A DNA stretch of 53,735 nucleotides from a bacterium. GTDB taxonomy: Bacteria > Babelota > Babeliae > Babelales > RVW-14. Where the stretch lies: contig JAHFBQ010000001.1 in assembly GCA_023249935.1 (NCBI GenBank), positions 1 to 53,735 on the forward strand, read 5' to 3'. Each line of letters starts with the position of its first letter. Positions within the stretch are counted from its first letter, which is position 1. The translations under genes and the position numbers were made by a program. Under the pieces are notes generated by a model. The model was given only the letters and a program-made list of their open reading frames with translations. It had not been told where the DNA came from and made no database searches. Below are positions 1-53,735 of this stretch, in pieces.

Positions 1-2
1 AT

Positions 3-245
3 CGTTATTTCAAAAAATGGGAAGGTATCTACTACGATCTGAAAGAGCACAACATTGGGTTCTGGGAACAAAAAACGTTTGTTGATCCAACCAATACAGG
101 GGCTAAATTTGAACGGTTACATGAAGCTGTGGTTGAAGCTAATCCTAGGTTGACCAAGCCACCGACGGTCATGTATAAAGTTGCGCAACGCTGTAAATGG
201 AAGTACGAGTCTGCCAAGCGCAAGTGGCAGCTTTTCTGGAAGTAG
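3..245 (+). CDS. 3' end of a gene cut by the window edge; hypothetical protein
   Basis: Frame 3 is open from the first base to TAG at 243-245 (...RYFKKWEGIYYDLKEHNIGFWEQKTFVDPTNTGAKFERLHEAVVEANPRL...KRKWQLFWK*). It is absent from the ORF track only because there is no start codon in the window. No family recognised. Confidence 0.45.
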   Translation, partial: RYFKKWEGIYYDLKEHNIGFWEQKTFVDPTNTGAKFERLHEAVVEANPRLTKPPTVMYKVAQRCKWKYESAKRKWQLFWK

Positions 246-306
246 ATCCTCCTGCGATATTTTTCATACAAAAGTTAAAACTTGCTTTAGTGGCATGCTT
301 TCGATA

Positions 307-349
307 GATTATGACAAATTGCGAATCTGATTCGCAATTTGTCATAATC
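307..349. repeat. Perfect 43-bp palindrome (21-bp arms, single central T): GATTATGACAAATTGCGAATC-T-GATTCGCAATTTGTCATAATC
   Basis: Read directly from the sequence. It lies between the stop at 245 and the ATPase start at 381. No T-run follows it. A promoter-like pair, TTGCGA (319-324) / 18 nt / CATAAT (343-348), sits inside it. Confidence 0.9.
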
Positions 350-380
350 TGCTGTGGTTGTCGATTTAATGGGAGTTTAT

Positions 381-1556
381 ATGGAAATTAAGCGAAAATT
401 AACTGAGCAAGTTATCAGTGCCGCCACCCAGTTTCCTGTAGTGGCTATTGTTGGGCCTCGTCAATCGGGTAAAACTACGCTGGCTCAAGCGATTTTTCGT
501 GAGCATCGTTATGTTTCCTTAGAAGATTTTGATGTTCGTGAACTTGCTACTACAGATCCCAGAGGTTTTTTAAATGATTACCCTTCGCAAACAGGGATTA
601 TTCTTGATGAGATTCAGCATGTACCAAAGCTGCTTTCATATATACAAACAATAGTTGATCGAGAAAAGAAAAAGGGATTTTTTATTCTAACGGGATCGCA
701 GAATTTTTTGGTTAATGAAGCAATTACGCAGACACTTGCAGGTCGCATTGCCATATTTACGTTATTACCTTTATCCTTGGCTGAGCTTGAACAGGCATCA
801 TTTTTGCCGAATAGCATTGAAAGCTTAATTTTTGCAGGGTCTTTTCCTCAAATGTATGCAGAAAAAATTCAAGCCTCGCGACTCTATGGCAATTACATAC
901 ATACATATGTAGAACGAGATGTACGACAAATAAAAAATGTTCAAGACTTAAATCTTTTTCAAACATTTCTTCGTTTGTGTGCGGGTAGAATTGGGCAGAT
1001 TGTTAATCTTTCGTCATTAGGAAACGACTGCGGTATTGATCATTCAACGGTGCAGTCTTGGTTATCTCTTCTAGAGGCTAGTTATATCATTTTTAGGTTA
1101 TATCCTTATTACAAAAATTTTGGTCGTCGCCTGGTTAAATCGCCAAAGATTTATTTTGTTGATACAGGTATTGCCTGTTGGCTTTTAAACATTAAATCTG
1201 AAGAGGATCTCTTGCAACATTATTTGCGTGGAGGATTAGTAGAATCATTTATTATTACAGATCTTCTTAAGCAAAAGTACAATCTTGATCAACAACCCAA
1301 TCTTTATTTTTGGCGGGATCAAATTGGTAATGAGATTGATTGTATTATTGATGAGTATCCTCATCCAATTCCAGTAGAAATTAAGTCTGGTAAAACAGTA
1401 TCAAGTTGGTTTTTTAAAGAGTTATTGGCGTGGCAAACAACAACCAATGCTCCTGAGGGCAATCCGTGTTATCTTGTGTATGGAGGGGAAGAGACTCAAA
1501 ATTGGCCTCAAGCAAAAGTATTAGGATGGAAATCAGCTGCTCATCTTATCAAGTGA
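381..1556 (+). CDS. AAA+ ATPase of the AAA_14/DUF4143 (COG1373-like) type
   Basis: Walker A GPRQSGKTTLAQ, Walker B-like IILDEIQ, and a C-terminal DUF4143-like part (YFVDTGI...WRDQIGNEIDCII). ATG 381 is preferred over GTG 354 because GGGAG lies about 6 nt upstream. Confidence 0.8.
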   Translation: MEIKRKLTEQVISAATQFPVVAIVGPRQSGKTTLAQAIFREHRYVSLEDFDVRELATTDPRGFLNDYPSQTGIILDEIQHVPKLLSYIQTIVDREKKKGFFILTGSQNFLVNEAITQTLAGRIAIFTLLPLSLAELEQASFLPNSIESLIFAGSFPQMYAEKIQASRLYGNYIHTYVERDVRQIKNVQDLNLFQTFLRLCAGRIGQIVNLSSLGNDCGIDHSTVQSWLSLLEASYIIFRLYPYYKNFGRRLVKSPKIYFVDTGIACWLLNIKSEEDLLQHYLRGGLVESFIITDLLKQKYNLDQQPNLYFWRDQIGNEIDCIIDEYPHPIPVEIKSGKTVSSWFFKELLAWQTTTNAPEGNPCYLVYGGEETQNWPQAKVLGWKSAAHLIK

Positions 1557-3309
1557 AAATGTATCCTCCAATTACATCAAACGATTTTGTTTCATAGTTC
1601 CAATTGATAAATAATGGGTGTTGTTGCCAGATTGTATCATCAACAGTGAGATGTATTTTGGTAGCATCACCTATTGTGTTTTTTTCTAAGACAACAAGTG
1701 AACCAAGTTTTTGGCTGCGTTGAGCATCTGTAGTTTCGAAGATGAATTTTTTATCATTAGACGACTGAAAACTGAAGCCCTGCGTAATTGGTGATACTGT
1801 TACGTAATTTTTTTCATAGTATGGAGCTACAGCATTAAACCAACGTCCAGGCTTGACAATATTGCTGTCTTGCTGTGTCATTGCGAGTGCAAGATCAAAA
1901 TAAACTGGATAATCACGATTGTTAAATATGATCCAAAATATCTGCGGGTTGAAACCAAAGCCATCACTTGGGATGGTTAAAAAGCAGAGAGGTCGGTGAG
2001 TGACTTGGGGATCTGCGCAGAGATTAACGACTGCTTGGTGCATGGTATGTAGTTTTTGTTCGCGAGCCTGGAATGAAGTGAAGGTGAGAAGGCCTAAGGC
2101 GGCGATGAAAATAGAGATGGCAAGCTTTAGGTATTGTTTGATTGGAATGTTACTCTTTACAAAAAGTGTTGCAAATCCAGCAATAAAAAACGGCAACGCT
2201 TCATATATGTAGCGTGGGCTATAAAAGCTTATGATGCCTGGCCAGAGCATAAGTATGCCGCAAGTAAAAAATGCTATGACCAATAATTTTTGGCGGTTGC
2301 GAATAAAAGCATAACCGAGCAATGTAAGCATGGGAGCGAGGAGTACAACCTTAAGTACTCTGTTGCCCCATGGTAGCCAAGAAACAAACAAGAGATCATA
2401 AAAAAACACCAAAAATTCTTGAAATTTTATTGCTATAAACGAGCCTTTAGTTGCATACGGAAAAAGCATGCCATTCGTGGCGACTTTAGCCAAAGGGTAC
2501 AGCCAAAGCCGTATGCCAAGAAATGCTACTGCTACTATGCTAAACAGCGATGTAATGGTTATGATTTGCTGCCAGTTGATGGAAATTTTGCAGGCGATAC
2601 TACGTGCTAGCAAGAGAATGCCGACTACTGCTGGCAGGATTAGAGTGGTTTCTCGGGTGAGTAATGAGAGTGCATAGAAAATTAAGGCAAGGAATAGTGC
2701 AAACTGGATCCCCGCCTGCGCGGGGAAGACGAAAGAAGAGAACTTGATGGCAGATAGTTTTGTTCTATCAAGATAATGAAGCAATGCAAGCGCTATGCAG
2801 AGTATAAGTACCACATTGATGTAGTAATGAAAATTAACTACGGCTCCAAACCGGTAGGCAATTTGTGGGTGTAACGCGAAGAGGAGGGCGCCTAATGTTG
2901 CCGTCCAGCGACTGACATAGCGGGAAAAAAGATAAAATAGTAAACCGGTTGCTATTGCGTGTGCAGTAACATTACATAAAAAATATCCGTAACCGTTAGT
3001 GCCAAAGAGCCAGAATTGTAGTGTGAGGTAGATGCAATAAAGCGGGCGATAGTAAGCGTCTAAAAAGTCTGGTCTGCTAAGCACATACCCACCAGGAACA
3101 CCGACACCTTGATTGGTGTGGCCATCATTAAAAAAATATAAAAGATCAGACCAAGTTTTTGTTTTGAAGCCCAGAAAAATGCCGTGAAAATCATCACCGG
3201 TAAACCACCAATTGGTAAAGGGAATGCCAAAGATGAGCAGGATTCCGGCGGCAATGATGATTGCGATGATCTTAGTATTAATTGAGTTGCTCAAAGGTGC
3301 CTTGTTCAT
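1549..3309 (-). CDS. GT-C-fold membrane glycosyltransferase-like protein, PMT/TMTC-like paralog (long form with C-terminal soluble domain)
   Basis: 586-aa multi-pass membrane protein. After the first helix comes the acidic loop motif WWFTGDDFHG, followed by YYRPLY...FGTNGYGYF...AH, LTRETT and SPRYIYEALPFF. The C-terminal domain ends INWNYETKSF. AGGATGGA precedes ATG 3309. Confidence 0.7.
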   Translation of the reverse strand: MNKAPLSNSINTKIIAIIIAAGILLIFGIPFTNWWFTGDDFHGIFLGFKTKTWSDLLYFFNDGHTNQGVGVPGGYVLSRPDFLDAYYRPLYCIYLTLQFWLFGTNGYGYFLCNVTAHAIATGLLFYLFSRYVSRWTATLGALLFALHPQIAYRFGAVVNFHYYINVVLILCIALALLHYLDRTKLSAIKFSSFVFPAQAGIQFALFLALIFYALSLLTRETTLILPAVVGILLLARSIACKISINWQQIITITSLFSIVAVAFLGIRLWLYPLAKVATNGMLFPYATKGSFIAIKFQEFLVFFYDLLFVSWLPWGNRVLKVVLLAPMLTLLGYAFIRNRQKLLVIAFFTCGILMLWPGIISFYSPRYIYEALPFFIAGFATLFVKSNIPIKQYLKLAISIFIAALGLLTFTSFQAREQKLHTMHQAVVNLCADPQVTHRPLCFLTIPSDGFGFNPQIFWIIFNNRDYPVYFDLALAMTQQDSNIVKPGRWFNAVAPYYEKNYVTVSPITQGFSFQSSNDKKFIFETTDAQRSQKLGSLVVLEKNTIGDATKIHLTVDDTIWQQHPLFINWNYETKSFDVIGGYIFT

Positions 3310-4999
3310 GCTTCCATCCTAATAATAGTATTTTGTCATCCCAGCCTCCGAGCTGGGATCCTCCATCTAGATGAATCTTAAATGCCAGGATCTTTTTGCC
3401 AACGTGCTCAGTAATTTCTACTTTGCCAAGGGAATTATTCATAAGATCATCTTCGTCAAACCATAAACTGTCAGGAGATATAGTTTGTATGGTGAGAACA
3501 TCTTCTTCGCGTCTAAAATCTAGCGATTTGATGCGAAGAAGATCCTGTCCTAAAAAGCTTTTGAATAAGTTGGCTATAGAGACATTATTACCGATGGCGG
3601 CTTGAGGTGGGAGTTCGTGGTGATATTCATTAGTACGTGCACTCATGATAACTGGAGCGCTACAGTTACCAGTGCCTAACATAGGAATGGGGATTCCGAG
3701 AGTAATTAATTTCTTGTTAGATGTATGCGAAAGATTGGCAAGATTTTGATATACAAGCATTTCTTTGTGGTTATAGGTGCACCATAGGGCCATGGTTTTT
3801 ACGGTTATTAGGCCTTGAATCAATACAAAAAACCCAAGAGAAAGCAGTATCATGCCGCGACGGCGACCGTTTGTTATAAATGGATGCAGCAATATGGCTA
3901 AAAGAATTGCTAAAAAAAATGTTGGCAGATAGAGGTAACGGCTGCTATGGAAAAATACAAGCGAAGGCCAACTGAGCAGTAAGATACAACTACATAAAAA
4001 CATGAGTATGAGTCGGCGATGTGGATAACTTCTTTGCCAAACTATAAAGATCGTTCCTCCAATCAGAATAAGAATTATAAATTTGAGAATAGTAAAGCCA
4101 GATGGGATCCATTTAATGCCAATGAGATCAAAAAAGTAGGTAAGTAAATCGTAAAATTTATTGCGTAAAAATAAGCCTGTTGGTTCAGCTGGCTTGAATC
4201 CTTTGATGCCTATTCTTGTTATATGAGAACTGAGTGGGTATGCCCAGCAGCGTAAAAGTGTGTATAAAATAGGTGGTATGATCATATATGGAGAGTATTT
4301 TAGTAAAAAATCTTTGAAGTGGAGTTTTTGATCATTAATTTGTGAGAGCACAAACCATCCAAGTATTACGAGTAGTGGTAAGAATATTAATGTTTCTCTT
4401 AGCAGCAGTGCTAGCAAAAATGTTGTGCTTGCTGATACAAGCCATCTCGTTTGGCGTCTTCTATAAAAGAGATAGATAAAAAAACATATTAGTACAAGAA
4501 AACATCCCTCAAGACTATTTTGAATATAACATTGCCAGAAAAAATAATCTTTCAGGCTCGAATGAAAAGCAAAAAATAAGCTACATAGGGCTGCTAGCGA
4601 GGGGATTGTTAAATAAGCTAAAACGTTAAAAAGTACAAGCGTTGTGATTGTGTGAAAGCCAACGTGTATCAAATGAGTCACATAAGGGTTGAGTCCAAAC
4701 GCTTTGAACTCAGCTCCCATAATCAACAAAAGCAAGGGGCGATAGATTACCTCTAAGCAAGAGGGGCGTCCTAGAGGATAAAGATTTTCTTCTGAAAAGC
4801 AGGCGCTGTGCATGATATCGCCATGCTTAAAGATTCTTTTAATATCTGAGGTGCTCTTGCATTGTCCATGTCTTATCAGCCCATAATCGTCAGCATGAAA
4901 TCCTATTTCTCTGAATTGAGCTCCTAATAAGTAAAACACTAGAAGTCCAATTACCAGATTTAAAAATAATTTTTTTAGTGATGGGGCATTGATAGGCAT
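3278..4999 (-). CDS. GT-C-fold membrane glycosyltransferase-like protein, PMT/TMTC-like paralog
   Basis: 573 aa. Motifs GFHADDYG, IYRPLLLL...FGLNPY..HLIH, FFWQCYIQNSLEG, LLRETL, DLIGIKWIPSGF and SRYLYLP. AAGGA lies 8 nt before ATG 4999. The 3' end overlaps the next gene by 32 nt. Confidence 0.7.
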   Translation of the reverse strand: MPINAPSLKKLFLNLVIGLLVFYLLGAQFREIGFHADDYGLIRHGQCKSTSDIKRIFKHGDIMHSACFSEENLYPLGRPSCLEVIYRPLLLLIMGAEFKAFGLNPYVTHLIHVGFHTITTLVLFNVLAYLTIPSLAALCSLFFAFHSSLKDYFFWQCYIQNSLEGCFLVLICFFIYLFYRRRQTRWLVSASTTFLLALLLRETLIFLPLLVILGWFVLSQINDQKLHFKDFLLKYSPYMIIPPILYTLLRCWAYPLSSHITRIGIKGFKPAEPTGLFLRNKFYDLLTYFFDLIGIKWIPSGFTILKFIILILIGGTIFIVWQRSYPHRRLILMFLCSCILLLSWPSLVFFHSSRYLYLPTFFLAILLAILLHPFITNGRRRGMILLSLGFFVLIQGLITVKTMALWCTYNHKEMLVYQNLANLSHTSNKKLITLGIPIPMLGTGNCSAPVIMSARTNEYHHELPPQAAIGNNVSIANLFKSFLGQDLLRIKSLDFRREEDVLTIQTISPDSLWFDEDDLMNNSLGKVEITEHVGKKILAFKIHLDGGSQLGGWDDKILLLGWKHEQGTFEQLN

Positions 5000-6417
5000 T
5001 TGGTGGTCCTTGTATGTGCTAGCGAATCTTTTATTCCATATAGTTTAAGAGCAGATCGATAACCAACGTTGGGGACAATTTTTGAAGAACTATGGATGGG
5101 AGAAATTCCTGCATGGATGGATTTTACATCAGCTTCTATCCCAACTGTTTCAAGGGCTGAGTAATGTACCCATTTGCTGAGTGCTTTGTTGGTAATAACG
5201 CCTTGCAAAAATACATATACTAGGCCGCAGCTCAAAAATAACCATTTCCATTGTTTGGCTGTATTTGCCATGAATAATGGTTTTACCAGTAACCCTATTA
5301 ACAGGGCGAGAAGTATTACTGGCAAATAGATATAGCGGCTACAATGAACGAAAAACGATGGCCAACATAAAATTAAAATTGAAAAACTAAGCAATACAAG
5401 TAATCCTTTGTAGGGATTATTTCTCCAGAGCAAAACTATGCCGCTAATGAGTAGTGCTATGATTGTAAGTTTTAAGCACAGAGATAATGTTGAACCATTA
5501 GGTAACCATTTGAGTCCGATTAGATCAAAAAAACAGGTAAGTAGGTCGAAAAATTTGTCCTTAAAACTAACTGTTGTTTTTGTGACTGAAAAAATACCGA
5601 GCGAGGCAATTTGGGTGGTTAGAGGATATGCCCAAAGACGCAGTGCAAGGTAACTTATAACTGGTATAGAGAAAAGGGATCCAGCAAAGAAGCATTCGTT
5701 CAATCGTTGTTGCCATTTTTCCTTCGAAAAAAGCAGAATAGCGATGATTGGTATAGCTGGGAATATTACAAGCGTTTCTCTTAGGCAGAGACCGAAAAAC
5801 AACATTATATTTGCAAGAATAAATAATTGTTTATGCATTGGTCGCCGAGCTAGCCACCAACATAAAAGTGTAAGTACAATGAGAAACAATAAACCCTGTA
5901 GGCTATTTTGTACATAGCATTGCCAGAAAAAATATTCTTTAAGGCTTGTGTGCAAACCAAAAAATAAAGCAGCAACTAAGCCACTCCAGGGATGTACTAA
6001 GATTGCTAAAGTATTAAAAATTATGAGGCTATTAATTGTATGTAAGGCAGTGTGGATGAGATGAAATTTGTATGGTTTGAGTCCAAAAAATTTGTAATGG
6101 GTTCCCATTACTAGTACGAGCAGGGGACGATAAATAACCTCTAAAAAACTTAATCTTGGTGTATGCTTCTCATCGAGTGGTTCGTTTGATGCGAGTATGC
6201 AGTCACCATTTTTTACGACACGAATAACATCTCCAATTGAATTATACTTGCCGTTATACATCATGCCGTAATCATCATCGTGGAAACCAATTGAGGTATG
6301 TTGCAGTCCCATAACTAAAAAAATAATAAAGCCTACGAGGATATTCATTGCCAGGAGCAATTTTTTATTAGGTAGGGCAATGATTGTAGAAGGGAATAAA
6401 TTGCTAAGTTTAATCAT
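4975..6417 (-). CDS. GT-C-fold membrane glycosyltransferase-like protein, PMT/TMTC-like paralog (short C-terminus)
   Basis: 480 aa. Motifs GFHDDDYG, IYRPLLVLVMG, FFWQCYVQNSLQG, CLRETL, DLIGLKWLPNGS and SRYIYLP. Its ATG overlaps the upstream stop as ATGA (6414-6417). Confidence 0.7.
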   Translation of the reverse strand: MIKLSNLFPSTIIALPNKKLLLAMNILVGFIIFLVMGLQHTSIGFHDDDYGMMYNGKYNSIGDVIRVVKNGDCILASNEPLDEKHTPRLSFLEVIYRPLLVLVMGTHYKFFGLKPYKFHLIHTALHTINSLIIFNTLAILVHPWSGLVAALFFGLHTSLKEYFFWQCYVQNSLQGLLFLIVLTLLCWWLARRPMHKQLFILANIMLFFGLCLRETLVIFPAIPIIAILLFSKEKWQQRLNECFFAGSLFSIPVISYLALRLWAYPLTTQIASLGIFSVTKTTVSFKDKFFDLLTCFFDLIGLKWLPNGSTLSLCLKLTIIALLISGIVLLWRNNPYKGLLVLLSFSILILCWPSFFVHCSRYIYLPVILLALLIGLLVKPLFMANTAKQWKWLFLSCGLVYVFLQGVITNKALSKWVHYSALETVGIEADVKSIHAGISPIHSSSKIVPNVGYRSALKLYGIKDSLAHTRTTKCLSMPHH

Positions 6418-7712
6418 TGGCTTAACTTTCTATACAGGCTTACTCCTAGTGGTGATCCTATGCCATCAGCAATCTGTTCTTGCTCTAGGTGTGTTCGAGC
6501 AACCCATACTTGCATTCTTTGATTGGTAACAACTCCTTGGACTGTTGCATAGAGTATAAATACCGCAAAAAATAAATATTTTGATCGTTGAGTTAGATTT
6601 GAGCTTAAAAAGCCAATTAGCAGCGCAAAACAGAGTGTTGGTAGGTATAAATAGCGGCTGCAATGACAAAGTAATAATGATGGCCAGCTGAGGAGGATGA
6701 GTCCGCAGGTGAGTACTGCAAGATAGTTTTTATAAGCATTTTGTCTCCACGTGCTGACTACAAAAATTCCAAGTGCTACCAATGCAGAAAGTTTGATTAA
6801 GGTATATCCCTTAGGTAACCAATGGAGACCAATCATATCCATAAACCAGGCAACCCAGTCGAAAAACTTGAGATTTATGGTTTGCAATAAGCTGTGATTG
6901 TTTTGGGTGAAGTTTTTTATACCAATGCATTGAACTGAGGTTGAAAATGGGTGTGCCCATAGACGGAGCCCCATGTAGGCGGCGATGGGAATGAGGAAGA
7001 GAACGGTGGATTTGAAGACTTGTTTTAAGTTTCGTTCCTCAAAAAACACGAATAATCCAACAAGAACTGGTAACACAATCAATGTTTCTCGAAGTAGCAG
7101 CGTGATAAAAAAAAGAACTAAGAAACCAATCAAGGTCGGTATCCATCGTCGTCGATACCATAACAAAAAAAATAATACCATGATACAAAGAAGTCCTGTC
7201 TCAAGGCTATTTTGAACATAGCATTGCCAAAAGAAATAATCTTTTAAATTGGTGTGTAATCCCCAGAAAAGAGACAGGGGTATGGCACAGAGTGGGCCGC
7301 TATACATTGTTACTACATTGAGAATAGTAAGTGTGGTGATTGTGTGCAGGGTTGTATGTACTAAGTGAAAGTAATAGGCATTCATACCAAAAAATTTATA
7401 TTCGGTGCCCATGATGAGCAAAACAAGTGGGCGATAGAGTGTTTCAAGAAAATTTTTCTTCTCAACCGTCTCCTTGTCAAGCATGGTTCCGGCGCAGGTG
7501 ATCATGTCGCTGTTGCTGAAAATAGCTTTTATGTCGTGTAAAGAGTTATAACGACCATTGTAAGTGAATCCATAATCATCAGCATGGAACCCAATATTTG
7601 TATGCTTGGCTCCCATGAAATAAAAAACTATGCTCGCAACAATGAGATTAGCGAGGAGAAGTAATATTCTATTAAGGGACTTGCTTTCGCCCGAGTATTT
7701 TAAATTTTGCAT
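6414..7712 (-). CDS. GT-C-fold membrane glycosyltransferase-like protein, PMT/TMTC-like paralog (short C-terminus)
   Basis: Motifs GFHADDYG, LYRPLVLLIMG, FFWQCYVQNSLETG, LLRETL, DMIGLHWLPKGY and SRYLYLP. The start is uncertain (ATG 7712 or 7742). Either choice overlaps the upstream gene end at 7672. Confidence 0.65.
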   Translation of the reverse strand: MQNLKYSGESKSLNRILLLLANLIVASIVFYFMGAKHTNIGFHADDYGFTYNGRYNSLHDIKAIFSNSDMITCAGTMLDKETVEKKNFLETLYRPLVLLIMGTEYKFFGMNAYYFHLVHTTLHTITTLTILNVVTMYSGPLCAIPLSLFWGLHTNLKDYFFWQCYVQNSLETGLLCIMVLFFLLWYRRRWIPTLIGFLVLFFITLLLRETLIVLPVLVGLFVFFEERNLKQVFKSTVLFLIPIAAYMGLRLWAHPFSTSVQCIGIKNFTQNNHSLLQTINLKFFDWVAWFMDMIGLHWLPKGYTLIKLSALVALGIFVVSTWRQNAYKNYLAVLTCGLILLSWPSLLLCHCSRYLYLPTLCFALLIGFLSSNLTQRSKYLFFAVFILYATVQGVVTNQRMQVWVARTHLEQEQIADGIGSPLGVSLYRKLSQ

Positions 7713-9318
7713 GAGCGTAATCCCAAGTAATGAACCATACATTGTTACTGAAACGTTCTATGTCTACAGCTGTAGCGTTTTTTTTCTCGCAATGAAGCAA
7801 TTCTAATTCCTGTGCGTTGCTTAGTTCAATTGTTATGCTATTGTTGTGTATCATTTGTATTACAGCGGTTTTATCTGAACGAGGAATTGCGCGCGCGTGA
7901 TCCTGTCGAGGCATTCTTATTGCCGGACCAGATTGATATACAAAATATGATTCGACAGGTTTGTCATCCAAAAACCAGACAGCTTGCGCGGTTCCCATAT
8001 CGAACCAATGAGTTGGAAGACCTATAAAACAGAGCGGTTCACGTTGCCAGCCAGCTTCAGGGAGATCTTGAGTTACTAAGGTGCGTGTGCTTGTATCAAG
8101 CCAATGTAAGGCGAATTCACGTTCTTTCATATTGGCAAAAACATAGCAGGCGTTAGTTGCAATGTAGAAGAGAGTGAGAACACAAAACAAGTTTTTCTTT
8201 GAGGAGATACCCTGTAGAAGTAGTATCAGTGTAACGATTATCCACGGTAGTGCCATGTACATGTATCGTTGCTGATAATGCATAAGTAGTCCAGGCCAAC
8301 TGAACATGATGGTTGAAATAAAACAGAAGAGAATCATTTTTTTGTGTTTGCTTTTGAAAAATAAAATAGCAAGTACTATGATAATGACGAACAGCAGGCA
8401 GCCGTTGGCGATGCGATGGCCCTTTGGCAACCAGGTAAGGCCAAGAATGTCATAGAGGTAGGTAAGAAACTGCATGCTGCGGGAAATCTGTTTTGTGATA
8501 AATGATTGCCATGAGAGTGTGAATCCCAAAGTGGTTGTATTGCTTGCGACAAAAGGCATACAGTCAAGTCGAATCAAGCAGTAGCCAAGTGCTGTAAAGA
8601 TAAAACCTAACGATGCTTTGCATGCTAGCCACAAAGAGTTACGTGTAATTTTATTGGTATACACAAGTGTTGCTAAAAACACCCAAGCACACAAAATGAT
8701 ACTTGCCTCTTTGAGGAGTAGATTGAGGAAAAAAAGCGCTATTGTGCCCAGGTACCAGTGCAACCGCCGCGTCTGTAGCCATCGATAAAAGCAGATAAAA
8801 ATGAGTCCTAGAAAAAAAAGTTCTATAAAATAGGTCTGTGCGCTGATCCAACCAAGCCAGTTTTGCAAACTTGGGTGGAATCCGAAAAACAATGCTGCAA
8901 GTAACGATGCTGTAATGTCAAAAAAGTTGCGCATAATTAAAAAAAATAGTCCGGTATTGAGTGCGTGCAAAATAATGGTAACTAAAAAATAACCATACGC
9001 TTGAGTGCCAAAAAGTAAGGTTTGTGGCCAGTAGTATACAAACGATAGAGGGCGATAGAGGCCCTGTAAAAAAGAACCTCGATCTTGGCCAGATCCTGAA
9101 GGATGATTGATGCTCTCCATATTGCCTTCGGTAAACAAATTTTTTAGATCAGCAAAACTTTGAAGTTTGCTATGTAAAATATTTGCCCAATCATCTGTCT
9201 TGAAACCCCATTTAGTGAATGGGATGCCGAGAATCAGAATTATAGTAGCAATAATTAGAAGAGATATAATCCAATCTTGTTGCCGATCATTTTTTAAGAT
9301 ATGCATAGTGATTTCCAT
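7672..9318 (-). CDS. GT-C-fold membrane glycosyltransferase-like protein, PMT/TMTC-like paralog (long form)
   Basis: 548 aa. Motifs WGFKTDDWANI, LYRPLSF...FGTQAYGYF...LHALN, LLKEAS, DILGLTWLPKGH and QQRYMYMALPW. The C-terminal soluble domain ends FITWDYAHAKFKIL. Confidence 0.7.
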   Translation of the reverse strand: MEITMHILKNDRQQDWIISLLIIATIILILGIPFTKWGFKTDDWANILHSKLQSFADLKNLFTEGNMESINHPSGSGQDRGSFLQGLYRPLSFVYYWPQTLLFGTQAYGYFLVTIILHALNTGLFFLIMRNFFDITASLLAALFFGFHPSLQNWLGWISAQTYFIELFFLGLIFICFYRWLQTRRLHWYLGTIALFFLNLLLKEASIILCAWVFLATLVYTNKITRNSLWLACKASLGFIFTALGYCLIRLDCMPFVASNTTTLGFTLSWQSFITKQISRSMQFLTYLYDILGLTWLPKGHRIANGCLLFVIIIVLAILFFKSKHKKMILFCFISTIMFSWPGLLMHYQQRYMYMALPWIIVTLILLLQGISSKKNLFCVLTLFYIATNACYVFANMKEREFALHWLDTSTRTLVTQDLPEAGWQREPLCFIGLPTHWFDMGTAQAVWFLDDKPVESYFVYQSGPAIRMPRQDHARAIPRSDKTAVIQMIHNNSITIELSNAQELELLHCEKKNATAVDIERFSNNVWFITWDYAHAKFKILGRKQVP

Positions 9319-10273
9319 GAAGATGTTGATTTGGCGTTACACCAACAAGCTCGTTAACGACAAACATTGGGCGGCGCTTTAATTCTTGAAATACTTTGCT
9401 TAGGTAGATGCCAAGTACACCAAGTGCCAAAAAGTTACAGGCAAACAAAAAAAGAATTGCCAGCATAAGCGATGTCCAACCAGTCATAACAACAAGTCCA
9501 AATATTTTCATGATAAGCGCTGTTAGGGCGCCAAGAATACACAGTGCAATAACTCCTAGTGCGCCAAATACGAGGATGTACATCGGTGCGGTAGAGAATG
9601 AGATTATATTTTCAAGCGCAAAAATAGTCAGTTTTGTGTAGTTATACTTTGATTCTCCAGTTGCTCGACTACGACGAATAAAAGGCACAGATTTTTTCGG
9701 TAGCCCAGACCAATAGATGAGGCCGCGGACAAATACTTGGTTTTCAGGGAGGAGCTTAAAAGTATCAATAGCGCGTTGGCTGAGTAAGCAAAAATCGCCA
9801 ACATTTCTTGGCATATCGATCTTGGTTAGTTTCTTGAACAGAGGATAGAAAAGGTTGGAGGTAAATTTTTTGAGCCAAGATTCATTGAGTCGTTTAGTGC
9901 GTTGGCCGAAGACGATATCATAGCCCTCGAGAAAATGTTTTTCGAAATCAATAATAAGGTCTGCTGGATCTTGTCTGTCAGCATCGATGAGTACTACCGC
10001 GTTGCCTCGAGCATGATGAATGCCAGCGTACGTTGCATTTTCATGTCCAAAATTTCTTATGAATGAAATAATTTTAACGCGGCTATCTCCAGCGGCTAAT
10101 TTTTTTAAAATATCGAGAGATCCGTCCCAGCTGCCGTCGTTAACAAAAATAAGCTCGGTGGTTGCAAAGTGCGACAACTTGCCGAGTACTGATGATAGTT
10201 CGGCGTATAACGGTAATAAATTGTGTTCTTCGTTGAGCAGTGGAATAACAATTGAAAGCAACGGTGCTTGCAT
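9287..10273 (-). CDS. GT2 polyprenyl-phosphate sugar synthase (GtrB/ArnC/DPM1-like)
   Basis: Motifs LSIVIPLLNEE, FVNDGSWDGS and IDADRQDP. Two C-terminal hydrophobic helices are present, as in bactoprenol-phosphate glycosyltransferases. A purine-rich RBS lies before ATG 10273. Confidence 0.8.
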   Translation of the reverse strand: MQAPLLSIVIPLLNEEHNLLPLYAELSSVLGKLSHFATTELIFVNDGSWDGSLDILKKLAAGDSRVKIISFIRNFGHENATYAGIHHARGNAVVLIDADRQDPADLIIDFEKHFLEGYDIVFGQRTKRLNESWLKKFTSNLFYPLFKKLTKIDMPRNVGDFCLLSQRAIDTFKLLPENQVFVRGLIYWSGLPKKSVPFIRRSRATGESKYNYTKLTIFALENIISFSTAPMYILVFGALGVIALCILGALTALIMKIFGLVVMTGWTSLMLAILFLFACNFLALGVLGIYLSKVFQELKRRPMFVVNELVGVTPNQHLHGNHYAYLKK

Positions 10274-10330
10274 AAAACTCTCTCTTTCTCAAGGCGGCGG
10301 CTACTCTCGAATCTAGTCTATGAGTGAATT

Positions 10331-11386
10331 TTATACAAGGAGAAGTATTGCCACTACGTTGAAAAAGAATGAAGCATAAATAGGAATGATGAGGCTTTTG
10401 ATGACACTGCGCACATCAGCCTCACCAGTATTTTCGTAAAGAAGTCCAAGTGTAGCCATAAAGGCTGGTAGTGATGTGTAGATAAATGCCGGGTGTATTT
10501 TAATAAAAATTTGGGGGAGAAGATAGGTTATTACGGCTAGTAATAGGAGGCCTGCTTGGCGGCGCTTGGTTGTATGTGCAATGAGTCCTATTAAACTTGA
10601 AGCCCAAAATAATAGAAACGCATAACGAAGCCATTGGTGTGAGCTAGGGATCCATTCAAGTCCTAGTAGTGCAACAAATGTGTCGTTGATGTTAAGCAGT
10701 GTAGCTACAACTGAGATGGAAATATTGCTGAGCACAACGGTCAATTGTGCAATAAGATAAGTAAGAAAAAGTAAGCAGCATTGATTTGTGGGTAGCGGCC
10801 AAAAATAAGCTGCAGCTAAAGTAAGTATTGCGCTACCAAGCCAAATGTTGATTGGTGTCCAACAAAGGATAGCAACGCTTAGAGCAATTAAGCGATACGT
10901 TGATGAGGGTGTTTTTGTACAAATAAATTTTGCAGCAATGATGCTGAGTAGTACTAGTGTGCATTCAAGAACTTGAGGGAAATACTCAACTTTTCCAAAC
11001 CAGCTTAAATGACTTGGATGAATACCACTATACCAGCATACCCAGAGCACCATGAGTTTAGAGAGGTATGGCCGGGCAATGTACAAAAAAAGAGCGATAT
11101 TAAGTGTATGTATGCCAATGACTAAAAAACTTGCTGGTAGGGATAAGGGGTCTTGTGCTAGGTTGAACCACGAGCTTACTGTGAGTAGAATTTGATCTTG
11201 AGAAAAAATTGCTGGTAAGTGAAGCGGCGGTTGTTTTTGAACAAGTAATGTCCAGAAAAGAAATACTGGTACCGTAGCGGCAATAAAAAGTAGCGTGACT
11301 GGTAATGCCTCGACTGAGTTGTATACAAAGTCAGAGCATTGAATCCAAGCTCTGAGAAACGTTTTTTTGACAGTTTTTTTATTCAT
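10331..11386 (-). CDS. Divergent, probably non-catalytic member of the same GT-C paralog family (membrane core only)
   Basis: 351-aa multi-pass protein. It keeps the family motif ALLGLEWIPSSH (compare DLIGIKWIPSGF). The first-loop DD motif is replaced by SQDQIL, the YRPL block is degenerate, and there is no C-terminal domain. Confidence 0.6.
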   Translation of the reverse strand: MNKKTVKKTFLRAWIQCSDFVYNSVEALPVTLLFIAATVPVFLFWTLLVQKQPPLHLPAIFSQDQILLTVSSWFNLAQDPLSLPASFLVIGIHTLNIALFLYIARPYLSKLMVLWVCWYSGIHPSHLSWFGKVEYFPQVLECTLVLLSIIAAKFICTKTPSSTYRLIALSVAILCWTPINIWLGSAILTLAAAYFWPLPTNQCCLLFLTYLIAQLTVVLSNISISVVATLLNINDTFVALLGLEWIPSSHQWLRYAFLLFWASSLIGLIAHTTKRRQAGLLLLAVITYLLPQIFIKIHPAFIYTSLPAFMATLGLLYENTGEADVRSVIKSLIIPIYASFFFNVVAILLLV

Positions 11387-11417
11387 ATGAGTACCCTAGC
11401 AATAAAAGTAGGAGCAG

Positions 11418-12122
11418 ATGAAGAAATTATCTATTGTTATCCCTTGCTATAATGAATCAAAGAGTATTCCATATTTACTGGAACAGTTTTCTGAAGGTAT
11501 TGGTACGCGAGATATCGAAGTAGTATTGGTTGATAATGGTTCTTTTGATGAAACACCTGCTGTGATTACTGCATTGCTGCCGCGGTACCAATTTGCCAAA
11601 ACAACTCGTGTAGAAAAAAACCAAGGATATGGGTTTGGGATTTTGAGTGGTCTGCGTGTTGGGACTGGAGATTTTTTGGGATGGATGCATGCTGATCTTC
11701 AATCTGATCCAAATGATGTGATGCGTGCCTATGACATCATTACCAAAAGTGCGCATGCGCAGCGACTTTTTGTAAAGGGTACACGTTCTGGCAGGCCACT
11801 ATTTGATCAATTTTTTACCTTGGGCATGAGTACTTTTGAAACTATGTATCTGCAAAAACCACTCTGGGACATTAACGCTCAGCCAAACATTTTCCATCGA
11901 AGCTTTTATGAGCGTTGGGATAATCCACCTCATGACTTTGCGCTTGATTTGTATGTGTATTGCATGGCAAAAAAGCTTGGGCTGCGTATGCAGCGGTTTC
12001 CCGTAGTTTTTGGTCCGCGTCAATTTGGGACTTCTTCATGGAACTCAGGGCTCAAAGGGCGATGGAAATTTATTACGCGGACATTCTCATTCTCGGCCGA
12101 TGTAAAGAAGCAGTTGAGGTAG
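11418..12122 (+). CDS. Soluble GT2-family glycosyltransferase (DPM1/GtrB-like catalytic domain without membrane anchor)
   Basis: Motifs LSIVIPCYNES, LVDNGSFDET and HADLQSDP. AGGAG lies 5 nt before ATG 11418. Confidence 0.75.
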   Translation: MKKLSIVIPCYNESKSIPYLLEQFSEGIGTRDIEVVLVDNGSFDETPAVITALLPRYQFAKTTRVEKNQGYGFGILSGLRVGTGDFLGWMHADLQSDPNDVMRAYDIITKSAHAQRLFVKGTRSGRPLFDQFFTLGMSTFETMYLQKPLWDINAQPNIFHRSFYERWDNPPHDFALDLYVYCMAKKLGLRMQRFPVVFGPRQFGTSSWNSGLKGRWKFITRTFSFSADVKKQLR

Positions 12123-13716
12123 GACCACTTTCCTTCGAATACGGGTGCCATGTGCACTTGTGGAAGAAGCTCTGCCAGTAATTAAAAGTTCTTAGATCAT
12201 TTGGTGTGCCCCAACAGACGTAAAAATCAACTTTGAAAACATAGACTTGTAACCCAAATTTTATGAGTTCTCCAGCAAGGCTATCAACGTAAAATTCGTT
12301 GTTAACACGAATATTGTTTTTATAGAGTGATTCAAGGCCAGCTTGAAAATAAGCAGCCTTTTTAAAATAAAAGGCGCCAACGATTGCATGATCGTTTTCT
12401 GGTGTATCTGAAATTGGTTTTTTTACAGAGACTGAGATTGCTTTGTTATTCGCATCCGTCGCAACCCAGCCATACATCTGTGGATTGATTTTGGCAGATG
12501 GGTGATTTTTAAATGTCCAAATGATCGCATCAACATCAGGTCTAGAGCGTAGAGCTGCGTATTTTTGAGCATCATACAGCATGCTGTTGTCGCAGGCGCC
12601 GATGGTGACAGGACTTTCTTGGTCAATATTTGCCAACCCAATGGCACAAGTACATGCTTGGCCTTCGGTGACGGCATTGATGCCAATGACCGAAGCTTGC
12701 GAATAGGTTTCGTTTAACGTTTGTTCTAGCGGTGATGCATCGAGGTGTTCTTGTAAGCAGACAAAGATTTGTTTTTCTGCTTGAGGCAGAGCGGCGGCAG
12801 CTTGCACGATCATTGGCTTACCGCTGACGGGAATGAGCGGCTTTGGCAATGAATATCCTTCATCACTAAAGCGTTTACCTCGGCCGGCTAGGGGGATTAG
12901 GTTGACGCTGTTTTTTTCTACCCCGCAACCGCCCTTTGTCATTCCACAAGTTATCTTTTCGCTCAATGCCCTAAAATAATCAGACCATGCTTGGTATTCC
13001 CGTAAGTCCTGAGGCGTGCCCCACTGAAGCATGTGTTCAATCTCATAAATCGAGACTGGCAAACCATCTTCAACGAGCAGATTGTATACAAGGCTGACGT
13101 AAAATTCACCGTTGATGCTTAGGTTGCGCTCCATTGCACGAGCAAAATATTTTTTAACAAGGCTGCCATGTGCAAAGTAGTAGGTACCATTGGAGGCATA
13201 CTCTTGCATGCGGTTATTAGTGAATGGTTCTTTTTCTTTAATTTGCTCGAGCCATTGGTCTGTATCTTTGATAAAGGCGTAGTTGGTGGTGCCAAGCATG
13301 TGTGGATGAAATCCTCGATACGATGGGATTGCTCCGGCGGCACCGCGGCTACGGGTATGATGTAAGAAATTCTGATAGTCCCAGTAGGTGCCAAAGTCGC
13401 AGTAATTAACGATGACTTCTTCTTGATCATCGATCAAATGTTGGACCTGTAGGGTTGCAAACACGGGCCCTTTTTTATGAGGAGGAATGCTGACTATGGT
13501 TCCTGAGGGGGCAATACGTTGTAAAATTTCACGCATTGCAGTTGTTTGTAAATGTTCTTCGTTGCAGATGAACGTAAATTTTTTTTCACCAGGAAAGAGG
13601 TTGACGACGTGTTCAATGATTGGCTTGCCATCAACGGGAATTAAAGGTTTTGGATCTTTATAGCCAGCAGCCTGAAAACGAGCACCAATGCCTGACATTG
13701 GAATGATGATGTGCAT
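12073..13716 (-). CDS. Tandem-duplicated sugar-phosphate nucleotidyltransferase-fold protein (two NTP_transferase-like halves)
   Basis: Two copies of the N-terminal signature: IIPMSGIGARFQAAGYKDPKPLIPVDGKPII and LIPLAGRGKRFSDEGYSLPKPLIPVSGKPMI. Each is followed by ...NGEFYV.../...NNEFYV... and WGTP.DL. GGAGAG precedes ATG 13716 (track start 13734). The 3' tail overlaps the convergent GT2 gene by 50 nt. Confidence 0.75.
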   Translation of the reverse strand: MHIIIPMSGIGARFQAAGYKDPKPLIPVDGKPIIEHVVNLFPGEKKFTFICNEEHLQTTAMREILQRIAPSGTIVSIPPHKKGPVFATLQVQHLIDDQEEVIVNYCDFGTYWDYQNFLHHTRSRGAAGAIPSYRGFHPHMLGTTNYAFIKDTDQWLEQIKEKEPFTNNRMQEYASNGTYYFAHGSLVKKYFARAMERNLSINGEFYVSLVYNLLVEDGLPVSIYEIEHMLQWGTPQDLREYQAWSDYFRALSEKITCGMTKGGCGVEKNSVNLIPLAGRGKRFSDEGYSLPKPLIPVSGKPMIVQAAAALPQAEKQIFVCLQEHLDASPLEQTLNETYSQASVIGINAVTEGQACTCAIGLANIDQESPVTIGACDNSMLYDAQKYAALRSRPDVDAIIWTFKNHPSAKINPQMYGWVATDANNKAISVSVKKPISDTPENDHAIVGAFYFKKAAYFQAGLESLYKNNIRVNNEFYVDSLAGELIKFGLQVYVFKVDFYVCWGTPNDLRTFNYWQSFFHKCTWHPYSKESGPTSTASLHRPRMRMSA

Positions 13717-13929
13717 TAATTCTCTCCATCTCAATGTGAAATTGCTTACTAACTGAAAGTTAGCAGGTTTTTCTAGGCATTCAAGTAGATTGTAATTGCT
13801 GAATATTTTGCCGGGTATATCTAAAACCCTTTACATCTGTAAAAGATGTGCAATCTTTGCTCTAGTAAAAAGAGGAAGGAGGCGCAGTGTGTTCTAAGAT
13901 GTAGTGCCATCATTAAAAAGCTTACTCAG

Positions 13930-16900
13930 ATGAAATATACTCGATATCTTCTGCTCATCGTTCTTCTTTTCAATAACAATCAAATGTATGCCGGGCTGGT
14001 TGCAGGAACTAACATTGCGACAAATGGTCAGTCAGTAGCAATAGAAAATCTTTTGCGAGGTGATTTTGTTGTTGGGTATGACTTAAAAACACAAGTGTAC
14101 CCTGTGATAGCGGTAACGGCTGTGCAGTTGCATAGGGCTGTGGTGACGTATGCGATTGCAACTGATCGTGGCGTAATTGTAGTGACAGCAGATCAATTAC
14201 TCTTCGATGTTGTTGGTAAAAAGTTTGTAACAGCTGATCAGTGGTCTACGATGTGTATCTTTTTGACTAAAGATATGCAGCAGCTGCCGACGCGAGAAAT
14301 AAAAATCGATAGTGCCGTTGCAGCAGATTGCTATGATGTATCGTTGGAGCAGCCATATCTTTTTTTTGCATCTGATGCGCAAGTTTTGATGCATAACAAT
14401 CCGCTTGTTCTAGCGGTTCCGCTGACGCTTGCAGCTGTTGAGCTGGCTCCTCAGCTTATAAACTTATGCATGATGCTTGAAAATGCTCACAGCAAAGCAG
14501 CGGTTGCTGTGCGAAGAGCGCAAGCGCTGACTCAGCCAGTAGTTCCAACGCCGATATTGTCCGAACAAGTTGCAAAACAGCCTGCGCAGCAAATGAGAAT
14601 AGTACAGGTTTCACAAGCTACATCTCAAAAAAATAATCAATCAATACCTCGTCATGAAGTGCAAGCGGTACAACCTATTCTTTCAGTTGCGAAATCATCA
14701 AAGAGTAATGAATTATTTGTTTCGCAGCCAACACAAGGCTACAAATTTTCAGATGAAGCTGTACAGCGGGCAAAGTCGATAGATGTAAAGCTCTTACAAA
14801 ATCCCATCATGTATAACGATCGTCATTCAGAAATAAGTGTAACTGGATCGATTAATGGAGATGTGGTCTGCTCTAATGAATCTCAATCGAGAGGATATCT
14901 TCATATCAACCTCAACACTGAGCGAAACAACGAACGAGTCCAGGAAGCGAGAGATCGAGATCGGTGGGCGAGAAGATCGGGCAAGAGGCTGATTATCAAA
15001 GGAAACCAACATTATTTTACACCGGCTTGGTTTCTTGAGAATGCTCAAGCTTTGGCCGAACAAACAGGAATGTCGCTAGATGACGTTCTGTTTACTAATT
15101 TTGAAAATTTTCAATACCCAAACTACTTGCAAGTGTTGCACCATCGGCGCAACTATGATCAAAAGATTCTGGAGCTGCGAGATTTGTTGAGACAGGAAGA
15201 AAAGGGGTGGTTTTCATCAACTACAGAAGGCAAAAAATTAAACAGAAGATTTTGCTCAGGAGAAGGATTTAAGTTTTTCCACGGCAGTGATGAGGTGAAG
15301 TTATCGGAGCTGATTGAACGGTTAGCAAAAAAAGTAGAAGCGAGGCAAGAAGATGAACATAAAAAATACCTCGCCTGGCAAGCAAAGCAGGCGGAAGAAG
15401 CAGAAGTTGCAAGGCAGCAGGCCTTGTTTGCAGAACGAATTGTACGAGCGAAAAGCTGCTACAATCGAGTAATTGCCGAGCAACAACTTGAGGTAGCGGC
15501 TCACAGCGGCTTGTATGAGAAGTACGAAGAAATTGTGGTTCATGGCAGATTATATCGCAGCATAGATGAACCTAAGGCATTTTCTCACGTGTTTAAATCT
15601 GTACAAAACAACGACTACAGCGAAAGCTACAAAAAGTTTTTAGCTGATCGAAACATGCCTATCTTGCGCCAGAGCAGGAATGATGCGGCCAAAGCAATTG
15701 ATGAAATCATTCGTGAAATGTATCAAGCAGATCAACATTTTGGTTATTTATACGATGTTGTTCATGCGCACAGCATCGCGCTTCGGCTAATTTCTGTTGC
15801 CGATCGAGCTGAGCAATACAACGACTCTCCTATGATGTCAGCAGCGACTGCGCAGCTGCTTGAAGCGGCGCGCGGATTTGTACGTTCTGCTGAGCAACTT
15901 GGTGAGTACTATGTGACAAGCAACATGGCCGCGCATCATACAACAACTACAATTAATCATCTGATTCATAAGGTGTTGATTCCGCTGGAAAGGCATGCTG
16001 CAACGGTTGCTGGCAATAAAGTATCGTTACCGCAAGAACTTGCACGCAGTACAGTATGCCCGGTAACAGTTTTAGCCAATCTGTACAAAAATCCTGAAAA
16101 CAAAGAGCTTGCTCAGCAGTGTAAAGCGGTACTGGCAGATCTTTTGGCAGAAGAAGAGTTTATTGTGCAAGCAGCAGCAAAGGGTAGCGTTCAAGTCCCA
16201 ACAGAAACGCCGCTTGTCAAACTTGCAACGCAAGCGGGAAACCTTGGCAGTTGTACGGCAGCACAAGCACCGCCATACATACCATCAGCAACCATGGCAC
16301 GGGGTCGTCAAAAAGAATTTTTCCGCAAGGTTTCCATATCTAGCAACCAGGGAGATCGAGAAGATATATCGCCAGAAGCTTTTGTGAATGGTGCGATCAT
16401 TGATTGTGCTCATAAGCATAAGGAGTCATTTGAGGATAAACGTCAAGCGGTTATCAGCGACATAAAAGAGTATGAAAAAACACTGTTTGATCTAACGCCG
16501 CGATCTGTGAGCATCGACGAAGCAGCGGCACAGCAATTGCAAAACCATGCCCCATCGTGGATAACGGCGACTATGACTGGTAACGGGCAAGTTGCCGTTG
16601 CCGCTCATTGCTATCGGCTCGCATCATACGATGCATCAACAAGAGCATGGCATTTTATTGTTGATGCAGATGAACCAGCCCTATATGATCGAATGGTTCC
16701 ATATGTTCATGAGTTTGTCAAAGCTGAAGAGAAACGCGAGCTTGATGAGCTGCGCAAACTCACAGCATTCTGGCCCCAAGAGATACGCTATGCATTCAAG
16801 ATCGGTTGGCCAGTGCGCAAAGATCAGCCACAAGAAAATTCGGGTAAAAGAATATGGCAAGCGCAAGCAGCGGGCATACGCCACGGGAACTTAGCAAGAA

Positions 16901-17724
16901 TCTTCGGAGAGTATTCATACTCATTTCAAGCGCTTGATTTTATGCTTGCCAACAATCTTGCACCATCACGTATTGTACATATTCTGCGTAATGGAGAGTA
17001 CCCCAAAGCTCATCGTTCCGACCGCGAGCTACGCAGCTTAGACGGTATCGTAGTGGTTTTCGAGAAAGATACAAAAACCATTTGCGGCATTGGTACGATC
17101 AATGAACTTGATCTACTCAATGAGTATCCATCAAGAAAAACACACCAATGTATTCCCGACCAAGAGCCAGCGTCTTCTTCAGGTGTCTGTCTTCCTGAAA
17201 AAAATGCTGAAGAGTCATCCTGTGGGGGCAGCTGCGACAATACCGACACGACAAATACACATGGTTTATGCGGCAGCAGTTATAACAAAGAACATGAATT
17301 TCCCTCATCTTCGCCAAACGAAGGCTTACCAGAACCAGAAACTAAACCCTGCGCTTGGAGCCAACAGCCGCAGCTCCCGGGATTTGATGAGGATGGTGTG
17401 GTGGAAGTGCTTGCTGATGGAAGTAATCAAGTTTTGCCTGAGACAACTTCTTCTGAAGGTGATGATGGCAAAATAATATATAAGCACGGTTTTAAGTATC
17501 ATCCAAGAATAAGACAAAGAGGATTGCAGGACCCTAAGGCACACAATTTTCCATACTCATTTGACGATATTATTTTAAAAACTAACCCAATAAAACAAAA
17601 AGATGGCTCCTTATTGTACATATTAGAAGGAATTTTGAATGAAAAGCGCGGAGTGTTCGAAATCGCTATTAATACAGAAACTAAAACCATTTTTCATAGA
17701 ACATTTAGGGGATCAAAAAAATGA
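13930..17724 (+). CDS. Secreted polymorphic-toxin-like protein: signal peptide, N-terminal Hint-like domain, long mostly helical body, conserved pre-toxin region, variable C-terminal domain (CT1)
   Basis: Signal peptide MKYTRYLLLIVLLFNNNQMYA at ATG 13930 (the track start at 13846 adds a Cys/Lys-rich extension). Hint blocks lie at 13993-14397. The 3' constant region is repeated twice downstream. An immunity-like ORF overlaps the stop. Confidence 0.75.
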   Translation: MKYTRYLLLIVLLFNNNQMYAGLVAGTNIATNGQSVAIENLLRGDFVVGYDLKTQVYPVIAVTAVQLHRAVVTYAIATDRGVIVVTADQLLFDVVGKKFVTADQWSTMCIFLTKDMQQLPTREIKIDSAVAADCYDVSLEQPYLFFASDAQVLMHNNPLVLAVPLTLAAVELAPQLINLCMMLENAHSKAAVAVRRAQALTQPVVPTPILSEQVAKQPAQQMRIVQVSQATSQKNNQSIPRHEVQAVQPILSVAKSSKSNELFVSQPTQGYKFSDEAVQRAKSIDVKLLQNPIMYNDRHSEISVTGSINGDVVCSNESQSRGYLHINLNTERNNERVQEARDRDRWARRSGKRLIIKGNQHYFTPAWFLENAQALAEQTGMSLDDVLFTNFENFQYPNYLQVLHHRRNYDQKILELRDLLRQEEKGWFSSTTEGKKLNRRFCSGEGFKFFHGSDEVKLSELIERLAKKVEARQEDEHKKYLAWQAKQAEEAEVARQQALFAERIVRAKSCYNRVIAEQQLEVAAHSGLYEKYEEIVVHGRLYRSIDEPKAFSHVFKSVQNNDYSESYKKFLADRNMPILRQSRNDAAKAIDEIIREMYQADQHFGYLYDVVHAHSIALRLISVADRAEQYNDSPMMSAATAQLLEAARGFVRSAEQLGEYYVTSNMAAHHTTTTINHLIHKVLIPLERHAATVAGNKVSLPQELARSTVCPVTVLANLYKNPENKELAQQCKAVLADLLAEEEFIVQAAAKGSVQVPTETPLVKLATQAGNLGSCTAAQAPPYIPSATMARGRQKEFFRKVSISSNQGDREDISPEAFVNGAIIDCAHKHKESFEDKRQAVISDIKEYEKTLFDLTPRSVSIDEAAAQQLQNHAPSWITATMTGNGQVAVAAHCYRLASYDASTRAWHFIVDADEPALYDRMVPYVHEFVKAEEKRELDELRKLTAFWPQEIRYAFKIGWPVRKDQPQENSGKRIWQAQAAGIRHGNLARIFGEYSYSFQALDFMLANNLAPSRIVHILRNGEYPKAHRSDRELRSLDGIVVVFEKDTKTICGIGTINELDLLNEYPSRKTHQCIPDQEPASSSGVCLPEKNAEESSCGGSCDNTDTTNTHGLCGSSYNKEHEFPSSSPNEGLPEPETKPCAWSQQPQLPGFDEDGVVEVLADGSNQVLPETTSSEGDDGKIIYKHGFKYHPRIRQRGLQDPKAHNFPYSFDDIILKTNPIKQKDGSLLYILEGILNEKRGVFEIAINTETKTIFHRTFRGSKK
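13993..14397 (+). other. Degenerate Hint (intein/hedgehog-type) domain, Gly at position 1, terminal His-Asn retained
   Basis: G-LVAGTNIATNGQSVAIENLLRGDFVVGYD ... VIVVTADQLLFDVVGKKFVTADQW ... CYDVSLEQPYLFFASDAQVLMHN. Confidence 0.65.
17009..17396 (+). repeat. Pre-toxin handle, copy A (inside the full-length toxin gene)
   Basis: Manual alignment to 19221-19605 (copy C). This includes about 160 nt (17051-17209 vs 19263-19421) with only 3 mismatches. The 3' part also aligns to 18059-18240 (copy B). Confidence 0.9.
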
Positions 17725-18023
17725 AATATTTAACGTTAATGCCTGATTATACTGGGTCTTGTATTAGGGATGATTTTGAAGGTCAAATTGAACCAACTCT
17801 TTTGGGATTGCCACAAAGCTTTCTTAGAAGGTTATATACATGGCAAGATTTATATAAAAAAATAATTCCACTAGACCAAGATGAGCGTGAAAAAAAAATT
17901 CATGAAATAGAAAGATTGGACCAAGAAGGTCTTTCTCTTGCCAAGGAGTTAAGACAACTGATACCTGGTGGTGCTAAAGTAAAATACTTTAGTGAAGGGC
18001 TTGGGAAAATTATTCACAGCTAA
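17721..18023 (+). CDS. Putative immunity protein for CT1
   Basis: 100-aa ORF whose ATG overlaps the toxin stop (ATGA, 17721-17724). The call rests on position only; no family recognised. Confidence 0.6.
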   Translation: MKYLTLMPDYTGSCIRDDFEGQIEPTLLGLPQSFLRRLYTWQDLYKKIIPLDQDEREKKIHEIERLDQEGLSLAKELRQLIPGGAKVKYFSEGLGKIIHS

Positions 18024-18058
18024 ATTAATAACTATCCAATAATTCATCTGCTATCAAA

Positions 18059-18240
18059 CCATCATGCGGTGCTAGCAACAGTAATACTGACACGACAAAT
18101 ACACATGGTTCATGCGGCAATGGCAGCATGAGAGAATACGACCACCTCTCATCTTCACCAGACGAAGGCTTGCCAGAGCCAAAAACTCAACCCTGTGATT
18201 GGAGCCAACAGCCGCAGATCCCGGGATTTGATGAGGATGA
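18059..18240 (+). repeat. Pre-toxin handle, copy B (3' part only)
   Basis: Aligns to about 17214-17396 of copy A and encodes ...TDTTNTHGSCG...SSSPDEGLPEPKTQPCDWSQQPQIPGFDED. The frame is open from 18032, directly after the immunity-1 stop region. Confidence 0.85.
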
Positions 18241-18694
18241 AGAGGTTTGGGAGAAAGGTTCTCTGGAAATCGAAAAAGAACTTCCTAATAGCAAAGATAA
18301 TCAACAAGAGAGTGATAATAGTGGTTTGATTCCAGATGATAATAAGCTAGCTAGAGGGCGAGCTATAAATGAAAATGGAAGGGTTTTTGAGAAGTTTCTT
18401 GAAAAAGAACTTGGAGCTCGTGGAAGTTTTAGAGTCACAAGCAAAATAAACGGGACTCGAGAATTTGATGGAGCTGTAGGAAATGTTTGGTATGAGGCAA
18501 AAAGCGGCGAATATTGGAATTTATTGCTATCAAATGAGAAAAAGTTAGCAAAATTTAAATCTGATATGGGAAAAGGTTTGCAAATTACTCGCGAATATGG
18601 AGTAGCTTATCAACTTCACTCGAACACCCCTATTCCAGAAATTATAAAGAAATGGTTAATCAAAATGGAGATTCGATTTATTGAATGGTTATAG
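18128..18694 (+). CDS. Orphan toxin cassette 2: handle remnant fused to a PD-(D/E)xK-like (restriction-endonuclease-fold) candidate nuclease domain
   Basis: Homology to the big gene extends upstream of the ATG to 18032. Downstream of PGFDED comes a new domain containing REFDGAVGNVWYEAKSG (D-x8-E-x-K). Confidence 0.6.
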   Translation: MREYDHLSSSPDEGLPEPKTQPCDWSQQPQIPGFDEDEEVWEKGSLEIEKELPNSKDNQQESDNSGLIPDDNKLARGRAINENGRVFEKFLEKELGARGSFRVTSKINGTREFDGAVGNVWYEAKSGEYWNLLLSNEKKLAKFKSDMGKGLQITREYGVAYQLHSNTPIPEIIKKWLIKMEIRFIEWL

Positions 18695-18727
18695 TATTGT
18701 TCATCTCATGAAAATGAAAAGGTTGTT

Positions 18728-19210
18728 ATGTCAGTTTCAGCATCTTTTGATTTACGAGTTGTACGATCTTCAGGGAAAGAGCTTGCTTCTCAGATTGAGA
18801 TTATCAAAGCTCTAGCAAATTATGGATGGTCATTTTTTCGTGGCGAATATGTTTGCTATTTGCCTTATGGTGATAACGATAATTTTAATTGGACCGCTGA
18901 GATTATCAGTTTTGAATCGTTTTTAAAAATATTGGAACAAAAAGAAAAGAGATCCGAACTCATTGGAGTTTCAATGACATGGAAAAATTCGAACATTGAT
19001 GGAGAATTATTAATTTGGGGAGCTGAAGAGGCGAGAAAGAATAAAATTCACACACCAATATCATTCAATATGGCAGCAAATCGGAAACGATTTATTTCTC
19101 AAAATAATTATGAAATTACCGATGTTAATTGGTATATGGAAAAATTACTTCCTGCGCTTAATCAGAATGGTATGTATGTTGAGTATTTTTCTTATGAGGA
19201 ATATGACTAA
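18728..19210 (+). CDS. Putative immunity protein for orphan toxin 2
   Basis: 160-aa ORF 33 nt downstream of the orphan toxin, same strand, with AAAAGG before the ATG. The call rests on position only. Confidence 0.55.
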   Translation: MSVSASFDLRVVRSSGKELASQIEIIKALANYGWSFFRGEYVCYLPYGDNDNFNWTAEIISFESFLKILEQKEKRSELIGVSMTWKNSNIDGELLIWGAEEARKNKIHTPISFNMAANRKRFISQNNYEITDVNWYMEKLLPALNQNGMYVEYFSYEEYD

Positions 19211-19651
19211 CACTTTAAAACTCATCGCCACGACCGCGAGCTGCGCAGCCTAGACGATATTGTAGTGGTTTTCGAGAAAGATACAAAAACCATTTGCGGC
19301 ATTGATACGATCAATGAACTTGATCTACTCAATGAGTATCCATCAAGAAAGACACACCAATGTATTCCCGCCCAAGAGCCAGCGTCTTCTTCAGGTGTCT
19401 GTCTTCCTGAAAAAAATGCTGCCGAGCCTTCACGTGGCAGCGACGGCGACGATACTAACGCGACAAATATGCATGGTTCATGTGGCAGTACAAGAGAATG
19501 CGACCTCATCTCATCTTCACCAAACGAAGGATTGCCAGAGCCAAAAAATCAACCCTGTGGTTGGAGCAAACAGCCGCAGCTCCCAGGATTTGATGGGGAT
19601 GAGGAGGTGGGGAGCAATGTTGATCTGCAGCCAACGCTCTCTTTTGTATGA
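19211..19651 (+). pseudogene. Orphan handle copy C without a toxin domain (remnant)
   Basis: The frame is open directly after the immunity-2 stop: HFKTHRHDRELRSLDDIVVVFEKDTKTICGIDTINELDLL...WSKQPQLPGFDGDEEV, then 15 unrelated codons and a stop. There is no upstream start context apart from GTG 19265. Confidence 0.7.
19221..19605 (+). repeat. Pre-toxin handle, copy C
   Basis: See copy A. This is the longest and best-conserved duplicate. Confidence 0.9.
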
Positions 19652-20154
19652 GGAACTTTATGAACGGTGACTTTAAAGTCGCCGACCTCGATTGTTTGAC
19701 CTGGTGCTAGTTCAACAAATTTTACACATTTAGTTACCGTTGCTCCGGCAAATGCGAGATTAAGAAATGTTTTTACGTGATTTTCAATGCCTACTGGACC
19801 ATAAATAGTAAACGGGCTTGGTGCAGCAATATCTTCTCCAAGGTCATGGGACCACTGGTTTACATGTAACCACGTCAAAATATCTGGAAGGTCGCCAATA
19901 TGATCAAAATGAAAATGAGTATAAAAAGCGCCGTGTAGCGTGGTTACATCGACATGTTTTGTTGCTGCCTGCAGAATGCCAGGACCAGCATCGACAAAAA
20001 CATGTGTGTTGCCGGCGCTTACGAGGTTACCAGGAGCTTTGCGGTGTGGTTGTGGCATGCATGTGCCAGAACCAAGGATAGTAAGCTGCGCAGAATAAGC
20101 GGTTTGTTGTAGGGTGATAGAGAGTAGAGAAAAGAGTAGCTGCTTGATTGACAT
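19549..20154 (-). CDS. MBL-fold metallo-hydrolase with N-terminal signal-like sequence, apparently 3'-truncated (likely pseudogene)
   Basis: Motifs LTILGSGTCMP, HFHFDHIGD (HxHxDH) and VPHTKESVG (motif-3 His). The frame then runs into the reverse complement of handle copy C (...STLLPTSSSPSNPGSCGCLLQPQG*). The later Asp and His motifs are missing. Strong RBS AAGGGAGG. Confidence 0.6.
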   Translation of the reverse strand: MSIKQLLFSLLSITLQQTAYSAQLTILGSGTCMPQPHRKAPGNLVSAGNTHVFVDAGPGILQAATKHVDVTTLHGAFYTHFHFDHIGDLPDILTWLHVNQWSHDLGEDIAAPSPFTIYGPVGIENHVKTFLNLAFAGATVTKCVKFVELAPGQTIEVGDFKVTVHKVPHTKESVGCRSTLLPTSSSPSNPGSCGCLLQPQG

Positions 20155-20166
20155 GGGCGTCCTCCC

Positions 20167-20724
20167 TTAATCAAGTTCTTTATCTTCAATTTCTTCTTTA
20201 GTTGTAAGTCCACTGATAGCAAAAGCTCGTTTGAGAGCCATGGCTTCAGCAACTTTGAGGATCATAGCGTTGGTGTACTGCTGCCAGATTGGAGCATCTT
20301 TTTTGTAATATTCTTTTATGCTGACAAAGACGGTGGTTGCCTTGTCTCTGTCCTTACGAAATACGCTGCAATAGGCGCCTGACAGTTTGCTTTTATCAAA
20401 CAGCAGATGTTCCGGGCCATAAGAAATATGGAGGCTGCCATCATCTCGTTTGGTCAAAATGTCATTTTGATAAACAACATCACTCTCGATGCCATTAAAA
20501 TTTTCATTAAGATTGGCTATTTTTAGATAGCCATCTCTGCTAGTCAAAATCGTTGTTTTGCTGCCGTACTTAATAAAATAGATCTCTTTTTTTAACGGAT
20601 CTAGATTGTACTCTTTGCAGAGATACATAAAGGTCTTAAATTCGTCATCGGTGGCTCCAGGAGCCACCGATTTGCGTAGAAGTTCTTCGTTTTCATGAGC
20701 TGTTGTACCGGTTGTTTTTGCCAT
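20167..20724 (-). CDS. RecT/Bet-family single-strand annealing protein (short form)
   Basis: GATDDEFKTFMYLCKEYNLDPLKKEIYFI, SRDGYLKIA and ...IWQQYTNAMILKVAEAMALKRAFAISGLTTKEEI match my recollection of the phage Bet/RecT signature blocks. Confidence 0.7.
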   Translation of the reverse strand: MAKTTGTTAHENEELLRKSVAPGATDDEFKTFMYLCKEYNLDPLKKEIYFIKYGSKTTILTSRDGYLKIANLNENFNGIESDVVYQNDILTKRDDGSLHISYGPEHLLFDKSKLSGAYCSVFRKDRDKATTVFVSIKEYYKKDAPIWQQYTNAMILKVAEAMALKRAFAISGLTTKEEIEDKELD

Positions 20725-20745
20725 GATATGATCTGCGCTCTTTCT

Positions 20746-21843
20746 TTACACCGCCTGGCGGTACTTCTCAGATTCCATAGCGGCCAAATACTTTAATTCT
20801 TCGTCTTCCAAGAACTGAAGATCTTGAGGTGCGATATTTTGTGTAACATTAACCACAAGAACCGACAGGTGGAACTTGAGGACTTCTTCAATTTCACGTG
20901 CCTTGCGTACTGAATCTGCTACGAAGAAAATAAGGTCATTGCAGATGATGACGCGTGGATAATCACCAAAATTTTCTTTGAATTTATTCATGGTGTCAGT
21001 GTCGTTGAAATCGCTCAAAATTAGTAAGCGGCTGCCGCAGTACACCAAGGTATCAGGGAAAAACGGTTTCTGTAGGAACAAGGGCTTGGCATTGGTGATC
21101 AACTCTTTTAGGCCTGCATCGCAAGACAAGTAAGAGACTTTATTCAACCCAAAAACAGCATTAACGCTTTCAGAGATTACCGAGGTAAGGCGGTAGGTAT
21201 TATTGGTGATCTTGAGGAATTGTTCAATTTTGATAGTAACTTCTTCAGTCAAAAATTTAACTTCTTGAGCGGTTGCTGCGCTGACAATGAGCCCGTGATT
21301 CTGCAAGAAAATGATCGAAGGCTTTTTGCCATGTGCTTTGATGTACGAGGTTACTTGTGGTTCAAGTTCTAGTGCCAACTCAATGCCTACCGTTTTATAG
21401 GCAACGCAGAGGCTTTCTGGATACAATTCTGTAAAAAGTTCACGCCAATTCTTGCGGCAGGCAAGCGTGTTTACTACGATGCCGTGCGTGTGTAGCGTGT
21501 AAGTATCAAGATAGGCATGCAGAAATGTTTCAATAGAGGGGCGCGCTGAGGCGTTTTTATCTTTGACCTTCATAAGAAGTTCTTCAGCAGCTTTTTCAAG
21601 ATCACCCTTTTCAAGAGATTCTTGTTGTTTGTGCAGTTTAGTTAGGCCTTTGCGTAGCGGTGCAAGATCAATTGATACAAAGCCTTGCGCAGCACCTACC
21701 TCGCTCAAGCTGATACCAGATGCCTTGATAAGCATCTGGCCGTCTTCAGTTTTATAAGAAGAGTTGCCGCCGCCAGCTTGTACTAAATCAAAGCGTTGGC
21801 CGGCCCATTTCGACAATTCAATAAGATCAAATGGTGGAGTCAT
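20746..21843 (-). CDS. Class II aldolase/adducin-domain protein (like the aldolase half of bifunctional rhamnulose-1-phosphate aldolase/SDR proteins)
   Basis: Motifs AGGGNSSYKT...MLIKASGISLSEV, YTLHTHG and PDTLVYCG. 365 aa, with no SDR domain. Confidence 0.6.
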   Translation of the reverse strand: MTPPFDLIELSKWAGQRFDLVQAGGGNSSYKTEDGQMLIKASGISLSEVGAAQGFVSIDLAPLRKGLTKLHKQQESLEKGDLEKAAEELLMKVKDKNASARPSIETFLHAYLDTYTLHTHGIVVNTLACRKNWRELFTELYPESLCVAYKTVGIELALELEPQVTSYIKAHGKKPSIIFLQNHGLIVSAATAQEVKFLTEEVTIKIEQFLKITNNTYRLTSVISESVNAVFGLNKVSYLSCDAGLKELITNAKPLFLQKPFFPDTLVYCGSRLLILSDFNDTDTMNKFKENFGDYPRVIICNDLIFFVADSVRKAREIEEVLKFHLSVLVVNVTQNIAPQDLQFLEDEELKYLAAMESEKYRQAV

Positions 21844-22547
21844 GATAGCCTCTTTTCAAGGTCATAGAAGGTCGAACATGTTTTAAACAGTGAATGCTCT
21901 GGTTGAGTTGTACTTGGTTCAGGTGTGAGCCAATAGGTTTCCATGCCCAAATGTTGGGCGGGGATGATATCGGCTGCAAGGTCATCGCCGATCATGCATA
22001 ATTCTTCAGGGCGAAGCTGCATTTTTTTGCATGCGGCTAGAAAAATTTTTTGGTCAGGTTTTTCACAACCGACCTCTTCACTGGTAATGAGATAGGTGAT
22101 GAGGTGATCGATTCCAAGCTGTTCAAGTTTTTGGTACTGAATATCAGCAACAAAATTGGTGATGATTCCTATTCGATAGGTTTCTGCTAAGCGGCCTAGA
22201 GATTCATTGAGTCCAGGGAGGGGCTTCATTGTAGCAAAAAACGCTGCCCAGTATTGTTTATATAAATCAGTTGTGAGTTTGGGCGAAAAAGATCCAAGCT
22301 GCTCAAGCATTGCTTGAATATAAAGTAAGCGATGATGGGATGCTGCAGTTGCATGTAGACGACGTTTAACTTGCTGTTTGCCCTGTTCGTAAACAAGCTC
22401 CAATTCTGCTTTGGATATTTTAGAAAGGCTATGCAAGCAGTCTAAAACGACAGCAAGTCCTGCCTGGTGAGCGGGCTCGTATCTATACAACGTGTTATCA
22501 AGATCGAGCAAGAGGCCTTTTATTGTTCCAGTGTGACTAGCGTGCAT
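21840..22547 (-). CDS. HAD-superfamily hydrolase (phosphatase-like)
   Basis: Motif I LLLDLDNTLY, motif II ITNF, motif III/IV K...MIGDDLAADI. Strong RBS AAGGAGAG. ATGA overlap with the downstream gene. Confidence 0.8.
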   Translation of the reverse strand: MHASHTGTIKGLLLDLDNTLYRYEPAHQAGLAVVLDCLHSLSKISKAELELVYEQGKQQVKRRLHATAASHHRLLYIQAMLEQLGSFSPKLTTDLYKQYWAAFFATMKPLPGLNESLGRLAETYRIGIITNFVADIQYQKLEQLGIDHLITYLITSEEVGCEKPDQKIFLAACKKMQLRPEELCMIGDDLAADIIPAQHLGMETYWLTPEPSTTQPEHSLFKTCSTFYDLEKRLS

Positions 22548-24597
22548 TTCTCTCCTTCATGCTTTCACTAATAACCATTAAGCAGATAAACTGCACGAAG
22601 CCATCGAATCCGTCAAGCCATTCAAGCTTGCTTGCCAAAAGTTCTTCGATGTTTGGTAGCAAGTCAGCGTACAATTGATGAAGCACCTGTGGGGGTAGTG
22701 GCTTATCTAAAATGAGTTCCTGCGTGCGTAGATCATCTGCATAATTCCATTCAGGTGAGCTGCCTTCTTGGATGAGCGTTTGTAGTAATGGTTCAATTTT
22801 AACATTTGAATCGAATGTAATTTTCAATTGTACGGTAAAGGAGGCGTGAGGGTCACCTACTTCAAAGATATCTTTGGTGAAATAGTGGATGACGATGTCA
22901 GCAAATTCCTGCTGAGGTGTAATATATTTTTTTATATCTTCTGCGCGGCGACGCATTTGCTCGAGAATGCGTTCTTTGCTGTGGCCTCGTTCCCGCATGT
23001 CGCGCACAATCTTCCAATGCTGTTTAATTTCTTCTTGAGGGTCCAAATAAATCTTTATATCCACAAGTTTGCGCATTTTGGGCAAATACAATGGATGCAG
23101 CCCACTGAGTAAAATAAACTCTGTCGGTTCAATTTTGCGTGGAGCGTCAAATTTGCCTGAGTGGTGGTTGTAGTCAATGCGCCAAGCAGGCTGATTATTT
23201 TTGAGTAATAACAATTGATCTGCTTGGCGATGTAAAAAATTGGCTTTTGGGTTGAGGTGGGTTACTTCTTGCCAATGAGCATCGCCGCGTTCCCAACGAT
23301 GATCGCCATCGCCTTCAATCAAGGTTGCTCTATGCCCAAATATATTAGTGAATTGTTTCATGAGCGTGCTTTTACCGGTGCCGCTATCGCCGCTAATGCC
23401 GATGACTAAGTTTTGTTGCCGAGCATACAGTTCATTACTTTTGATACCGGTTTTGTACACAAAATAGATAACCAAAAATAAAACACTCTCGAGAAGTGTG
23501 AAAGCAATGCTAGCCAGCTTGTCATGGTGGATTTTGATATCGAGGGGGCTGCCTAAAAATAGGAGATCATTAATTCCTTTTTCATGATAGAAAAATACAA
23601 AAAATAGCAAGTAGGCAAGATTGAGTCCAAGATATAGCAACACGAGTAAGCGATTGTGCTGGTAATTGCGGATGAACAACAAGGCGACGAAGGGGAGCAT
23701 CCAGACATACCACGCCGGTGCAGGAATAATGAAAAATACCAGCAGTGCAAACGTAATGGCCAAAAAACTATCGAGGAGATCGAGATTGATTTTTTTATAG
23801 GTAAAAAATCGGCCATATAAAACGAGGAGCGCAAACAGAGGGACAAGTAGTTTTACGTAGCCAAGCTGTGCAAACACATCAAACACCATCATCTGCTTCT
23901 GGTGGGTCAATACCATGCGATAGAACCCTTCAGACATGATAAAAGGTGCAACAAAAAAGCCATACACCATTGCAGCTAAAGCACTAAACGATATCGCTGT
24001 TTTAAGACCATTGTTTTTCCATAAATAAATAGCGAGTAGAGGTCCTGCGGCTGCTACGTGAAATTTAGTTGCCAGTGCTGTGCCAAACACTGCGGCGGCC
24101 AGTAACGGGTTTTTTCTTCTGATTAGGTAGAGTGCTAAAAAGAGCAATGTAGTCGGAATGATGTCTAGCTGGGTATGAATGAATGAGGCGTAGAGGATGA
24201 TCGGTGAAAAAGAGAGAAAAAAAATGGTCTCCAATGCCTTGCCATTGCTAGATCTAAGCATGAGGTAGGTTAAGAGGCTGTCGGCGAGGAGGATTGGCAT
24301 TTTTAGGAGCAGTGCTTGTATGGCCAAAGAGGCACTAAATAAATGACCCATTTTGACAAACGATGTTAGTAGATACAGAGTTACCGGGTTGTATGGAAAT
24401 TCGATGCCGGTACCAAGTTGCCAAAAATGTTGCCATGGGTTGTCGCCATGTGTTGCAAAATGATCTACAAACGGTAAGAAAAATTTAGAAACAAATTCAG
24501 AACTAAAGATGACCAGAAAAAGAAACTTAATAGCGATACTTATGATGAATAGTAGCCGGTAATTATTAGCGCAAACACGATCCAACACTCTCTTCAT
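22537..24597 (-). CDS. Fusion protein: N-terminal GT-C-like (DUF2029/GT87/PIG-V-like) membrane domain + C-terminal phosphoribulokinase/uridine-kinase-family P-loop domain
   Basis: Multi-pass region 23413-24597 (HGDNPWQHFW...FPYNPVTLYLL...LLKMPILLADSLL). Kinase region 22537-23412 (VIGISGDSGTGKST, IEGDGDHRWERGD, THLNPKANFLH, SGLHPLY, KIVRDMRERGHSKE, ITPQQEFADIVI). AAGGAG lies 5 nt before ATG 24597 (track start 24684). Confidence 0.7.
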   Translation of the reverse strand: MKRVLDRVCANNYRLLFIISIAIKFLFLVIFSSEFVSKFFLPFVDHFATHGDNPWQHFWQLGTGIEFPYNPVTLYLLTSFVKMGHLFSASLAIQALLLKMPILLADSLLTYLMLRSSNGKALETIFFLSFSPIILYASFIHTQLDIIPTTLLFLALYLIRRKNPLLAAAVFGTALATKFHVAAAGPLLAIYLWKNNGLKTAISFSALAAMVYGFFVAPFIMSEGFYRMVLTHQKQMMVFDVFAQLGYVKLLVPLFALLVLYGRFFTYKKINLDLLDSFLAITFALLVFFIIPAPAWYVWMLPFVALLFIRNYQHNRLLVLLYLGLNLAYLLFFVFFYHEKGINDLLFLGSPLDIKIHHDKLASIAFTLLESVLFLVIYFVYKTGIKSNELYARQQNLVIGISGDSGTGKSTLMKQFTNIFGHRATLIEGDGDHRWERGDAHWQEVTHLNPKANFLHRQADQLLLLKNNQPAWRIDYNHHSGKFDAPRKIEPTEFILLSGLHPLYLPKMRKLVDIKIYLDPQEEIKQHWKIVRDMRERGHSKERILEQMRRRAEDIKKYITPQQEFADIVIHYFTKDIFEVGDPHASFTVQLKITFDSNVKIEPLLQTLIQEGSSPEWNYADDLRTQELILDKPLPPQVLHQLYADLLPNIEELLASKLEWLDGFDGFVQFICLMVISESMKERNAR

Positions 24598-24686
24598 ACG
24601 CTCTCCTTGTGCTTTGTTGAGCCTTGAGCATACTAAGTTTGAGAGAGTATGTAACCAATCTAAATGTAAAAATTCTGGAGGCATTA
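24598..24686. promoter_or_regulatory. Divergent intergenic control region between the GT-C/kinase operon and the plus-strand GT-C pair
   Basis: 89-bp gap flanked by clear SD sequences on both strands (AAGGAG for 24597, GGAGG for 24687). Promoter hexamers not confidently assigned. Confidence 0.4.
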
Positions 24687-26285
24687 ATGAGGCTGCAAAA
24701 GCTGCAGATGTTGTTGGGGATTTTACTTTTCGTTATTGCTATGGGTGTACTCGCACTTCCCTACTATCCTTGGGGTTTCATGCGGGATGATTATGGATTT
24801 TTAGCTCACGCCGCTGCTTATGTTCACGGCTGGTCTGAGTTTTTTAAGCCGCACAATGTTGTCGACTTCGTCTATTCATCAGCAATCAATCCGCCATTTT
24901 CTTGGAGTGGGTCTTTTTACCGGCCAATTCAATTTATTCATTTTGCTCTCGAATATCTTTTTTTTGGTACCAATGCCTATGCGTATCTGATATGGATAGT
25001 GTTTATGCATGCTGGAATAGTAGTAAGCTTATTTAGCATAGGACGTACATTTTTTTCTGCGCAGCGAGCATTTTTTGTTGCTTTGATAATTCTTCTCCAT
25101 CCGATGCTTATGTTGTGGATGGGGTGCTTTACTCAGCAAATTTACATTATTGATGTGGTTTATTTTCTGAGTATAACAGCGCTTCTGAAAAAATTTTGCG
25201 ATACCAACCATTGGCGATGGTATATGGCATCATGCTTATTGTTTTTTGTAGCTCTTTTTGCAAAAGAAACGTTGATAACTTATCCAGGGTGGGTTTTTAT
25301 AGCTCTTATATGGTATCTATTACAATGTGATCAATTAAAAAAATGGTATAACCAAGTTTTTCCTGCACTAAAAATAGCTAGTGGATACGTATTTGTAGGC
25401 ATTTTCTATCTCGCCTCAAGGTATCTGATTTTTGCGGGAGCGACTGATGGTGTGATAAAATTTTTTGGCTTCTCAAGCTGGCAGGCATTTGTTGCCAGGC
25501 AATCTGAGCGATTTTTTGATCTCGTAACCTATGTATGCAACTATCTTTATATTGGTATGGTGCCTGGAGGTAACTGGTTGCGCAAAATGGTGCTGGTTAT
25601 GTTGATTATTGGTCTTCTTGCATATCCCTTTATTCGTAAACGACAACTCCTGTTACTTTTTTTTCTTGGGTTTTCAATGCTGGCCGTAACGTGGCCAGCT
25701 TGGTTACTTTACTACCATACACGCTATGCCTATGCTGGATTGATATTTTTGTATTTCATCTTCTTGTTTGCCATTGATTTTTATTTGAATAAATTTGTGA
25801 GGCTACGTCGCATATCACCATTACTAGGATTTTGCGTAGTTGCTGTGCTTGGATGCAATGCAATCAGTATGCAACGAATAAAAAATAGTGTGCTTTCTAC
25901 GGTGACGGGAGCGGCGCGTGAACTTGCTGTCCAGGTGCATGAAACGGTGCGGCCGCTTATCTTTATAGGGTTGCCGCACTGTTGGTTTGCATCGGGAGCA
26001 GGACAACTAGTTAAACTTTTCTATCCACAAGATAAGCGGTTAGTAGATGTTGGAATTTTGCTCTTTGGTGGCGAAGAGTTTGGGCTTTTAAGCCAACATG
26101 ATGTCCGTGTTGAACGACGAGGAGATCTGGTTGATATCGGTCTTGCTGCGAATGATAACCTTAGCTTCTTGAATCACCAAAAAGAAGAACGTTTTGTGAG
26201 TATAAAACTCTCCTGGGAGTTGTTGACAGATAATGCAATCATTATCACCTGGGATTATAAGCGACACGGATTTAGGATTATTTAA
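24687..26285 (+). CDS. GT-C-fold membrane glycosyltransferase-like protein, PMT/TMTC-like paralog (long form)
   Basis: Motifs WGFMRDDYGFL, FYRPIQF...FGTNAYAYL, FAKETL, YIGMVPGGNW and HTRYAYAG. The C-terminal domain ends IIITWDYKRHGFRII. Confidence 0.7.
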   Translation: MRLQKLQMLLGILLFVIAMGVLALPYYPWGFMRDDYGFLAHAAAYVHGWSEFFKPHNVVDFVYSSAINPPFSWSGSFYRPIQFIHFALEYLFFGTNAYAYLIWIVFMHAGIVVSLFSIGRTFFSAQRAFFVALIILLHPMLMLWMGCFTQQIYIIDVVYFLSITALLKKFCDTNHWRWYMASCLLFFVALFAKETLITYPGWVFIALIWYLLQCDQLKKWYNQVFPALKIASGYVFVGIFYLASRYLIFAGATDGVIKFFGFSSWQAFVARQSERFFDLVTYVCNYLYIGMVPGGNWLRKMVLVMLIIGLLAYPFIRKRQLLLLFFLGFSMLAVTWPAWLLYYHTRYAYAGLIFLYFIFLFAIDFYLNKFVRLRRISPLLGFCVVAVLGCNAISMQRIKNSVLSTVTGAARELAVQVHETVRPLIFIGLPHCWFASGAGQLVKLFYPQDKRLVDVGILLFGGEEFGLLSQHDVRVERRGDLVDIGLAANDNLSFLNHQKEERFVSIKLSWELLTDNAIIITWDYKRHGFRII

Positions 26286-26286
26286 T

Positions 26287-27897
26287 ATGAATAATATAAA
26301 ACAGAGAAATATGCTGATCGTAATGGTGACGGTGTTTCTTATTGCTTCCTTAGTTGTTCTTGCACTTCCCTATACCTCCTGGGGTTTTATTACCGATGAT
26401 TTTGGGCTTGTGTGGCATAGCAGGGTTGAATCGCTGTGCGAACTGGGTAAGTTTTTTACTGAGATGGGGCTGCATACGTTTATGCAACCAATAAATTACA
26501 TGCCGTCCGAACAATCGTTTTTTGCTGTATTGTACCGTCCGTTGCTTTATGTTTTTTATGGGATTCAATATTTATTGTTTGGTTTTTCTGCCTATGGGTA
26601 CATGATAGTTTCGGCATTACTCCATGGCATCAATGCTGTTCTCGTCTGGTTAATTTTTAGAAAATATTTTTCAAAAACAATCGCCGCACTTGGTGCCGGG
26701 TACTTCTTATTTCATCTTTCAATGCTCAATTGGTTTGGTTGGGTGACAGCACAACAACATTTGTTAGCGCTGTTTTTTTCGCTGCTAGTATTTATTTGTT
26801 ATCAGTGTTTTATAGATTCTCAGCGTAAAATATACCTATTTTCGGCAATAGCCCTAGTTGCTTGCTCGTTGTTAACTCGTGAGACACTCATCGTATTGCC
26901 TGTCTGGGTAGTTTTTGCGTTGGTGTGGCATTGGCGTACGGCACAACATAAGTTTCTTCTGCTTGTTACCGCTGCATTGCCTGTTGCAGGATATTTTTGC
27001 TGGCGTATTAGTCAATTTCCCCTCAAGGCATCGAACAGTGATTTAACGTGGGTTACTCGAGGGGGCTTTGCTTTTTTCACGTTCCTTAGAGAACAGTTTT
27101 TAAATTATGTTACGTGGCTTGTTGATTTGACCAATCTTGGGTTTGTTCCCGGCGGTAATCGATTGCGCAAAGGGACGTTGATCATCATGGTAGTCATGCT
27201 GCTTGCCTACTTGTTTTGGAACTGTCGCAAGAAATCAACGGTGTTGTTTTTGCTAGCAAGTACTATTGCTTTTGCTTGGCCTTCAGTGATTCGCTTTTAT
27301 ACCTCGCGTTTTATGTACGAGGCATTACCCTTTTTTATTGCAGCAATTTTGCTGCTCATTTTTGAAAATGATATTTCATTCAGGCCGAAAGCGTTGATCT
27401 TCGGTGCTCTGATAGCATTTAATGGCATGATGTTCCCAAATTTTTTATCAGCGCGTGAAAAAACGTTGAAAGCTATTAACATTGCAGTTCACGATCTTGT
27501 CATGCAGCTACCAGAAAATTCGAAGTCGATTGTTTTTGTTGGTCTACCGTTTGGATGGTTTTGTACAAGTGTTGCTCAGGCTTGCTACATGACTGGGTTG
27601 TCAACATCGGTGCCGGTGTACTATGACAAGCAGACTTTTGTGTGGAGTGAGCTCGAGCCAGCCGGTATTTCTCCTGAGATTCAGATTCGGCGGATAAGTA
27701 AGTCGGTATTGGAGGTCACTCTTAACAAGCCTGTAATATTCGCATTTGGTGATCGTGGTACAAACTTTGGCATCAAAGAGTGGCGAGACGAAGATGATGC
27801 GACCGTGCTTCATTGGGATATGATAAACGATCGCTTTGAAACGCCAGACGTGGTAATCACCTGGGATTATGAAAAAAACTGTTTTCGGCTGCTATAA
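26287..27897 (+). CDS. GT-C-fold membrane glycosyltransferase-like protein, PMT/TMTC-like paralog (long form)
   Basis: Motifs WGFITDDFGLV, LYRPLLY...FGFSAYGYM..LLHGIN, LTRETL, NLGFVPGGNR and TSRFMYEALPFF. The C-terminus is VVITWDYEKNCFRLL. ATG 26287 lies 1 nt after the upstream stop. Confidence 0.7.
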   Translation: MNNIKQRNMLIVMVTVFLIASLVVLALPYTSWGFITDDFGLVWHSRVESLCELGKFFTEMGLHTFMQPINYMPSEQSFFAVLYRPLLYVFYGIQYLLFGFSAYGYMIVSALLHGINAVLVWLIFRKYFSKTIAALGAGYFLFHLSMLNWFGWVTAQQHLLALFFSLLVFICYQCFIDSQRKIYLFSAIALVACSLLTRETLIVLPVWVVFALVWHWRTAQHKFLLLVTAALPVAGYFCWRISQFPLKASNSDLTWVTRGGFAFFTFLREQFLNYVTWLVDLTNLGFVPGGNRLRKGTLIIMVVMLLAYLFWNCRKKSTVLFLLASTIAFAWPSVIRFYTSRFMYEALPFFIAAILLLIFENDISFRPKALIFGALIAFNGMMFPNFLSAREKTLKAINIAVHDLVMQLPENSKSIVFVGLPFGWFCTSVAQACYMTGLSTSVPVYYDKQTFVWSELEPAGISPEIQIRRISKSVLEVTLNKPVIFAFGDRGTNFGIKEWRDEDDATVLHWDMINDRFETPDVVITWDYEKNCFRLL

Positions 27898-29331
27898 TTA
27901 AAATTTCTGTACCTCTTCAAAATCATCAAAGTGGTGATGGGTGGTTCCAATAATTTGATATGGCTCATGCCCCTTGCCGAGAATTGCTACGATGCTAGTA
28001 GGCGTGGTAGCAAGCGCAATGGCAGCCGCTATGGCCTGGCGGCGATCTTGAATGGTGATTGTTTTATGTTGTGCATCTGAAGGAATGTTTGCTTCGATAT
28101 CGCGTAAAATTTGCAGACGATCTTCGGTGCGTGGGTTGTCTTCAGTAATGATGATGCGATCGCCAAACTCGGCTGCTGCACGTGCCATGGAAATGCGGCG
28201 TTCTTTAGGCCGGTCGCCGCCGCAACCAAAAAGTACAACTAGATTATCAGTGAGTGGGCGCAGCATGCGCAGCACCGCTTCCACCGGTGGTCCGCTATGG
28301 GCAAAATCCACAAACACCTTTGCGCCATTTTTGAGCGTGTGCAGTTGCATGCGTCCGGGAGTGCCTGTAAAGGTATAAACTGCTTGTTTTATGCTATCTT
28401 CTTCAATACCAAGGGATTGAGCAATAAGCGCTGCCATGGCTATGTTATATGCGTAGGGGCTGCCGAAGAGGTAGCGGTTTGAAAGAACTAGGTTATCTAC
28501 CGAGATCTCTAAACCATTAATACTGTTATTGAGTATGTGCAGCTGACTAGCTGCGTCAGCTTGCTGACTGAGCGTAAGAATCTGTTCTGGTTTCAGGATT
28601 GTTCTTGCTGCTTGCTGGGCCTGTTCTCCCCATGGGTGATCAATATTGATGATAGCTTTTCCCGTTTGTTTGAGCCGGCTAAAAATGATAGCTTTTGCCT
28701 TGAGGTATTCGTCCATGGTGTGATGAAAGTCAAGATGGTCGTTTGCAAGGTTGGTAAATCCTACAGCATCAAATTCTATGCCATAAACGCGGTCTTGACT
28801 GAGTGCATGAGATGATACTTCCATGATCACAAAATCGACCTTATAGTCAACGCAGCTAGCAAAAAATGCTTGTAAAAAATCGCTGTTCGGCGTGGTGAGT
28901 GAGCTTGGAACTGTTGTATCAAGAATTTTATTTGCAACGCCGCCGACAAGGGCCGTTTTATAGCCTGTTTGTCTTAAAATATGATCAACCATATGAGTGA
29001 TTGAGCTTTTTCCCTTGGTGCCGGTGATGCCAATAAAGCGAAGTTTTTTAGTTGGGTAGCCATGTGCCGCGGCCGCTTCTAGTGCCAGAGCCTTGCGAGG
29101 ATCCGCTGTGTATACAAATTCAACGGTACTGGATTGGCGTTCGAGCGGGGCGAGCGTTGCACGGTACTGTTCCCCGGCGATGATTTTTTTTGCTCCTCTG
29201 GCAAGTGCCTCTGGGACGAAGTTAACGCCATTGGTCTTTGTGCCATCGCAGGCAACAAAAGTAGTTCCAGGAGTTATTTTTGTGGAATCACAGGTTACCG
29301 GAAGGAGAGAAAAGTCCAAGTCTGGTTTCAT
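27898..29331 (-). CDS. murE: UDP-N-acetylmuramoyl-L-alanyl-D-glutamate--2,6-diaminopimelate ligase
   Basis: N-terminal VTCDSTKITPGTTFVACDG, P-loop GITGTKGKSS, and TEDNPRTED (the DNPR motif typical of MurE). Confidence 0.85.
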   Translation of the reverse strand: MKPDLDFSLLPVTCDSTKITPGTTFVACDGTKTNGVNFVPEALARGAKKIIAGEQYRATLAPLERQSSTVEFVYTADPRKALALEAAAAHGYPTKKLRFIGITGTKGKSSITHMVDHILRQTGYKTALVGGVANKILDTTVPSSLTTPNSDFLQAFFASCVDYKVDFVIMEVSSHALSQDRVYGIEFDAVGFTNLANDHLDFHHTMDEYLKAKAIIFSRLKQTGKAIINIDHPWGEQAQQAARTILKPEQILTLSQQADAASQLHILNNSINGLEISVDNLVLSNRYLFGSPYAYNIAMAALIAQSLGIEEDSIKQAVYTFTGTPGRMQLHTLKNGAKVFVDFAHSGPPVEAVLRMLRPLTDNLVVLFGCGGDRPKERRISMARAAAEFGDRIIITEDNPRTEDRLQILRDIEANIPSDAQHKTITIQDRRQAIAAAIALATTPTSIVAILGKGHEPYQIIGTTHHHFDDFEEVQKF

Positions 29332-29888
29332 GGTAAAGCCCTCTGCAAGTTTTTGTGTAAGTATACAAAATTGTGTGGGATTTAAGATGTTTTTTTAACC
29401 TGTGTCGCAAAAAAAATTTTTATGTAAACATTATGCAATGCAGTGGGCCAGTCGGTGTAATTACGAGTGTATAATTTTAAGACATTGTGGGTGTATCCCC
29501 TCCTGGCAGCGCATTTCTTACCCCTGCTAAACGGTTACTAACAATGTTGTTGATAACAAAATATGAATTTATAGTAATGATGATCAGGACGTTGTTTTGC
29601 GTGATTTTCGCATATATATAATTACCAAATAGAGATACTTAATTTATGCAAAAATAGTTAGTTGATTAGCTATGAAAACTTTATATAGGTGCGTGCAGAT
29701 GGTCTTTGTGTTGATGTGGTATTTATTGTGTAAATTTTCAAAGAGAAAATGTATTTCTCGGGGGAGTGGGTGAATTGATAAAATCAAGCGGAATTTATAA
29801 AAGGGTAGGTGTTTCGTTTTTGCTATTTTTTACAACAACGATACACTGTTTTCCAGTCAACATTTTTAATTACTTCGAGATTGGATGC

Positions 29889-30650
29889 ATGATGGAATTT
29901 GAAAATAAAGAGATGACTTCTGTGCTACCTGAAGCGCAGACAGAAGCACAAAGCGCTGCAGGGCTGGAAGAATCGGCAGAGGCGCAGGAGCTTTTGGTTG
30001 AAGATTCATTAGAATTAAATCGTCAGCGGAAGACCTTGTCGACAGAAGAATATCAGCAATTTTTAGATAATTTGTCCAAGGCAAATAAGAAGATAATCAA
30101 AGTGACGCCACTTGAAGTAGTGGAACAGCGTTTGGTCGAAGATGTGTTATTGTGTTTGTCAGAGCTGAAAAACGAAGTTTTGCAAAAACGTGATGAAGCG
30201 ATGCGTCAGAGCAAGTTTATCAAAGACAAAGTTGAATCACTTGTTACCTCTGGAAAAGTTCAAATTCATCAAGACGAGTATAAAAAGTCAGAAGAAAGTG
30301 TAATTCAGTATGCTGGATTACTCGATAATATTGTTCATGAGATTGAGAGCGAAATTAACTATTTTAGTCTTTTCATTAGTGAAGAGCTTCCTGGACAAGT
30401 AGTTGCATGGGCGACTGAGCCTGATGATTTTGCATTCTACATCAGAGAAAAAGTGCGTTTCATCAAAAAATATGCCAAAAGCATTCGTAAAGATTTAAAT
30501 ATCAGTTTCTCACGATATAACTTTGGTTTTCAGGCGCAAATCAAGCGAATTCTTCAAGTTGAAGCGTATGTCCGTTATCATGAAAATGTGCAACAACAAG
30601 CTCAAGCTCGAGCAACTACAGTTCAGTCGCAGAAGGAAGCTAAGTCTTAA
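29889..30650 (+). CDS. Hypothetical acidic, probably coiled-coil protein
   Basis: Long ORF with charged heptad-like sequence. The start is uncertain (ATG 29889 preferred over GTG 29766, which adds a hydrophobic, odd leader). No family recognised. Confidence 0.5.
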   Translation: MMEFENKEMTSVLPEAQTEAQSAAGLEESAEAQELLVEDSLELNRQRKTLSTEEYQQFLDNLSKANKKIIKVTPLEVVEQRLVEDVLLCLSELKNEVLQKRDEAMRQSKFIKDKVESLVTSGKVQIHQDEYKKSEESVIQYAGLLDNIVHEIESEINYFSLFISEELPGQVVAWATEPDDFAFYIREKVRFIKKYAKSIRKDLNISFSRYNFGFQAQIKRILQVEAYVRYHENVQQQAQARATTVQSQKEAKS

Positions 30651-31897
30651 TTTCCTGTCTTTAAAACTTTGATTAGATCACTTTGTTTGACCGGCGTCGA
30701 TTTGCCGGTCATCATATTTTTGAGCATAACTGTATTTGATTGTTGCTCGTTCTCACCGATGAGCAGTACCCAGCTTGCTCCAAGTTTGTTAGCTTTTTTC
30801 ATCATGTTGGTGGCTGATGCTTTATCGAGCATGATGTCGCTTGTGAGATTTTCACGGCGTAATTCATGTGCAAGCAGCAAGCCAAGTGTGTCTTGTGCTG
30901 GAGTCATTGGAATGATGACATGGAGGCGAGGTGCCATCTCAAGTGGCAACTTATCTTGAATAAGTTCAAGGAGCATGAGCACTCGTTCAAATCCTATGCC
31001 GACGCCAAAGCTTGAGTAATCTTCTGTAGCGCCAACCTCTTTGCCAAGGTGATAGCGGCCGCCGCCGCAAAAGGCGGATTGCGAGCCAAGTTGGTTGGAG
31101 GTAATTTCGAATACCGTTTTTTGATAGTAATCAAGGCCGCGCACTAAGGTGTTGTCGATGATGAAGTTGATACCAAGCACTTGTAACTGGTCTTTGAGTG
31201 TCTGCCATTCACCAGTGCAACCTTCACAGAGGTGCTGAATAATGAATGGTGCCGTTGTGTACAACTTTTGACACGCGGCGTTTTTGCAATCGAATACGCG
31301 CAGCGTGTTGGTATCTTTTCGTTTTTGGCAGGTTTCGCAGATGGTGGCTATATTGTTTTCTAAAAAACTTAGTAATGCGGCCTTATGTGCCCGTCGGTCA
31401 TCTGCGCAGCCTAAGAAATTCAATTTGATAACATAATTTTCAAGGTGGAGCGCTTTGCTAAAAAGGGTATCAAGCATCTTAAGGACATGAGCGTCGTACA
31501 TGATTGATTGCGTGCCTATTACCTCAACATTGAATTGGTGAAACTGGCGTAGGCGGCCCTTTTGTGGGCGCTCGCGGCGAAATACCGGTCCATATGAAAA
31601 CACTTTCCAGGGCAAACGCTCGACGCGGTTTTCAAAACAAGCTCGAATGGTTGAGGCGGTCATCTCTGGTCGTAGGCATACGGGCTTTTCTTGGTCCTGC
31701 GCAAAAACATACATTTCTTTGGAGACAACATCTGTTTGCTCGCCAAGAGAATGGACAAAGAGCTGGGTGTACTCAAGAATAGGGGTTTGTATGTGCGTGA
31801 AGTTGAATTGCTCAAAATGTTTTTTCGTGGTTGTTATGAAAAAGCTTTGCAGCCTCAGATCCAATATATCTTCGGTACCGGTAACACGCGTGATCAT
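30647..31897 (-). CDS. hisS: Histidine--tRNA ligase
   Basis: Motifs GTEDIL, RPEMTASTIRA, FRRERPQKGRLRQFHQ and GGGRY. GAAGGGA RBS before ATG 31897 (track start 31990 is probably too long). Confidence 0.85.
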   Translation of the reverse strand: MITRVTGTEDILDLRLQSFFITTTKKHFEQFNFTHIQTPILEYTQLFVHSLGEQTDVVSKEMYVFAQDQEKPVCLRPEMTASTIRACFENRVERLPWKVFSYGPVFRRERPQKGRLRQFHQFNVEVIGTQSIMYDAHVLKMLDTLFSKALHLENYVIKLNFLGCADDRRAHKAALLSFLENNIATICETCQKRKDTNTLRVFDCKNAACQKLYTTAPFIIQHLCEGCTGEWQTLKDQLQVLGINFIIDNTLVRGLDYYQKTVFEITSNQLGSQSAFCGGGRYHLGKEVGATEDYSSFGVGIGFERVLMLLELIQDKLPLEMAPRLHVIIPMTPAQDTLGLLLAHELRRENLTSDIMLDKASATNMMKKANKLGASWVLLIGENEQQSNTVMLKNMMTGKSTPVKQSDLIKVLKTGN

Positions 31898-32016
31898 ACA
31901 AATCCCTTCATTATCACAATAAGATTTAGGAAGCATAGCATAAACTATAAAAATAGGCTTCCAATAAAGTGGGTTTTGGCTATAGATCAAAGTTTGAGCG
32001 ATTGTTCTCCGGGGTT

Positions 32017-32730
32017 CTAACTCAAAAACTCATTAATTAATGGCGTTGCATTCATGGGTTCTCTCTTATCACACGTTTCTACAACGGTACCATCAACTAT
32101 GAAACACAAGAAATCCTGGATATTGCTGACAAACCTCATGTCCTGACTTGCCAGGACAATGATAATTCCCTCAGTGCACAATTGCTTGAGTAGTTTTATT
32201 AAAATCGCTGTGTTTTCTGGATCTAGCGCTGATGATGGCTCATCAAGCAACAACACTTTTGGTCCCATAGCCAGTGCGCGAGCAATTGCTACACGTTGTT
32301 TTTGTCCGCCAGAAAGTTGTGATGGATTCGATGCAGCATATGCATCCATGCCAAAATGGTTGAGCGTTGCCAGCGCCTGTTGCTGTGCTTCTTGTTTGTT
32401 CTTACCTTGTACGACCATGAGCGGTTGCATGCAGTTTTCTAGCACGGTCATGTGTGGAAATAAATTAAAATCTTGGAACACAAAGCCAATTAATCCGGCT
32501 CGCTCTTGAGCTGATAAGTTAACGCTATTTTTGCTATCGATAGTAATTGAGCCCTGTCCTATGTCCTCAAGGCCAGCAATGCAGCGTAGCAACGTCGTCT
32601 TTCCCGATCCGCTTTTGCCAATGAGGGATGTGATGCGCCTCGAGGAGATTGTCAGCGACACTTGATTAAGAATAGGTTTTTGAGTTCTTGTGTTGAGCGT
32701 GGTGCTGGTGAGTTGATTGAGCTTGATCAT
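32017..32730 (-). CDS. Polar amino-acid ABC transporter, ATP-binding protein
   Basis: Walker A GKSGSGKTT, signature LSGGQKQRVAIARAL, Walker B LLLDEPSSALD. Confidence 0.85.
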   Translation of the reverse strand: MIKLNQLTSTTLNTRTQKPILNQVSLTISSRRITSLIGKSGSGKTTLLRCIAGLEDIGQGSITIDSKNSVNLSAQERAGLIGFVFQDFNLFPHMTVLENCMQPLMVVQGKNKQEAQQQALATLNHFGMDAYAASNPSQLSGGQKQRVAIARALAMGPKVLLLDEPSSALDPENTAILIKLLKQLCTEGIIIVLASQDMRFVSNIQDFLCFIVDGTVVETCDKREPMNATPLINEFLS

Positions 32731-33383
32731 GATTGTAACCTCTGTTCAAATGCAGCCGACAAGATGTTGAGCATTGATGACATGAGTAGGTAGATGCAGG
32801 CTATGGTCATGTACATAGTCATTGGATTCATTTCCCGTGCAATGATGTTGCGGGCGGCTCCCGTTAGATCCAAAACGCCAATGGCCGAAATAACCGAGGT
32901 TGTTTTGAGTAACTGGTCAAACTCACCCGAGAGAGAGGGTAACGCGTTGCGTAGGGTTTGTGGCAGTATGATATAGCGCAAGGTGTTCATGGTTGAGTAG
33001 CCGAGTACCTTAGCCGCTTCCCACTGTCCAGCTACGATGGTGTTGATGCCGCCACGAATAATTTGGCTGACATAGCCTGCCGAACATAATCCAAGAGAGC
33101 AGATGGAGGCTGTTGCAGCTGATACGTTAATGCCAAGCAGGTCGGGGAGTACGAAATAGGCGATGAGCATTTGTACATAGAATGGTATGCCTCGCAATAT
33201 AAAAGTAATACCGTCCAACATCTTGCCAAGTACAGGGCCGCGCAGTTTATTACTGCGTAGGATTCCCCAAATGGTGCCGATGCTGAGTGCAATAAAAAAA
33301 GAGCCAAACCATAGCTGTAAGGTTTTTGCAGCCCCCTGCATAAGCAGGGGGAGTGCTTGCATAATACTTGTAATTGTACTCAC
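32727..33383 (-). CDS. Polar amino-acid ABC transporter permease (His/Glu/Gln/Arg family)
   Basis: 218-aa membrane protein with EAA-loop-like EAAKVLGYSTMNTLRYIILPQ. 4-nt overlap with the ATPase gene. Confidence 0.8.
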   Translation of the reverse strand: MSTITSIMQALPLLMQGAAKTLQLWFGSFFIALSIGTIWGILRSNKLRGPVLGKMLDGITFILRGIPFYVQMLIAYFVLPDLLGINVSAATASICSLGLCSAGYVSQIIRGGINTIVAGQWEAAKVLGYSTMNTLRYIILPQTLRNALPSLSGEFDQLLKTTSVISAIGVLDLTGAARNIIAREMNPMTMYMTIACIYLLMSSMLNILSAAFEQRLQS

Positions 33384-33384
33384 A

Positions 33385-34170
33385 TTATTCCCCTAATCCC
33401 CATTTTTTTTCCAATGCAGCAAGGATGCCATCAGTCTTCATGGCTGCGATGAGGGCGATTACTTCTGCTCTGAGCTCAGGGCGTTTTTTATTGATCCCAA
33501 TGCCTTCTCCATAAACCCGAAACTCTTTTGGTAGCGGTACTGGAAGTGTTTTGATCGATGATTCCTGTTTTTTAAATCTGGCGGCTACACGTGGTTCTAT
33601 GATGAAAGCCAGCGATTTTCCATATTTTACATCTAGCAACATATCGGTGGCAGAGCCCATCGGTTTTTTTGTGATGTATGTGTACTGATCGAGAAATTTT
33701 TCTTGCGCAGAGCCAGCTTCAGCACATATCACAGCGTCTTGCATTGTGCGCAGGTCTTCGATCGATTTGATGGTTGCAGGGATATTGTTCCAAAAAACGA
33801 GCTCAAACGTTGTTACATCTTGTCCCGTGTATTGGATCATAGAAAGCTTGGCTAACCGTTGCTCGGTAATATCTAATCCAGAAAGAACCATGTCTACTTT
33901 ATTTTGTTCAAGAGCGAGAAAGCAAGGTGCCAGTGATCCTAGATCTTGGATCTCAAGTCCCTTCCCCATGCGGTTGGCGAGCTCTTGCGCAACGTCAACA
34001 TCAAAGCCTTCGTAGTTTCCTTGTGCGTTGATGGTCATGAATGGTGCCCAACCGCTCATCATGCCAACCGTTAAAACAGCGTCAGTCTTTTTGGTTGAGC
34101 ATAGGGTGAAATAGACGCCTGCGATAAACAGGGCGACTGTGGTTGTTGTGAGTATTAAAAACTTATTCAT
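33385..34170 (-). CDS. Amino-acid ABC transporter substrate-binding protein (family 3)
   Basis: N-terminal signal/anchor, size, and operon position. SBP_bac_3-like blocks (GFDVDVAQELA, DMVLSGL). Confidence 0.75.
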   Translation of the reverse strand: MNKFLILTTTTVALFIAGVYFTLCSTKKTDAVLTVGMMSGWAPFMTINAQGNYEGFDVDVAQELANRMGKGLEIQDLGSLAPCFLALEQNKVDMVLSGLDITEQRLAKLSMIQYTGQDVTTFELVFWNNIPATIKSIEDLRTMQDAVICAEAGSAQEKFLDQYTYITKKPMGSATDMLLDVKYGKSLAFIIEPRVAARFKKQESSIKTLPVPLPKEFRVYGEGIGINKKRPELRAEVIALIAAMKTDGILAALEKKWGLGE

Positions 34171-34465
34171 TTTTTCTCTTTCGTTTAATTCTGTTCAATA
34201 CGATTCTATAACCTTCATTAAGCTCATCTTTGAGAAAGCGTGCGACGCGAGTTATGGTGACAAGGCTTGCTTTGCTGAGTGCTTGAATTTCGCGGTAAGA
34301 TAAATCACCTTGTTCCAAAAGCTGACATACGCGCCAACGTTCCTTCATTGCTCTGACTTCTTGGGGGGTACATAGGTCGGCTAAAAATCGTTCGCATTCA
34401 TCGGTGTCTTTGAGCATGAGCAGTGCTTGGTACAAATCTATGTCTGTATGATGATCATTCTTCAT
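34163..34465 (-). CDS. YerC/YecD-type TrpR-like DNA-binding protein
   Basis: 100 aa. LYQALLMLKDTDECERFLADLCTPQEVRAMKERWRVCQLL...SYREI...ASLVTITRVARFLK matches the YerC/YecD pattern. Confidence 0.7.
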   Translation of the reverse strand: MKNDHHTDIDLYQALLMLKDTDECERFLADLCTPQEVRAMKERWRVCQLLEQGDLSYREIQALSKASLVTITRVARFLKDELNEGYRIVLNRIKRKRKNE

Positions 34466-34570
34466 TGGACCCCTTTCAAGTGTTAAATCATATTAATACG
34501 CTGTTACAATAGTACAGTGTCGAGATATAGTTGTCAATCACGGTATTTTTTACCTAAAAAGGGTATAAAA

Positions 34571-34599
34571 AGCAGAAAAAGCGCCCAGTGGTGGGCGTC
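34571..34599 (-). terminator. Intrinsic-terminator-like hairpin oriented for the minus strand
   Basis: GCGCCCA-GTGG-TGGGCG stem (34581-34597). On the minus strand it is followed by TTTTTCTGCTTTTT. Confidence 0.5.
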
Positions 34600-34643
34600 T
34601 CTTTGATAGGCAATTGGTTAGTGTTGTTGTGTCGCTCAGGAAT

Positions 34644-34734
34644 GTGCTTCGAGACAGCCCTGGCGAGCTTCCTCAGGATGAGCGGAGAGAAAAACCGCTC
34701 GTGCTGAGGAGGCCGCCAGGCCGTCTCGAAGCAC
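34644..34734. repeat. 91-nt GC-rich imperfect palindrome built from two inverted copies of a short repeat unit (CCGCTCATCCTGAGGA-N12-14-GTCTCGAAGCAC)
   Basis: Left arm GTGCTTCGAGACAGCCCTGGCGAGCTTCCTCAGGATGAGCGG. The reverse complement of the right arm is GTGCTTCGAGACGGCCTGGCGGCCTCCTCAGCACGAGCGG. The same unit recurs at 35531-35575. Confidence 0.8.
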
Positions 34735-35032
34735 AAGAGCGATTAATCGAGATCAAATGAAGATGCTCTAATTCTACGGAATGGTATTAGGACTCATAGC
34801 TTTTTATTTCAAAAAAGCCCGGTAGATGTTTTTTGAAGAAAATTGCAAAATAGTGAAAAAGTCATCATTTTGATACCTGTGGAGTTATGAAGCACTACCA
34901 GTTTTAATTCATATAGAAATTTATATATTGACTTTGATAAGCTGAATCTTGTAGCTTGAGGAGAATGAGAGCGGTTTTAGTGGTCTGAGTTGCTTGATTT
35001 AAGTTTTCATAAATTATAAAAAGGAGGTTCTT

Positions 35033-35374
35033 ATGAAGAAGTTAGCAATGATTCTTGGTTGGGTTTTTACTTTAGTTGTGGTGCAGATGTGTGAGGGTAC
35101 AGAAGTTCGTAATGATTCAGGATACAAGCTTGATATTTGCAGTTACAGTGAGCAGGATGGAAAAATGTCCAAAAGTGAATACTGCACTATAGAGGATGGT
35201 TTTACTCGACATGTTTCCGGTAATCGCCTGATTATACGTGGTGGCCAGAGTGGCCACTCCAGTGTTTTTATCGAGAGCGCAAACTATACCAGTACTTATG
35301 TAATCACATTTGAAAAAGAGTTAGGTGATGAAGGGTCAGGGACCCTTAGGTGTAGAAAAGAAACATCGGATTAG
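35033..35374 (+). CDS. Small secreted hypothetical protein
   Basis: Strong RBS AAAGGAGG 7 nt before the ATG. Signal-peptide-like MKKLAMILGWVFTLVVVQMCEG. 113 aa. Confidence 0.7.
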   Translation: MKKLAMILGWVFTLVVVQMCEGTEVRNDSGYKLDICSYSEQDGKMSKSEYCTIEDGFTRHVSGNRLIIRGGQSGHSSVFIESANYTSTYVITFEKELGDEGSGTLRCRKETSD

Positions 35375-35500
35375 CATTATCATCCAGCATACCGCGAATA
35401 ATCTATCATCCTCAATTTTCCAGGACGACCAGCCCTTTTTTGCGCATTAATCAGCCGGTTTTAATCGCTTTGCGGGTGCGTTATGACTTCTACGATTTCC

Positions 35501-35615
35501 CTGCTCATCCTGATGAGCAGCCCTTCGACACCGCTCATCCTGAGGAGTGACGAAGTCGCGTCTCGAAGGACATGTGCGGTGCTCAGGATAAACTTCAGCT
35601 ACGTCTCGAAGGATA
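35501..35615. repeat. Cluster of the same GC-rich repeat family (20-nt perfect palindrome CTGCTCATCCTGATGAGCAG plus two direct units ending GTCTCGAAGGA)
   Basis: CCGCTCATCCTGAGGAGTGACGAAGTCGCGTCTCGAAGGACAT (35531-35573) aligns with the reverse complement of 34644-34690. A second CGTCTCGAAGGA lies at 35602-35613. Confidence 0.8.
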
Positions 35616-36365
35616 TTCTTGAGCGGGCATTGTCATTGGCGAAGCCTGATTTGTAACTGGTGGCGGCACAACTTGGGGCGCTATTCCCGTTACTAAAGGA
35701 CCAGTCTCAGAGGTAGAGTATGCAATCTGAGTTAGGTTGAGTTTGGTGCGCAAGAAATTTTGGACAGCTGGAGCTACTTTTTCGGAGAGGTAAGAGCTAG
35801 CGATGCTCACTACCATGGTTATTGCAATATCAATTGCGTTATTGAGTATGACCTGCCCGATTGTAAGGATCGTTGGTATGAAGTTATGTACAAGAATAAG
35901 ATCTTCTGTAATAAAATAATTTTCATGCTTTTCGACGGAAATTCTGTGGATAGGAACTTTTATATTGAGCGGGGCCCAATTGATCTTTTTACAGAATTGA
36001 ACAGGTATTGGGCCTTTGATTGCGGAAAATACGGTGTCTTTGCCAGCCTCAAGATCGATTAATTTTGTCCAAGCGTTGCGGCTTGGGGAGAAGAAATATT
36101 GTTGTGCGTCGGCATGAATTTTAGTGTCGTTAACGGTAAGTTCATAGTATACAAATTCCTCAGTTGTCTCTTTCAACGTAATCTTCCCAGGAACTATTTT
36201 ACCCTCGGTACTCAGCGCAAATACCTCAAAGCCTTGGCACATATTTTGCATTGACTTCAAACCTGTCTGCCAAGTGGCAACAAGCGTGTCTGCGGTAAAA
36301 CCCTCGCCAAATAGAGGTGTAGTGAACAATATACATAGAAGTGAAAGCAAAATTTTTTTACTCAT
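35595..36365 (-). CDS. Secreted/membrane protein: signal peptide + degenerate Hint domain + hydrophobic helix + Pro-rich tail
   Basis: Signal MSKKILLSLLCILFTTPLFG. Hint blocks G-FTADTLVATWQTG..., KIHADAQQYFFSPSRNAWTKLIDLEAGKD and IHRISVEKHENYFITEDLILVHN. Then IPTILTIGQVILNNAIDIAITMVVSIA. Confidence 0.7.
   Translation of the reverse strand: MSKKILLSLLCILFTTPLFGEGFTADTLVATWQTGLKSMQNMCQGFEVFALSTEGKIVPGKITLKETTEEFVYYELTVNDTKIHADAQQYFFSPSRNAWTKLIDLEAGKDTVFSAIKGPIPVQFCKKINWAPLNIKVPIHRISVEKHENYFITEDLILVHNFIPTILTIGQVILNNAIDIAITMVVSIASSYLSEKVAPAVQNFLRTKLNLTQIAYSTSETGPLVTGIAPQVVPPPVTNQASPMTMPAQEYPSRRS
35883..36302 (-). other. Degenerate Hint domain (Gly1, terminal His-Asn)
   Basis: Same block order as 13993-14397. 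Confidence 0.6.
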
Positions 36366-36369
36366 GGGC

Positions 36370-36984
36370 TTACTCAGTAGAATTTTTTAGTTGTTTCTCT
36401 TGTGCCAACACCTCGTTGTATAGTTTTTTTATGAGTACATAAAATTGGGAATAATCTTTGGCATCTTTCTTAAAAAAGCTTTTGCATTTGTGATACATGT
36501 GATCGGTGTTAAAACCCTCTATGACGCGGGCTTTAGGGTTTTTCTCGAGTTCAAGCATGAGCGCCTTGATGTAATTGGTATAATCAGGGCACGTCTCTTT
36601 AATTGCATCGATAAAAGCTTGGTGTTTATATAATTCATGATCAGCAAGAATCTCTTTGTCAGCAGTTCTTGATACTTGGCGTTTGAGCGTTATTGTGGCA
36701 ATGAATTCCTCTTTAGAGGTTCCCTCTAATTCTTTTTGTCGTTGCTTAGCATCAATCTTATTTTTTGAAGGTCCTATAAGATGAAGTAATCCATCAACTG
36801 ATTTGCTGATAGCCACCGCCGCAAGGCTGCTTGCAAGAATAGTGAGCGGTTCAAATGCTTTGATGGTAGTGGTGTTAAAAACTGTAAGGCAGGTGATGGC
36901 AAAGATGCTTGTGTTGATACGTGTATTTACAGGATATATTTTTTTAAAAGCAGTATTCATCATCTTTTCAGATACCCCCAGCAT
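36370..36984 (-). CDS. Hypothetical membrane-anchored helical protein, upstream partner of the Hint protein
   Basis: The ORF ends 4 nt before the Hint gene ATG. There is one hydrophobic stretch (IFAITCLTVF...LTILASSLAAVAI) followed by charged helical sequence. The start is uncertain (36984, 36963 or 36960); the track start 37251 would overlap galE. Confidence 0.5.
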   Translation of the reverse strand: MLGVSEKMMNTAFKKIYPVNTRINTSIFAITCLTVFNTTTIKAFEPLTILASSLAAVAISKSVDGLLHLIGPSKNKIDAKQRQKELEGTSKEEFIATITLKRQVSRTADKEILADHELYKHQAFIDAIKETCPDYTNYIKALMLELEKNPKARVIEGFNTDHMYHKCKSFFKKDAKDYSQFYVLIKKLYNEVLAQEKQLKNSTE

Positions 36985-37181
36985 GATTTTTCCCAGAAAA
37001 ATTCCCCTAATTTTAAAATAAAGGTTATCTGTTGGTTCATGCAAGTATGGCGGGATGAGGTGGAAATGGCTAAGGATGTGCAGGGGTTTGATTTTGTAAA
37101 TTATTACTTGCGCTTCTCTGGTGTGCCCTTTACATTGAAGCGATGGTCTCGTGTCTCTAAGGCCCTTGCACATGGAGTAGT

Positions 37182-38186
37182 ATGAAAAAAGCGGTTTTAG
37201 TGACCGGTGGTGCTGGATACATAGGATCGCACACCACGCTTGCTCTGGCAATTGAAGGATATCACGTTGTTATTCTCGACGATTTTTCTCAGAGTCAAAC
37301 AGTTGATCTTCCATGGGCTGAGGTTATGCATGGTGATATCGCTGATGTTGTGTTGTTAAATATAATTTTTAAACGGTATGAAATCCAAGCAGTATTTCAC
37401 TTTGCGGCCTTCATTGAGGTTGGTGAATCGGTGAAACGGCCTCGTTCATTTTACGATAATAATGTTTCTAAGACAGCAACGCTGCTCGCCGTAATGCTTG
37501 ATCACGATGTGCGGCGTATTATTTTTTCTTCAAGTTGTGCCGTCTACGGCGCACCACAGTATGTACCTATGGATGAATTTCATCCGACGGCTCCTGTTAG
37601 CCCCTATGGGCGAACCAAACTTGCCGTTGAATTTATGTTGCAGGATTATGCGCGGGCGTATGGACTTGGCTATGCAAGCCTACGTTATTTCAATGCTTCC
37701 GGTGCTCAATGGGAGCATGGTTTGGGAGAGCAGCATACACCAGAGACGCATCTTATTCCGTTACTGCTTGATGCTATTACGCAAGGCCGTGAAGTGTATA
37801 TTTTCGGTGATGACTACGCAACGCTTGATGGTACGTGTGTACGAGACTATGTGCATGTACGAGATCTTGCGCAAGCGCATGTGCTTGCTTTCAAGCAGTT
37901 GCTTAATAAATCCGAATCGCTGGTTATCAATGTTGGTACCGGCGTTGGGCATTCAGTAAGAGAAGTCCTCGCTGTTACTGAACATGTTTGTAGGAGAGCT
38001 GCAAAAGTGCAAGTCATGCCGCGTCGACTTGGTGATGCACCTGTGCTTGTATCGAACACGCAACGCATGCAAGAAATTTTTTGCTGGCAACCTGAGCATT
38101 CTGATTTAATGACCATTGTAACGTCTGCGTATGCATGGCATCAGCAGCGACGCCAAGAAAGGCAGGCGCTGCACGTGACTCTATGA
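37182..38186 (+). CDS. galE: UDP-glucose 4-epimerase
   Basis: Motifs VLVTGGAGYIGSH and SSSCAVYG...YGRTKL (YxxxK). 334 aa. Confidence 0.85.
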   Translation: MKKAVLVTGGAGYIGSHTTLALAIEGYHVVILDDFSQSQTVDLPWAEVMHGDIADVVLLNIIFKRYEIQAVFHFAAFIEVGESVKRPRSFYDNNVSKTATLLAVMLDHDVRRIIFSSSCAVYGAPQYVPMDEFHPTAPVSPYGRTKLAVEFMLQDYARAYGLGYASLRYFNASGAQWEHGLGEQHTPETHLIPLLLDAITQGREVYIFGDDYATLDGTCVRDYVHVRDLAQAHVLAFKQLLNKSESLVINVGTGVGHSVREVLAVTEHVCRRAAKVQVMPRRLGDAPVLVSNTQRMQEIFCWQPEHSDLMTIVTSAYAWHQQRRQERQALHVTL

Positions 38187-38204
38187 TCTTAAAGGACAGG
38201 AGAA

Positions 38205-39734
38205 GTGATGAAAAAATTGTACGCGTTCTCATTACTTGTGATCGTGGCATTCGTGCTGAGGGCTGCTGTTTTTTGGGGGTATCTTGGCGAAGAAGACCGG
38301 TACTGGCAAATAGATTCAGCAACGTATCAAGCGCTTGCTCAAGAGCTCTCAGTCAATAATCGCTTTACTACGCCGGATGGCAATCCAGATGCCTATCGTG
38401 TTCCAGGCTATCCACTTTTTCTAGCAACGGTTTATAAAATGGTTGGTGTTAATCATCATGCTGCGCTTTGGGTGCAGATTATTCTGGCAAGTTTCATACC
38501 ATTACTTGTGTACTTTCTCGCTTGTGTTTTATTTCCTGCACGCCGTCGGATTGCGTGGGCTGCCGCCATTGTTACGACGATACATCTTGGGTATGTACTT
38601 TCTGCCGGTTTTATGATGACTGAGACGTTGTTTGTATTTTTGTTTTTATTATTTCTTATTCCCTTCTCGCGTGCAGTACTTCGTGCTGATACAGAGGGAG
38701 CTTGTGCAATCTCTGGAGGGTGTCCATCGTCGGCAGAATCAAGGCGGTTTTATGATATGATGGTGCTCAATTCGACGGCAGAAGGGCAGGCATTTACAGG
38801 ATTTTTTGATGATATTGTTGAGTCTGATATAGCAGCTGTCCGTTGCATGTGCCAGCCAGAAGATTCGGAGGGGTTGGATGTTTTCTTTGCTGGAATGATG
38901 CTTGGCTTGGCGTCCTTAGTGCGGCCTGTCGGTCATTATCTTATGGTAGTTGCAGTGCTGATTTTATTCTTTTCAGGGCATAGCCGCGTTAAACAATTCT
39001 TAGAATGTGGAGTGCTTGGGTTTGGCTGGTTCATCGTTGTTGGTGGCTGGTTGGTGCGTAATGCATTACTCTTTGGTCACCTTTTTTTTCATACGCTTCC
39101 TGGGGGGCATTTTCTGTACCTTTCAGCGGCACGTGTTGTAGCTGTTCAAGAAAATATCTCATACCAAGATGCACGTGCCGAATTGCGCGCCATTATTCAA
39201 GATCGTGAAGCTGCTGCGATTGAACAAAAAGGAGAAAGGCTATCTCGTATTGAAGTTAGCAAATTGCATGAGAGATTGGCACTAGAAACGTTTTGGGCTG
39301 CGCCTATGATAACGTTAAAATTATGGGTACAGGATATGTTTCGAACGACTTGCTCGTTGCATAGTGCTGAGCTTTTATATCTTGAATCTGGACGGCAGGG
39401 CATAGATTATTTTGCTACCAATAGGCCAGTAAGTAATTGGTTTAAGCGCTATCTTGAACCGCAAACGGATAAGTTTTGGCTGAAATGTTTGATCTGGGCT
39501 GAAATCGTTTTTAATGCACTGATGCTTTTTGGTTTAGCGTGGTTTTGCTATCGAGCATTACTTGGGGGTGTGCGTCGCATACCAAAAGTATTGTGGTTAG
39601 TATTACCGTTTATTCTCTTGTTTATTGTCATTGCACTTTCTGGTGGCTATGCTCGCATGCGGCTGCCGATGGAATTTTTGATAATTATTTTGGCATGTGC
39701 TAGTGTTCCCTGGTTGTACTACAAAAGAGCTTAA
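38205..39734 (+). CDS. GT-C-fold glycosyltransferase, ArnT/PMT_2 (GT39/GT83-like) type, with a Cys-rich loop insertion
   Basis: Motifs AYRVPGYPLFLA and LVRPVGH. Multi-pass. Paralog of 39734..41116 and 44593..45909. Confidence 0.65.
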   Translation: MMKKLYAFSLLVIVAFVLRAAVFWGYLGEEDRYWQIDSATYQALAQELSVNNRFTTPDGNPDAYRVPGYPLFLATVYKMVGVNHHAALWVQIILASFIPLLVYFLACVLFPARRRIAWAAAIVTTIHLGYVLSAGFMMTETLFVFLFLLFLIPFSRAVLRADTEGACAISGGCPSSAESRRFYDMMVLNSTAEGQAFTGFFDDIVESDIAAVRCMCQPEDSEGLDVFFAGMMLGLASLVRPVGHYLMVVAVLILFFSGHSRVKQFLECGVLGFGWFIVVGGWLVRNALLFGHLFFHTLPGGHFLYLSAARVVAVQENISYQDARAELRAIIQDREAAAIEQKGERLSRIEVSKLHERLALETFWAAPMITLKLWVQDMFRTTCSLHSAELLYLESGRQGIDYFATNRPVSNWFKRYLEPQTDKFWLKCLIWAEIVFNALMLFGLAWFCYRALLGGVRRIPKVLWLVLPFILLFIVIALSGGYARMRLPMEFLIIILACASVPWLYYKRA

Positions 39735-41116
39735 TGATTTGTTTAAAGATTAAAAAAGTTTTTCTTTTCTGCCTGTCCTTGGGCATTATCGCATTTATTG
39801 TCTATGCAGGATTTTATTTTCTCTTTCTGAGTAATAACCCCTGTGTATTAATGTATGACTCGGGTCATTACCATGAAGGAGCTATTGCGCTGATCCAGCA
39901 GGGTGCGTATGTAAGTGATTCTGGGGTGCCACTTTTTTACCGCCTCCCAGGGTATCCATTTTTTTTAGCAATTCTCTATTGGATAACTAATTATTCCGTG
40001 CGGGGAGCACTTCTTCTGCACATTGTTTTTGCCGCGATGTTGCCAATACTTATTTGGTTCGTTGTCTTGCGATTAACAGGGCGGCGACGGCTGGCTGGTT
40101 TGACAGCATGGTTAAGTGCGTGTGCACCAGCATTTATGATATTTTCTGGTCTTGTTATGAGTGAGATTTTATCGACGTGGCTGTTTCTTATATTTCTTAT
40201 TTTTGTATTGTGTGCTCTTGATGATCCCAATCGATTGCGTTTTTTTATTGGTAGCGGCATCTTTCTTGGTGTGTTGTCGCTTGTGCGGCCAGTTGGCCAC
40301 TTACTTGTGCCGTTTGCTGTAGGATTTATGATTATTTTTTTGGCTACATCATGGCGTCAAAGACTTTTATCCATAGTAATATTTGTTGTAAGTTGGGTGG
40401 CGGCAATTACTCCTTGGGTCTTACGCAATTTTATGCTTACTGGGCATCTGTTTTTTCATACACTGTCAGGCCCTCATTTTATTAACCATGTTGCGTTGCG
40501 GTTAGTTGCGGCAGGTGAACAGATTTCCTACAGCGATGCAAAAAGCAGCCTGTATGAACGGTTGAAAGAGCTTGAAATAGAAAATCGAGAAGTTCTTGGT
40601 CACGGCCTTTCTGAGATTGAACTTGCAAACTTATATGAACGCGAAACGATTTCTATCATTAAGCGTTATCCCGCGCAATTTTTGCATCTTACAGCGATTA
40701 ATTGCTTTAAAACCATGTTCTCATTGTATTCTAGCGAACTGCTTGTGATTGATGCCGGCGGGGCATTGCCATCGTATGATCGAACAGGATTAATGGTAAA
40801 GATAAAGCGTTTTTTAATGCCGACAGTGAACAATAGTTTGATTATTGGTGTTATTTATCTTGAGCTTGTATTGCTGCTTCTGACGATTGTTGGCGTATTG
40901 CTGGCGACTGTACGGTTCTGGCGTATCCTGTTCCAGCCGCGTATCATGTTAGTTGTGGGATTGATGGTTTTTTTTGTAGGCATAAGCTTGGCTTGTGGGT
41001 ATGCACGGTTGCGGATAGCTCTAGAGCCTTTTTATTTATTAGCAGCTGCCTATGCGCTCAACGAGCTGTCTCTTTGGTATCAACGCTCTGTATCGGGTCG
41101 GCTGTTGTCAAAGTAG
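39734..41116 (+). CDS. GT-C-fold glycosyltransferase, ArnT/PMT_2-like paralog
   Basis: Motifs FYRLPGYPFFLA, LVRPVGH, RNFMLTGHLFFHTL and YARLR. The start overlaps the upstream stop (TAATG). Confidence 0.65.
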   Translation: MICLKIKKVFLFCLSLGIIAFIVYAGFYFLFLSNNPCVLMYDSGHYHEGAIALIQQGAYVSDSGVPLFYRLPGYPFFLAILYWITNYSVRGALLLHIVFAAMLPILIWFVVLRLTGRRRLAGLTAWLSACAPAFMIFSGLVMSEILSTWLFLIFLIFVLCALDDPNRLRFFIGSGIFLGVLSLVRPVGHLLVPFAVGFMIIFLATSWRQRLLSIVIFVVSWVAAITPWVLRNFMLTGHLFFHTLSGPHFINHVALRLVAAGEQISYSDAKSSLYERLKELEIENREVLGHGLSEIELANLYERETISIIKRYPAQFLHLTAINCFKTMFSLYSSELLVIDAGGALPSYDRTGLMVKIKRFLMPTVNNSLIIGVIYLELVLLLLTIVGVLLATVRFWRILFQPRIMLVVGLMVFFVGISLACGYARLRIALEPFYLLAAAYALNELSLWYQRSVSGRLLSK

Positions 41117-41147
41117 TTTTTTTTCAGTAACGTGAACTGAAATCGGT

Positions 41148-42611
41148 TTGACTTTCCAAAGAAAAGGTGGAGTGGTGAGTATACAGAAAAAACAGGCCGT
41201 GATTATTGGAGCGGGCCCTGCTGGCTTAACCGCCGGTATTGAGCTTTTAAAGATAGAGCACGTGGATGTTACTGTCCTAGAACGTGATAATGTCATCGGA
41301 GGTTTAGCGCGTACAAATGAGTACAAGGGCTATCGCTATGATATTGGTCCTCACCATTTTATAACAGATTCCGATGCGGTAATGGCTTGGTGGCTTGATA
41401 TGATGGCTGATGACTTTCATCCTCATAAGCGCTACACGCGGATTCATTATAAGAATCATTTTTTCAACTATCCCCTTGAACCGCTCAATGTGATTATGGG
41501 ACTTTCTTTTTTTGAGTGTATTCGATCCGTCTTGAGCTACGTCAGGGCGCGCATATTTCCTATAAAAAAACCAAAAACATTTCAGGACTGGATTACTAAT
41601 CGATTTGGTTCCCGTCTCTTTGATATGTTTTTCAAAACATACACCGAAAAAGTTTGGGGTATTGCATGCGACAAAATTTCTGCTGACTGGGCCGCCCAGC
41701 GTATCAAGGGCTTCTCATTGAGCCAGGCAATGTTTTATGCCTTTTTTGGACGATGGTTCAAAAAAAATGCGCCGCGCACCATTCAAGACACCTTTTATTA
41801 CCCATCGCTAGGAGCGGGATCTTTCTGGGAGCGTGCAGCTAAGCGCTTGACCAAAATGGGAGGTACAATTCAGCTCAATCATGGTGTGCAGAAGCTTGAA
41901 CATGATGGAGCGCGCATTGTTGCCGTGATAGCTAGCGATGCAAAGGGCGGGCAAGAGCGTTTTGAGGCGGATGAGTTTTTTTCAACCATGCCTTTGCAAG
42001 CATTAATTCATGCGCTTGACCCATTGCCATCAGAGGAGATAATTGTTGCGGCAAAGGCGTTACAATATCGTGGTCTTATCACAGTGAATTTGGTTATCAA
42101 CAAGGATACCGTTATTCCTGATCATTGGTTGTATGTGCATGAAAAAAGTGTGCGCATGGGGCGTATCGGTAACATGAATAATTTTTCCCTTAAGATGGTT
42201 GCTGATCAAAATCATACAGCGCTCAGCTTGGAGTATTTTGCTTTTGTTAATGAACCGTTTTGGAAGCTCTCTGATGCAGAGTTGATTAAAATTGGGGCTC
42301 AAGAGCTTGAGCAGCTTAAGCTTGTTAAGGCGAGCGATGTAATTGATGGTATGGTTGTAAAAACCAGTGAAGCATATCCTGTGTATGATCAAAATTATCA
42401 TCAACACGTGGCTGCGGTACTTGGGTATCTAAAGCAATTTTCGAACTTGTATCTTATGGGGCGCAATGGTATGCACCGTTACAATAATATGGATGTTGCC
42501 ATGCTTTCAGCCATGCACGCGGTGAATGAGCTCAAGAAGACCTTGGGAGAGATAAAGAAACAACCAGTCCGCATGAAACAACGGCGTAAAGGTGTGCAAC
42601 CATCTGCGTAG
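41148..42611 (+). CDS. FAD/NAD(P)-binding oxidoreductase (amine-oxidase/HemY/UDP-galactopyranose-mutase-like)
   Basis: Rossmann motif AVIIGAGPAGLTAGIELL...VLERD. The start is either TTG 41148 or GTG 41172/41175, after AAAGGTGGAG. Confidence 0.7.
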   Translation: MTFQRKGGVVSIQKKQAVIIGAGPAGLTAGIELLKIEHVDVTVLERDNVIGGLARTNEYKGYRYDIGPHHFITDSDAVMAWWLDMMADDFHPHKRYTRIHYKNHFFNYPLEPLNVIMGLSFFECIRSVLSYVRARIFPIKKPKTFQDWITNRFGSRLFDMFFKTYTEKVWGIACDKISADWAAQRIKGFSLSQAMFYAFFGRWFKKNAPRTIQDTFYYPSLGAGSFWERAAKRLTKMGGTIQLNHGVQKLEHDGARIVAVIASDAKGGQERFEADEFFSTMPLQALIHALDPLPSEEIIVAAKALQYRGLITVNLVINKDTVIPDHWLYVHEKSVRMGRIGNMNNFSLKMVADQNHTALSLEYFAFVNEPFWKLSDAELIKIGAQELEQLKLVKASDVIDGMVVKTSEAYPVYDQNYHQHVAAVLGYLKQFSNLYLMGRNGMHRYNNMDVAMLSAMHAVNELKKTLGEIKKQPVRMKQRRKGVQPSA

Positions 42612-42640
42612 GGTATAATTTTTTGACAAGGGAGCGCGTC

Positions 42641-44593
42641 ATGTGTGGGTTTGCCGGTTTTTGCCGACTTGAACGAACTGCTACAGCAATTGACACGCAA
42701 CTGTTGCAGTCGATGGCCAAAAAGCTTGTTCATCGTGGGCCTGATGACCAAGGTGTATGGCTCGATAGAAAATATGATGTTGGATTTGCAAACAGGCGGC
42801 TTTCAATCATAGATCTTTCTACTGCTGGGCAGATGCCTATGCATAGTAAAGATGGTTCCATTGTTATTACCTACAATGGTGAAATTTATAATTACAAAAA
42901 ATTACGAACAGAGCTAGAAGCCCTTGGGTATGTGTTTTGCTCAAACACCGATACCGAGGTAATTTTGCAAGGCTATGCGGCATGGGGTGATGGCGTATTG
43001 CATAAACTAGATGGCATATTTGCCTTTGCAATTTTCGATAAAGAGCGCAATGAACTTTTCATGGCGCGTGATCGTATTGGAGTAAAACCACTCTACTTTT
43101 CTTTGCAAGGTGGCTTTGTTAGTTTTGCATCAGAGATTAAGGCGCTTTGGGAATTGCCATGGATGCAGCAAGAAATATCACAACAGGCCATGTACCACTA
43201 CCTTACCTTTATGGTTACGCCAGCACCATACACCATATTTCGCGGTGTGTACAAATTGCCGGCAGGGTATTTCATGCACGTTGATGCGCAGCGAAACGTT
43301 ACCTTTTGTGAGTGGTACGATATTTTAAAGCAAACACCAGCCATTGCGCCGGCAGCGTGTATGGACACCTATGCAAGCATTGAAGTTATACATGATCTAC
43401 TACTTGAAGCGACCAAGAAGCGACTGATTGCCGATGTGCCAGTTGGCGCGTTTCTCTCTGGTGGGTTGGATTCAAGTTTAAACGTTGCTCTGATGGCGCA
43501 ATTTTTACCCAAGGTGCAGACATTTACCATAAGCTTTGCAGACGGCACAGAGCATGATGAACTTGCCTGGGCTCGGTTGGTTGCTCAACGTTTTGAGGCG
43601 GAGCATCATGAAATTACCATCACTGAGAAAGAAGCGGCGGAATTTTTTGAAACGATGATTTATCATCTTGATGAGCCGCTTGCCGATTGTGTTTGTATTC
43701 CTTTCTACTACGTTGCAAAGCTGGCTCGTGATGTTGGTATGAAGGTTGTGCAGGTTGGTGAGGGTGCTGATGAACTCTTCTTTGGGTATCCCGTTTATGC
43801 ACAACATGCCACCCTGCGTGATACCTGGTGGAATCCTGGCTTGCGGGCTGTGCCGTCATTTTTACGAAAACCTTTGAGTAGGGCTGCTGGAGCTTTTTTG
43901 AAAAAACGTCCTCATTATGCCGAGCTAATCGGTAACTGGGCGCAAGGCAGAGGCCATTTTTGGAGTGGGGCGATTGCGTTTAGTGAGCAACAAAAAGCGC
44001 TTATTCTTTCTTCTTCGTCCGTTCTTCAGCCGGAGCACGATGAGGTAGTTGCAAAAATTTATCCTGGCTTGCGACAGGAATTTGATAGCTATGCGATTAT
44101 TGATTATCACCGCCGGCGTCTTTTTGAAGCGCGGCCAAATGCTGATCTTGGTCAAGAAATTCTTTATCTTGAGCTAAAACATCGGTTGCCTGAGCTGCTG
44201 CTTATGAGAGCAGATAAAATGGCGATGGCTGCAAGTATTGAGGCTCGGGAACCGTATTTGGACTATCGACTTGTTGAATTTGCATTTCAAATCCCGCTTT
44301 CCATTAAGTATCAAAATCAGACCACAAAATTTTTGTTAAAACAGTTGGCGCGTGGCATTTTGCCCGATGTGATCATCGATAGGAAGAAGCAAGGTTTTGG
44401 GGCACCAACAGCTCGTTGGTACGAGCAAGGTAAGTTTTTCCCTCGTTATTATGATAAAGTTTCAACTGCTGCTTCGCCTGGAGCAAAGTTTTTTAAAACG
44501 GCGCAGCCAAGCCTCGAAAAAACATATCGTGCCGCGCAAGCACAATATGCTGTGCAGCGCTGGGTGCTGCAAAACCTTTGGGCAACGCGGTGA
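42641..44593 (+). CDS. Asparagine synthase (glutamine-hydrolysing)-family amidotransferase
   Basis: N-terminal MCGFAGF (Ntn Cys) and PP-loop SGGLDSS. AAGGGAG lies 6 nt before ATG 42641. Confidence 0.8.
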   Translation: MCGFAGFCRLERTATAIDTQLLQSMAKKLVHRGPDDQGVWLDRKYDVGFANRRLSIIDLSTAGQMPMHSKDGSIVITYNGEIYNYKKLRTELEALGYVFCSNTDTEVILQGYAAWGDGVLHKLDGIFAFAIFDKERNELFMARDRIGVKPLYFSLQGGFVSFASEIKALWELPWMQQEISQQAMYHYLTFMVTPAPYTIFRGVYKLPAGYFMHVDAQRNVTFCEWYDILKQTPAIAPAACMDTYASIEVIHDLLLEATKKRLIADVPVGAFLSGGLDSSLNVALMAQFLPKVQTFTISFADGTEHDELAWARLVAQRFEAEHHEITITEKEAAEFFETMIYHLDEPLADCVCIPFYYVAKLARDVGMKVVQVGEGADELFFGYPVYAQHATLRDTWWNPGLRAVPSFLRKPLSRAAGAFLKKRPHYAELIGNWAQGRGHFWSGAIAFSEQQKALILSSSSVLQPEHDEVVAKIYPGLRQEFDSYAIIDYHRRRLFEARPNADLGQEILYLELKHRLPELLLMRADKMAMAASIEAREPYLDYRLVEFAFQIPLSIKYQNQTTKFLLKQLARGILPDVIIDRKKQGFGAPTARWYEQGKFFPRYYDKVSTAASPGAKFFKTAQPSLEKTYRAAQAQYAVQRWVLQNLWATR

Positions 44594-45909
44594 TGAGAAT
44601 GCGTGAGTATGGTTGGCTTGCGTGTGGGGGTGCATTTTTTTTTCTTATGTCGTGGATACTTTTTTATCAAGTCCCGCCTACTAAAAACCACCAAGATATT
44701 GACTCCGGGGCCTATGTTCAGGCAGCAAGTTTTTTACTTGAGGATGGTTCATTTGAACGGCTTGTCACTACGCCGTACTATGGTCTTGGTTACCCTCTGT
44801 TCCTTGCTGGATTGAAAAAGATTGGGAGCAATTCTGTCGGTTTTATCGTTGCAATACAGGTTCTGTTGGCGTGGTTGGTTGCCCTGCTTGCCTGGAAGAT
44901 AGCCGACAACTTTTTTGGTCGTCGTGCTGCATGGATAGCTTATGTGCTTGCTCTTACTAATGTTGGCTTATTGGTGTTTGCTCAATTTTTATTAACCGAA
45001 ATAGTATTGGTACTGCTGTTAACACTTTTTGTTGAGCGTATGATCAGTTTTCTTGGCAATAAAAAACTAAGCACTCTTGTGTTGGCTGGGTTTTTTCTAG
45101 GATTGAGCTGCATTGTTAAGGCTGTGGCGGTGATGTTTGTTGTCCCTCTTGTATTTTTTGTAAGTGTTGCTTTTTGGAAAAATTGTTCTGTAATAAAAAA
45201 TATCTTTGGTTTATTAATTGCATTTGCGTTGCCATATGGCTTATACCAGGTGCACAACAAGGTAATGCTTGCTCCACACGGGCACTCGATGTTTACTGTC
45301 AATCTTTATGGTTGGTACTATCCACACCTACGAGCACAGATTAATGGGACAACGTCTGATGAAGAAAAAATATTTGTTCGGCAACAAGTTGCATCGCAAG
45401 AATTGCCTGCAATGCTGGTGCATGATGTTTTAGCCTATCCAGGGAAAGCATGCATTGCGCTAGGAAAAAATTGGATAAAAACATTATTGGGATTGTATAC
45501 AAGTAATGTCAAATTACTGATTGATACCCAATTTGTGTCCGGCGGTCTGTCATTTTTTAATTTAAAAGGGACGCTCTGGCAGCGTTTGTGGGGTTATATT
45601 GCCGGCAAGACTGCACACGTGTGGATTGGCGTGCTTGGTGTTGTAGAGGCATTTTTTCTCTTAATGCGCTACATCCTTGTTCCGTGTGGGCTCTGGGTAT
45701 TGTGTACACGTCGTCGTTGGGTTGAGCTTGTTTTTGTAGTCTTATATCTGGGGTATTTTATTGGCATCACTGGGCATGATGGCTGCGCTCGGTTCCGTTT
45801 GATGATCGATGTGCTTGTAGTTGTTTTAGCTGGTGGTGGGCTTGCTGTACTGAGTAAAAGCTGGTTGCCCAATGTTGGATTGCTAAAGGGTACTAGAAAA
45901 AAAGGATAA
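44593..45909 (+). CDS. GT-C-fold glycosyltransferase, ArnT/PMT_2-like paralog
   Basis: TPYYGLGYPLFLAG. Multi-pass. ATG 44593 overlaps the asnB-like stop (TGATG). Confidence 0.6.
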   Translation: MRMREYGWLACGGAFFFLMSWILFYQVPPTKNHQDIDSGAYVQAASFLLEDGSFERLVTTPYYGLGYPLFLAGLKKIGSNSVGFIVAIQVLLAWLVALLAWKIADNFFGRRAAWIAYVLALTNVGLLVFAQFLLTEIVLVLLLTLFVERMISFLGNKKLSTLVLAGFFLGLSCIVKAVAVMFVVPLVFFVSVAFWKNCSVIKNIFGLLIAFALPYGLYQVHNKVMLAPHGHSMFTVNLYGWYYPHLRAQINGTTSDEEKIFVRQQVASQELPAMLVHDVLAYPGKACIALGKNWIKTLLGLYTSNVKLLIDTQFVSGGLSFFNLKGTLWQRLWGYIAGKTAHVWIGVLGVVEAFFLLMRYILVPCGLWVLCTRRRWVELVFVVLYLGYFIGITGHDGCARFRLMIDVLVVVLAGGGLAVLSKSWLPNVGLLKGTRKKG

Positions 45910-45912
45910 AGA

Positions 45913-46944
45913 ATGAGTAATGTATATGTTGGTATTTTGGCTGGCGGCAGTGGAGAGCGTTTATGGCCATTAAGTCGGGCCAACAAGCCAAAGCAGCTAA
46001 TTCCTTTTGTGAATGGTAAATCGCTTTTGGATCAAACGATTGATCGTGTACTGATAAATCCAGCCATAGATAAAAATAATCTTTTCATTGTTACAAGTCA
46101 GCAACATGCGTTATTAATCGATGATGCAATCAAAAACCGTGTAGGCTTTATCCTAAGTGAGCCAGCGCCGCGCAATACGGCACCGGCAGTGCTACTGGCA
46201 TGCCAGACAATTATGCAGAAAGATCCGCAGGCGGTAGTGGTATTTTTACCTGCAGATCACTATGTTCCTGATGAGCAGGCATTTAATGAAACTTTGAATA
46301 GAATGATCGATTACGCAACCAGGCATAAAGAGCTGGTACTTATGGGGTTAAAACCGCGCAATGCAGCTACGGGGTTTGGCTATATTCAAACAAGTACGCA
46401 TGCGCAGGAAGTGGGTGCTTTGCGTGTAGTGCGGTTTCATGAAAAGCCAAATGAAAAAACTGCTGAATTTTATATTCATCAGGATGATTTTTTGTGGAAT
46501 CTTGGCATTTTTGCTGGCCAGGTCAAGGTTTTTCTCGATGAATTTATCACCTATGCGTTAGATCTTTTTGTTGGTGTAGAGCGTTATTTGGCTGGTAACC
46601 TTGCCTATGAAGCATTACCAAAAATCTCGATTGATTACTCGATTATTGAAAAATCACCGCGATTAACCGTCATGCCGGCATCATTTGAATGGTTCGATAT
46701 TGGCAATTTACAATCATTTCTTTCTGTGCAGGCCCAATATTCTCAACTAGCAAGCAATGTTTTGTCTCTGTATGCCCATGATAATTTAGCCTCTGTGAAT
46801 AAAAAAGTAGTTGCTTTTATAGGTGTAAGTAATGTCTGTGTTGTTGAAACAGATGATGCACTGCTTATTGTGAATAGAGCAAACGTTGAAGAAGTGCGCG
46901 ATATCCTTCCTGCGGTGAAGAAAGTTGAGGCTTCTCTTCTGTAA
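45913..46944 (+). CDS. manC: Mannose-1-phosphate guanylyltransferase (nucleotidyltransferase domain only)
   Basis: Motifs ILAGGSGERLWPLSRANKPKQ, LPADH and FHEKP. 343 aa, with no C-terminal isomerase/cupin part. Confidence 0.75.
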   Translation: MSNVYVGILAGGSGERLWPLSRANKPKQLIPFVNGKSLLDQTIDRVLINPAIDKNNLFIVTSQQHALLIDDAIKNRVGFILSEPAPRNTAPAVLLACQTIMQKDPQAVVVFLPADHYVPDEQAFNETLNRMIDYATRHKELVLMGLKPRNAATGFGYIQTSTHAQEVGALRVVRFHEKPNEKTAEFYIHQDDFLWNLGIFAGQVKVFLDEFITYALDLFVGVERYLAGNLAYEALPKISIDYSIIEKSPRLTVMPASFEWFDIGNLQSFLSVQAQYSQLASNVLSLYAHDNLASVNKKVVAFIGVSNVCVVETDDALLIVNRANVEEVRDILPAVKKVEASLL

Positions 46945-47041
46945 GAGACTGTTCAGAAACTATTTTTGCAGCTTCTTGAAAATACTCTTGTCAACCGATT
47001 AAACTATCCCTGGTGATTATTCGAAAAAAAAGGGGCTGGTT

Positions 47042-47755
47042 ATGAAGAAGTTGGAAGATGTTATCATTTCTATCGATGAGCGTGTAGATAGGTCATTTGG
47101 TCGTTTTTTTGCAAAAATAGCAAAGCACTTTTCAGTTTTTAGTAGTTTGGTTTTAGTGGTTCTGCTGGCGTTATTTTTGTTTAAGGTTGTGCATTATCGA
47201 ACCTACTATCTCTCATCGGTAATTGAGCAAGATGTAGTACGAATTGCACGAATCCTTGCTTCTGTTGATAAAAATTGTACCGTTTTGAGCATGAATGGCG
47301 AGTACATGCCAGTAAATTTCTTGACGGTGAAATCATTTGTTGGCTCAAGCGTTGGTGGTCTTAATTTAGCCTATCCACAAAAGTGGCAAGGGCCTTACGC
47401 AGAAACAAGTCCTACCTATCAACAACGTTTTTATGAAATCGTCAGAACGCGTGAAGGGCTTTTTGTTGTACCTGGTCAGGGAGTAACATTGCCAAATGGT
47501 TTTATTATGGGGCGAGATGTTCTTATCGACTATGATACTTCAGTCAAAAAAATGCTTTCAAAGGGCGGGGTACTGAATCATCAAGGGAGCTTGTTGGGGC
47601 AACAACTTGGCTTCAAGGCTGGTGATTGGGATCCAAAGATTGGTGCAAATCGGTCAACGGCTGATCGGATAAACTCCTATATCAAGGAATTTAATCAGGC
47701 GATGCCTTTTGCAAAAAATCATATAACGGTGAATGAAGAAGTTATTGATGCTTAG
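47042..47755 (+). CDS. Hypothetical protein with one N-terminal membrane anchor
   Basis: ORF with an RBS-like AAGGGG and a hydrophobic helix FSVFSSLVLVVLLALFLFKV. No family recognised. Confidence 0.55.
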   Translation: MKKLEDVIISIDERVDRSFGRFFAKIAKHFSVFSSLVLVVLLALFLFKVVHYRTYYLSSVIEQDVVRIARILASVDKNCTVLSMNGEYMPVNFLTVKSFVGSSVGGLNLAYPQKWQGPYAETSPTYQQRFYEIVRTREGLFVVPGQGVTLPNGFIMGRDVLIDYDTSVKKMLSKGGVLNHQGSLLGQQLGFKAGDWDPKIGANRSTADRINSYIKEFNQAMPFAKNHITVNEEVIDA

Positions 47756-47784
47756 TGTTTAAAAATGTCTAACACCTAACAGAT

Positions 47785-47823
47785 AAGGCGAGTGGAATAA
47801 TTATTCCACTCGCCTTGTTTTTT
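47785..47823 (+). terminator. Intrinsic terminator (perfect 32-nt palindrome + T6)
   Basis: AAGGCGAGTGGAATAA/TTATTCCACTCGCCTT (47785-47816) followed by GTTTTTT. It sits between convergent genes. Confidence 0.8.
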
Positions 47824-47827
47824 ATGA

Positions 47828-49051
47828 CTAGCTACTTGATTGTGGTGTGATATGAACAAATCCAGTGCAACCAATGTTGATCATTGTTATGCCAATTGAT
47901 CGTAAGATACCGCTGCATGCCATGGCTAAATTCATCAAACCACCAGATATTTTGGACTTGCTGAGTACTGTAGCTAAGTATCCTAGGTTCGCAATAATAT
48001 CAAGGGGTTCTCCAAATTGCTCGAATGTTTTTGCTATATTTGGATATCCAAAACCTTCAGCAACCATACCATAGCCGTCATATCCAGGGATTGGGAGAAA
48101 GTTCTTAAGTTCGCCGATGTCTTTAAGATCTATAGTTGTAGTCGAGATTCCTTCTGCAGCCTTAAGAGCTGCATTGCTGGCAAGGCCGCATAATGGTCCA
48201 GCTGCATAGTAAGCTGCAATTTTGCCATGATTTAGAAGATTTTTTTTGTGCAGAGCGGATTCAAGTTTGGTTTTGTACTCAGCAGATTCATACAGCGTTT
48301 GCAAATCAGAATTAGGGTACGCTTGGGCTAATACGCGCAAAATGGATTTTTCAACTGTACGGGTATCTTTTTGAGTTACTTCCTCTAGATCTAACAGCAT
48401 TACAGGTGTTACAAAATTGTGAGCATCGGGGTTAATGCCACAGAGATTAACTTGTGGAAAAATCTCGATGCTATCTGAAGGGATCTCTAGTGATTCGGCG
48501 CCGAGATGCATCGATGGGATGTGTCCGTTAGCAAGATAATTTACAAGAATATGTCCGGCCTCATGACACAATTTTACGAAGAACCAGCCAAATATTTGCT
48601 TAGGGAATGATGCAAGTAAGTGTTTTGGACAGAGTTGTGCCAATTCAAAAAACTGAAAATCGTTGTTTGGGTTTGTATAGTGAAAACAAAGAGTGCTTAG
48701 CCCTACGAGTATTACTCCAATTGCTCCAAGATCAAGTTTTGACTTGCAGCTTCCTTGCCAGAATGATTGAAGAGCTTGTTTACTCCAGGTAAGGATTTCC
48801 TTCAGAGATGGTCGCTGTTTCCAAGATATAGTTTTCGTTTTTGTTTTCTCGATTAGCTCGTCAAAGCTATAAGGTTCCTCACCAAAAAACAGATCAATGC
48901 GCTCATTTAGTAGGGAGGTTTCTTCTGTAGGCATTTGAACTCTGAACGTATCAGAATCTAAAGGGAGAGCAAAGGCAATGATTTTTGTAAAGGAAACAAG
49001 CATCAGTCCTATGCTGATAACAGATGCTTTGAATAAAATTGATTGATGCAT
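47828..49051 (-). CDS. M50/site-2-protease-like zinc metalloprotease paralog
   Basis: HEAGH lies in a hydrophobic context (FVKLCHEAGHILVNYL). A second motif is KNFLPIPGYDG (NxxPxxxxDG). N-terminal signal-like helix. Confidence 0.6.
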   Translation of the reverse strand: MHQSILFKASVISIGLMLVSFTKIIAFALPLDSDTFRVQMPTEETSLLNERIDLFFGEEPYSFDELIEKTKTKTISWKQRPSLKEILTWSKQALQSFWQGSCKSKLDLGAIGVILVGLSTLCFHYTNPNNDFQFFELAQLCPKHLLASFPKQIFGWFFVKLCHEAGHILVNYLANGHIPSMHLGAESLEIPSDSIEIFPQVNLCGINPDAHNFVTPVMLLDLEEVTQKDTRTVEKSILRVLAQAYPNSDLQTLYESAEYKTKLESALHKKNLLNHGKIAAYYAAGPLCGLASNAALKAAEGISTTTIDLKDIGELKNFLPIPGYDGYGMVAEGFGYPNIAKTFEQFGEPLDIIANLGYLATVLSKSKISGGLMNLAMACSGILRSIGITMINIGCTGFVHITPQSSS

Positions 49052-49079
49052 AATAGAAGTGCTCCAGGATGCTAGGTTT

Positions 49080-50177
49080 TTAATTGCCGGTACAGTGGAA
49101 TTTCCCCATTGAGGCGTAGTTTATACAGACGAGGCCTAGTGCGTGCATTAATAAACTCATAGGATTGCGATTGGGGTGTTTTGTATGCAATTCAGCGAGT
49201 GCTTTAATCAAGAGACTTGTTATTACTGTTGGCTGGTAAAGCTCATTGCCAATCGCAACAACACTTGGTGCATCAAGAACTTCTTCTATAATTATTCCTC
49301 CATCAGACCTAGTAGTTGGAATTAAATTGAGAAGTTGTTTGATATCAAAATGATCAATCGAAAGAAGAGACGTTCCTGTCCAAAGTTTAAGGAGGCCGTT
49401 GGTTATAAGACCACTGGCCACACCTGCTATTGCAATAACGAAAAATTTGAGACGTTGTTTTAAGCTTTTATCATGGGGTAAATTTTTGGCAGCAATAAAA
49501 TCTCTTTGGTACTCAGAAAGCTGTAGGAGCTCTTGAGAAGAGAGTGATGGATACAAAGCAGCAAATTTTGCGTGGATCTTGTTAGCGATTTGTCTGAATT
49601 TTTCTTCGGAATAGAATTGATTGCCTATATTGGTTGTACAACCAATAGAAGGATCAAGCCCGCTTAGGGTGACATGTGGTATAACCTCAACGCCATCGCT
49701 CTCTTCATGAGTGCCGAGGTAAACATCAGAAACTTTGCCGTTTACAAAATAATTGGCCAGCGCATGACCGCCCTCGTGAGCGAAATTAACAGCAAGATAA
49801 CGTGTATATTGTGCTGCCATAGCCATAAGAAAACCTGAAAGGGAACTACTTTTAAGATCCTCAAAATGAACTTCTGGACTGGACAAGAAGATGAGGGTTG
49901 CGCCGAGCAAAAGAAGGCTTCCTGGGAGTTGAGGTCGCTCAGAATCTTCAGCTATCGAAGAGCCAAGGCTACAGAACCATTCTTTCCATGAAAGCTTGCG
50001 AGGCTTTTTTGGGGAGTTTGCAGGGAATGCTGATGGAGCTTGTTCTTCAACATCATTCATAATAATCGAATGGGATGATTGGCAAGAAACCTGTTCCATC
50101 TGTGCAGAAAGCGGGCATGTGCCCGCGAAGATGGTGGCACTAAGAAGAAGATATGCGACTAACCGCATGGAAATCAT
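49080..50177 (-). CDS. M50/site-2-protease-like zinc metalloprotease paralog
   Basis: Motifs FAHEGGHALANYF and LNLIPTTRSDGG. Signal-like MRLVAYLLLSATIFAG. The start is uncertain (50177, 50168 or 50204). Confidence 0.6.
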   Translation of the reverse strand: MISMRLVAYLLLSATIFAGTCPLSAQMEQVSCQSSHSIIMNDVEEQAPSAFPANSPKKPRKLSWKEWFCSLGSSIAEDSERPQLPGSLLLLGATLIFLSSPEVHFEDLKSSSLSGFLMAMAAQYTRYLAVNFAHEGGHALANYFVNGKVSDVYLGTHEESDGVEVIPHVTLSGLDPSIGCTTNIGNQFYSEEKFRQIANKIHAKFAALYPSLSSQELLQLSEYQRDFIAAKNLPHDKSLKQRLKFFVIAIAGVASGLITNGLLKLWTGTSLLSIDHFDIKQLLNLIPTTRSDGGIIIEEVLDAPSVVAIGNELYQPTVITSLLIKALAELHTKHPNRNPMSLLMHALGLVCINYASMGKFHCTGN

Positions 50178-50345
50178 AATCTTATCCCTATTCAAGAACC
50201 CCATAATTTCTCATAAACACCCAATAATTCTAGGGTGCGTGCATAAAGTGTCAATCGACCCAATGCTACTATGCAAGGGCGAAGGGGAGGGTTGAGATAA
50301 GAGATTTCAGACAGCAATAATCGCTATCGTTTTTTTACTATTAGA

Positions 50346-52688
50346 TCATTGTGTAGGTTTAAGAAACGTCGACAGGATCTTCTTTTTGCCTATTTTAAAG
50401 ATGGCGGTAACATAAAATTCGTCGCTACTGACTCGTTCAACCTCTGTAATGATACCAGGCCCGAATTTTTTATGGCTTATTCGCTGATTCTTGAACCAGG
50501 GAGTTGCTACTGGCGCAGGTTTAGAAGCGGTTGCTGGGCGAGCGAGGGGGGCTGTAGGAGCGGTAACCGGTTTTTTGGTTATTCCTGCAGTTCCATATGT
50601 TTTTATAGTGCTTGCCGTTGTGCCGGCTCCAGAGAGAAGCTGGTTGCCGAGCCATTGCTGAAGAAGTTGGTTGATTTGCCAGGCCTGATATCGTTCAACA
50701 TCAAGAGATTTGAATAGATTTGGGGTAATTTCCCCGATAAAACGTGATTGTACTTGATCGGTGAATTGGCCATACGTGTTGCGAGCATGGGCACTCAGCA
50801 GCAATAGATATTCTTTTGCTCGTGTAATTCCAACATAAAAAAGCCTACGTTCTTCTTCAAGTTCGTTGTTTGTGTTGAGCGATTTAGTGCTAGGGAGGAT
50901 GCCGTCATCAAGGCCGGTAATGATTACTAGATTAAATTCTAGTCCTTTGGCCGCGTGCAGTGTCATGAGCTGTACTTGTTTCTGTGGATTCTCAAGATCG
51001 TTTTTTTCTTGTAACAGCGCGATATCTTGTAAGAACAGCTCAAGTAAGCATGCTGTACTATCAACGACACCAAGGATGCCTACCGATGACCCATCTATCC
51101 GCGCTTCTTGTGCATTTTTTTCAAAAATTTCTACAGCGCGCAGCAATTCGTTAACGTTTTGTAATTTTTCATCTGCTTCTTTGGGGTCCAACGTCTCGCG
51201 TAAAAAATTTGCATATTCGGTGCGTTCTAAGATTGCGTTGAGTAGATTGCTAGGTAGATCGTTTCTATGGAGTACTTCAAAAAGATCGACGAATTTATTG
51301 AGACCATTGAAGTGTGCTGCTAATAAATCTACTTGTTTATCAAGTGGCAGTGTTCGAATGAGCTCTTTAAAATCAAGGAACGGGTTGCGTCCCATAGCTG
51401 CAAGCAGTTCAGTTTCGCATTTTTTCCCGAGGCCGCGCGTTGGTGTATTTATAACGCGCAGTAGGCTCAACCGATCAAATGGGTTGATAATAAGCTTGAG
51501 ATAGGCAAGCAGATCTTTAATTTCTTTGCGTTCATAAAATCGAATGCCCCCTACAATTTTGTAGGGAATACTGTGATAAATTAGAGCTTCTTCTATGGTG
51601 CGTGATTGATAATGAGTGCGGTATAGAATTGCTACATTATTCAAGGGAGTGGTGGTAGGTAAGAGCTTGAGGGTCTGCGCTATGATCTCGGCTTCCTGTT
51701 CTCCTGATCTGCTTTGTAGGTGTAAAATGCGCTGTGTGCCTTTTTTGTCTGACCAGAGATTCTTTGGGTTACGTAGCTTGTTATTGCTAATGATGCTGTT
51801 GGCTGCTTGTAGAATGCTGTTGGCAGATCGATAATTTTGTTCGATCTTTACCATGGTAACTGGTTTAAAATCGTGCTGAAATTTGAGCATGTTGGCAACG
51901 TTTGCACCTCGCCAGGAGTAGATAGATTGGTCTTCGTCGCCAACCGCACAGATTGAATCTACGGCAACTTTGTTCTCGTTTGTAAGTGCCATTTCTCTCA
52001 GTAAATCGTGTTGTACGGTACTAGTATCCTGGTACTCATCAACGAGGATGTGTTTTACGCGGGATTGAAACGTTGTTTTAAAAACAGCATTTTTCTTAAG
52101 AAGGCGCAACACATTGAGAATAAGATCATCAAAGTCAAAAGCGTGGGCAGCATTTTTTTCTTCTTCGTAAGCATGAAAAATTTCACGCAACAATGGCTGA
52201 ACGATTGTCGTTTCATCCTGCGAATTCTTAATCGAAGAGATTTGGTAGGCAAGTTGAGATGCGCTTACCTGTTTTTCTAGTACATGCTTTTTAACTAAAT
52301 TTTTCAGAATAGTAGCTTGATCATCTGAATCAAGAATTGAAAAGTGAGGGAATGGCAGCAGGTGAGGGTTGTTGCGTAAAATCTGCAGGCAGTAGGCGTG
52401 GAAGGTGCCAACAAATGGAAGATTATTTTTTGTACCTAAGAAATTAATGATGCGCGCTTTCATTTCTTCGGCCGCTTTGTTAGTGAAGGTAAGTGCTACA
52501 ATGGAGCGTGGATCAGTGCCTTCTTCAAGAATGAGATTGGTGATGCGAGCAGTAATGACGCGCGTCTTTCCTGATCCTGCACCAGCAATAACGAGCAACG
52601 CCCCAGTGGCGGGAGTTACAGCATTTTTTTGGGGCTCATTGAGCTGTGAATCAATAAAATTTTTAAAAGAATCAGGCGCTACTTGCAT
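50346..52688 (-). CDS. uvrD: ATP-dependent DNA helicase, UvrD/PcrA/Rep family
   Basis: Motifs AGAGSGKTRV, LTFTNKAAEEM, VDEYQDT, TLHAAKGLEF and VGITRAK. C-terminal extension ending in a FGPG...V module. Confidence 0.85.
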   Translation of the reverse strand: MQVAPDSFKNFIDSQLNEPQKNAVTPATGALLVIAGAGSGKTRVITARITNLILEEGTDPRSIVALTFTNKAAEEMKARIINFLGTKNNLPFVGTFHAYCLQILRNNPHLLPFPHFSILDSDDQATILKNLVKKHVLEKQVSASQLAYQISSIKNSQDETTIVQPLLREIFHAYEEEKNAAHAFDFDDLILNVLRLLKKNAVFKTTFQSRVKHILVDEYQDTSTVQHDLLREMALTNENKVAVDSICAVGDEDQSIYSWRGANVANMLKFQHDFKPVTMVKIEQNYRSANSILQAANSIISNNKLRNPKNLWSDKKGTQRILHLQSRSGEQEAEIIAQTLKLLPTTTPLNNVAILYRTHYQSRTIEEALIYHSIPYKIVGGIRFYERKEIKDLLAYLKLIINPFDRLSLLRVINTPTRGLGKKCETELLAAMGRNPFLDFKELIRTLPLDKQVDLLAAHFNGLNKFVDLFEVLHRNDLPSNLLNAILERTEYANFLRETLDPKEADEKLQNVNELLRAVEIFEKNAQEARIDGSSVGILGVVDSTACLLELFLQDIALLQEKNDLENPQKQVQLMTLHAAKGLEFNLVIITGLDDGILPSTKSLNTNNELEEERRLFYVGITRAKEYLLLLSAHARNTYGQFTDQVQSRFIGEITPNLFKSLDVERYQAWQINQLLQQWLGNQLLSGAGTTASTIKTYGTAGITKKPVTAPTAPLARPATASKPAPVATPWFKNQRISHKKFGPGIITEVERVSSDEFYVTAIFKIGKKKILSTFLKPTQ

Positions 52689-52778
52689 GCGATCACCCTT
52701 GTCAAAGAAGCTTATTTTTTATCCGTCTAGTGTACGTGAGTTTATAAAAAATTCATCTTCTATGTGTGATCGTATATA

Positions 52779-52815
52779 CAAAAAAGGGCTCAGATTTTTG
52801 TCCGAGCCCTTTTTT
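52779..52815 (-). terminator. Intrinsic terminator after the translocase gene (bidirectional shape)
   Basis: GGGCTCAGA-TTTTTG-TCCGAGCCC, flanked by an A-run and a T-run. Confidence 0.7.
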
Positions 52816-52837
52816 AACAAATCTACGGAGCAGATTT

Positions 52838-53656
52838 TTACTGAATTGTGTTGCCTGATTCAACAAGTGTCTTGTTGGTACGACCAACATAGAGTGCTAC
52901 GAGAATCCAAACACCAATGACACCAAGAGATACGATTGAGCCGTAGAACATAAGGCTTGTCATGCTGGTGAACATTGCGTTAACGCTTGAACCAGTAGCT
53001 TTAGCTGAGCGTCCGCCGAAACCGTCAATCCAACCTTTAGCTTTGAATTTAACGTCTTTGCTTGTTGGAATGTACATGATTTCTTTACAAGGATTGTTAA
53101 GCGCATAGCTCAAGCCCTTGATTGCAACCATGGCGATGAAAAGTGCCCACAGCATAGGGAATGCCATAACGTAGATAACTACGCAAGCAACAGTTGCTGG
53201 GAACATTACCAAGCAGAAGGTTAGGCCGAAGCGACGGATGAAGAAGCTTGTACCAATGAGTGCAAATACAAGAGCCAAGCCGTTTGCGGCGATACCGAAG
53301 AATGACAAGAATTCAGCAACTTTTTCTGCTGAACCATATGCTTCATCAGCCAAAAACTTCATTTGATAGTCAAGAATAGTTCCGATGATTTCATACAGCG
53401 TTGCGATGCCAAGAATACCCATGAGGTAAGGCTTAGAGAACAATAATTTCAAGCCTTCGATTGGGCCAGTAGGCTTCTTGCTGCTTTTTTCGTGGACATA
53501 AGGGTATTTTTTAACAAAAAAGAAAATAAGTATTGGAACAAGGAAAATAGAGATAGCTGCTATACCGAAAAGAACAGGAAGGCCCCACAGGGTAGCTGTT
53601 CTGTTAACAAGGAACGGTCCAGCCATTGAGCCGATTTGTGCGCCGCCTATGATCAA
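52838..53656 (-). CDS. TLC-family ATP/ADP (nucleotide) translocase, C-terminal two-thirds
   Basis: YALIIGGAQIGSMAG, KPYLMGILGIATLYEIIGTILDYQMK and SYALNNPCKEIMYIPTSKDVKFKAKGWIDGFGGRSAKATG resemble Chlamydia/Rickettsia Npt/Tlc blocks. The track start is a TTG just after a frame break. Confidence 0.75.
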   Translation of the reverse strand: MIIGGAQIGSMAGPFLVNRTATLWGLPVLFGIAAISIFLVPILIFFFVKKYPYVHEKSSKKPTGPIEGLKLLFSKPYLMGILGIATLYEIIGTILDYQMKFLADEAYGSAEKVAEFLSFFGIAANGLALVFALIGTSFFIRRFGLTFCLVMFPATVACVVIYVMAFPMLWALFIAMVAIKGLSYALNNPCKEIMYIPTSKDVKFKAKGWIDGFGGRSAKATGSSVNAMFTSMTSLMFYGSIVSLGVIGVWILVALYVGRTNKTLVESGNTIQ

Positions 53657-53735
53657 GGCGTACCTTTTTTAGCAGATGTTGTGTCGGTTGTACTTGCAAC
53701 AAATGACCAAAATAGTGCCACTACAAGCGAACCAA
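53653..53735 (-). CDS. Upstream fragment of the same translocase in another frame (continues off-window)
   Basis: ...GSLVVALFWSFVASTTDTTSAKKGTP* matches the ...LWGFANEIT..EAKRFYAL... block up to the A6 run at 53665-53670. Confidence 0.6.
   Translation of the reverse strand, partial: GSLVVALFWSFVASTTDTTSAKKGTP

Follow-up and report, generated by a model that had tools for sequence, protein, structure and literature searches.

Gene content of the locus

The window, that is the whole analysed stretch of 53,735 nucleotides, carries five overlapping minus-strand genes for GT-C-type membrane proteins at positions 1549-9318, with a GtrB-type GT2 gene and a truncated sixth paralog located upstream (Table 1). 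An ORF check confirmed the seven reading frames of this array at the coordinates listed. Two further full-length paralogs (G and H) bring the number of copies in the window to eight, the number originally predicted. The kinship of the five consecutive genes was substantiated by tblastn and blastp: the seven full-length copies share 21-43% identity with E values from 1e-17 to 1e-103, and B, C and D are mutually 40-43% identical. The longest ORFs overlap by 32 nt (GtrB-like gene and E), 71 nt (E and D), 4 nt (D and C, ATGA), 25 nt (C and B) and 32 nt (B and A), as had been reported before, and most of the array junctions overlap even with the nearest alternative starts. These overlaps are consistent with a single operon and suggest translational coupling of the array genes. 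The 53-nt overlap between G and H is probably absent, since the public gene call begins at codon 19.

Table 1 Features of the GT-C array and of the neighbouring sugar cassette
Feature	Position	Strand	Length (aa)	Characteristics
Paralog A	1549..3309	-	586	A-type (WWFTGDDF); long form with INWNY end
Paralog B	3278..4999	-	573	FFWQCY subfamily; divergent C-terminal domain (GWKH replaces TWDY)
Paralog C	4975..6417	-	480	FFWQCY subfamily; short form; ATGA overlap with D
Paralog D	6414..7742	-	442	FFWQCY subfamily; short form without C-terminal domain; catalytic residues all kept
Paralog E	7672..9318	-	548	E-type (WGFKTDDW); long form; C-terminal periplasmic beta-rich domain with ITWDY end
GtrB-like GT2	9287..10273	-	328	Putative polyprenyl-phosphate sugar synthase; C-terminal TM helices; 32-nt overlap with E
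Truncated paralog	10331..11386	-	351	About 8 TM helices; catalytic residues lost
Small soluble GT2	11418..12122	+	234	ArnC/DPMS type; 54-56% identical to the GtrA-adjacent GT2 of the Vibrio and Clostridium cassettes
Double nucleotidyltransferase	12073..13734	-	553	Fusion of two NTP-transferases encoded by distinct genes in the Clostridium cassette
Class II aldolase-family protein	20746..21843	-	365	Cassette member
HAD phosphatase	21840..22547	-	235	Best NCBIfam match ribulose-1,5-bisphosphate 5-phosphatase (164 bits, under the equivalog cutoff)
GT-C-PRK fusion	22537..24684	-	715	GT87/ALG3-like GT-C membrane domain (about 1-417) and cytoplasmic phosphoribulokinase-like domain (about 420-715)
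Paralog G	24624..26285	+	553	Long form
Paralog H	26233..27897	+	554, probably 536	Long form; above the Pfam PMT_2 gathering score

Conserved residues and the truncated copy

All seven full-length copies have F39, D42, D43, Y88, R89, P90, H118, H148, E204, R250, W341, P342, R351 and Y354 in common (numbering of E). The motifs described in the original prediction were all present, but the asparagine of H..N and the glycine of D..G..W.P.G were not universal. The proposed division into FFWQCY-containing short forms and long forms was seen as well, except that B combines FFWQCY with the length of a long form and a degenerate C-terminal domain.

The 351-aa ORF gave no significant BLAST match to most of the paralogs. 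Profile comparisons identified it as a true homolog (hhalign probability 96.5%, E = 8e-10; hmmsearch 47.9 bits), in line with its earlier description as a degenerate sixth paralog. It lacks the DD loop and the YRP motif and carries the replacements E204 to P, R250 to Q, W341 to L and R351 to A. A copy of the same length with 61-65% identity was found in two GTDB loci (L003 and L009). This paralog is apparently catalytically dead, yet it is conserved.

Fold, topology and family affiliation

The AlphaFold (AF2) model of paralog E reached a pLDDT of 94.3 and a pTM of 0.94. In a Foldseek comparison with the PDB, the best matches, approximately 33, were exclusively GT-C enzymes with a probability of about 1.0 and TM-scores of 0.40-0.49. 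They included PglB (E = 7e-6), STT3, AglB, ArnT (8e-4), Pmt4 (1.7e-3), AftA, AftD, DPY19, Pmt1/2 and Emb, and at these TM-scores none of the solved GT-C families was clearly closest. Transporters appeared only at E > 0.7 with probabilities of 0.1 or lower. The model thus points to a GT-C fold for the array family and agrees with the GT-C class suggested before.

The paralogs have about 11 TM helices, with a predicted cytoplasmic N-terminus and the C-terminal domain outside. A positive-inside test on 86 homologs revealed a K+R density of 0.206 in the predicted cytoplasmic loops vs 0.066 in the periplasmic loops. The same analysis placed D42/D43, R89/P90, H148, E204, W341, R351 and Y354 on the periplasmic side, and the charge distribution hence supports the periplasmic location proposed for the acidic loop. 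D42 and D43, present in 85 and 81 of the 86 family members, are situated in the first extracytoplasmic loop, 12 residues past TM1 (helix 12-30).

Pfam PMT_2 (PF13231, gathering threshold 26.1 bits) was matched by H with 36.6 bits and by E with 23.5 bits, just under the threshold, but not by A, B, C, D or G; at E ≤ 1e-3 only seven of the 86 members were recognized. No TPR or DUF1736 was detected in any of the 86 members, and no paralog matched PF02366 (PMT) or the MIR domain. A profile search of PDB sequences with the family gave no match. Outside the family, a profile search retrieved TPR-bearing proteins named 'protein O-mannosyl-transferase' by JGI (E = 1e-18 to 1e-5), and such bacterial TMTC-like proteins are the nearest sequence outgroup. 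Paralog C also showed a TMEM260-like match (E = 0.025). The earlier view of PMT/TMTC-like enzymes without TPRs is in accordance with these results. The accompanying proposal to classify the proteins by HMM and CAZy models led to an assignment in part: H passed PMT_2, but the family lies outside GT39 and GT105 and matched no ArnT model.

Membership in three known families was considered and ruled out. GT39 was rejected on account of the missing PF02366 and MIR domains, a DD instead of a DE motif and a similarity to Pmt4 and Pmt1/2 at the level of the fold only. GT105 was dismissed for want of DUF1736 and TPR, though the layout of about 11 TM helices with N-terminus in and C-terminus out is shared. 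For GT83, there was no match to the ArnT NCBIfam model, and the similarity to 5F15 is structural only. On sequence grounds, the array paralogs represent a separate, essentially unannotated family of membrane glycosyltransferases that was previously undescribed. For the C-terminal periplasmic domain, neither relatives nor CBM similarity could be detected, and it therefore gives no hint on the acceptor.

Distribution among relatives

The family comprises about 247 clusters, almost all unannotated, and the named sources are all Dependentiae. The relatives of the source organism are Dependentiae/TM6/Babeliales MAGs, which fits the host-dependent bacterium originally assumed. Each of the 12 GTDB loci contained an array of two to four paralogs; a GtrB-like GT2 could be identified in seven, in six of which it adjoins the array. 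Paralog arrays with a GtrB-like GT2 were also seen in metagenomic relatives. An E-type ortholog follows GtrB directly in L006, L007, L009 and L011, and A-type orthologs come after the E-type gene in other MAGs. Orthologs of G occur in L002 and L003, those of H in L001-L004. The E-type, A-type and G/H-type classes are common to several genomes, and B, C and D form a lineage-specific expansion. The paralog classes are ancient, and their multiplicity is an old trait of the lineage that is not special to this genome. Such an expansion had been called unexpected for a bacterium of this kind; the array is real, but it recurs in related MAGs.

It is scarcely credible that the array consists of redundant or decaying duplicates, or of multi-pass proteins that serve another purpose than glycosyl transfer, for example transport. 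The 351-aa copy without catalytic residues and the low Pfam scores of most copies, which fall under the thresholds, would agree with decay. The full-length copies, however, retained every family-invariant residue at identities of only 21-43%, ortholog classes were kept across genomes, and even the dead copy was conserved at identical length. The maintenance of many copies in genomes reported to be as small as 1.0-1.5 Mb (PMC4776705) argues for selection. Together with structural matches to GT-C enzymes only, the retained residues and shared ortholog classes largely refute this explanation.

The GtrB-like synthase and the missing flippase

The GT2 aligned with the Synechocystis GtrB structure 5EKP at E = 1.1e-72 over residues 6-312 (chain residues 28-332). 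The alignment includes the C-terminal helices, which had been noted before for this upstream gene; the hydrophobic C-terminal segment spans residues 217-295. The best NCBIfam model was PgfS with 231 bits. The overlap of this GtrB homolog with the first paralog, and the adjoining position of such a gene in half of the GTDB loci, are contextual evidence for a putative polyprenyl-phosphate-linked sugar donor.

A pairing of an ArnC-like synthase with ArnT-like (GT83-type) modifiers of lipid A or core is very unlikely. The GT2 does match the ArnC model (122 bits) and ArnC entries in the PDB (E of about 1e-29 to 1e-30), and ArnT (5F15) was among the structural matches of paralog E, with one of the highest target-normalised TM-scores (0.45). 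The GT2 nevertheless resembles GtrB/PgfS far more than ArnC (248 vs 109 bits), the ArnT NCBIfam model was not matched, and ArnA, ArnB and ArnD were not seen among the window ORFs scanned. Moreover, most LPS genes are reportedly missing from the lineage (PMC4776705; PMC6561590), and one lipid A acceptor hardly accounts for seven paralogs.

Searches by tblastn with the GtrA proteins of Vibrio and Clostridium yielded no match in the 53.7-kb window or in any Dependentiae locus, and a scan of the window for small multi-TM ORFs revealed no recognisable flippase, the sole ORF of this kind being an ABC permease. The absence of GtrA noted originally is thus sustained by both approaches. A flippase gene could be located elsewhere in the genome.

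Proposed function and comparison with known systems

Paralogy, topology and conserved synteny were established together with the GT-C fold, GtrB homology and the periplasmic DD loop, and the latter three support the diversified periplasmic or surface glycosylation that had been suggested. The array is likely a Gtr/Pgf-type glycosylation system working on the outer side of the membrane, with a lipid-linked sugar and an unusually large number of transferases. It most likely places sugars on envelope proteins or glycans beyond the cytoplasm. At the cytoplasmic face, the GtrB-like GT2 would transfer a hexose from a nucleotide sugar to polyprenyl phosphate; since the window also carries genes for GalE and a ManC-like protein, UDP-Glc/Gal or GDP-Man could plausibly serve as the precursor. 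A flippase would turn the lipid-linked sugar to the periplasmic side, where the seven catalytically intact GT-C paralogs would pass it on. Given the ancient ortholog classes, each class probably serves a different acceptor or linkage, or the enzymes act stepwise on a growing chain. Envelope or secreted proteins are favoured as acceptors, because the Babeliales are reported without most LPS genes and the nearest relatives are TMTC-like O-mannosyltransferases. The host-dependent lineage that carries this transferase set is reported to have an envelope that is degenerate and LPS-poor.

Alternatively, the paralogs may build or decorate a non-protein envelope glycan, such as a glycolipid or a polysaccharide of the periplasm or cell surface, each forming one linkage from lipid-linked monosaccharides. 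This is a possible, if somewhat doubtful, reading, modelled on the mycobacterial Emb/Aft/Mpt/PimE set or on the Gtr-type addition of O-antigen side chains. Several GT-Cs per donor synthase recall the way in which mycobacteria assemble arabinan and mannan (PMC11127046), and the additional periplasmic beta-rich domain of the long forms recalls CBM-bearing GT-Cs (GT136, Emb, AftD), although CBM similarity was not detectable. In distant MAGs, the arrays are set among cytoplasmic GTs (soluble GT2 and others), a DegT-type aminotransferase, a methyltransferase and GalE, a setting no less suited to glycan than to protein acceptors. The cassette next to the array also belongs to an O-antigen/capsule-type locus in Vibrio coralliilyticus. 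Against a glycan product speak the reported lack of most LPS genes in Babeliales (PMC4776705; PMC6561590), the protein-directed activity of the TMTC-like relatives, and the window itself, in which neither Wzx/Wzy nor an ABC-type exporter of polysaccharides nor a phosphoglycosyltransferase for initiation was noticed.

A Gtr/Pgf-type system has experimental precedent both in protein O-glycosylation by GtrB/PgfS with GT-C enzymes (PMC12041528) and in three-component glycan modification (PMC11127046). The three-component Gtr system (GtrA, GtrB and a GT-C Gtr*) resembles the array in a GtrB homolog beside GT-Cs with a periplasmic catalytic loop and in the logic of the lipid-linked monosaccharide donor. 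It has one GT-C per locus, whereas the array has seven or eight of another sequence family and no GtrA; an O-antigen acceptor is unlikely as the lineage is reported without most LPS genes. The streptococcal Pgf and GtrB/PgtC2 systems, which attach sugars to Ser/Thr-rich parts of envelope proteins outside the cytoplasm (PMC12041528), likewise combine a GtrB-type synthase with more than one GT-C, their PgfS is the best NCBIfam match of the GT2, and their acceptors are of the class favoured here. PgfM1/M2 and PgtC2, however, belong to the YfhO family and not to the PMT_2-like one, the organisms are Gram-positive and have two GT-Cs instead of eight, and the array operon lacks a PgfE-type epimerase.

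The eukaryotic protein O-mannosyltransferases TMTC1-4 (GT105), TMEM260 and PMT (GT39) and the bacterial TPR-bearing TMTC-like homologs share with the array the GT-C fold and an acidic pair opening the first outside loop. The TMTC layout of about 11 TM helices, N-terminus inside, C-terminal domain outside and a conserved helical TM7-TM8 loop (PMC7801869) is similar too. The array proteins differ in the absence of TPR, DUF1736, PF02366 and MIR, in DD vs the DE of PMTs, and in the C-terminal beta-rich 'TWDY' domain of the long forms, which the short forms lack; their use of mannose is only putative. ArnC/ArnT (GT83) also pairs a polyprenyl-phosphate sugar synthase with a GT-C(A) transferase, but the array has a synthase nearer GtrB, no Arn pathway genes and an improbable lipid A acceptor. 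In mycobacteria (EmbA/B/C, AftA-D, PimE, MptA/B) and in the ER lumen (ALG3/9/12, ALG6/8/10), many paralogous GT-Cs share a single lipid-linked monosaccharide, or two of them, as donor and act sequentially outside the cytoplasm. These belong to other GT families related at the fold level only, and the array has no known polymer product. The pentofuranose systems of the recently defined GT136 family (Kelly et al. 2024, PMC11127046) were found via their context with a lipid-donor synthase and possess a GT-C with a C-terminal periplasmic substrate-binding domain; their donor is derived from PRPP via a polyprenyl phosphoribose synthase, and they have a MATE-type flippase, no GtrB and no paralog array. 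As GT136 illustrates, such families become new CAZy families once characterised (PMC11127046).

The neighbouring sugar cassette

A conserved GT-C-phosphoribulokinase cassette, which occurs in Vibrio and Clostridium too, adjoins the array. Foldseek aligned the PRK-like domain of the fusion protein with PRKs across about 305 columns (TM-score 0.73-0.78) and with uridine kinases across about 185; the domain scored 202 bits with an NCBIfam PRK subfamily model (cutoff 236). GalE and the ManC-like protein are also encoded in the window, and three more PMT_2 GT-Cs lie downstream. With these and the cassette GT-C, GT-C-like genes make up 34% of the window.

Organization of the paralog array

Seven minus-strand ORFs between positions 1549 and 11386 are tightly packed in the window, which has a GC content of about 41%. 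Paralogs A to E are mutually homologous membrane proteins (tblastn/blastp, E=1e-17 to 1e-103, 21-43% identity), with B, C and D forming a closer trio at 40-43% identity. Two further full-length copies, G and H, explain together with A to E and a truncated 351-aa copy the eight paralogs counted in the original prediction. The motifs listed there are real: fourteen residues were invariant in all seven full-length copies, namely F39, D42, D43, Y88, R89, P90, H118, H148, E204, R250, W341, P342, R351 and Y354 (numbering of paralog E). A subfamily of FFWQCY forms is likewise present, but not all of its members are short as had been proposed, since paralog B carries FFWQCY and yet is a long form whose C-terminal domain is degenerate. 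The longest ORFs of the array overlap by 32, 71, 4 (ATGA), 25 and 32 nt, matching the predicted range of 4-71 nt, and most junctions still overlapped when the nearest alternative start codons were used. The overlap between G and H probably disappears with the start codon of the public gene calls. Promoter and terminator scans over positions 1-14000 showed no enrichment over shuffled sequences and are therefore uninformative on operon structure.

The genes of the 351-aa paralog and of a small GT2 are divergent and 31 nt apart (11387-11417). This gap offers little space for two promoters, so that starts or promoters may be located inside the coding regions. At the far end of the array, a converging AAA_14/DUF4143 ATPase gene overlaps paralog A by 8 nt with its 3' end; a homolog also flanks the array in the related locus L010 (234-1427).

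Coordinates of the paralog family, the GtrB-like enzyme, the PRK cassette and neighbouring features
Feature	Sequence	Position	Strand	Remark
AAA_14/DUF4143 ATPase	window	354-1556	plus	
Paralog A	window	1549-3309	minus	586 aa
Paralog B	window	3278-4999	minus	573 aa
Paralog C	window	4975-6417	minus	480 aa
Paralog D	window	6414-7742	minus	442 aa
Paralog E	window	7672-9318	minus	548 aa
GtrB-like GT2	window	9287-10273	minus	328 aa
351-aa paralog	window	10331-11386	minus	351 aa
351-aa paralog	L003	922-1977		
351-aa paralog	L009	7849-8904		
PRK cassette	window	20746-24684 and 11418-13734		
PRK cassette	L018	10001-17126		Vibrio coralliilyticus CP120719.1
PRK cassette	L019	7339-14522		metagenome contig encoding a Clostridium-assigned protein
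Putative insertion	window	13846-20724		
Paralog G	window	24624-26285	plus	full-length family copy
Paralog H	window	26233-27897	plus	full-length family copy
murE	window	27898-29331	minus	
Third glycosylation cluster	window	37182-46944	plus	

Affiliation with the GT-C superfamily

The paralog family is barely visible to Pfam and NCBIfam. Paralog H passed the cut-off of Pfam PMT_2 (36.6 versus 26.1 bits), paralog E stayed just below it with 23.5 bits, and paralog C had a faint TMEM260-like match. Among 86 homologs, PMT_2 was the sole family matched, by seven sequences at E<=1e-3; models for PF02366, MIR, DUF1736 and TPR had no match in any of the 86. When 1.84 billion cluster representatives were searched exhaustively with an HMM, about 247 qualified as full-length relatives at E<=1e-30; at E<=1e-3 these form part of a superfamily with about 61,000 members. 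The first matches outside the family in a word-indexed search were TPR-bearing proteins with the JGI name "protein O-mannosyl-transferase" (E=1e-18 to 1e-5). Profile searches of the PDB sequences gave no match, neither with the alignment of the seven paralogs nor with the C-terminal 'TWDY' domain. An identity search for paralog E among public assemblies likewise retrieved no entry.

An AlphaFold2 model of paralog E, built from 128 sequences, was very confident (pLDDT 94.3, pTM 0.94). In the PDB, the ~33 best Foldseek matches of this model were exclusively GT-C enzymes, including PglB, STT3, AglB, ArnT, Pmt4, AftA, DPY19, Pmt1/2, AftD and Emb. Transporters, named in the original prediction as an example of an outcome that would speak against a GT-C placement, appeared at E>0.7 with negligible probability, which removes this scenario. 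Against viral structures, Foldseek returned weak uncharacterised matches alone. About 11 TM segments were derived from the helices of the model. Across the 86 sequences, the density of K+R was 0.206 for the predicted cytoplasmic loops against 0.066 for the predicted periplasmic ones. On the basis of these densities the DD loop is predicted to lie outside the cytoplasm, as had been anticipated for the acidic loop, together with YRP, H148, E204, W341-P342, R351/Y354 and the C-terminal beta-rich domain. This topology is the layout described for TMTCs, which have 11 TM segments, the N-terminus in, the C-terminal domain out and a functional TM7-TM8 loop (PMC7801869).

The family is GT-C at the fold level, with a marginal position in the PMT_2 clan. 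It lacks the defining features of GT39, GT105 and GT83; an assignment to ArnT was considered and rejected after NCBIfam comparison, with GT83 features missing. It is an undescribed GT-C family with its own C-terminal domain, has no characterised member and nearly escapes Pfam and NCBIfam, so that biochemical work on it would probably establish a further GT-C family in CAZy.

Proposed sugar donor and acceptors

The 328-aa GT2 aligned with the solved Synechocystis GtrB over its full length (E=1.1e-72), including the membrane helices, which bears out its description as a GtrB/ArnC-like enzyme with C-terminal helices. Its best NCBIfam matches were PgfS (231 bits) and ArnC (122 bits). Functionally the system is of the Gtr/Pgf type, yet it has no detectable GtrA component in the window, as already noted from the sequence.

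The GtrB homolog overlaps the first of five GT-C paralogs that appear catalytically intact from their sequences; the active-site face is placed on the periplasmic side, and synteny and ortholog classes are conserved. In the mechanism that we propose, the GtrB-like enzyme would make a polyprenyl-phosphate hexose, some flippase would export it, and the paralogs would transfer the hexose to different acceptors or positions, possibly sequentially. Protein acceptors are favoured, because the nearest relatives are TMTC-like, the lineage is poor in LPS, and the GT2 is PgfS-like, with a precedent in streptococcal GtrB/PgfS and GT-C pairs that O-glycosylate Ser/Thr-rich envelope proteins (PMC12041528). 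Transfer to a glycan or glycolipid is a serious alternative: in distant MAGs the arrays have cytoplasmic GTs, an aminotransferase and a methyltransferase as neighbours, and the long forms possess an extra periplasmic domain, as in CBM-bearing GT-Cs (PMC11127046).

Distribution in Dependentiae

Dependentiae live as obligate parasites of protists and are widespread. Published genomics describes small genomes and a degenerate envelope for them, and reports that Babeliales lack most LPS genes (PMC4776705, PMC6561590). These two genomics papers contain no term beginning with 'glycosyl', and our literature search on Dependentiae and glycosyltransferases found no prior description.

A scan of GTDB genomes with a single-protein query detected no relatives; a pattern scan with a tighter alignment of E-type sequences (the ortholog class of paralog E) revealed 12 loci, the closest of them (L009) 70% identical. 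Loci with specific labels belonged to Candidatus Babeliales, Candidatus Dependentiae or candidate division TM6, and several had generic labels such as 'bacterium' or 'uncultured Pseudomonadota'. Named homologs elsewhere were also Dependentiae. According to local HMM searches, every one of the 12 loci has 2-4 paralogs in tandem, and a GtrB-like GT2 was detected in seven, in six of these directly beside the array. In a neighbour-joining tree, ortholog classes were common to several genomes; paralog multiplicity is therefore ancient and typical of the lineage. The E-type class (WGFKTDD) directly follows GtrB in the window and in L006, L007, L009 and L011; the A-type class has the motif WWFxGDDF, the G and H types are further classes, and B, C and D form a clade without close orthologs among the fetched loci. 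The window holds the largest paralog set of the compared loci. In this intracellular lineage of reduced genomes, the family has diversified anciently into multi-paralog arrays and includes a conserved dead paralog.

The PRK-GT-C cassette and the truncated paralog

A cassette in the window encodes a 715-aa fusion of a GT-C membrane domain with a phosphoribulokinase (PRK)-like C-terminal domain, a ribulose-1,5-bisphosphate (RuBP) 5-phosphatase-like HAD protein, a class II aldolase, a double NTP-transferase and the small GT2. Comparison with the family profile (hhalign) ruled out the fusion as a member of the paralog family. In its Foldseek results the kinase domain prevailed, and the assignment of the membrane domain to GT-C therefore rests on the Pfam matches of 66 homologs, which apart from kinases were GT-C families alone (GT87 in 10, ALG3 in 6, ALG6/8 in 1 and PMT_2 in 1). 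The C-terminal domain resembled complete phosphoribulokinases (TM-score 0.73-0.78 over ~305 columns; NCBIfam PRK, 202 bits against a cutoff of 236). The best model for the HAD protein was the haloarchaeal RuBP 5-phosphatase (164 bits, under the equivalog cutoff), an enzyme that acts with a class II ribulose-1-phosphate aldolase in haloarchaea (PMC9700705); in one cassette homolog (P0291, 918 aa) the HAD is fused to the kinase. The cassette suggests the synthesis of a lipid-linked donor derived from ribulose-1-phosphate.

The same cassette occurs inside an O-antigen/capsule-type locus of V. coralliilyticus and on a metagenome contig with a protein assigned to Clostridium butyricum by NCBI and UniRef. 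There it comprises the PRK-GT-C fusion, HAD, aldolase, NTP-transferase(s), GtrA, a ~235-aa GT2 that is 54-56% identical to the small GT2 of the window, and a ~201-aa protein, GDPD-like by eye. The GtrA and ~201-aa genes are absent from the window, and the large membrane proteins of both cassettes did not match the paralog-family HMM. Literature searches, including phosphoribulokinase with GtrA, found no publication describing this cassette. Shared with glycan loci of Vibrio and Clostridium, the cassette points towards a route of sugar activation that has not been described and is testable in cultivable bacteria.

The degenerate sixth paralog predicted upstream of the array was verified by hhalign as a genuine truncated copy (probability 96.5%, E=8e-10) that has lost the DD loop, YRP, E204, R250, W341 and R351. 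Two other genomes keep it at exactly 351 aa with 61-65% identity, and its conservation despite the lost residues is read as that of a pseudo-enzyme. In the window, L003 and L009 it adjoins the small GT2, with the GtrB-like gene on its other side; the small GT2 of the Vibrio and Clostridium cassettes has GtrA as its neighbour instead. The 351-aa paralog might serve as a partner without catalytic activity or as an escort of the donor, and offers a case in which pseudo-enzyme partnership with GT-Cs can be tested. In the Babeliales relative L006 (6748-7374 and 8102-8935), a methyltransferase-like gene occupies the corresponding place between small GT2 and GtrB, and the ~201-aa cassette protein, without counterpart in the window, is kept.

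Implications for surface biology

Dependentiae have kept a private GT-C family and diversified it anciently beside a GtrB-type synthase. This suggests a central role for extracytoplasmic glycosylation in the biology of their surface, and possibly in the interaction with hosts. The type of mechanism is familiar; its scale, the lineage and the PRK cassette linked to it were unexpected and are accessible to experiment. In the LPS-poor Babeliales, a coat of surface glycoproteins or glycans could replace LPS and O-antigen, and could be built stepwise outside the cytoplasm from lipid-linked monosaccharides, by analogy with the ER lumen. The ancient paralog classes could act as successive linkage-specific transferases, the 351-aa paralog could substitute for GtrA as donor escort or scramblase or be a regulatory partner, and the PRK-fused cassette could add a ribulose-1-phosphate-derived unit, not described in any glycan. 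That all these parts hold jointly appears improbable.

Neighbouring genes

In L002-L004 the G/H paralogs are flanked on one side by the membrane-kinase fusion, HAD, class II aldolase and double NTP-transferase, and on the other by murE and hisS. In L003 the GtrB-like GT2, the 351-aa paralog and the small GT2 directly adjoin this block; in view of this contiguous locus, the segment 13846-20724 looks like an insertion that splits one locus in the window. It encodes a RecT-family protein, a protein of the metallo-beta-lactamase fold, a 1292-aa protein without Pfam or NCBIfam match and two small ORFs; one of these ORFs (18128-18694) shows weak similarity to the 1292-aa protein (E=1e-14). The segment may be a mobile or phage-derived element.

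The third glycosylation cluster, further downstream, comprises GalE, two PMT_2-type GT-Cs (509 and 460 aa), a PRK07208-family FAD/NAD oxidoreductase, an asparagine-synthase-type amidotransferase, another GT-C of PMT_2/PMT type (443 aa) and a ManC-like mannose-1-phosphate guanylyltransferase. Its three GT-Cs are outside the paralog family. Altogether, 12 GT-C-like genes make up 34% of the 53.7-kb window, in which an Rfam scan detected no RNA genes.

The murE gene (UDP-MurNAc-tripeptide synthetase) adjoins a family paralog in the window as well as in L001-L004 and L011, and is ~8 kb away in L017. This adjacency could be plain synteny or hint at a link to peptidoglycan.

Follow-up and report, generated by a model that had tools for sequence, protein, structure and literature searches.

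Among the described polymorphic toxins, the MafB/MafI islands of Neisseria encode Sec-dependent, 'T2SS-class' proteins (Jamet et al., 2015, PMC4287609). The locus analyzed here, in a window of 53,735 nucleotides (the whole stretch of DNA under analysis), resembles MafB in its signal peptide, in the constancy of the N-terminal part against a variable C-terminal toxin, and in the antidote gene immediately downstream. [quoted passage not shown] However, the window carrier has no DUF1020 (MafB_N) domain, and its host lineage differs. The BIL domain of MafB lies at the constant/variable junction, whereas that of the window comes first after the signal peptide, has no Cys1 and leads into a hydrophobic segment.

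Other known systems share parts of this layout. The pre-toxin HINT autopeptidase PT-HINT (PF07591) is placed just before the toxin domain, and the N-terminal processing peptidases of polymorphic toxins are given as ZU5 or PrsW (Zhang et al., 2012, PMC3482391). The N-terminal domain of the window carrier is homologous to PT-HINT and keeps the C-terminal His-Asn; however, it stands at the other end of the protein, about 1000 residues from the tip, and all members carry other residues in place of Cys1 and the block-B His. With Rhs/YD-repeat toxins, the locus has in common its resident tip, CT1, which is found on many RHS proteins, orphans of the CT1/Imm1 type behind an Rhs gene (locus L002), and orphan arrays explained by displacement of tips. 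Unlike those systems, it has no RHS/YD repeats, DPxGL core end, or PAAR or VgrG association, and it has for a handle a Cys-rich linker that closes with PGFDED. Variable C-terminal toxin and immunity pairs with downstream orphan arrays also recall CdiA/CdiB, but the window locus is without a TPS domain, FHA repeats, a VENN motif or a nearby CdiB gene.

In combination, the features described below make it very probable that this is a Sec-dependent polymorphic toxin/immunity locus with an exchangeable tip, a stored second tip and a handle-only remnant. On the forward strand, as are all features unless noted otherwise, the full-length toxin ORF runs from 13846 or 13930 to 17724 (1292 or 1264 amino acids), with the start at 13930 favored by family alignments and by a 1264-residue entry in a public protein collection. 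Read from the sequence, the first residues form a predicted Sec signal peptide (13930..13992; MKYTRYLLLIVLLFNNNQMYA, then G), with a basic N-region, a hydrophobic core peaking near residue 16 and a small residue preceding Gly22, and the relatives begin alike. Through this signal peptide the 1264-residue protein would be exported, bearing CT1 as a replaceable tip of about 110 residues. The constant body (14488..17004) starts with a P/Q-rich linker and a region common to relatives P0047 and P0105 that extends to about residue 506; a helical middle part follows, and then a pre-handle domain (residues 828-1067) common to P0165, P0109, P0141 and P0162. P0047 is 31% identical to the window carrier (E 1.5e-43) and P0165 is 25% identical to residues 828-1067 (E 2e-16); searches of the constant body against Pfam, NCBIfam and the PDB gave no match. 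No outer-membrane export component is encoded near the locus. GC content is mosaic, at 44-48% in the body and handles and 33-36% in the cassettes.

Few relatives of the carrier were found, among them one from a Babeliales (Dependentiae) MAG. The carrier belongs to a rare, undescribed family, presumably of host-dependent bacteria to judge by the TLC gene and this one Babeliales relative, that opens with a HINT/intein-like domain. The contig also encodes a TLC ATP/ADP transporter on the reverse strand (ORF 52838..53656; Pfam TLC, E 9.8e-13), in line with the original prediction of a TLC-bearing bacterium. That prediction had further described the family as unrecognized and free of known hallmarks. 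The absence of YD/Rhs repeats, VENN and PAAR holds, and DPxGL is missing too, but the PT-HINT/intein-like domain at the N-terminus had been overlooked. Because of this domain, 'unrecognized' is limited to the body and the architecture and does not extend to every domain.

The HINT/bacterial intein-like domain occupies residues 22-156 (13993..14397), directly after the signal peptide. In the family alignment, Cys1 is replaced (Gly in the window) and so is the block-B His (here Gln) in every member, and the C-terminal His155-Asn156 is invariant. The window domain matches Pfam Hint_2 only weakly (E 0.004, under the Pfam cut-off), and the window protein alone (P0001) aligns over residues 22-156 with the BIL domain 2LWY at E 0.12. 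The family profile A3 matches 2LWY over its full length with E 1.4e-15, as well as the HINT structures 6TMM/6Y75 and the gp41-1 intein, and a relative in locus L004 exceeds the Pfam PT-HINT cut-off (31.8 vs 27.7 bits). It is on this profile and on the relatives that the identity of the domain as HINT is based. Directly after His-Asn follows a Pro-containing hydrophobic segment (14398..14487; NPLVLAVPLTLAAVELAPQLINLCMMLENA), which in the window protein is weakly hydrophobic, with Pro and Glu present and a Kyte-Doolittle peak of 1.9 at residues 161-174. Nearly all relatives examined have a peak at least as strong after the His-Asn, with values reaching 2.5, P0165 being the only one without a peak above the threshold used. 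The N-terminus of the HINT domain would be generated by signal peptidase, and Asn cyclization could then make a single cut between HINT and the hydrophobic segment, freeing the toxin-bearing part. A role of the hydrophobic segment as a stop-transfer helix would leave the toxin end in the cytoplasm, which fits poorly with simple secretion.

CT1, the predicted resident C-terminal toxin domain (17398..17724, about 110 residues, core about 17476-17712), has a GC content of 34.3% and carries the motifs Y.YHPR.R.R, AHNFPYSFDD and IFHRTF. An exhaustive search gave 312 matches at E<=1e-3, and among the 150 matches listed, all except about ten align to CT1. In nearly all listed matches it is found at the extreme C-terminus, in proteins of 66-3637 residues. 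Those long CT1 carriers that were tested contain RHS repeats, and in one of them PT-HINT stands immediately before CT1; in P0038 the Rhs DPxGL motif precedes it. Neither Pfam nor NCBIfam holds a model for CT1, and structure searches returned nothing significant. In its AF2 model, about 80 residues exceed pLDDT 70, forming helices and then an antiparallel sheet. On these comparisons, CT1 is a genuine toxin cassette domain, common as a C-terminal module.

The next gene, whose start overlaps the toxin stop (ATGA), encodes Imm1 (17721..18023, 100 residues), the predicted antidote (immunity) protein of CT1. Imm1 has no signal peptide, and this cytoplasmic protein would neutralize the presumed toxicity of CT1 in the producer. 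In locus L002, a CT1-type orphan lies behind an RHS/Colicin_E5 protein and the next ORF overlaps the orphan end; this ORF is 42% identical to Imm1 (8e-23), and a stand-alone ORF in the related locus L009 is 55% identical (2e-37).

At its 3' end, the constant part closes with handle A (17005..17397, GC 47.1%), which terminates in a Cys-rich linker and PGFDED. Its last 180-390 nucleotides are repeated in frame at 18032-18240 and 19211-19606, with 89% identity between 17005-17276 and 19217-19488, and 71-83% identity between 17277-17421 and both 18121-18265 and 19483-19627. A 20-mer from the handle was seen twice, with none expected from shuffles, and tblastn places exactly three copies of the handle peptide in the window (E 3e-89, 1e-61 and 6e-25). 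In a three-way alignment, homology stops at CCGGGATTTGATGAGGATG (PGFDED), and the sequence beyond is unrelated. Handle B (18032..18240) repeats, in frame, about the last 60 codons of the constant part and is the copy matched at E 6e-25; its frame begins after TAATAA, three codons past the stop of the 100-residue ORF, with its first ATG at 18128. No obvious ribosome-binding site precedes orphan B, and a promoter scan was at chance level. The frame of copy C (19211..19651) begins directly after the stop of a 160-residue ORF and comprises 132 codons homologous to 17005-17397 (77% identity to the handle peptide by tblastn, E 1e-61), 15 unrelated codons and a stop. Compared with handle A, dN/dS is 0.39 for handle B and 0.41 for copy C.

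Copy C contains neither a toxin nor an antidote gene and is a dead, handle-only remnant. At the right boundary, a convergent ORF of metallo-beta-lactamase fold (19549..20154, reverse strand) matches positions 2-116 of the 200-position Pfam profile Lactamase_B_2; since its final 30 or so codons read copy C antisense, it is probably truncated. Repeat search, alignment and tblastn thus agree with the original prediction that the handle recurs twice in frame after preceding stops, and the reading frames likewise bear out the tip of about 110 residues with its ATGA-overlapping ORF and the 15 codons and stop of copy C, all at coordinates that agree with the predicted ones exactly or to within a few nucleotides. 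Of the two orphan cassettes proposed, the one carrying CT2 and Imm2 is real, but copy C does not qualify. Homologous recombination at handles ending in PGFDED may swap the expressed tip, with incoming low-GC cassettes displacing older tips downstream. That such recombination is ongoing is something we only infer, since copy C is dead, orphan B lacks a clear ribosome-binding site and the promoter scan gave no signal above chance.

Copy B continues, as originally proposed, into a domain with the motif FDGAVGNVWYEAKSG (D-x8-E-x-K) followed by a 160-residue ORF. This orphan domain, CT2 (18241..18694, core about 18365-18691; REFDGA...WYEAKSG), has 27 homologs besides the window copy, and E112, D114, E123 and K125 are invariant in 28/28. 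Nine of these 28 sequences match Pfam PF15647 (Tox-REase-3; best E 2.3e-6), with which the family shares a [KR]ExD ... ExK pattern and a predicted PD-(D/E)xK fold. The window CT2, however, falls below this and every other Pfam model, its motif is E-A-K-S-G rather than ExQxK, and its partner antidote, which no Pfam model covers, belongs to neither SUKH nor Imm7. The AF2 model has pLDDT >90 over residues 80-188, and its best structural matches are PD-(D/E)xK nucleases, at weak E-values (0.04-0.4). Taken by motif and model, CT2 is a PD-(D/E)xK nuclease and a divergent relative of Tox-REase-3.

The 160-residue ORF encodes Imm2 (18728..19210), the predicted antidote (immunity) protein of CT2, for which neither Pfam nor NCBIfam has a model. 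In locus L001, a CT2-type orphan is followed by an ORF with 44% identity to Imm2 (3e-47), and in L009 the ORF behind a CT2-tipped carrier has 45% identity to it (6e-48). By homology, each downstream ORF is kept beside its toxin type in unrelated loci. CT1 and CT2 being widespread C-terminal modules with matching downstream ORFs elsewhere, the proposed layout of a full-length toxin plus an orphan toxin/immunity array is upheld. The downstream CT2, which has an antidote gene to itself, would be a second tip that was either stored or displaced, and in front of both the orphan and the remnant the final 60-130 codons of the constant part are repeated.

Relatives of the carrier bear different tips. 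P0105 shares residues 7-473 of the carrier (27% identity, E 1e-38) and ends in CT2, not CT1, after a similar Cys-containing linker (PCAW). It comes from a genome related to that of the window, with neighboring genes 58-80% identical, and it is the homolog with a common body and a different tip for which the original prediction had suggested a search. In that genome (locus L009), the CT2-tipped carrier is followed by an Imm2 homolog, and a stand-alone Imm1 homolog is present without CT1. Other family members bear other tips (e.g., Ntox35), each with an adjacent small ORF. These alignments show tip replacement between related genomes.

There is very little chance that the repeated handles are an assembly artefact of mis-joined reads from several strains. 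Short-read contigs from other samples do end within the repeats, but the copies diverge by 11-29% and are of unequal length. In addition, the Logan assembly L005 covers 15913-19268 (handle A through Imm2 and into copy C) with 100% identity, the gene order is shared by two ENA assemblies, as seen in L006 and in a third contig, and a like layout is found in the unrelated loci L001 and L002, so that this check too, with independent assemblies reproducing the layout, speaks for genuine repeats. It is possible, though on balance doubtful, that the downstream copies are inert and left over from earlier tip replacements, in an array that has ceased to recombine or to contribute, and that the first pair alone is functional. 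Copy C, stopping after 15 codons and abutting a truncated gene, would fit such relics, as would handle B, whose first start codon comes only at 18128 and which lacks clear expression signals. However, both CT2 and Imm2 have intact ORFs that keep all family-invariant residues, the handles stay in frame with dN/dS near 0.4, and a kept Imm2 would still protect whether or not CT2 is re-expressed.

Two further explanations concern where the toxin ends up. The protein could be a membrane-tethered, addiction or toxin-antitoxin-like module, with a stop-transfer helix after HINT and an undelivered, cytoplasmic toxin end. A hydrophobic stretch in nearly all members examined (Kyte-Doolittle up to 2.5) and the lack of dedicated export genes nearby agree with this, but it is improbable given that variable tips on a constant carrier, handled orphan cassettes and tips shared with Rhs are the signature of a delivered toxin, and that the window segment is weakly hydrophobic and contains Pro and Glu. 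Delivery of nuclease tips into a eukaryotic host cell, on which the bacterium depends, is an unlikely but somewhat better alternative, in which the downstream genes merely protect the producer before export. The TLC transporter gene and the Babeliales relative count toward such an effector, as does the description of polymorphic-toxin-like proteins aimed at hosts in intracellular bacteria (Zhang et al., 2012, PMC3482391). Immunity genes are, however, usually missing from host-directed versions (Zhang et al., 2012, PMC3482391), whereas both tips here have conserved cognate partners, and the CT1 and CT2 families also turn up among the Rhs toxins and orphan arrays of other bacteria, the bee-gut Snodgrassella and Gilliamella among them. 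The stand-alone Imm1 homolog that L009 keeps without CT1 likewise argues against a host target, as it would make sense only where its cells are exposed to CT1 from other producers. For this polymorphic toxin/immunity locus, the target would most likely be competing bacteria.

On the forward strand, the carrier is encoded by an ORF that starts at 13846 or 13930 and ends at 17724. Its tip, CT1 (17398-17724), is followed by a 100-aa ORF (17721-18023) encoding the predicted antidote Imm1, which starts inside the toxin stop codon (…AAAAAATGAAATAT…). A repeat search of the window revealed that the 3' end of the constant part recurs downstream, with direct repeats of 17005-17276 at 19217-19488 (89% identity) and of 17277-17421 at both 18121-18265 and 19483-19627 (71-83% identity). 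These repeats belong to three handles: A (17005-17397) in front of CT1, B (18032-18240) in front of the orphan tip CT2 (18241-18694), and C (19211-19651), a handle-only remnant. Frame translation places the opening of copy B at 18032, directly 3' of TAATAA, and that of copy C at 19211, directly 3' of the stop of the 160-aa ORF for Imm2, the predicted CT2 antidote (18728-19210). Both copies are in frame with the constant part, and in a three-way DNA alignment the likeness of the handles ends at …CCGGGATTTGATGAGGATG (PGFDED), with unrelated sequences 3' of this point. By tblastn, the handle peptide is found in three copies only within the window, and a handle 20-mer is present twice where zero occurrences are expected, so this repetition is far beyond chance. 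One criterion for polymorphic toxins is that stand-alone tip/immunity cassettes are headed by sequence related to the 3' end of the constant part, and this is the arrangement found here. The ORFs, the overlap, the repeats, the in-frame copies and the PGFDED junction described in the original prediction were all reproduced by the ORF map and repeat search. A promoter and terminator scan of the locus gave results no better than shuffled sequences.

Base composition changes abruptly at PGFDED. Against a contig average of 41.9%, the carrier body has a GC content of 44.4% and the three handles 47-48%, and the value falls to 34.3% in CT1, 34.0% in Imm1, 35.5% in CT2 and 32.9% in Imm2. The low GC content of the cassettes and the switch at the junction are signs of cassette acquisition. 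At the right-hand end of the array, copy C has lost its tip and adjoins a convergent metallo-beta-lactamase-fold ORF (19549-20154, reverse strand) that covers about half of the Pfam profile, its last ~30 codons being antisense to the copy C handle. This ORF is probably truncated at the array end, and its half length and antisense ending suggest a deletion there. Adjoining it is a short RecT-family recombinase gene (20167-20724, reverse strand; 185 aa).

In a word-indexed search, the full-length carrier matched only itself, with no close relatives; short domain matches were probably crowded out by the length and partly low-complexity sequence of the query, and the relatives described here come from domain-wise and exhaustive searches. 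The window proteins of the locus had nothing above threshold in Pfam or NCBIfam. P0047 is 31% identical to carrier residues 97-506, and P0105 (757 aa) is 27% identical to residues 7-473 (E 1e-38). In four more proteins (P0165, P0109, P0141 and P0162), the likeness extends to the N-terminal domain as well as to a pre-handle domain (residues 828-1067, E 2e-16), and P0149 and P0151 are short family members. All members begin with a predicted signal peptide and a domain of about 135 aa extending from 'G-L-x-x-G-T' to 'FFSS.AQVLTHN', and nearly every member examined has a hydrophobic, Pro-containing stretch after HN. The N-terminus of the carrier itself reads as signal-peptide-like and is conserved in relatives. 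The pre-handle domain (16411-17130) weakly resembles DUF4258 (P0165 residues 365-396, E 0.014) and could be a degenerate second toxin-like module.

Despite this common start, the tips differ. P0105 ends in a CT2-type nuclease after a similar Cys-containing linker (…SSPCAWDAHQAPP…). The tips of further family members are Ntox35 or others, and beside each lies a small, often overlapping ORF. Homologous carriers with a shared N-terminal or constant part and unrelated tips are likewise a criterion for polymorphic toxins. Homologues with a shared body and a different tip had been proposed as a check on the original prediction, and P0105 is one. Its contig (L009, Logan SRR24750919) derives from a related organism: at the protein level, its upstream genes share 58-80% identity with window genes at 1570-10261. 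Because the carrier bodies are only 27% identical, the carrier is either fast-evolving or a paralogue. Behind the L009 toxin come an Imm2 homologue (45% identity, 6e-48) and then a stand-alone Imm1 homologue (10791-11090; 55% identity, 2e-37) without CT1, as expected if cells meet the CT1 of neighbours such as the window organism.

Elsewhere in the window, an ORF at 35595-36365 (reverse strand) encodes a toxin-less 256-aa protein that starts like the carrier: an apparent signal peptide precedes a HINT-like domain with LILVHN at its end, and a hydrophobic segment comes next. A CT1-type toxin forms the end of its homologue P0048 (41% identity over 86 aa, E 2e-14), so a paralogous carrier lineage exists, and its window copy lost, or never had, a tip. 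No cassette-like sequence was noticed among the ORFs immediately downstream. A link between the 'EYPSR' ending of this protein and the start of the handle linker was considered and rejected, the likeness being at the protein level only, with no DNA match within 3 mismatches.

An exhaustive HMMER search gave 312 matches at E<=1e-3. Of the 150 matches listed, only some ten do not align to CT1, and in nearly all of the aligning proteins (66-3637 aa) CT1 forms the extreme C-terminus. The long carriers tested are RHS-repeat proteins, one with a canonical PT-HINT directly before CT1, and P0038 has the Rhs DPxGL motif just upstream. CT1 is a widespread Rhs-associated predicted toxin domain, with the strongly conserved motifs AHNFPYSFDD and IFHRTF and no Pfam or NCBIfam model. 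Its AlphaFold model comprises helices followed by an antiparallel sheet, and structure searches against the PDB and viral models gave no significant neighbour. The conserved His/Arg pattern and the topology prompt a guess that CT1 may be a metal-independent RNase; since the RelE-like RNase MqsR ranks no higher than 29th, without significance (TM-scores ~0.35-0.4), this assignment stays a guess.

For CT2, the C-terminal ~120 aa of the ORF at 18128-18694 have 27 homologues besides the window copy. E112, D114, E123 and K125 (REFDGA…WYEAKSG) are invariant in 28/28 sequences, nine of which match Pfam Tox-REase-3 (PF15647, best E 2.3e-6); the window copy has no match. The AlphaFold model built on the family alignment is confident for residues 80-188, and its nearest structures are the PD-(D/E)xK nucleases AF1548, VC1899, Cdn1, EndoMS, Can2 and Card1. 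By its catalytic residues and modelled fold, CT2 is assigned to the PD-(D/E)xK nucleases, the structural matches being weak (E 0.04-0.4). Sequence searches of the PDB with CT1, CT2 and their profiles found nothing.

Pfam and NCBIfam contain no model for either antidote family. In locus L002, a CT1-type orphan lies behind an RHS/Colicin_E5 protein of >3500 aa; the 101-aa ORF overlapping the end of this orphan shares 42% identity with Imm1 (E 8e-23). In locus L001, two CT2-type orphans are each followed by an ORF of ~150 aa, and the one compared is 44% identical to Imm2 (3e-47). With toxin and partner paired in L001, L002 and L009, the downstream ORFs appear to behave as cognate immunity genes. 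Such a conserved pairing, with the partner directly 3' of the toxin domain, is a further criterion for polymorphic toxins. L001 itself (ENA ERZ4201063, 1814-10439) encodes a 1001-aa signal-peptide carrier rich in charged, repetitive, possibly coiled-coil sequence, with its own handle (LIEAAEIKQCLASKGVEEAT…) and at least five orphan cassettes that include two Tox-REase-3-like ones, an EndoU and a Cys_rich_CPCC partner. The L001 carrier is not homologous to the window body, and L001 appears to represent another unclassified Sec-type polymorphic toxin family. An independent assembly (L006, ENA ERZ27280021) has a 102-nt in-frame deletion inside Imm2 (window 18807-18897), flanked by an 11-nt direct repeat, and is otherwise 99.9-100% identical to the window, which suggests population variation in the antidote gene.

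The N-terminal domain of the carrier (residues 22-156 of 1264) is a HINT, or bacterial intein-like (BIL), domain. With the family profile, the BIL structure 2LWY is matched over its whole length (positions 23-155 vs 5-138, E 1.4e-15); further matches are the gp41-1 intein and, at 1e-10, the HINT in an ADP-ribosyltransferase toxin (6TMM/6Y75). A relative in L004 scores 31.8 bits against the Pfam PT-HINT cut-off of 27.7, and the window copy by itself falls below threshold (18 bits; E 0.12 vs 2LWY). In the family alignment (A3), position 1 is Gly rather than Cys and the block-B His is Gln in all members, and H155 and N156 are invariant in 9/9 sequences. The fold and the C-terminal His-Asn of HINT domains are present, and the N-terminal nucleophile, the block-B Thr-x-x-His and the usual position are absent. 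The position is unusual because PT-HINT has been described as lying just before the toxin domain (Zhang et al., 2012; PMC3482391). The carrier toxin starts at about residue 1157, and in the short family members HINT and tip are kept apart by a hydrophobic segment plus a linker of 100 aa or more.

In established intein chemistry, the residue pattern predicts which cleavages remain. With Cys1 and the block-B His lost and His-Asn kept, no N-terminal acyl shift would occur, so that signal peptidase would make the N-terminus, and C-terminal cleavage by Asn cyclisation would be retained. It is tentatively proposed, with some doubt, that a single C-terminal self-cleavage frees a fragment of hydrophobic segment plus toxin; of all parts of the proposed mechanism, what HINT does is the least certain. 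A more speculative extension, considered improbable, is that signal peptide, Cys-less HINT and hydrophobic segment form an undescribed self-processing delivery device. Signal peptidase would create the HINT N-terminus, Asn156 cyclisation would cut once and unmask a hydrophobic, fusion-peptide-like N-terminus on the toxin fragment, and this segment would drive release from the producer membrane or entry into the target cell. As no T5, T6 or T7 secretion genes were seen on the contig, such a device, if real, could let host-dependent bacteria fight competitors inside a shared host.

The closest known systems in function and layout are the MafB/MafI islands of Neisseria, which likewise have a signal peptide (predicted for the carrier), a constant N-terminal part, a variable tip, and orphan tips with immunity genes, and occasionally contain a BIL domain. 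Unlike MafB, the carrier lacks DUF1020, the MafB N-terminal domain (no Pfam hit at E<=1), and unlike Rhs proteins it has neither a Pfam RHS_repeat match nor the DPxGL or PxxDPxG motif (RHS/YD repeats, core end). In contrast to CdiA (T5SS), TPS, FHA and VENN gave no Pfam or motif match and there is no CdiB among the neighbouring genes; in contrast to T6SS and T7SS effectors, there is no PAAR, VgrG, LXG or WXG Pfam hit and no PAAR string on this contig. Since these hallmark domains are absent, the carrier does not fall into the MafB, Rhs, CdiA, PAAR or LXG/WXG families, and the Pfam and motif scans bear out the earlier observation that RHS/YD repeats, FHA, VENN, LXG and PAAR are missing. Overall, the locus appears to show the features by which polymorphic toxin systems are defined (sensu Zhang/Aravind 2012).

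The distribution of the family is narrow in the data searched. In one-genome-per-species GTDB data, scanned with a three-sequence alignment, the only carrier relative belongs to a Candidatus Babeliales MAG (JBIIJF01), and JGI metagenomes yielded two more loci only. The window is one entire contig of 53,735 bp. Glycosyltransferases and nucleotidyl transferases lie upstream of the locus, and genes for RecT, an aldolase and a kinase lie downstream; this neighbourhood showed no secretion genes. Five paralogous PMT_2 (GT-C-type) membrane glycosyltransferase genes (7672-9318, 26233-27897, 38205-39734, 39734-41116 and 44578-45909) are accompanied in the window by several GT2 and nucleotidyl-transferase genes, and the toxin locus sits inside this large envelope-glycosylation region. 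Four consecutive large ORFs (442-586 aa) at 1549-7742 (reverse strand) have no Pfam match, and the ORFs at 1549-3309 and 7672-9318 have counterparts in L009 that are 58-70% identical. The full-text literature searched contained nothing linking Dependentiae with polymorphic toxins or immunity proteins, and none of the best matches linked Dependentiae or Babeliales with HINT, intein or Rhs.

It is very probable that this is a Sec-dependent polymorphic toxin/immunity locus in which the expressed tip is CT1 and Imm1 neutralises it in the producer, CT2/Imm2 would be a stored or displaced cassette, copy C a remnant, tips would be exchanged by recombination at the handle, and new cassettes would arrive by horizontal transfer. 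That the orphans are inert relics is possible, if rather doubtful, and would be compatible with such a locus; copy C has no tip, and the reading frame is preserved in the handle copies (dN/dS of ~0.4 over few sites). A host-directed effector is unlikely. In its favour, a TLC ATP/ADP transporter fragment at the contig end (52838-53656, reverse strand; Pfam PF03219, E 9.8e-13) supports a host-dependent lifestyle; against it, the tips come with putative antidotes, one of them standing alone in L009. Less likely again is a membrane-tethered module that is not delivered: the hydrophobic segment and the lack of secretion genes near the locus speak for it, and the variable tips, the orphan cassettes with handles and the sharing of tips with Rhs proteins speak against it. 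An assembly artefact is extremely improbable and was rejected, since the handle copies have diverged and independent assemblies agree: the Logan assembly of run SRR14366766 is 100% identical to the window over 15913-19268, and two ENA contigs, L006 being one, have the same gene order. Both of these contigs break inside the repeats, as is usual for short-read assemblies.

The toxin/immunity locus is new in its carrier architecture and lineage. One toxin family (CT1) and two antidote families have no Pfam or NCBIfam model despite their spread or conservation. The places described for HINT in toxins do not include an N-terminal one in which only the residues for C-terminal cleavage are kept and a hydrophobic segment comes next, and this architecture bears on how Sec-only exported toxins are processed and delivered. 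The findings place what appears to be a complete polymorphic toxin/immunity system in host-dependent, ATP-importing bacteria, where a relative provides evidence that tips are exchanged and has an immunity gene standing alone, and suggest bacterium-against-bacterium conflict inside or around protist hosts.

Follow-up and report, generated by a model that had tools for sequence, protein, structure and literature searches.

Hint domains are known to act in splicing (inteins), in N-terminal cleavage with lipid transfer (hedgehog) and in toxin-tip release (PT-HINT and BIL domains). Inteins carrying a Cys1 to Ala change retain C-terminal cleavage through Asn cyclisation, and engineered Cys1Ala mini-intein tags (Ssp DnaB) are placed N-terminal to a cargo, which is freed by Asn cyclisation with a native N-terminus. 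HINT in polymorphic toxins has been placed only just before the toxin domain, as an initial annotation of the DNA considered here had also stated, and the N-terminal autopeptidases named for these toxins are ZU5 and PrsW, which are proposed to cut the toxin loose at its base in the course of export (PMC3482391). A-type BIL domains undergo C-terminal cleavage via Asn, and their flanks are left unligated (reviewed in PMC7765530).

In the 53,735-nucleotide stretch of bacterial DNA analysed here (the window), a 1264-aa protein carries a Hint domain at the opposite end of the toxin from the described HINT (G22-N156, 13993..14397, + strand). It belongs to a group of about 100 related bacterial toxins (98 representatives) that share a previously undescribed layout of signal peptide, Hint domain and hydrophobic segment. 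A literature search returned no paper linking Hint, intein or polymorphic toxins with Dependentiae, TM6 or Babela, and no description of diversifying toxin/immunity arrays in Babeliales-type genomes was found in the literature searched.

Identity of the N-terminal Hint domain

The 1264-aa protein begins at ATG 13930 with a Sec-type signal peptide, read from the sequence, at aa 1-21 (MKYTRYLLLIVLLFNNNQMYA; 13930..13992, + strand), which has a basic n-region, a hydrophobic core and Ala at -1, giving a predicted cleavage site. A longer ORF from the upstream ATG 13846 was rejected in favour of the start at 13930, on the strength of the database gene call of 1264 aa and of the 98 relatives, in which Hint position 1 falls at median residue 25, with L/I at -3 and A/S/P at -1. 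A lipoprotein reading was also rejected, because the sequence lacks both a lipobox and a Cys at position 1. Translation from 13930 places G22, position 1 of the domain, at codon 13993-13995; block B (T86-A-D-Q89) at 14185-14196; D136 and Y143 of block F at 14335-14337 and 14356-14358, respectively; and H155-N156 of block G at 14392-14397, the N156 codon being 14395-14397. The coordinates initially given for the Hint stretch are therefore exact, and the strings quoted with them, GLVAGTNIATNGQSVAIENLLRGDFVVGYD, VTADQLLFD, CYDVSLEQPYLFFASDAQVLMHN followed by N, and PLVLAVPLTLAAVELAPQLINLCMML (aa 158-183), were all found in the protein.

The window sequence alone matched Pfam Hint_2 at E=0.003, with 18 bits against a gathering cutoff of 28.4, and a Pfam search of the window protein gave no match to PT-HINT (PF07591) at the curated gathering score. 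The BIL domain of PDB 2LWY was matched at E=0.017 and aligned end to end (window aa 22-156 against 4-138), with HN ending both sequences. Scores this low fall below curated thresholds, and word-index searches for homologues returned only the protein itself, whether the query was the N-terminal domain, the whole protein or the 57-sequence alignment; together this could suggest a chance likeness in an orphan protein. The probability of this is negligible, and it was ruled out by the profile, the structural model and the Foldseek comparison. Searches with a profile built from 57 relatives gave E=5.6e-23 for 2LWY, 4e-17 for the BIL2 domain of Tetrahymena BUBL and 1e-9 for mini-inteins. In addition, Pfam PT-HINT was matched by 41 of the 57 relatives at E<0.01 (best 8e-14), some of them above 27.7 bits. 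AlphaFold2 required the alignment, giving no usable model from the single sequence (pLDDT 31) and a model of the Hint domain with pLDDT 95.2 and pTM 0.88 when the 57 sequences were supplied. The top Foldseek matches to this model in the PDB were Hint folds only, the best being 6Y75/6TMM and 2LWY, two solved BIL domains at TM 0.88 (rmsd 1.6 A for 2LWY), with DnaB, gp41-1 and RecA mini-inteins at TM 0.75-0.8 and hedgehog 1AT0 at TM 0.76 further down. Blocks A, B, F and G occur in order, and profile, model and fold comparison agree; 13993-14397 is a genuine Hint domain, as had been proposed, with clear matches to Hint and BIL domains in both the profile search and the structure comparison.

The best match in both sequence and structure, 2LWY, is an A-type BIL domain of Clostridium thermocellum. 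The likeness extends to the His-Asn end, to the lack of a +1 nucleophile and to the occurrence in variable secreted bacterial proteins. However, A-type BIL domains are internal and retain Cys1 and the block-B His, whereas the window family has Gly/Ser/Ala at position 1 and Gln in block B, and abuts the signal peptide. The PT-HINT domains belong to the same superfamily and the same kind of protein, and the window family likewise has swappable nuclease tips and immunity genes. Unlike PT-HINT, the window Hint (aa 22-156) lies at the extreme N-terminus, about 1000 aa upstream of the tip (near aa 1181); its nucleophile is missing, and a hydrophobic segment comes directly after it. The combination of Cys/Ser1 and Thr-x-x-His that characterises PT-HINT and A-type BIL domains is replaced in the window copy by G22 and TADQ and, in comparison with inteins, there is no N-extein, Gly stands at position 1 and Asn at +1. 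ZU5 and PrsW occupy the same position in toxins as the window Hint but are a CxH thiol autopeptidase and a membrane metalloprotease of unrelated folds and chemistry, and no sequence relation of the window Hint to either was found. The hedgehog Hog domain resembles the window family in that a Hint (1AT0) precedes a hydrophobic region associated with membranes, in Hog the sterol-recognition region, and that the protein is secreted, although there Cys1 cleaves at the Hint N-terminus without His-Asn, so that the polarity of the reaction is opposite. The engineered C-terminal-cleaving tags offer a functional analogy, and DnaB mini-inteins match the window Hint at TM ~0.8. Nevertheless, such tags are laboratory constructs made from splicing inteins, whereas the window family is natural and conserved, with a block-B Gln and a hydrophobic cargo N-terminus.

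Conservation among signal-peptide-adjacent Hint domains

The family was recovered solely by an exhaustive HMMER scan, which found 125 representative proteins at the counting threshold of E<=1e-3 and 29 at E<=1e-10. The layout of signal peptide, Hint and hydrophobic segment is common to 98 of the 125. Position 1 is never Cys in these 98 domains, being Gly in 45, Ala in 26 and Ser in 19, and the block-B His position is occupied by Gln in 89 of 97 and by His in seven. The penultimate His is present in all 94 domains compared at that position and the terminal Asn in 93 of 94. The block-F His is present in 84/95, and the acidic residue at block F position 4 is largely kept across the family. The residue at +1 is most often Phe (41), followed by Ala (14), Val and Ile (six each) and Asn (five), with Cys and Thr absent; in the window it is N157, which is not a nucleophile. 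Among the other 29 domains from that HMMER list, most of which are canonical Hints, Cys1 is found in 21 of 24 and the block-B His in 22 of 28, so that the two N-terminal losses go together. Moreover, the 57 aligned sequences, which are 24-37% identical to the window, share a single invariant column, H155, and N156 and Q89 are among the few columns conserved at 90% or above, a pattern that points to selection on the C-terminal active site.

The initial annotation had read Gly at position 1, TADQ at the block-B TxxH and a retained terminal His-Asn (H155-N156), all of which are present, but it overlooked the loss of the block-F His: Y143 of the window Hint stands where this residue is usual, and Tyr is found there in merely 2 of 95 relatives. 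The domain had also been called degenerate. The residue losses are real, but they do not represent the decay of a single gene; across the 98 domains, the Gly/Ser/Ala of position 1, the block-B Gln and the invariant His-Asn make up a conserved family design. The block-F His assists Asn cyclisation in many inteins, and with Y143 in its place cleavage of the window copy may be slow or even absent.

These losses bear on the question of whether the domain is an enzyme at all. A catalytically dead Hint could be retained as a folded module, serving as a recognition surface for type II secretion, as a receptor-binding head or as an intramolecular chaperone, in which case HN would be structural and the protein would stay unbroken. 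Cys1 and the block-B His, the best known of the catalytic residues, are indeed missing family-wide, the window copy is also without the block-F His, and the nearly invariant Gln89 could mark a new non-catalytic role. Nevertheless, we consider a dead domain unlikely, as no positions are better conserved than the terminal His and Asn, although family members are down to ~25-35% identity, and the machinery of Asn cyclisation represented by the block-F His and the acidic block F position 4 is largely kept. Hint domains without C-terminal cleavage, such as hedgehog, do not keep the terminal His-Asn, which also counts against a structural-only role for the retained pair.

Class 3 inteins beginning with Ala exist, and the column of window T121 holds Cys in 82 of 136 domains, raising the speculation that an alternative nucleophile could carry out N-terminal chemistry, as in class 3 inteins, or even splicing. 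This is very improbable, since the domain lies directly against the signal peptide and so has no N-extein as a substrate, the +1 residue is non-nucleophilic and the window copy itself has Thr, not Cys, at column 121. In addition, the class 3 Trp-Cys-Thr motif is absent: its positions (block B 12, block F 4 and block G 5) are L91, D136 and M154 in the window and mostly Phe (Phe/Leu), Asp/Glu and Thr/Val in the family. A class 3 mechanism was rejected on the missing motif and the missing N-extein.

A related-locus search with a narrower alignment found one genome locus and three metagenome loci, and among the relatives only one could be assigned to a named taxon, namely to a MAG of Candidatus Babeliales. 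The window itself contains a second family member of 256 aa (35595..36365, - strand; 66 bits and E=1e-19 with the local family HMM), which consists of signal peptide, Hint, hydrophobic segment and Pro-rich tail, without a toxin tip. Its Hint has Gly at position 1, ADAQQ in block B and LILVHN followed by F at the C-terminal end. This copy has no Pfam or NCBIfam match, and a protein identical to it is present in two other samples.

Hydrophobic segment and proposed self-cleavage

A hydrophobic stretch following the Hint had been noted initially and is present as a moderately hydrophobic segment by Kyte-Doolittle analysis (aa 157-183, NPLVLAVPLTLAAVELAPQLINLCMML; 14398..14478, + strand), with a 19-aa maximum of 1.91. 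Such a stretch is found behind His-Asn in 82 of 97 relatives, compared with 7 of 357 control windows, and its median span in the family is 34 aa. Both signal-peptide cleavage and the behaviour of the segment were judged by simple hydrophobicity scales. The rough Hessa dG of aa 157-183 is +5.6 kcal/mol, and the segment is thus not a strong stop-transfer helix; for the family the median rough dG is +3.5 kcal/mol, with 1 of 96 segments below 0 and 7 of 96 below 1.5.

These values are relevant to the suggestion that the segment is a true stop-transfer anchor, with the Hint in the periplasm and the toxin body held in the producer cytoplasm, bound to its immunity protein. Hint cleavage would then shed only the ectodomain, and toxin release would need a further step, such as lysis, vesicles or a membrane protease. 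Behind the hydrophobic stretch, the flank is net positive in 52% of members and in 27% of controls, which suits a membrane anchor whose C-terminus faces the cell interior, and the seven segments with rough dG <1.5 are strong enough to insert. Canonical tandem-Hint proteins with Tim44-like domains have the same outline of signal peptide, Hint and a clear transmembrane helix. N-terminal membrane-embedded processing is, in addition, known for PrsW-type toxins (PMC3482391). However, most segments, including that of the window, fall short of predicted stop-transfer helices in strength and contain too much Gly, Pro or Glu, a median span of 34 aa fits a single helix poorly, and a toxin locked in the producer cytoplasm is ill-suited to a diversifying toxin/immunity array. 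An anchor therefore seems rather unlikely.

On balance, we think it probable that the Hint is the self-removing leader of a Sec-exported polymorphic toxin and undergoes C-terminal cleavage only, by Asn cyclisation. Signal peptidase I would generate the N-terminus of the Hint at or beside position 1 and, as the domain abuts the signal peptide and has no N-extein, an acyl shift would be unneeded. Subsequent to export and folding, N156 would cyclise to a succinimide, aided by H155 and D136, and cut the bond between N156 and N157. The Hint of ~135 aa would be shed and the moderately hydrophobic NPLVLAVPLTLAAVELAPQLINLCMML would become the free N-terminus of the toxin, so that the Hint would act as a self-removing pro-domain, masking a membrane-active segment during export. 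The freed body may then bring the C-terminal nuclease-type tip to its target. The roles of self-removing pro-domain or delivery module, which were among those suggested initially, fit the evidence. A plug or an anchor, the other roles proposed there, would be possible but gained no support.

Babela has been found to contain type II secretion and no other secretion system (PMC4378268), and type II is likewise the sole system reported for Dependentiae. A more elaborate possibility, which we put forward tentatively, is that the signal peptide, the Hint and the segment behind it act jointly as a self-activating leader, so far unrecognised, that delivers the toxins of the intracellular Babeliales/Dependentiae. 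Asn cyclisation would possibly be timed by compartment pH or redox after type II secretion, the Hint cap would be thrown off, and a Gly/Ala-rich N-terminus would be exposed, akin to the fusion peptide of class I viral fusion proteins. This N-terminus would insert into the membrane of a host or competitor, and the nuclease tip would cross. Such a leader would be the natural counterpart of the engineered C-terminal-cleaving intein tags and would define, by its N-terminal domain, a new trafficking class of polymorphic toxins.

If the simpler proposal of C-terminal self-cleavage is correct, the family would represent a natural Hint without an N-terminal reaction, in which signal peptidase substitutes for that reaction and Asn-driven C-terminal cleavage alone is kept. 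It would constitute a new N-terminal processing or trafficking module for Sec/type II toxins in a little-studied obligate intracellular phylum, and an Asn-to-Ala mutant would give a direct handle on toxin arming. Furthermore, protein engineering could gain a C-terminal-cleaving Hint that nature has optimised and whose conserved block-B Gln is unusual.

Toxin body, exchangeable tips and downstream cassettes

The hydrophobic segment is followed by a long region without a family match (aa 184-870; 14479..16539, + strand), the first ~300 aa of which are shared with a full-length relative, P0003; the region as a whole is absent from most relatives. A conserved middle domain (aa 871-1065; 16540..17124, + strand) is common to 25 family members and gives a weak DUF4258-like signal, and a PDB sequence search with it returned nothing meaningful. 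Next comes a Cys/Ser-rich linker with a conserved pre-toxin junction (SSSPNEGLPEPETKPCAWSQQPQLPGFDED; 17216..17421, + strand), which is repeated at the nucleotide level at 18060-18265 and 19428-19627 and shows 57% protein identity over 56 aa to the orphan cassette described below. These repeats mark the junction as the recombination point for tip exchange. The C-terminal tip (~aa 1181-1264; 17470..17724, + strand) is presumed to be the toxin domain, from its position after the junction and by analogy with the nuclease tips of relatives. Searches with aa 197-1264 gave no match in Pfam or NCBIfam, and the tip itself had no Pfam or PDB sequence match. The tips of relatives include Cytotoxic/ColE3-like, Ntox35, Ntox37, EndoU, Ribonuclease (barnase-like) and Ntox21 domains, and at least 23 tip clusters occur among 61 members.

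An ORF of 100 aa (17721..18023, + strand) overlaps the toxin stop codon (ATGA) and is, by position, the candidate for the cognate immunity protein. It is followed by an orphan toxin cassette (18060..18694, + strand; ORF 18128-18694) with the same junction and a different tip, the latter having 48% identity (E=4e-48) to aa 595-756 of P0003. The adjoining 160-aa ORF (18728..19210, + strand) is the immunity candidate for this cassette, with 45% identity (E=6e-48) to the ORF that immediately follows P0003 in locus L007. The immunity candidates have no Pfam or NCBIfam match, and an Rfam search of the whole window gave no match. With an immunity-like ORF, an orphan pair of toxin and putative immunity genes and a truncated remnant behind the toxin gene, the region is a polymorphic toxin locus, combining a constant N-terminal part with variable tips and downstream putative immunity genes. 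The description of the protein as a polymorphic toxin is thus upheld by varied nuclease tips, shared junctions and pairs of cassettes with immunity-like ORFs, and Babeliales-type genomes carry classic diversifying toxin/immunity arrays. The orphan remnant (19217..19627, + strand), recognised from nucleotide identity and translation, comprises the end of the middle domain, the linker and the junction without a tip, and is 89% identical over 272 nt to 17005-17276.

Hint fold behind a signal peptide

The toxin ORF encodes 1264 aa (13930-17724, forward strand) and opens with a Sec-like signal peptide predicted by sequence inspection (residues 1-21, MKYTRYLLLIVLLFNNNQMYA). The adjoining stretch G22-N156 (13993-14397), followed directly by NPLVLAVPLTLAAVELAPQLINLCMML, had been flagged in the initial annotation as a Hint domain, and all of the strings quoted there are present in the protein. 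A longer ORF reading from ATG 13846 is unlikely, as the public gene call is also 1264 aa and the domain starts at median residue 25 in relatives. The residues preceding Hint position 1 in 98 relatives (L/I at -3, A/S/P at -1) fit a signal-peptidase I site, and thus the mature protein should start at Hint position 1 or 2, although signal-peptide and membrane assignments were made with simple scales. A strong Shine-Dalgarno-like run (GAGGAAGGAGG) is present within 13870-13905, approximately 45 nt ahead of the start codon at 13930, with a two-codon mini-ORF (ATG-TAG, 13899-13904) after it.

Searched alone, the window sequence gave a Pfam Hint_2 match below threshold (E=0.003) and a match to PDB 2LWY, the Clostridium thermocellum bacterial intein-like (BIL) domain (E=0.017), with an end-to-end alignment in which His-Asn terminates both. 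Word-index homologue searches with this sequence found no relatives. HMMER, run exhaustively against 1.8 billion representatives, recovered 125 proteins (E<=1e-3), of which 29 reached E<=1e-10; these matches are representatives clustered at 50% identity. For a profile built from 57 relatives the E-values were 5.6e-23 against 2LWY, 4e-17 against the Tetrahymena BUBL BIL2 domain and 1e-9 against mini-inteins; 41 of the 57 matched Pfam PT-HINT. The AlphaFold2 model from the same alignment reached a pLDDT of 95.2, and its top Foldseek matches were exclusively Hint folds, led by BIL domains (TM 0.88, rmsd 1.6 A to 2LWY), with mini-inteins (TM 0.75-0.8) and hedgehog (TM 0.76) at lower ranks. The Hint identity of 13993-14397 is therefore confirmed far beyond chance, and a fortuitous match is exceedingly improbable.

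Active-site residues across the family

A local HMM built on the 125 proteins delineated 136 domains, and 98 proteins carry a single Hint after an N-terminal hydrophobic leader (the signal-peptide-adjacent set). In these 98 domains position 1 is mainly Gly (45), Ala (26) or Ser (19) and never Cys. Chemistry with an alternative nucleophile is considered very improbable. The block-B His position is Gln in 89 and His in seven. At the other end of the domain, the block-F His is retained in 84/95, the penultimate His in 94/94 and the terminal Asn in 93/94, and the +1 residue is F, A, V, I or N, Cys and Thr both being absent. The remaining 29 domains of the match list, mostly canonical Hints, generally keep both Cys1 (21/24) and the block-B His (22/28), so that Cys1 loss and the His-to-Gln change accompany each other. 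Judged from these alignments, the double loss is a family design and not the decay of one copy. The initially noted losses of the position-1 nucleophile and the block-B His are borne out, but the description of the domain as degenerate is misleading, since the pattern is family-wide (98 domains). Retention of the terminal His-Asn (H155-N156), also proposed initially, is borne out: among 57 aligned sequences sharing 24-37% identity with the window, the H155 column alone is invariant, and only a few columns, those of N156 and Q89 included, are conserved at >=90%. The one private deviation of the window copy is Y143 in place of the block-F His, as in only two of 95 relatives.

A Cys is conserved in 82/136 domains at the column of window T121 (14293-14295), where Thr stands in the window protein and in the subfamily nearest to it; this Cys could be structural, catalytic or part of a post-export disulfide. 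In P0066, a relative with an Ntox21 tip, a Gly1/Gln-type Hint lies at aa 171-303, and the segment of ~140 aa between leader and Hint implies that the half-disabled Hint is not strictly bound to the signal-peptide junction.

The closest relatives of the family are A-type BIL and PT-HINT domains, but it lacks their defining Cys1 and block-B His and, unlike PT-HINT, does not sit beside the toxin domain. It is therefore assigned to neither and treated as a variant derived within the Hint superfamily. In the reference survey of polymorphic toxins, HINT occurs solely next to the toxin domain, and the N-terminal autopeptidases named are ZU5 and PrsW (PMC3482391). Among the papers open to searching, none ties Hint, inteins or polymorphic toxins to Dependentiae.

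Proposed self-removal and the hydrophobic segment

On the best-supported reading, the Hint is somewhat more probably than otherwise a self-removing leader that would cleave at its C-terminus. Fold, residue pattern and architecture are demonstrated, and the cleavage, its timing and what the hydrophobic end does are predicted from them. Signal peptidase would generate the Hint N-terminus and the domain would fold once exported; N156, assisted by H155 and D136, would then cyclise, cutting the N156|N157 bond, and the toxin body would then begin with the hydrophobic stretch. Cys1Ala inteins carry out uncoupled C-terminal cleavage, a well-established reaction. The same is established for A-type BILs (PMC7765530). 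Export of the toxin by Sec and type II secretion would be consistent with the reported restriction of Babela to type II as its sole secretion system and the conservation of type II in TM6 (PMC4378268, PMC4776705). A module that stays uncleaved and serves a structural role is an unlikely alternative.

The hydrophobic stretch noted initially behind the Hint recurs in 82/97 members compared with 7/357 control windows taken from other parts of these proteins (Kyte-Doolittle 19-aa mean >=1.4, within 45 aa past His-Asn), has a median span of 34 aa and is part of the Hint module. It might be a true membrane anchor that keeps the toxin in the cytoplasm, as a net positive flank follows it in 52% of members versus 27% of controls. 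On a rough, position-independent Hessa scale (best 19-aa window), however, the family median is +3.5 kcal/mol, with 1/96 below 0, the window at +5.6 and the background median at +16.5, and many segments are Gly/Ala-rich. By these values the segments are clearly hydrophobic yet mostly too weak for confident stop-transfer helices, and an anchor is judged slightly less probable still than the uncleaved module.

Four of the HMMER matches, all outside the window (P0063, P0103, P0073 and P0100), carry two or three canonical Hints in tandem directly behind the signal peptide, with Cys1, His-Asn and 'HNKGGGC' joints. A clear transmembrane helix comes next, followed in three of these proteins by Tim44-like domains. 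No description of this architecture is known to us.

Toxin modules and genomic surroundings

The window protein is the longest family member (1264 aa versus a median of 339), and its own tip has no family match in Pfam and PDB searches. The tips of relatives are Cytotoxic/ColE3, Ntox35, Ntox37, EndoU, Ribonuclease or Ntox21, and the last 110 aa of members form at least 23 clusters. A 100-aa ORF (17721-18023, forward strand) overlaps the toxin stop codon, and a toxin followed by a small ORF is also found at L001 (a Candidatus Babeliales MAG) and L003. Downstream, an orphan cassette (18060-18694, forward strand; ORF 18128-18694) repeats the junction SSSP[N/D]EGLPEP.T.PC.WSQQPQ.PGFDED (57% identity; nucleotide repeats 71-83%) and then diverges, its tip resembling the C-terminus of the full-length relative P0003 (48% identity, E=4e-48). 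The ORF at 18728-19210 matches that directly after P0003 (45% identity, E=6e-48) and is a candidate immunity partner of the orphan tip. On the strength of relatives' tips and locus structure, the window protein is assigned to the polymorphic toxins, its own tip being the presumed toxin domain, and the initial interpretation is supported overall.

A third, truncated copy (19217-19627, forward strand), comprising the middle-domain end, linker and junction, repeats 17005-17421 with up to 89% nucleotide identity, and 18060-19627 as a whole forms an array of displaced toxin modules. The middle domain itself (~190 aa; window aa 871-1065, 16540-17124) is common to 25 members including the window protein, with the motif IYG..FG.HA...M....I.PS.V..AI..G. 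It has no PDB match and only weak DUF4258 matches in 3/14 members, and may act in translocation or as a second, BECR-like toxin.

A second family member (256 aa, 35595-36365, reverse strand) consists of a signal peptide, Hint, hydrophobic segment and Pro-rich tail, with Gly at position 1, ADAQQ in block B and LILVHN followed by F. It lacks a toxin tip and any obvious immunity gene, and two further public samples contain the identical protein. It may be a recombination stub or point to an independent function of the module.

An Rfam scan of the window gave no matches, and no secretion machinery was found near the toxin locus. The toxin locus is flanked on the left by nucleotidyl- and glycosyltransferases and on the right by genes encoding an MBL-fold protein and RecT (19549-20724, reverse strand), which the truncated remnant abuts. 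Genes for GT2, PMT_2-like membrane glycosyltransferases and sugar-nucleotidyltransferases are abundant at 1549-13734, 24624-27897 and 38205-41116, together with several large ORFs without a family match. Similar GT2 neighbours surround P0003 at its own locus (L007), which suggests that the toxin lies in a syntenic envelope-glycosylation region.

Follow-up and report, generated by a model that had tools for sequence, protein, structure and literature searches.

In phage lambda, the C-terminal domain of the annealing protein Red-beta binds both the exonuclease (Exo) and SSB, and Red-beta/RecT-type annealases in general tolerate recombination between diverged sequences, with identities of 71–89% lying within their range. 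Bacteria also encode annealing proteins of their own: RecO and the Deinococcus protein DdrB are chromosomal, vertically inherited repair proteins that anneal single-stranded DNA (ssDNA). Their likeness to RecT is a functional analogy only, as they belong to unrelated families. The RecT protein of Rac is the standard example of a phage annealase that has persisted in the chromosome of a bacterium (PMC8987985). It resides in a recognisable defective prophage together with the RecE nuclease and is limited to close relatives of Escherichia coli. According to the work of Iyer et al. [quoted passage not shown] For the Dependentiae (TM6/Babeliales), phage-related genes have been reported to be absent from Babela massiliensis (PMC4378268), so that some members of the phylum may lack RecT. 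Rec and ruv pathways have been reported for Chromulinavorax (PMC6561590), the one member for which the presence of RecA and of rec/ruv genes is documented, and RecT is therefore probably not a simple replacement for RecA. In the literature we found no report that pairs Dependentiae with RecT, and the genome papers on this phylum that were consulted are silent on the gene.

Here we describe a RecT gene from a 53,735-nt stretch of bacterial DNA, referred to as the window, whose features are listed in the table. The ORF of 185 aa belongs to the RecT/Red-beta superfamily by both profile and fold. It matches the Pfam RecT model PF03837 over profile positions 10–190 of 198 (E 4.6e-33, 114.9 bits), scores 79.8 bits against the NCBIfam equivalog TIGR01913 (bet_lambda, “phage recombination protein Bet”; cutoff 76.95), and is recognized by PHROG RecT/Bet families including PHROG 2780 and 252, with E values down to 2e-37. 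The only solved structure matched in a sequence search of the PDB was lambda Red-beta (7UJL). In line with this, a Foldseek search with an AlphaFold model built on a 38-sequence alignment (pLDDT 90.4, pTM 0.83) returned the N-terminal domain of Red-beta (7UJL) as the best match (probability 1.0, TM 0.58/0.66) and LiRecT, the RecT protein of Listeria phage A118 (7UB2), as the second-best (probability 1.0), with no other fold at E<0.1. The original prediction, made from the letters of the window, had named a RecT/Bet-type protein, and the profile and fold matches bear this out. Binding of ssDNA, oligomerisation and annealing are predicted for the protein from its family membership.

Table. Features of the RecT region (positions are those of the window)
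Feature	Position	Strand	Remarks
Operon downstream half: double NTP-transferase gene	12073..13716	minus	Pfam; likely true start is the ATG at 13716, aligned with L050
Inserted block: toxin array, MBL fragment and RecT	13717..20745		7,029 bp; absent from syntenic relatives
Polymorphic-toxin-like array, convergent with RecT/MBL	13846..19651	plus	1292-aa full-length gene, small downstream ORFs, one orphan cassette, handle-only remnant
Third, terminal copy of the toxin-array handle repeat	19217..19627	plus	Abuts and truncates MBL; repeat families D1 and D2
Truncated MBL-fold hydrolase ORF (Apyc1/RNase-Z-like)	19549..20154	minus	MBL-derived part about 19630–20154; last ~26 codons are antisense of the toxin handle
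RecT/Bet-family single-strand annealing protein gene	20167..20724	minus	185 aa, ATG start; intact
Spacer between aldolase stop and RecT start, also right-hand junction of the 7-kb insertion	20725..20745	minus	21 nt; L050 DNA homology stops at 20746, L023 homology begins exactly at 20724
Operon upstream half: membrane glycosyltransferase-like/PRK-family kinase fusion (715 aa), HAD phosphatase (235 aa), class II aldolase-like gene (365 aa, 20746–21843)	20746..24684	minus	Pfam, NCBIfam; order kept in nine related loci

The window RecT shares its family (TIGR01913) and fold with lambda Red-beta, and the 7UJL chain of the Red-beta N-terminal domain has the same length of 185 residues. However, the two proteins are only about 21% identical, and the window gene lacks the C-terminal domain as well as adjacent exo and gam genes, and is chromosomal and conserved in its lineage. 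In alignments it comprises the annealing core alone, roughly the part of Red-beta resolved in 7UJL, with its C-terminus ~5 residues past the core, where long relatives carry an extra domain of ~50 aa. PF03837 also covers the RecT proteins of Rac and of phage A118; unlike Rac RecT, the window protein is accompanied by neither a prophage nor a nuclease, and it is found with 70–90% identity across many divergent genomes. The nearest relatives outside the chromosomal clade of the Dependentiae are Bet/RecT proteins of uncultured phages (L017–L019 and L029; 55–67% identical), which are set in phage modules and mostly have a C-terminal extension, in contrast to the window protein. Thus, none of the three features of the classical phage two-component module (exonuclease, C-terminal docking domain, prophage) applies to the window RecT. 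We consider it likely that this gene represents an anciently domesticated, core-only Bet/RecT annealase with a general, RecA-independent annealing role in repair and recombination, and that it came to lie beside the toxin array and the MBL fragment by accident, when an island formed in this particular lineage.

The local arrangement agrees with the original prediction in several points. The stop codon of the aldolase-like gene (20746) lies 21 nt from the RecT ATG (20724) and the RecT stop codon (20167) 12 nt from the ATG of the MBL ORF (20154), with all three genes on the minus strand, and no exonuclease, integrase or other phage gene is present among the window ORFs scanned (about 9.3–38 kb plus 354–1556). 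The ribosome binding sites had been described as good throughout, which holds for the MBL ORF (a strong GGGAGGA, 5 nt before the ATG) but not for RecT, where AGAAAGAG, 13 nt before the ATG, forms a weak site. Consensus scans of the region for promoters and terminators gave no more sites than shuffled sequence; co-transcription of RecT with the operon by read-through is probable, judged from the spacing only. Contigs over 12–26 kb of the window were not obtained from three metatranscriptomes of the same study, which is uninformative because the organism is rare (DNA depth 4–6x). The leaders of 19 RecT genes share no upstream motif, e.g., a LexA-type box, and several show only a weak GGAA-type ribosome binding site. 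The composition is homogeneous, and neighboring genes encode GT2 and GT-C glycosyltransferases, NTP-transferases, an epimerase, a Mur ligase, HisRS and an ABC transporter. Neither Rfam families nor tRNAs, which could mark ncRNA or tRNA integration sites, were detected in the window. RecT was also considered as a known component of anti-phage defence, which we discarded, as PADLOC returned no match for RecT, nor for MBL, the aldolase or the cassettes.

Among 5.8 billion proteins searched, 484 RecT homologs were found. The best 120 of these 484 are all 70–90% identical to the window protein, and the named ones among them are assigned to Candidatus Dependentiae or just to “bacterium”. Twelve loci, retrieved from a collection of species-representative genomes, belong to TM6/Babeliales MAGs or to unclassified or mislabelled MAGs. 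In an exhaustive search of representatives clustered at 50% identity, the Dependentiae RecT set collapses into one representative, beyond which 9,238 more distant members, mostly of 250–440 aa, are found. To place the gene in its genomic surroundings we surveyed 26 loci, about 20 of them distinct and chromosomal, with ±10 kb each; these include loci on chromosomes or contigs of 0.64–1.52 Mb, some of them chromosomes of 1.35–1.5 Mb. In the loci with gene calls RecT stands alone among housekeeping genes, ankyrin-repeat genes and sometimes genes for DNA repair: a photolyase gene lies 3–9 kb away in four loci, and Ogt, AlkD-like and Tag genes occur within 10 kb in two. In the seven annotated chromosomal loci, genes for structural or replication proteins of phages and for exonucleases are missing around RecT, and no nuclease gene (of the lambda Exo, RecE, YqaJ or another type) adjoins it there or in the window. 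Within 10 kb of RecT, none of the about 20 distinct loci has a toxin array, an MBL gene, an exonuclease partner or any phage gene. The sole neighbor of an integrase family is a XerC/D-type recombinase gene adjoining RecT in L022.

None of the 26 loci shares the neighbors that RecT has in the window. In four genomes (L003, L006, L013 and L021) the ffh-rpsP-khpA-trmD-rplS cluster lies 4–8 kb from RecT, which points to an ancestral chromosomal position of the gene, and in four independent genomes RecT is adjoined by a gene for a SAM-methyltransferase. Such partial linkage is expected for an old chromosomal resident in rearranging genomes.

Comparison of the window RecT with every relative examined gave saturated synonymous differences (pS 0.67–0.92) next to pN values of 0.06–0.23, and where dS could be calculated dN/dS was 0.037–0.049, with 0.037 for the closest relative. 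RecT is under very strong purifying selection. We also compared it with ribosomal and translation proteins in three genome pairs. Between L003 and L013, RecT is 85% identical, L19 84% and TrmD 84%; between L003 and L006, RecT is 82% identical, Ffh 69%, S16 60% and TrmD 54%; and between L003 and L021 the values are 74% for RecT, 54% for L19, 64% for S16 and 56% for TrmD. Hence, in these three pairs RecT is conserved at least as well as L19, S16, Ffh and TrmD between the same genomes, and its identity drops along with that of the ribosomal proteins, which fits mainly vertical descent under very strong constraint.

Within the Dependentiae clade the proteins fall into two forms, one of about 255 aa with the additional ~50-aa helical C-terminal domain that most phage relatives also have, and one of 171–200 aa which consists of the core only. 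All homologs at least 79% identical to the window RecT are of the short form, and the long forms (~255 aa) are basal in a simple neighbor-joining tree calculated without support values; together, this suggests that the C-terminal domain was lost after domestication. In the same tree, the Dependentiae proteins form one tight clade with L018, P0121 and P0122 just outside, and most of the phage-borne relatives with 55–67% identity fall outside it. Three IMG/VR contigs (L017–L019) carry copies that are 67% identical, with tail-fibre and terminase genes alongside in L018 and L019, and P0125 (contig L029), which is about 55% identical, belongs to a RecT-SSB-primase-RusA module with tail-fibre genes. 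RecT relatives from cultured phages are at most 40.5% identical. The short-form phage copy of L019 nests inside the Dependentiae clade on a long branch, which may reflect a transfer from host to phage or an artefact. As RecT has other neighbors even in its closest relative (90% aa identity) and L019 falls inside the clade, some horizontal movement of RecT is likely.

RecT had originally been described as embedded in a glycosylation operon. It does lie inside the operon, but it is not an original member. The closest aldolase-bearing relative, L050 (78% identity at the aa level), is collinear with the window and shares the order ABC transporter, HisRS, Mur ligase, PRK fusion, HAD, aldolase, double NTP-transferase, GT2, 351-aa gene and GT2. 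At the DNA level, window positions 24521–20746 match L050 positions 7320–11098, and positions 13716–12137 match 11126–12693, so that the gap between the aldolase and the NTP-transferase gene measures 27 nt in L050 versus 7,029 bp in the window. In seven related loci (L030, L031, L033, L036, L038, L039 and L050) the NTP-transferase gene directly follows the aldolase gene. These syntenic loci were found by an alignment-based metagenome scan; a scan with the aldolase alone gave none. Because the two genes are adjacent in seven relatives and split in the window, gene order indicates that RecT is not native to the operon and sits in a lineage-specific 7-kb insertion. No repeats, target duplications or transposase/integrase genes were found at its borders. 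The insertion consists of two convergent units, i.e., the array on the plus strand and, on the minus strand, RecT with the MBL fragment downstream of it.

The original prediction had further noted that pairs of RecT and MBL-fold proteins are common in phage recombination modules. This idea does not apply here, since only a 5′ fragment of the MBL gene is left, which the terminal handle copy of the toxin array interrupts at about aa 175. Its profile matches are confined to the N-terminal half (Lactamase_B_2 positions 2–116 of 200, RNase Z positions 1–144 of 302), and its homologs, which match the Apyc1-like model PF23023, are 271–298 aa long; the window copy aligns with them as far as PHTKESVG, near nt 19630 (about residue 175). 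The MBL/handle junction was recovered unchanged in independent assemblies from several runs of two studies, so the joint is not an assembly chimera. None of the intact MBL homologs adjoins RecT, and their contexts are unrelated and devoid of RecT. We therefore rejected RecT and MBL as a recombination pair: the MBL is truncated, is of the Apyc1/RNase-Z type and is never found beside RecT elsewhere.

The handle repeats of the neighboring array belong to two families, D1 (272 nt, 89% identity) and D2 (145 nt, 83%), with an overall handle identity of 71–89%. Pfam lends no support to a toxin, and the only PADLOC match is a chance-level hit of Cas8a (E 0.0032) to the 1292-aa protein, so that the array is a putative toxin locus assigned only from its architecture. 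Contigs from seven runs contain no alternative joints at the array or insertion junctions. Using tblastn, we found no homologs of the toxin, cassettes, small downstream ORFs or immunity genes within 10 kb of RecT in about 20 distinct loci of relatives, and no toxin-type Pfam domains occur in the seven annotated chromosomal contexts.

These data bear on other explanations of the gene. One of them, already raised in the original prediction, is that RecT is the last, decaying remnant of a prophage without a function for the host. The family is indeed phage-derived, the nearest outgroups are phage genes, and the usual partner genes as well as the C-terminal domain are missing. However, the reading frame is unbroken, dS is saturated and dN/dS about 0.04, the protein equals or surpasses ribosomal proteins in conservation, the composition is homogeneous, and many genomes carry RecT on Mb-scale chromosomes with no phage gene nearby, as is also the case among the window ORFs scanned, which makes a remnant very improbable. 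The low dN/dS and the stand-alone chromosomal contexts instead indicate a domesticated annealase. We also regard it as unlikely, albeit clearly less far-fetched than decay, that RecT is a dedicated accessory of the toxin array which would anneal the 145–272-nt handles and thereby swap orphan cassettes into the expressed gene. Such a role would agree with the shared 7-kb insertion that sets RecT and the array apart from syntenic relatives, with handles of 71–89% identity, which are within the tolerance of annealases and thus plausible substrates, and with one recombination or deletion scar, where the last handle copy is fused into the middle of MBL. Yet array homologs are found in 0 of about 20 distinct RecT loci within 10 kb, whereas RecT itself is kept in every related locus examined, which argues for a general function. 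Moreover, an annealase acting in trans needs no adjacency, and the RecT/MBL unit and the array are convergent and not co-transcribed. The synteny of RecT with toxin arrays envisaged in the original prediction is hence not seen as co-location in relatives, an outcome which that prediction itself had counted against the idea. A trans-acting RecT could nevertheless contribute incidentally to cassette exchange.

A slightly less probable explanation than a dedicated accessory is a mobile gene the size of the ORF, possibly relocating itself or moving adjacent islands, that hops from one chromosomal site to another as well as between Dependentiae and their phages, with the window as a recent landing site. 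In its favor, the homology between the window and its closest relative (L023/L024; 90% aa and 82% nt identity) extends exactly from ATG to stop, with unrelated flanks on both sides: in L023/L024 the gene is preceded by an AT-rich leader of its own and followed by genes for a membrane protein and a class II RNR-like protein. The surroundings of RecT vary between most loci, the short-form phage copy of L019 is nested in the host clade, and L005 contains relic RecT fragments around a segment with an intact RecT. On the other hand, the borders lack repeats, target duplications and transposase or integrase genes, and the saturation of dS, seen already between the most similar copies, shows that the moves were not recent. 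The partial linkage to the ffh-rplS cluster and to the SAM-methyltransferase gene fits ordinary rearrangement, and non-coding flanks would be unalignable anyway at such divergence.

Under the domestication that we favor, a phage-derived annealase gene would have been captured long ago in the Dependentiae and kept as a stand-alone chromosomal gene. By analogy with its family, RecT would bind ssDNA, form helical filaments and anneal complementary strands without RecA, with resected breaks or the lagging strand as possible sources of ssDNA. The outcome would be repair by single-strand annealing as well as recombination between short or diverged repeats, and the bare core, which lacks the C-terminal domain, would act without a dedicated nuclease partner. 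The window copy could also be a second, island-borne copy of the gene. In a more far-reaching version, an early capture of a phage annealase followed by loss of the partner-binding C-terminal domain in the crown group gave rise to a near-universal and functionally central host protein for repair and recombination, with a slower evolution than that of several ribosomal proteins; this we regard as possible but, on balance, somewhat doubtful. If it is correct, RecT would be the first phage annealase to have joined the core genes of a whole lineage instead of remaining a sporadic passenger of prophages.

What is new here is a strongly constrained, stand-alone chromosomal RecT common to many members of a phylum in which genomes are reduced and dependence on a host is obligate. 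If RecT is a core repair and recombination factor, it would illustrate cleanly how a phage recombinase can become deeply domesticated in nature, in a case where a minimal annealase of 185 aa apparently works without a nuclease or an SSB-docking domain, and it would be a candidate recombineering tool for Dependentiae-like organisms. The presence of RecT in the window should be taken as evidence neither of a prophage nor of a toxin-switching machine; what actually happened at this locus is that a conserved glycan operon was split by the 7-kb insertion, which has also truncated an MBL gene.

In L005, relic fragments of RecT from the N-terminal (aa 15–47) and the C-terminal part (aa 146–176) flank a 6.5-kb segment which holds two photolyase-family genes together with the intact RecT. 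The ORF-sized relocations seen in the window, L005 and L023 may reflect the annealing activity of RecT itself.

Locus comparison showed that the aldolase-like gene and the NTP-transferase gene are direct neighbors in seven related loci. In the window they are separated by a block that carries the toxin array, a truncated MBL-fold ORF and the RecT gene, and the conserved operon is split by a 7.0-kb insertion. The genes downstream of the insertion are left dependent on a 130-nt region which is shared with the putative toxin promoter.

The genes on the two sides of the block belong to a set that encodes a PRK-family kinase with a fused membrane GT-C-like domain, together with a HAD phosphatase, a protein resembling class II aldolases and a double NTP-transferase. 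This set is found in Dependentiae as well as in more distant metagenomic contigs (39–47% identity). The top NCBIfam match of the HAD phosphatase is ribulose-1,5-bisphosphate 5-phosphatase, with a score below the cutoff. Taken together, the set looks like a pathway that would supply envelope glycosylation with an activated pentose or pentulose-derived sugar; to our knowledge, this gene combination has apparently not been characterized before.

Positions of the features in the window and in related loci
Feature	Sequence	Position	Details
Conserved sugar gene set	window	20746-24684 and 12073-13716	also in aldolase-gene loci L030-L039 and L050
Inserted block, 7.0 kb	window	13717-20745	toxin array, truncated MBL, RecT
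1292-aa putative toxin, orphan cassette and small ORFs	window	13846-19210	
Small ORF after 1292-aa putative toxin	window	17721-18023	
Orphan cassette	window	18128-18694	
Small ORF after orphan cassette	window	18728-19210	
MBL-fold ORF, 5' fragment	window	19549-20154	junction near 19630
Seven paralogous membrane proteins in tandem	window	1549-9318 and 24624-27897	~440-590 aa
RecT relics	L005	6503-6601 and 13164-13256	same strand; aa 15-47 and aa 146-176

Within the block, neither the 1292-aa "toxin", the orphan cassette nor the small ORF after each has a Pfam match at E≤1e-3, and the sole PADLOC match among the proteins of this region is a chance-level one to Cas8a. The toxin and immunity labels are putative, with architecture as their only basis. 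The adjoining MBL ORF is ~100 aa short at its C-terminal end, and the conserved GDT and C-terminal His motifs fall within the missing part. It is joined to the antisense strand of the final copy of the toxin handle (the repeat shared by the cassettes). This copy is a handle-only remnant, which suggests that a deletion took out a third cassette along with the 3′ half of the MBL gene.

The closest RecT relative (L023/L024) shares 82% nucleotide homology with the window over exactly the RecT ORF, from ATG to stop. Neither of its flanks is related to those in the window; the one downstream encodes a small membrane protein and carries a class II ribonucleotide-reductase-like gene. In L005, relics of a second RecT gene lie on both sides of a 6.5-kb segment with two photolyase-family genes, an intact RecT (near 9953-10516) and three other genes. 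The arrangement suggests that a segment bearing another copy either interrupted a resident RecT or took its place.

The nearest non-chromosomal relatives are encoded on uncultured phage contigs (L017-L019 from IMG/VR, and L029; 55–67% identity). RecT of L019 has the short 185-aa form and is nested inside the Dependentiae clade, so that Dependentiae may be the hosts of L019; we know of no such phage described to date.

DNA-repair genes recur 3–10 kb from RecT, namely photolyase in four loci (L001, L005, L010, L020) and Ogt, AlkD-like and Tag in two (L003, L020). The genes are not linked closely enough for an operon; the recurrence may hint at a repair-related neighborhood.

The seven tandem paralogs in the window, one of which has a PMT_2/GT-C match, are an expanded GT-C-like glycosyltransferase family, and L050 holds a similar tandem set.
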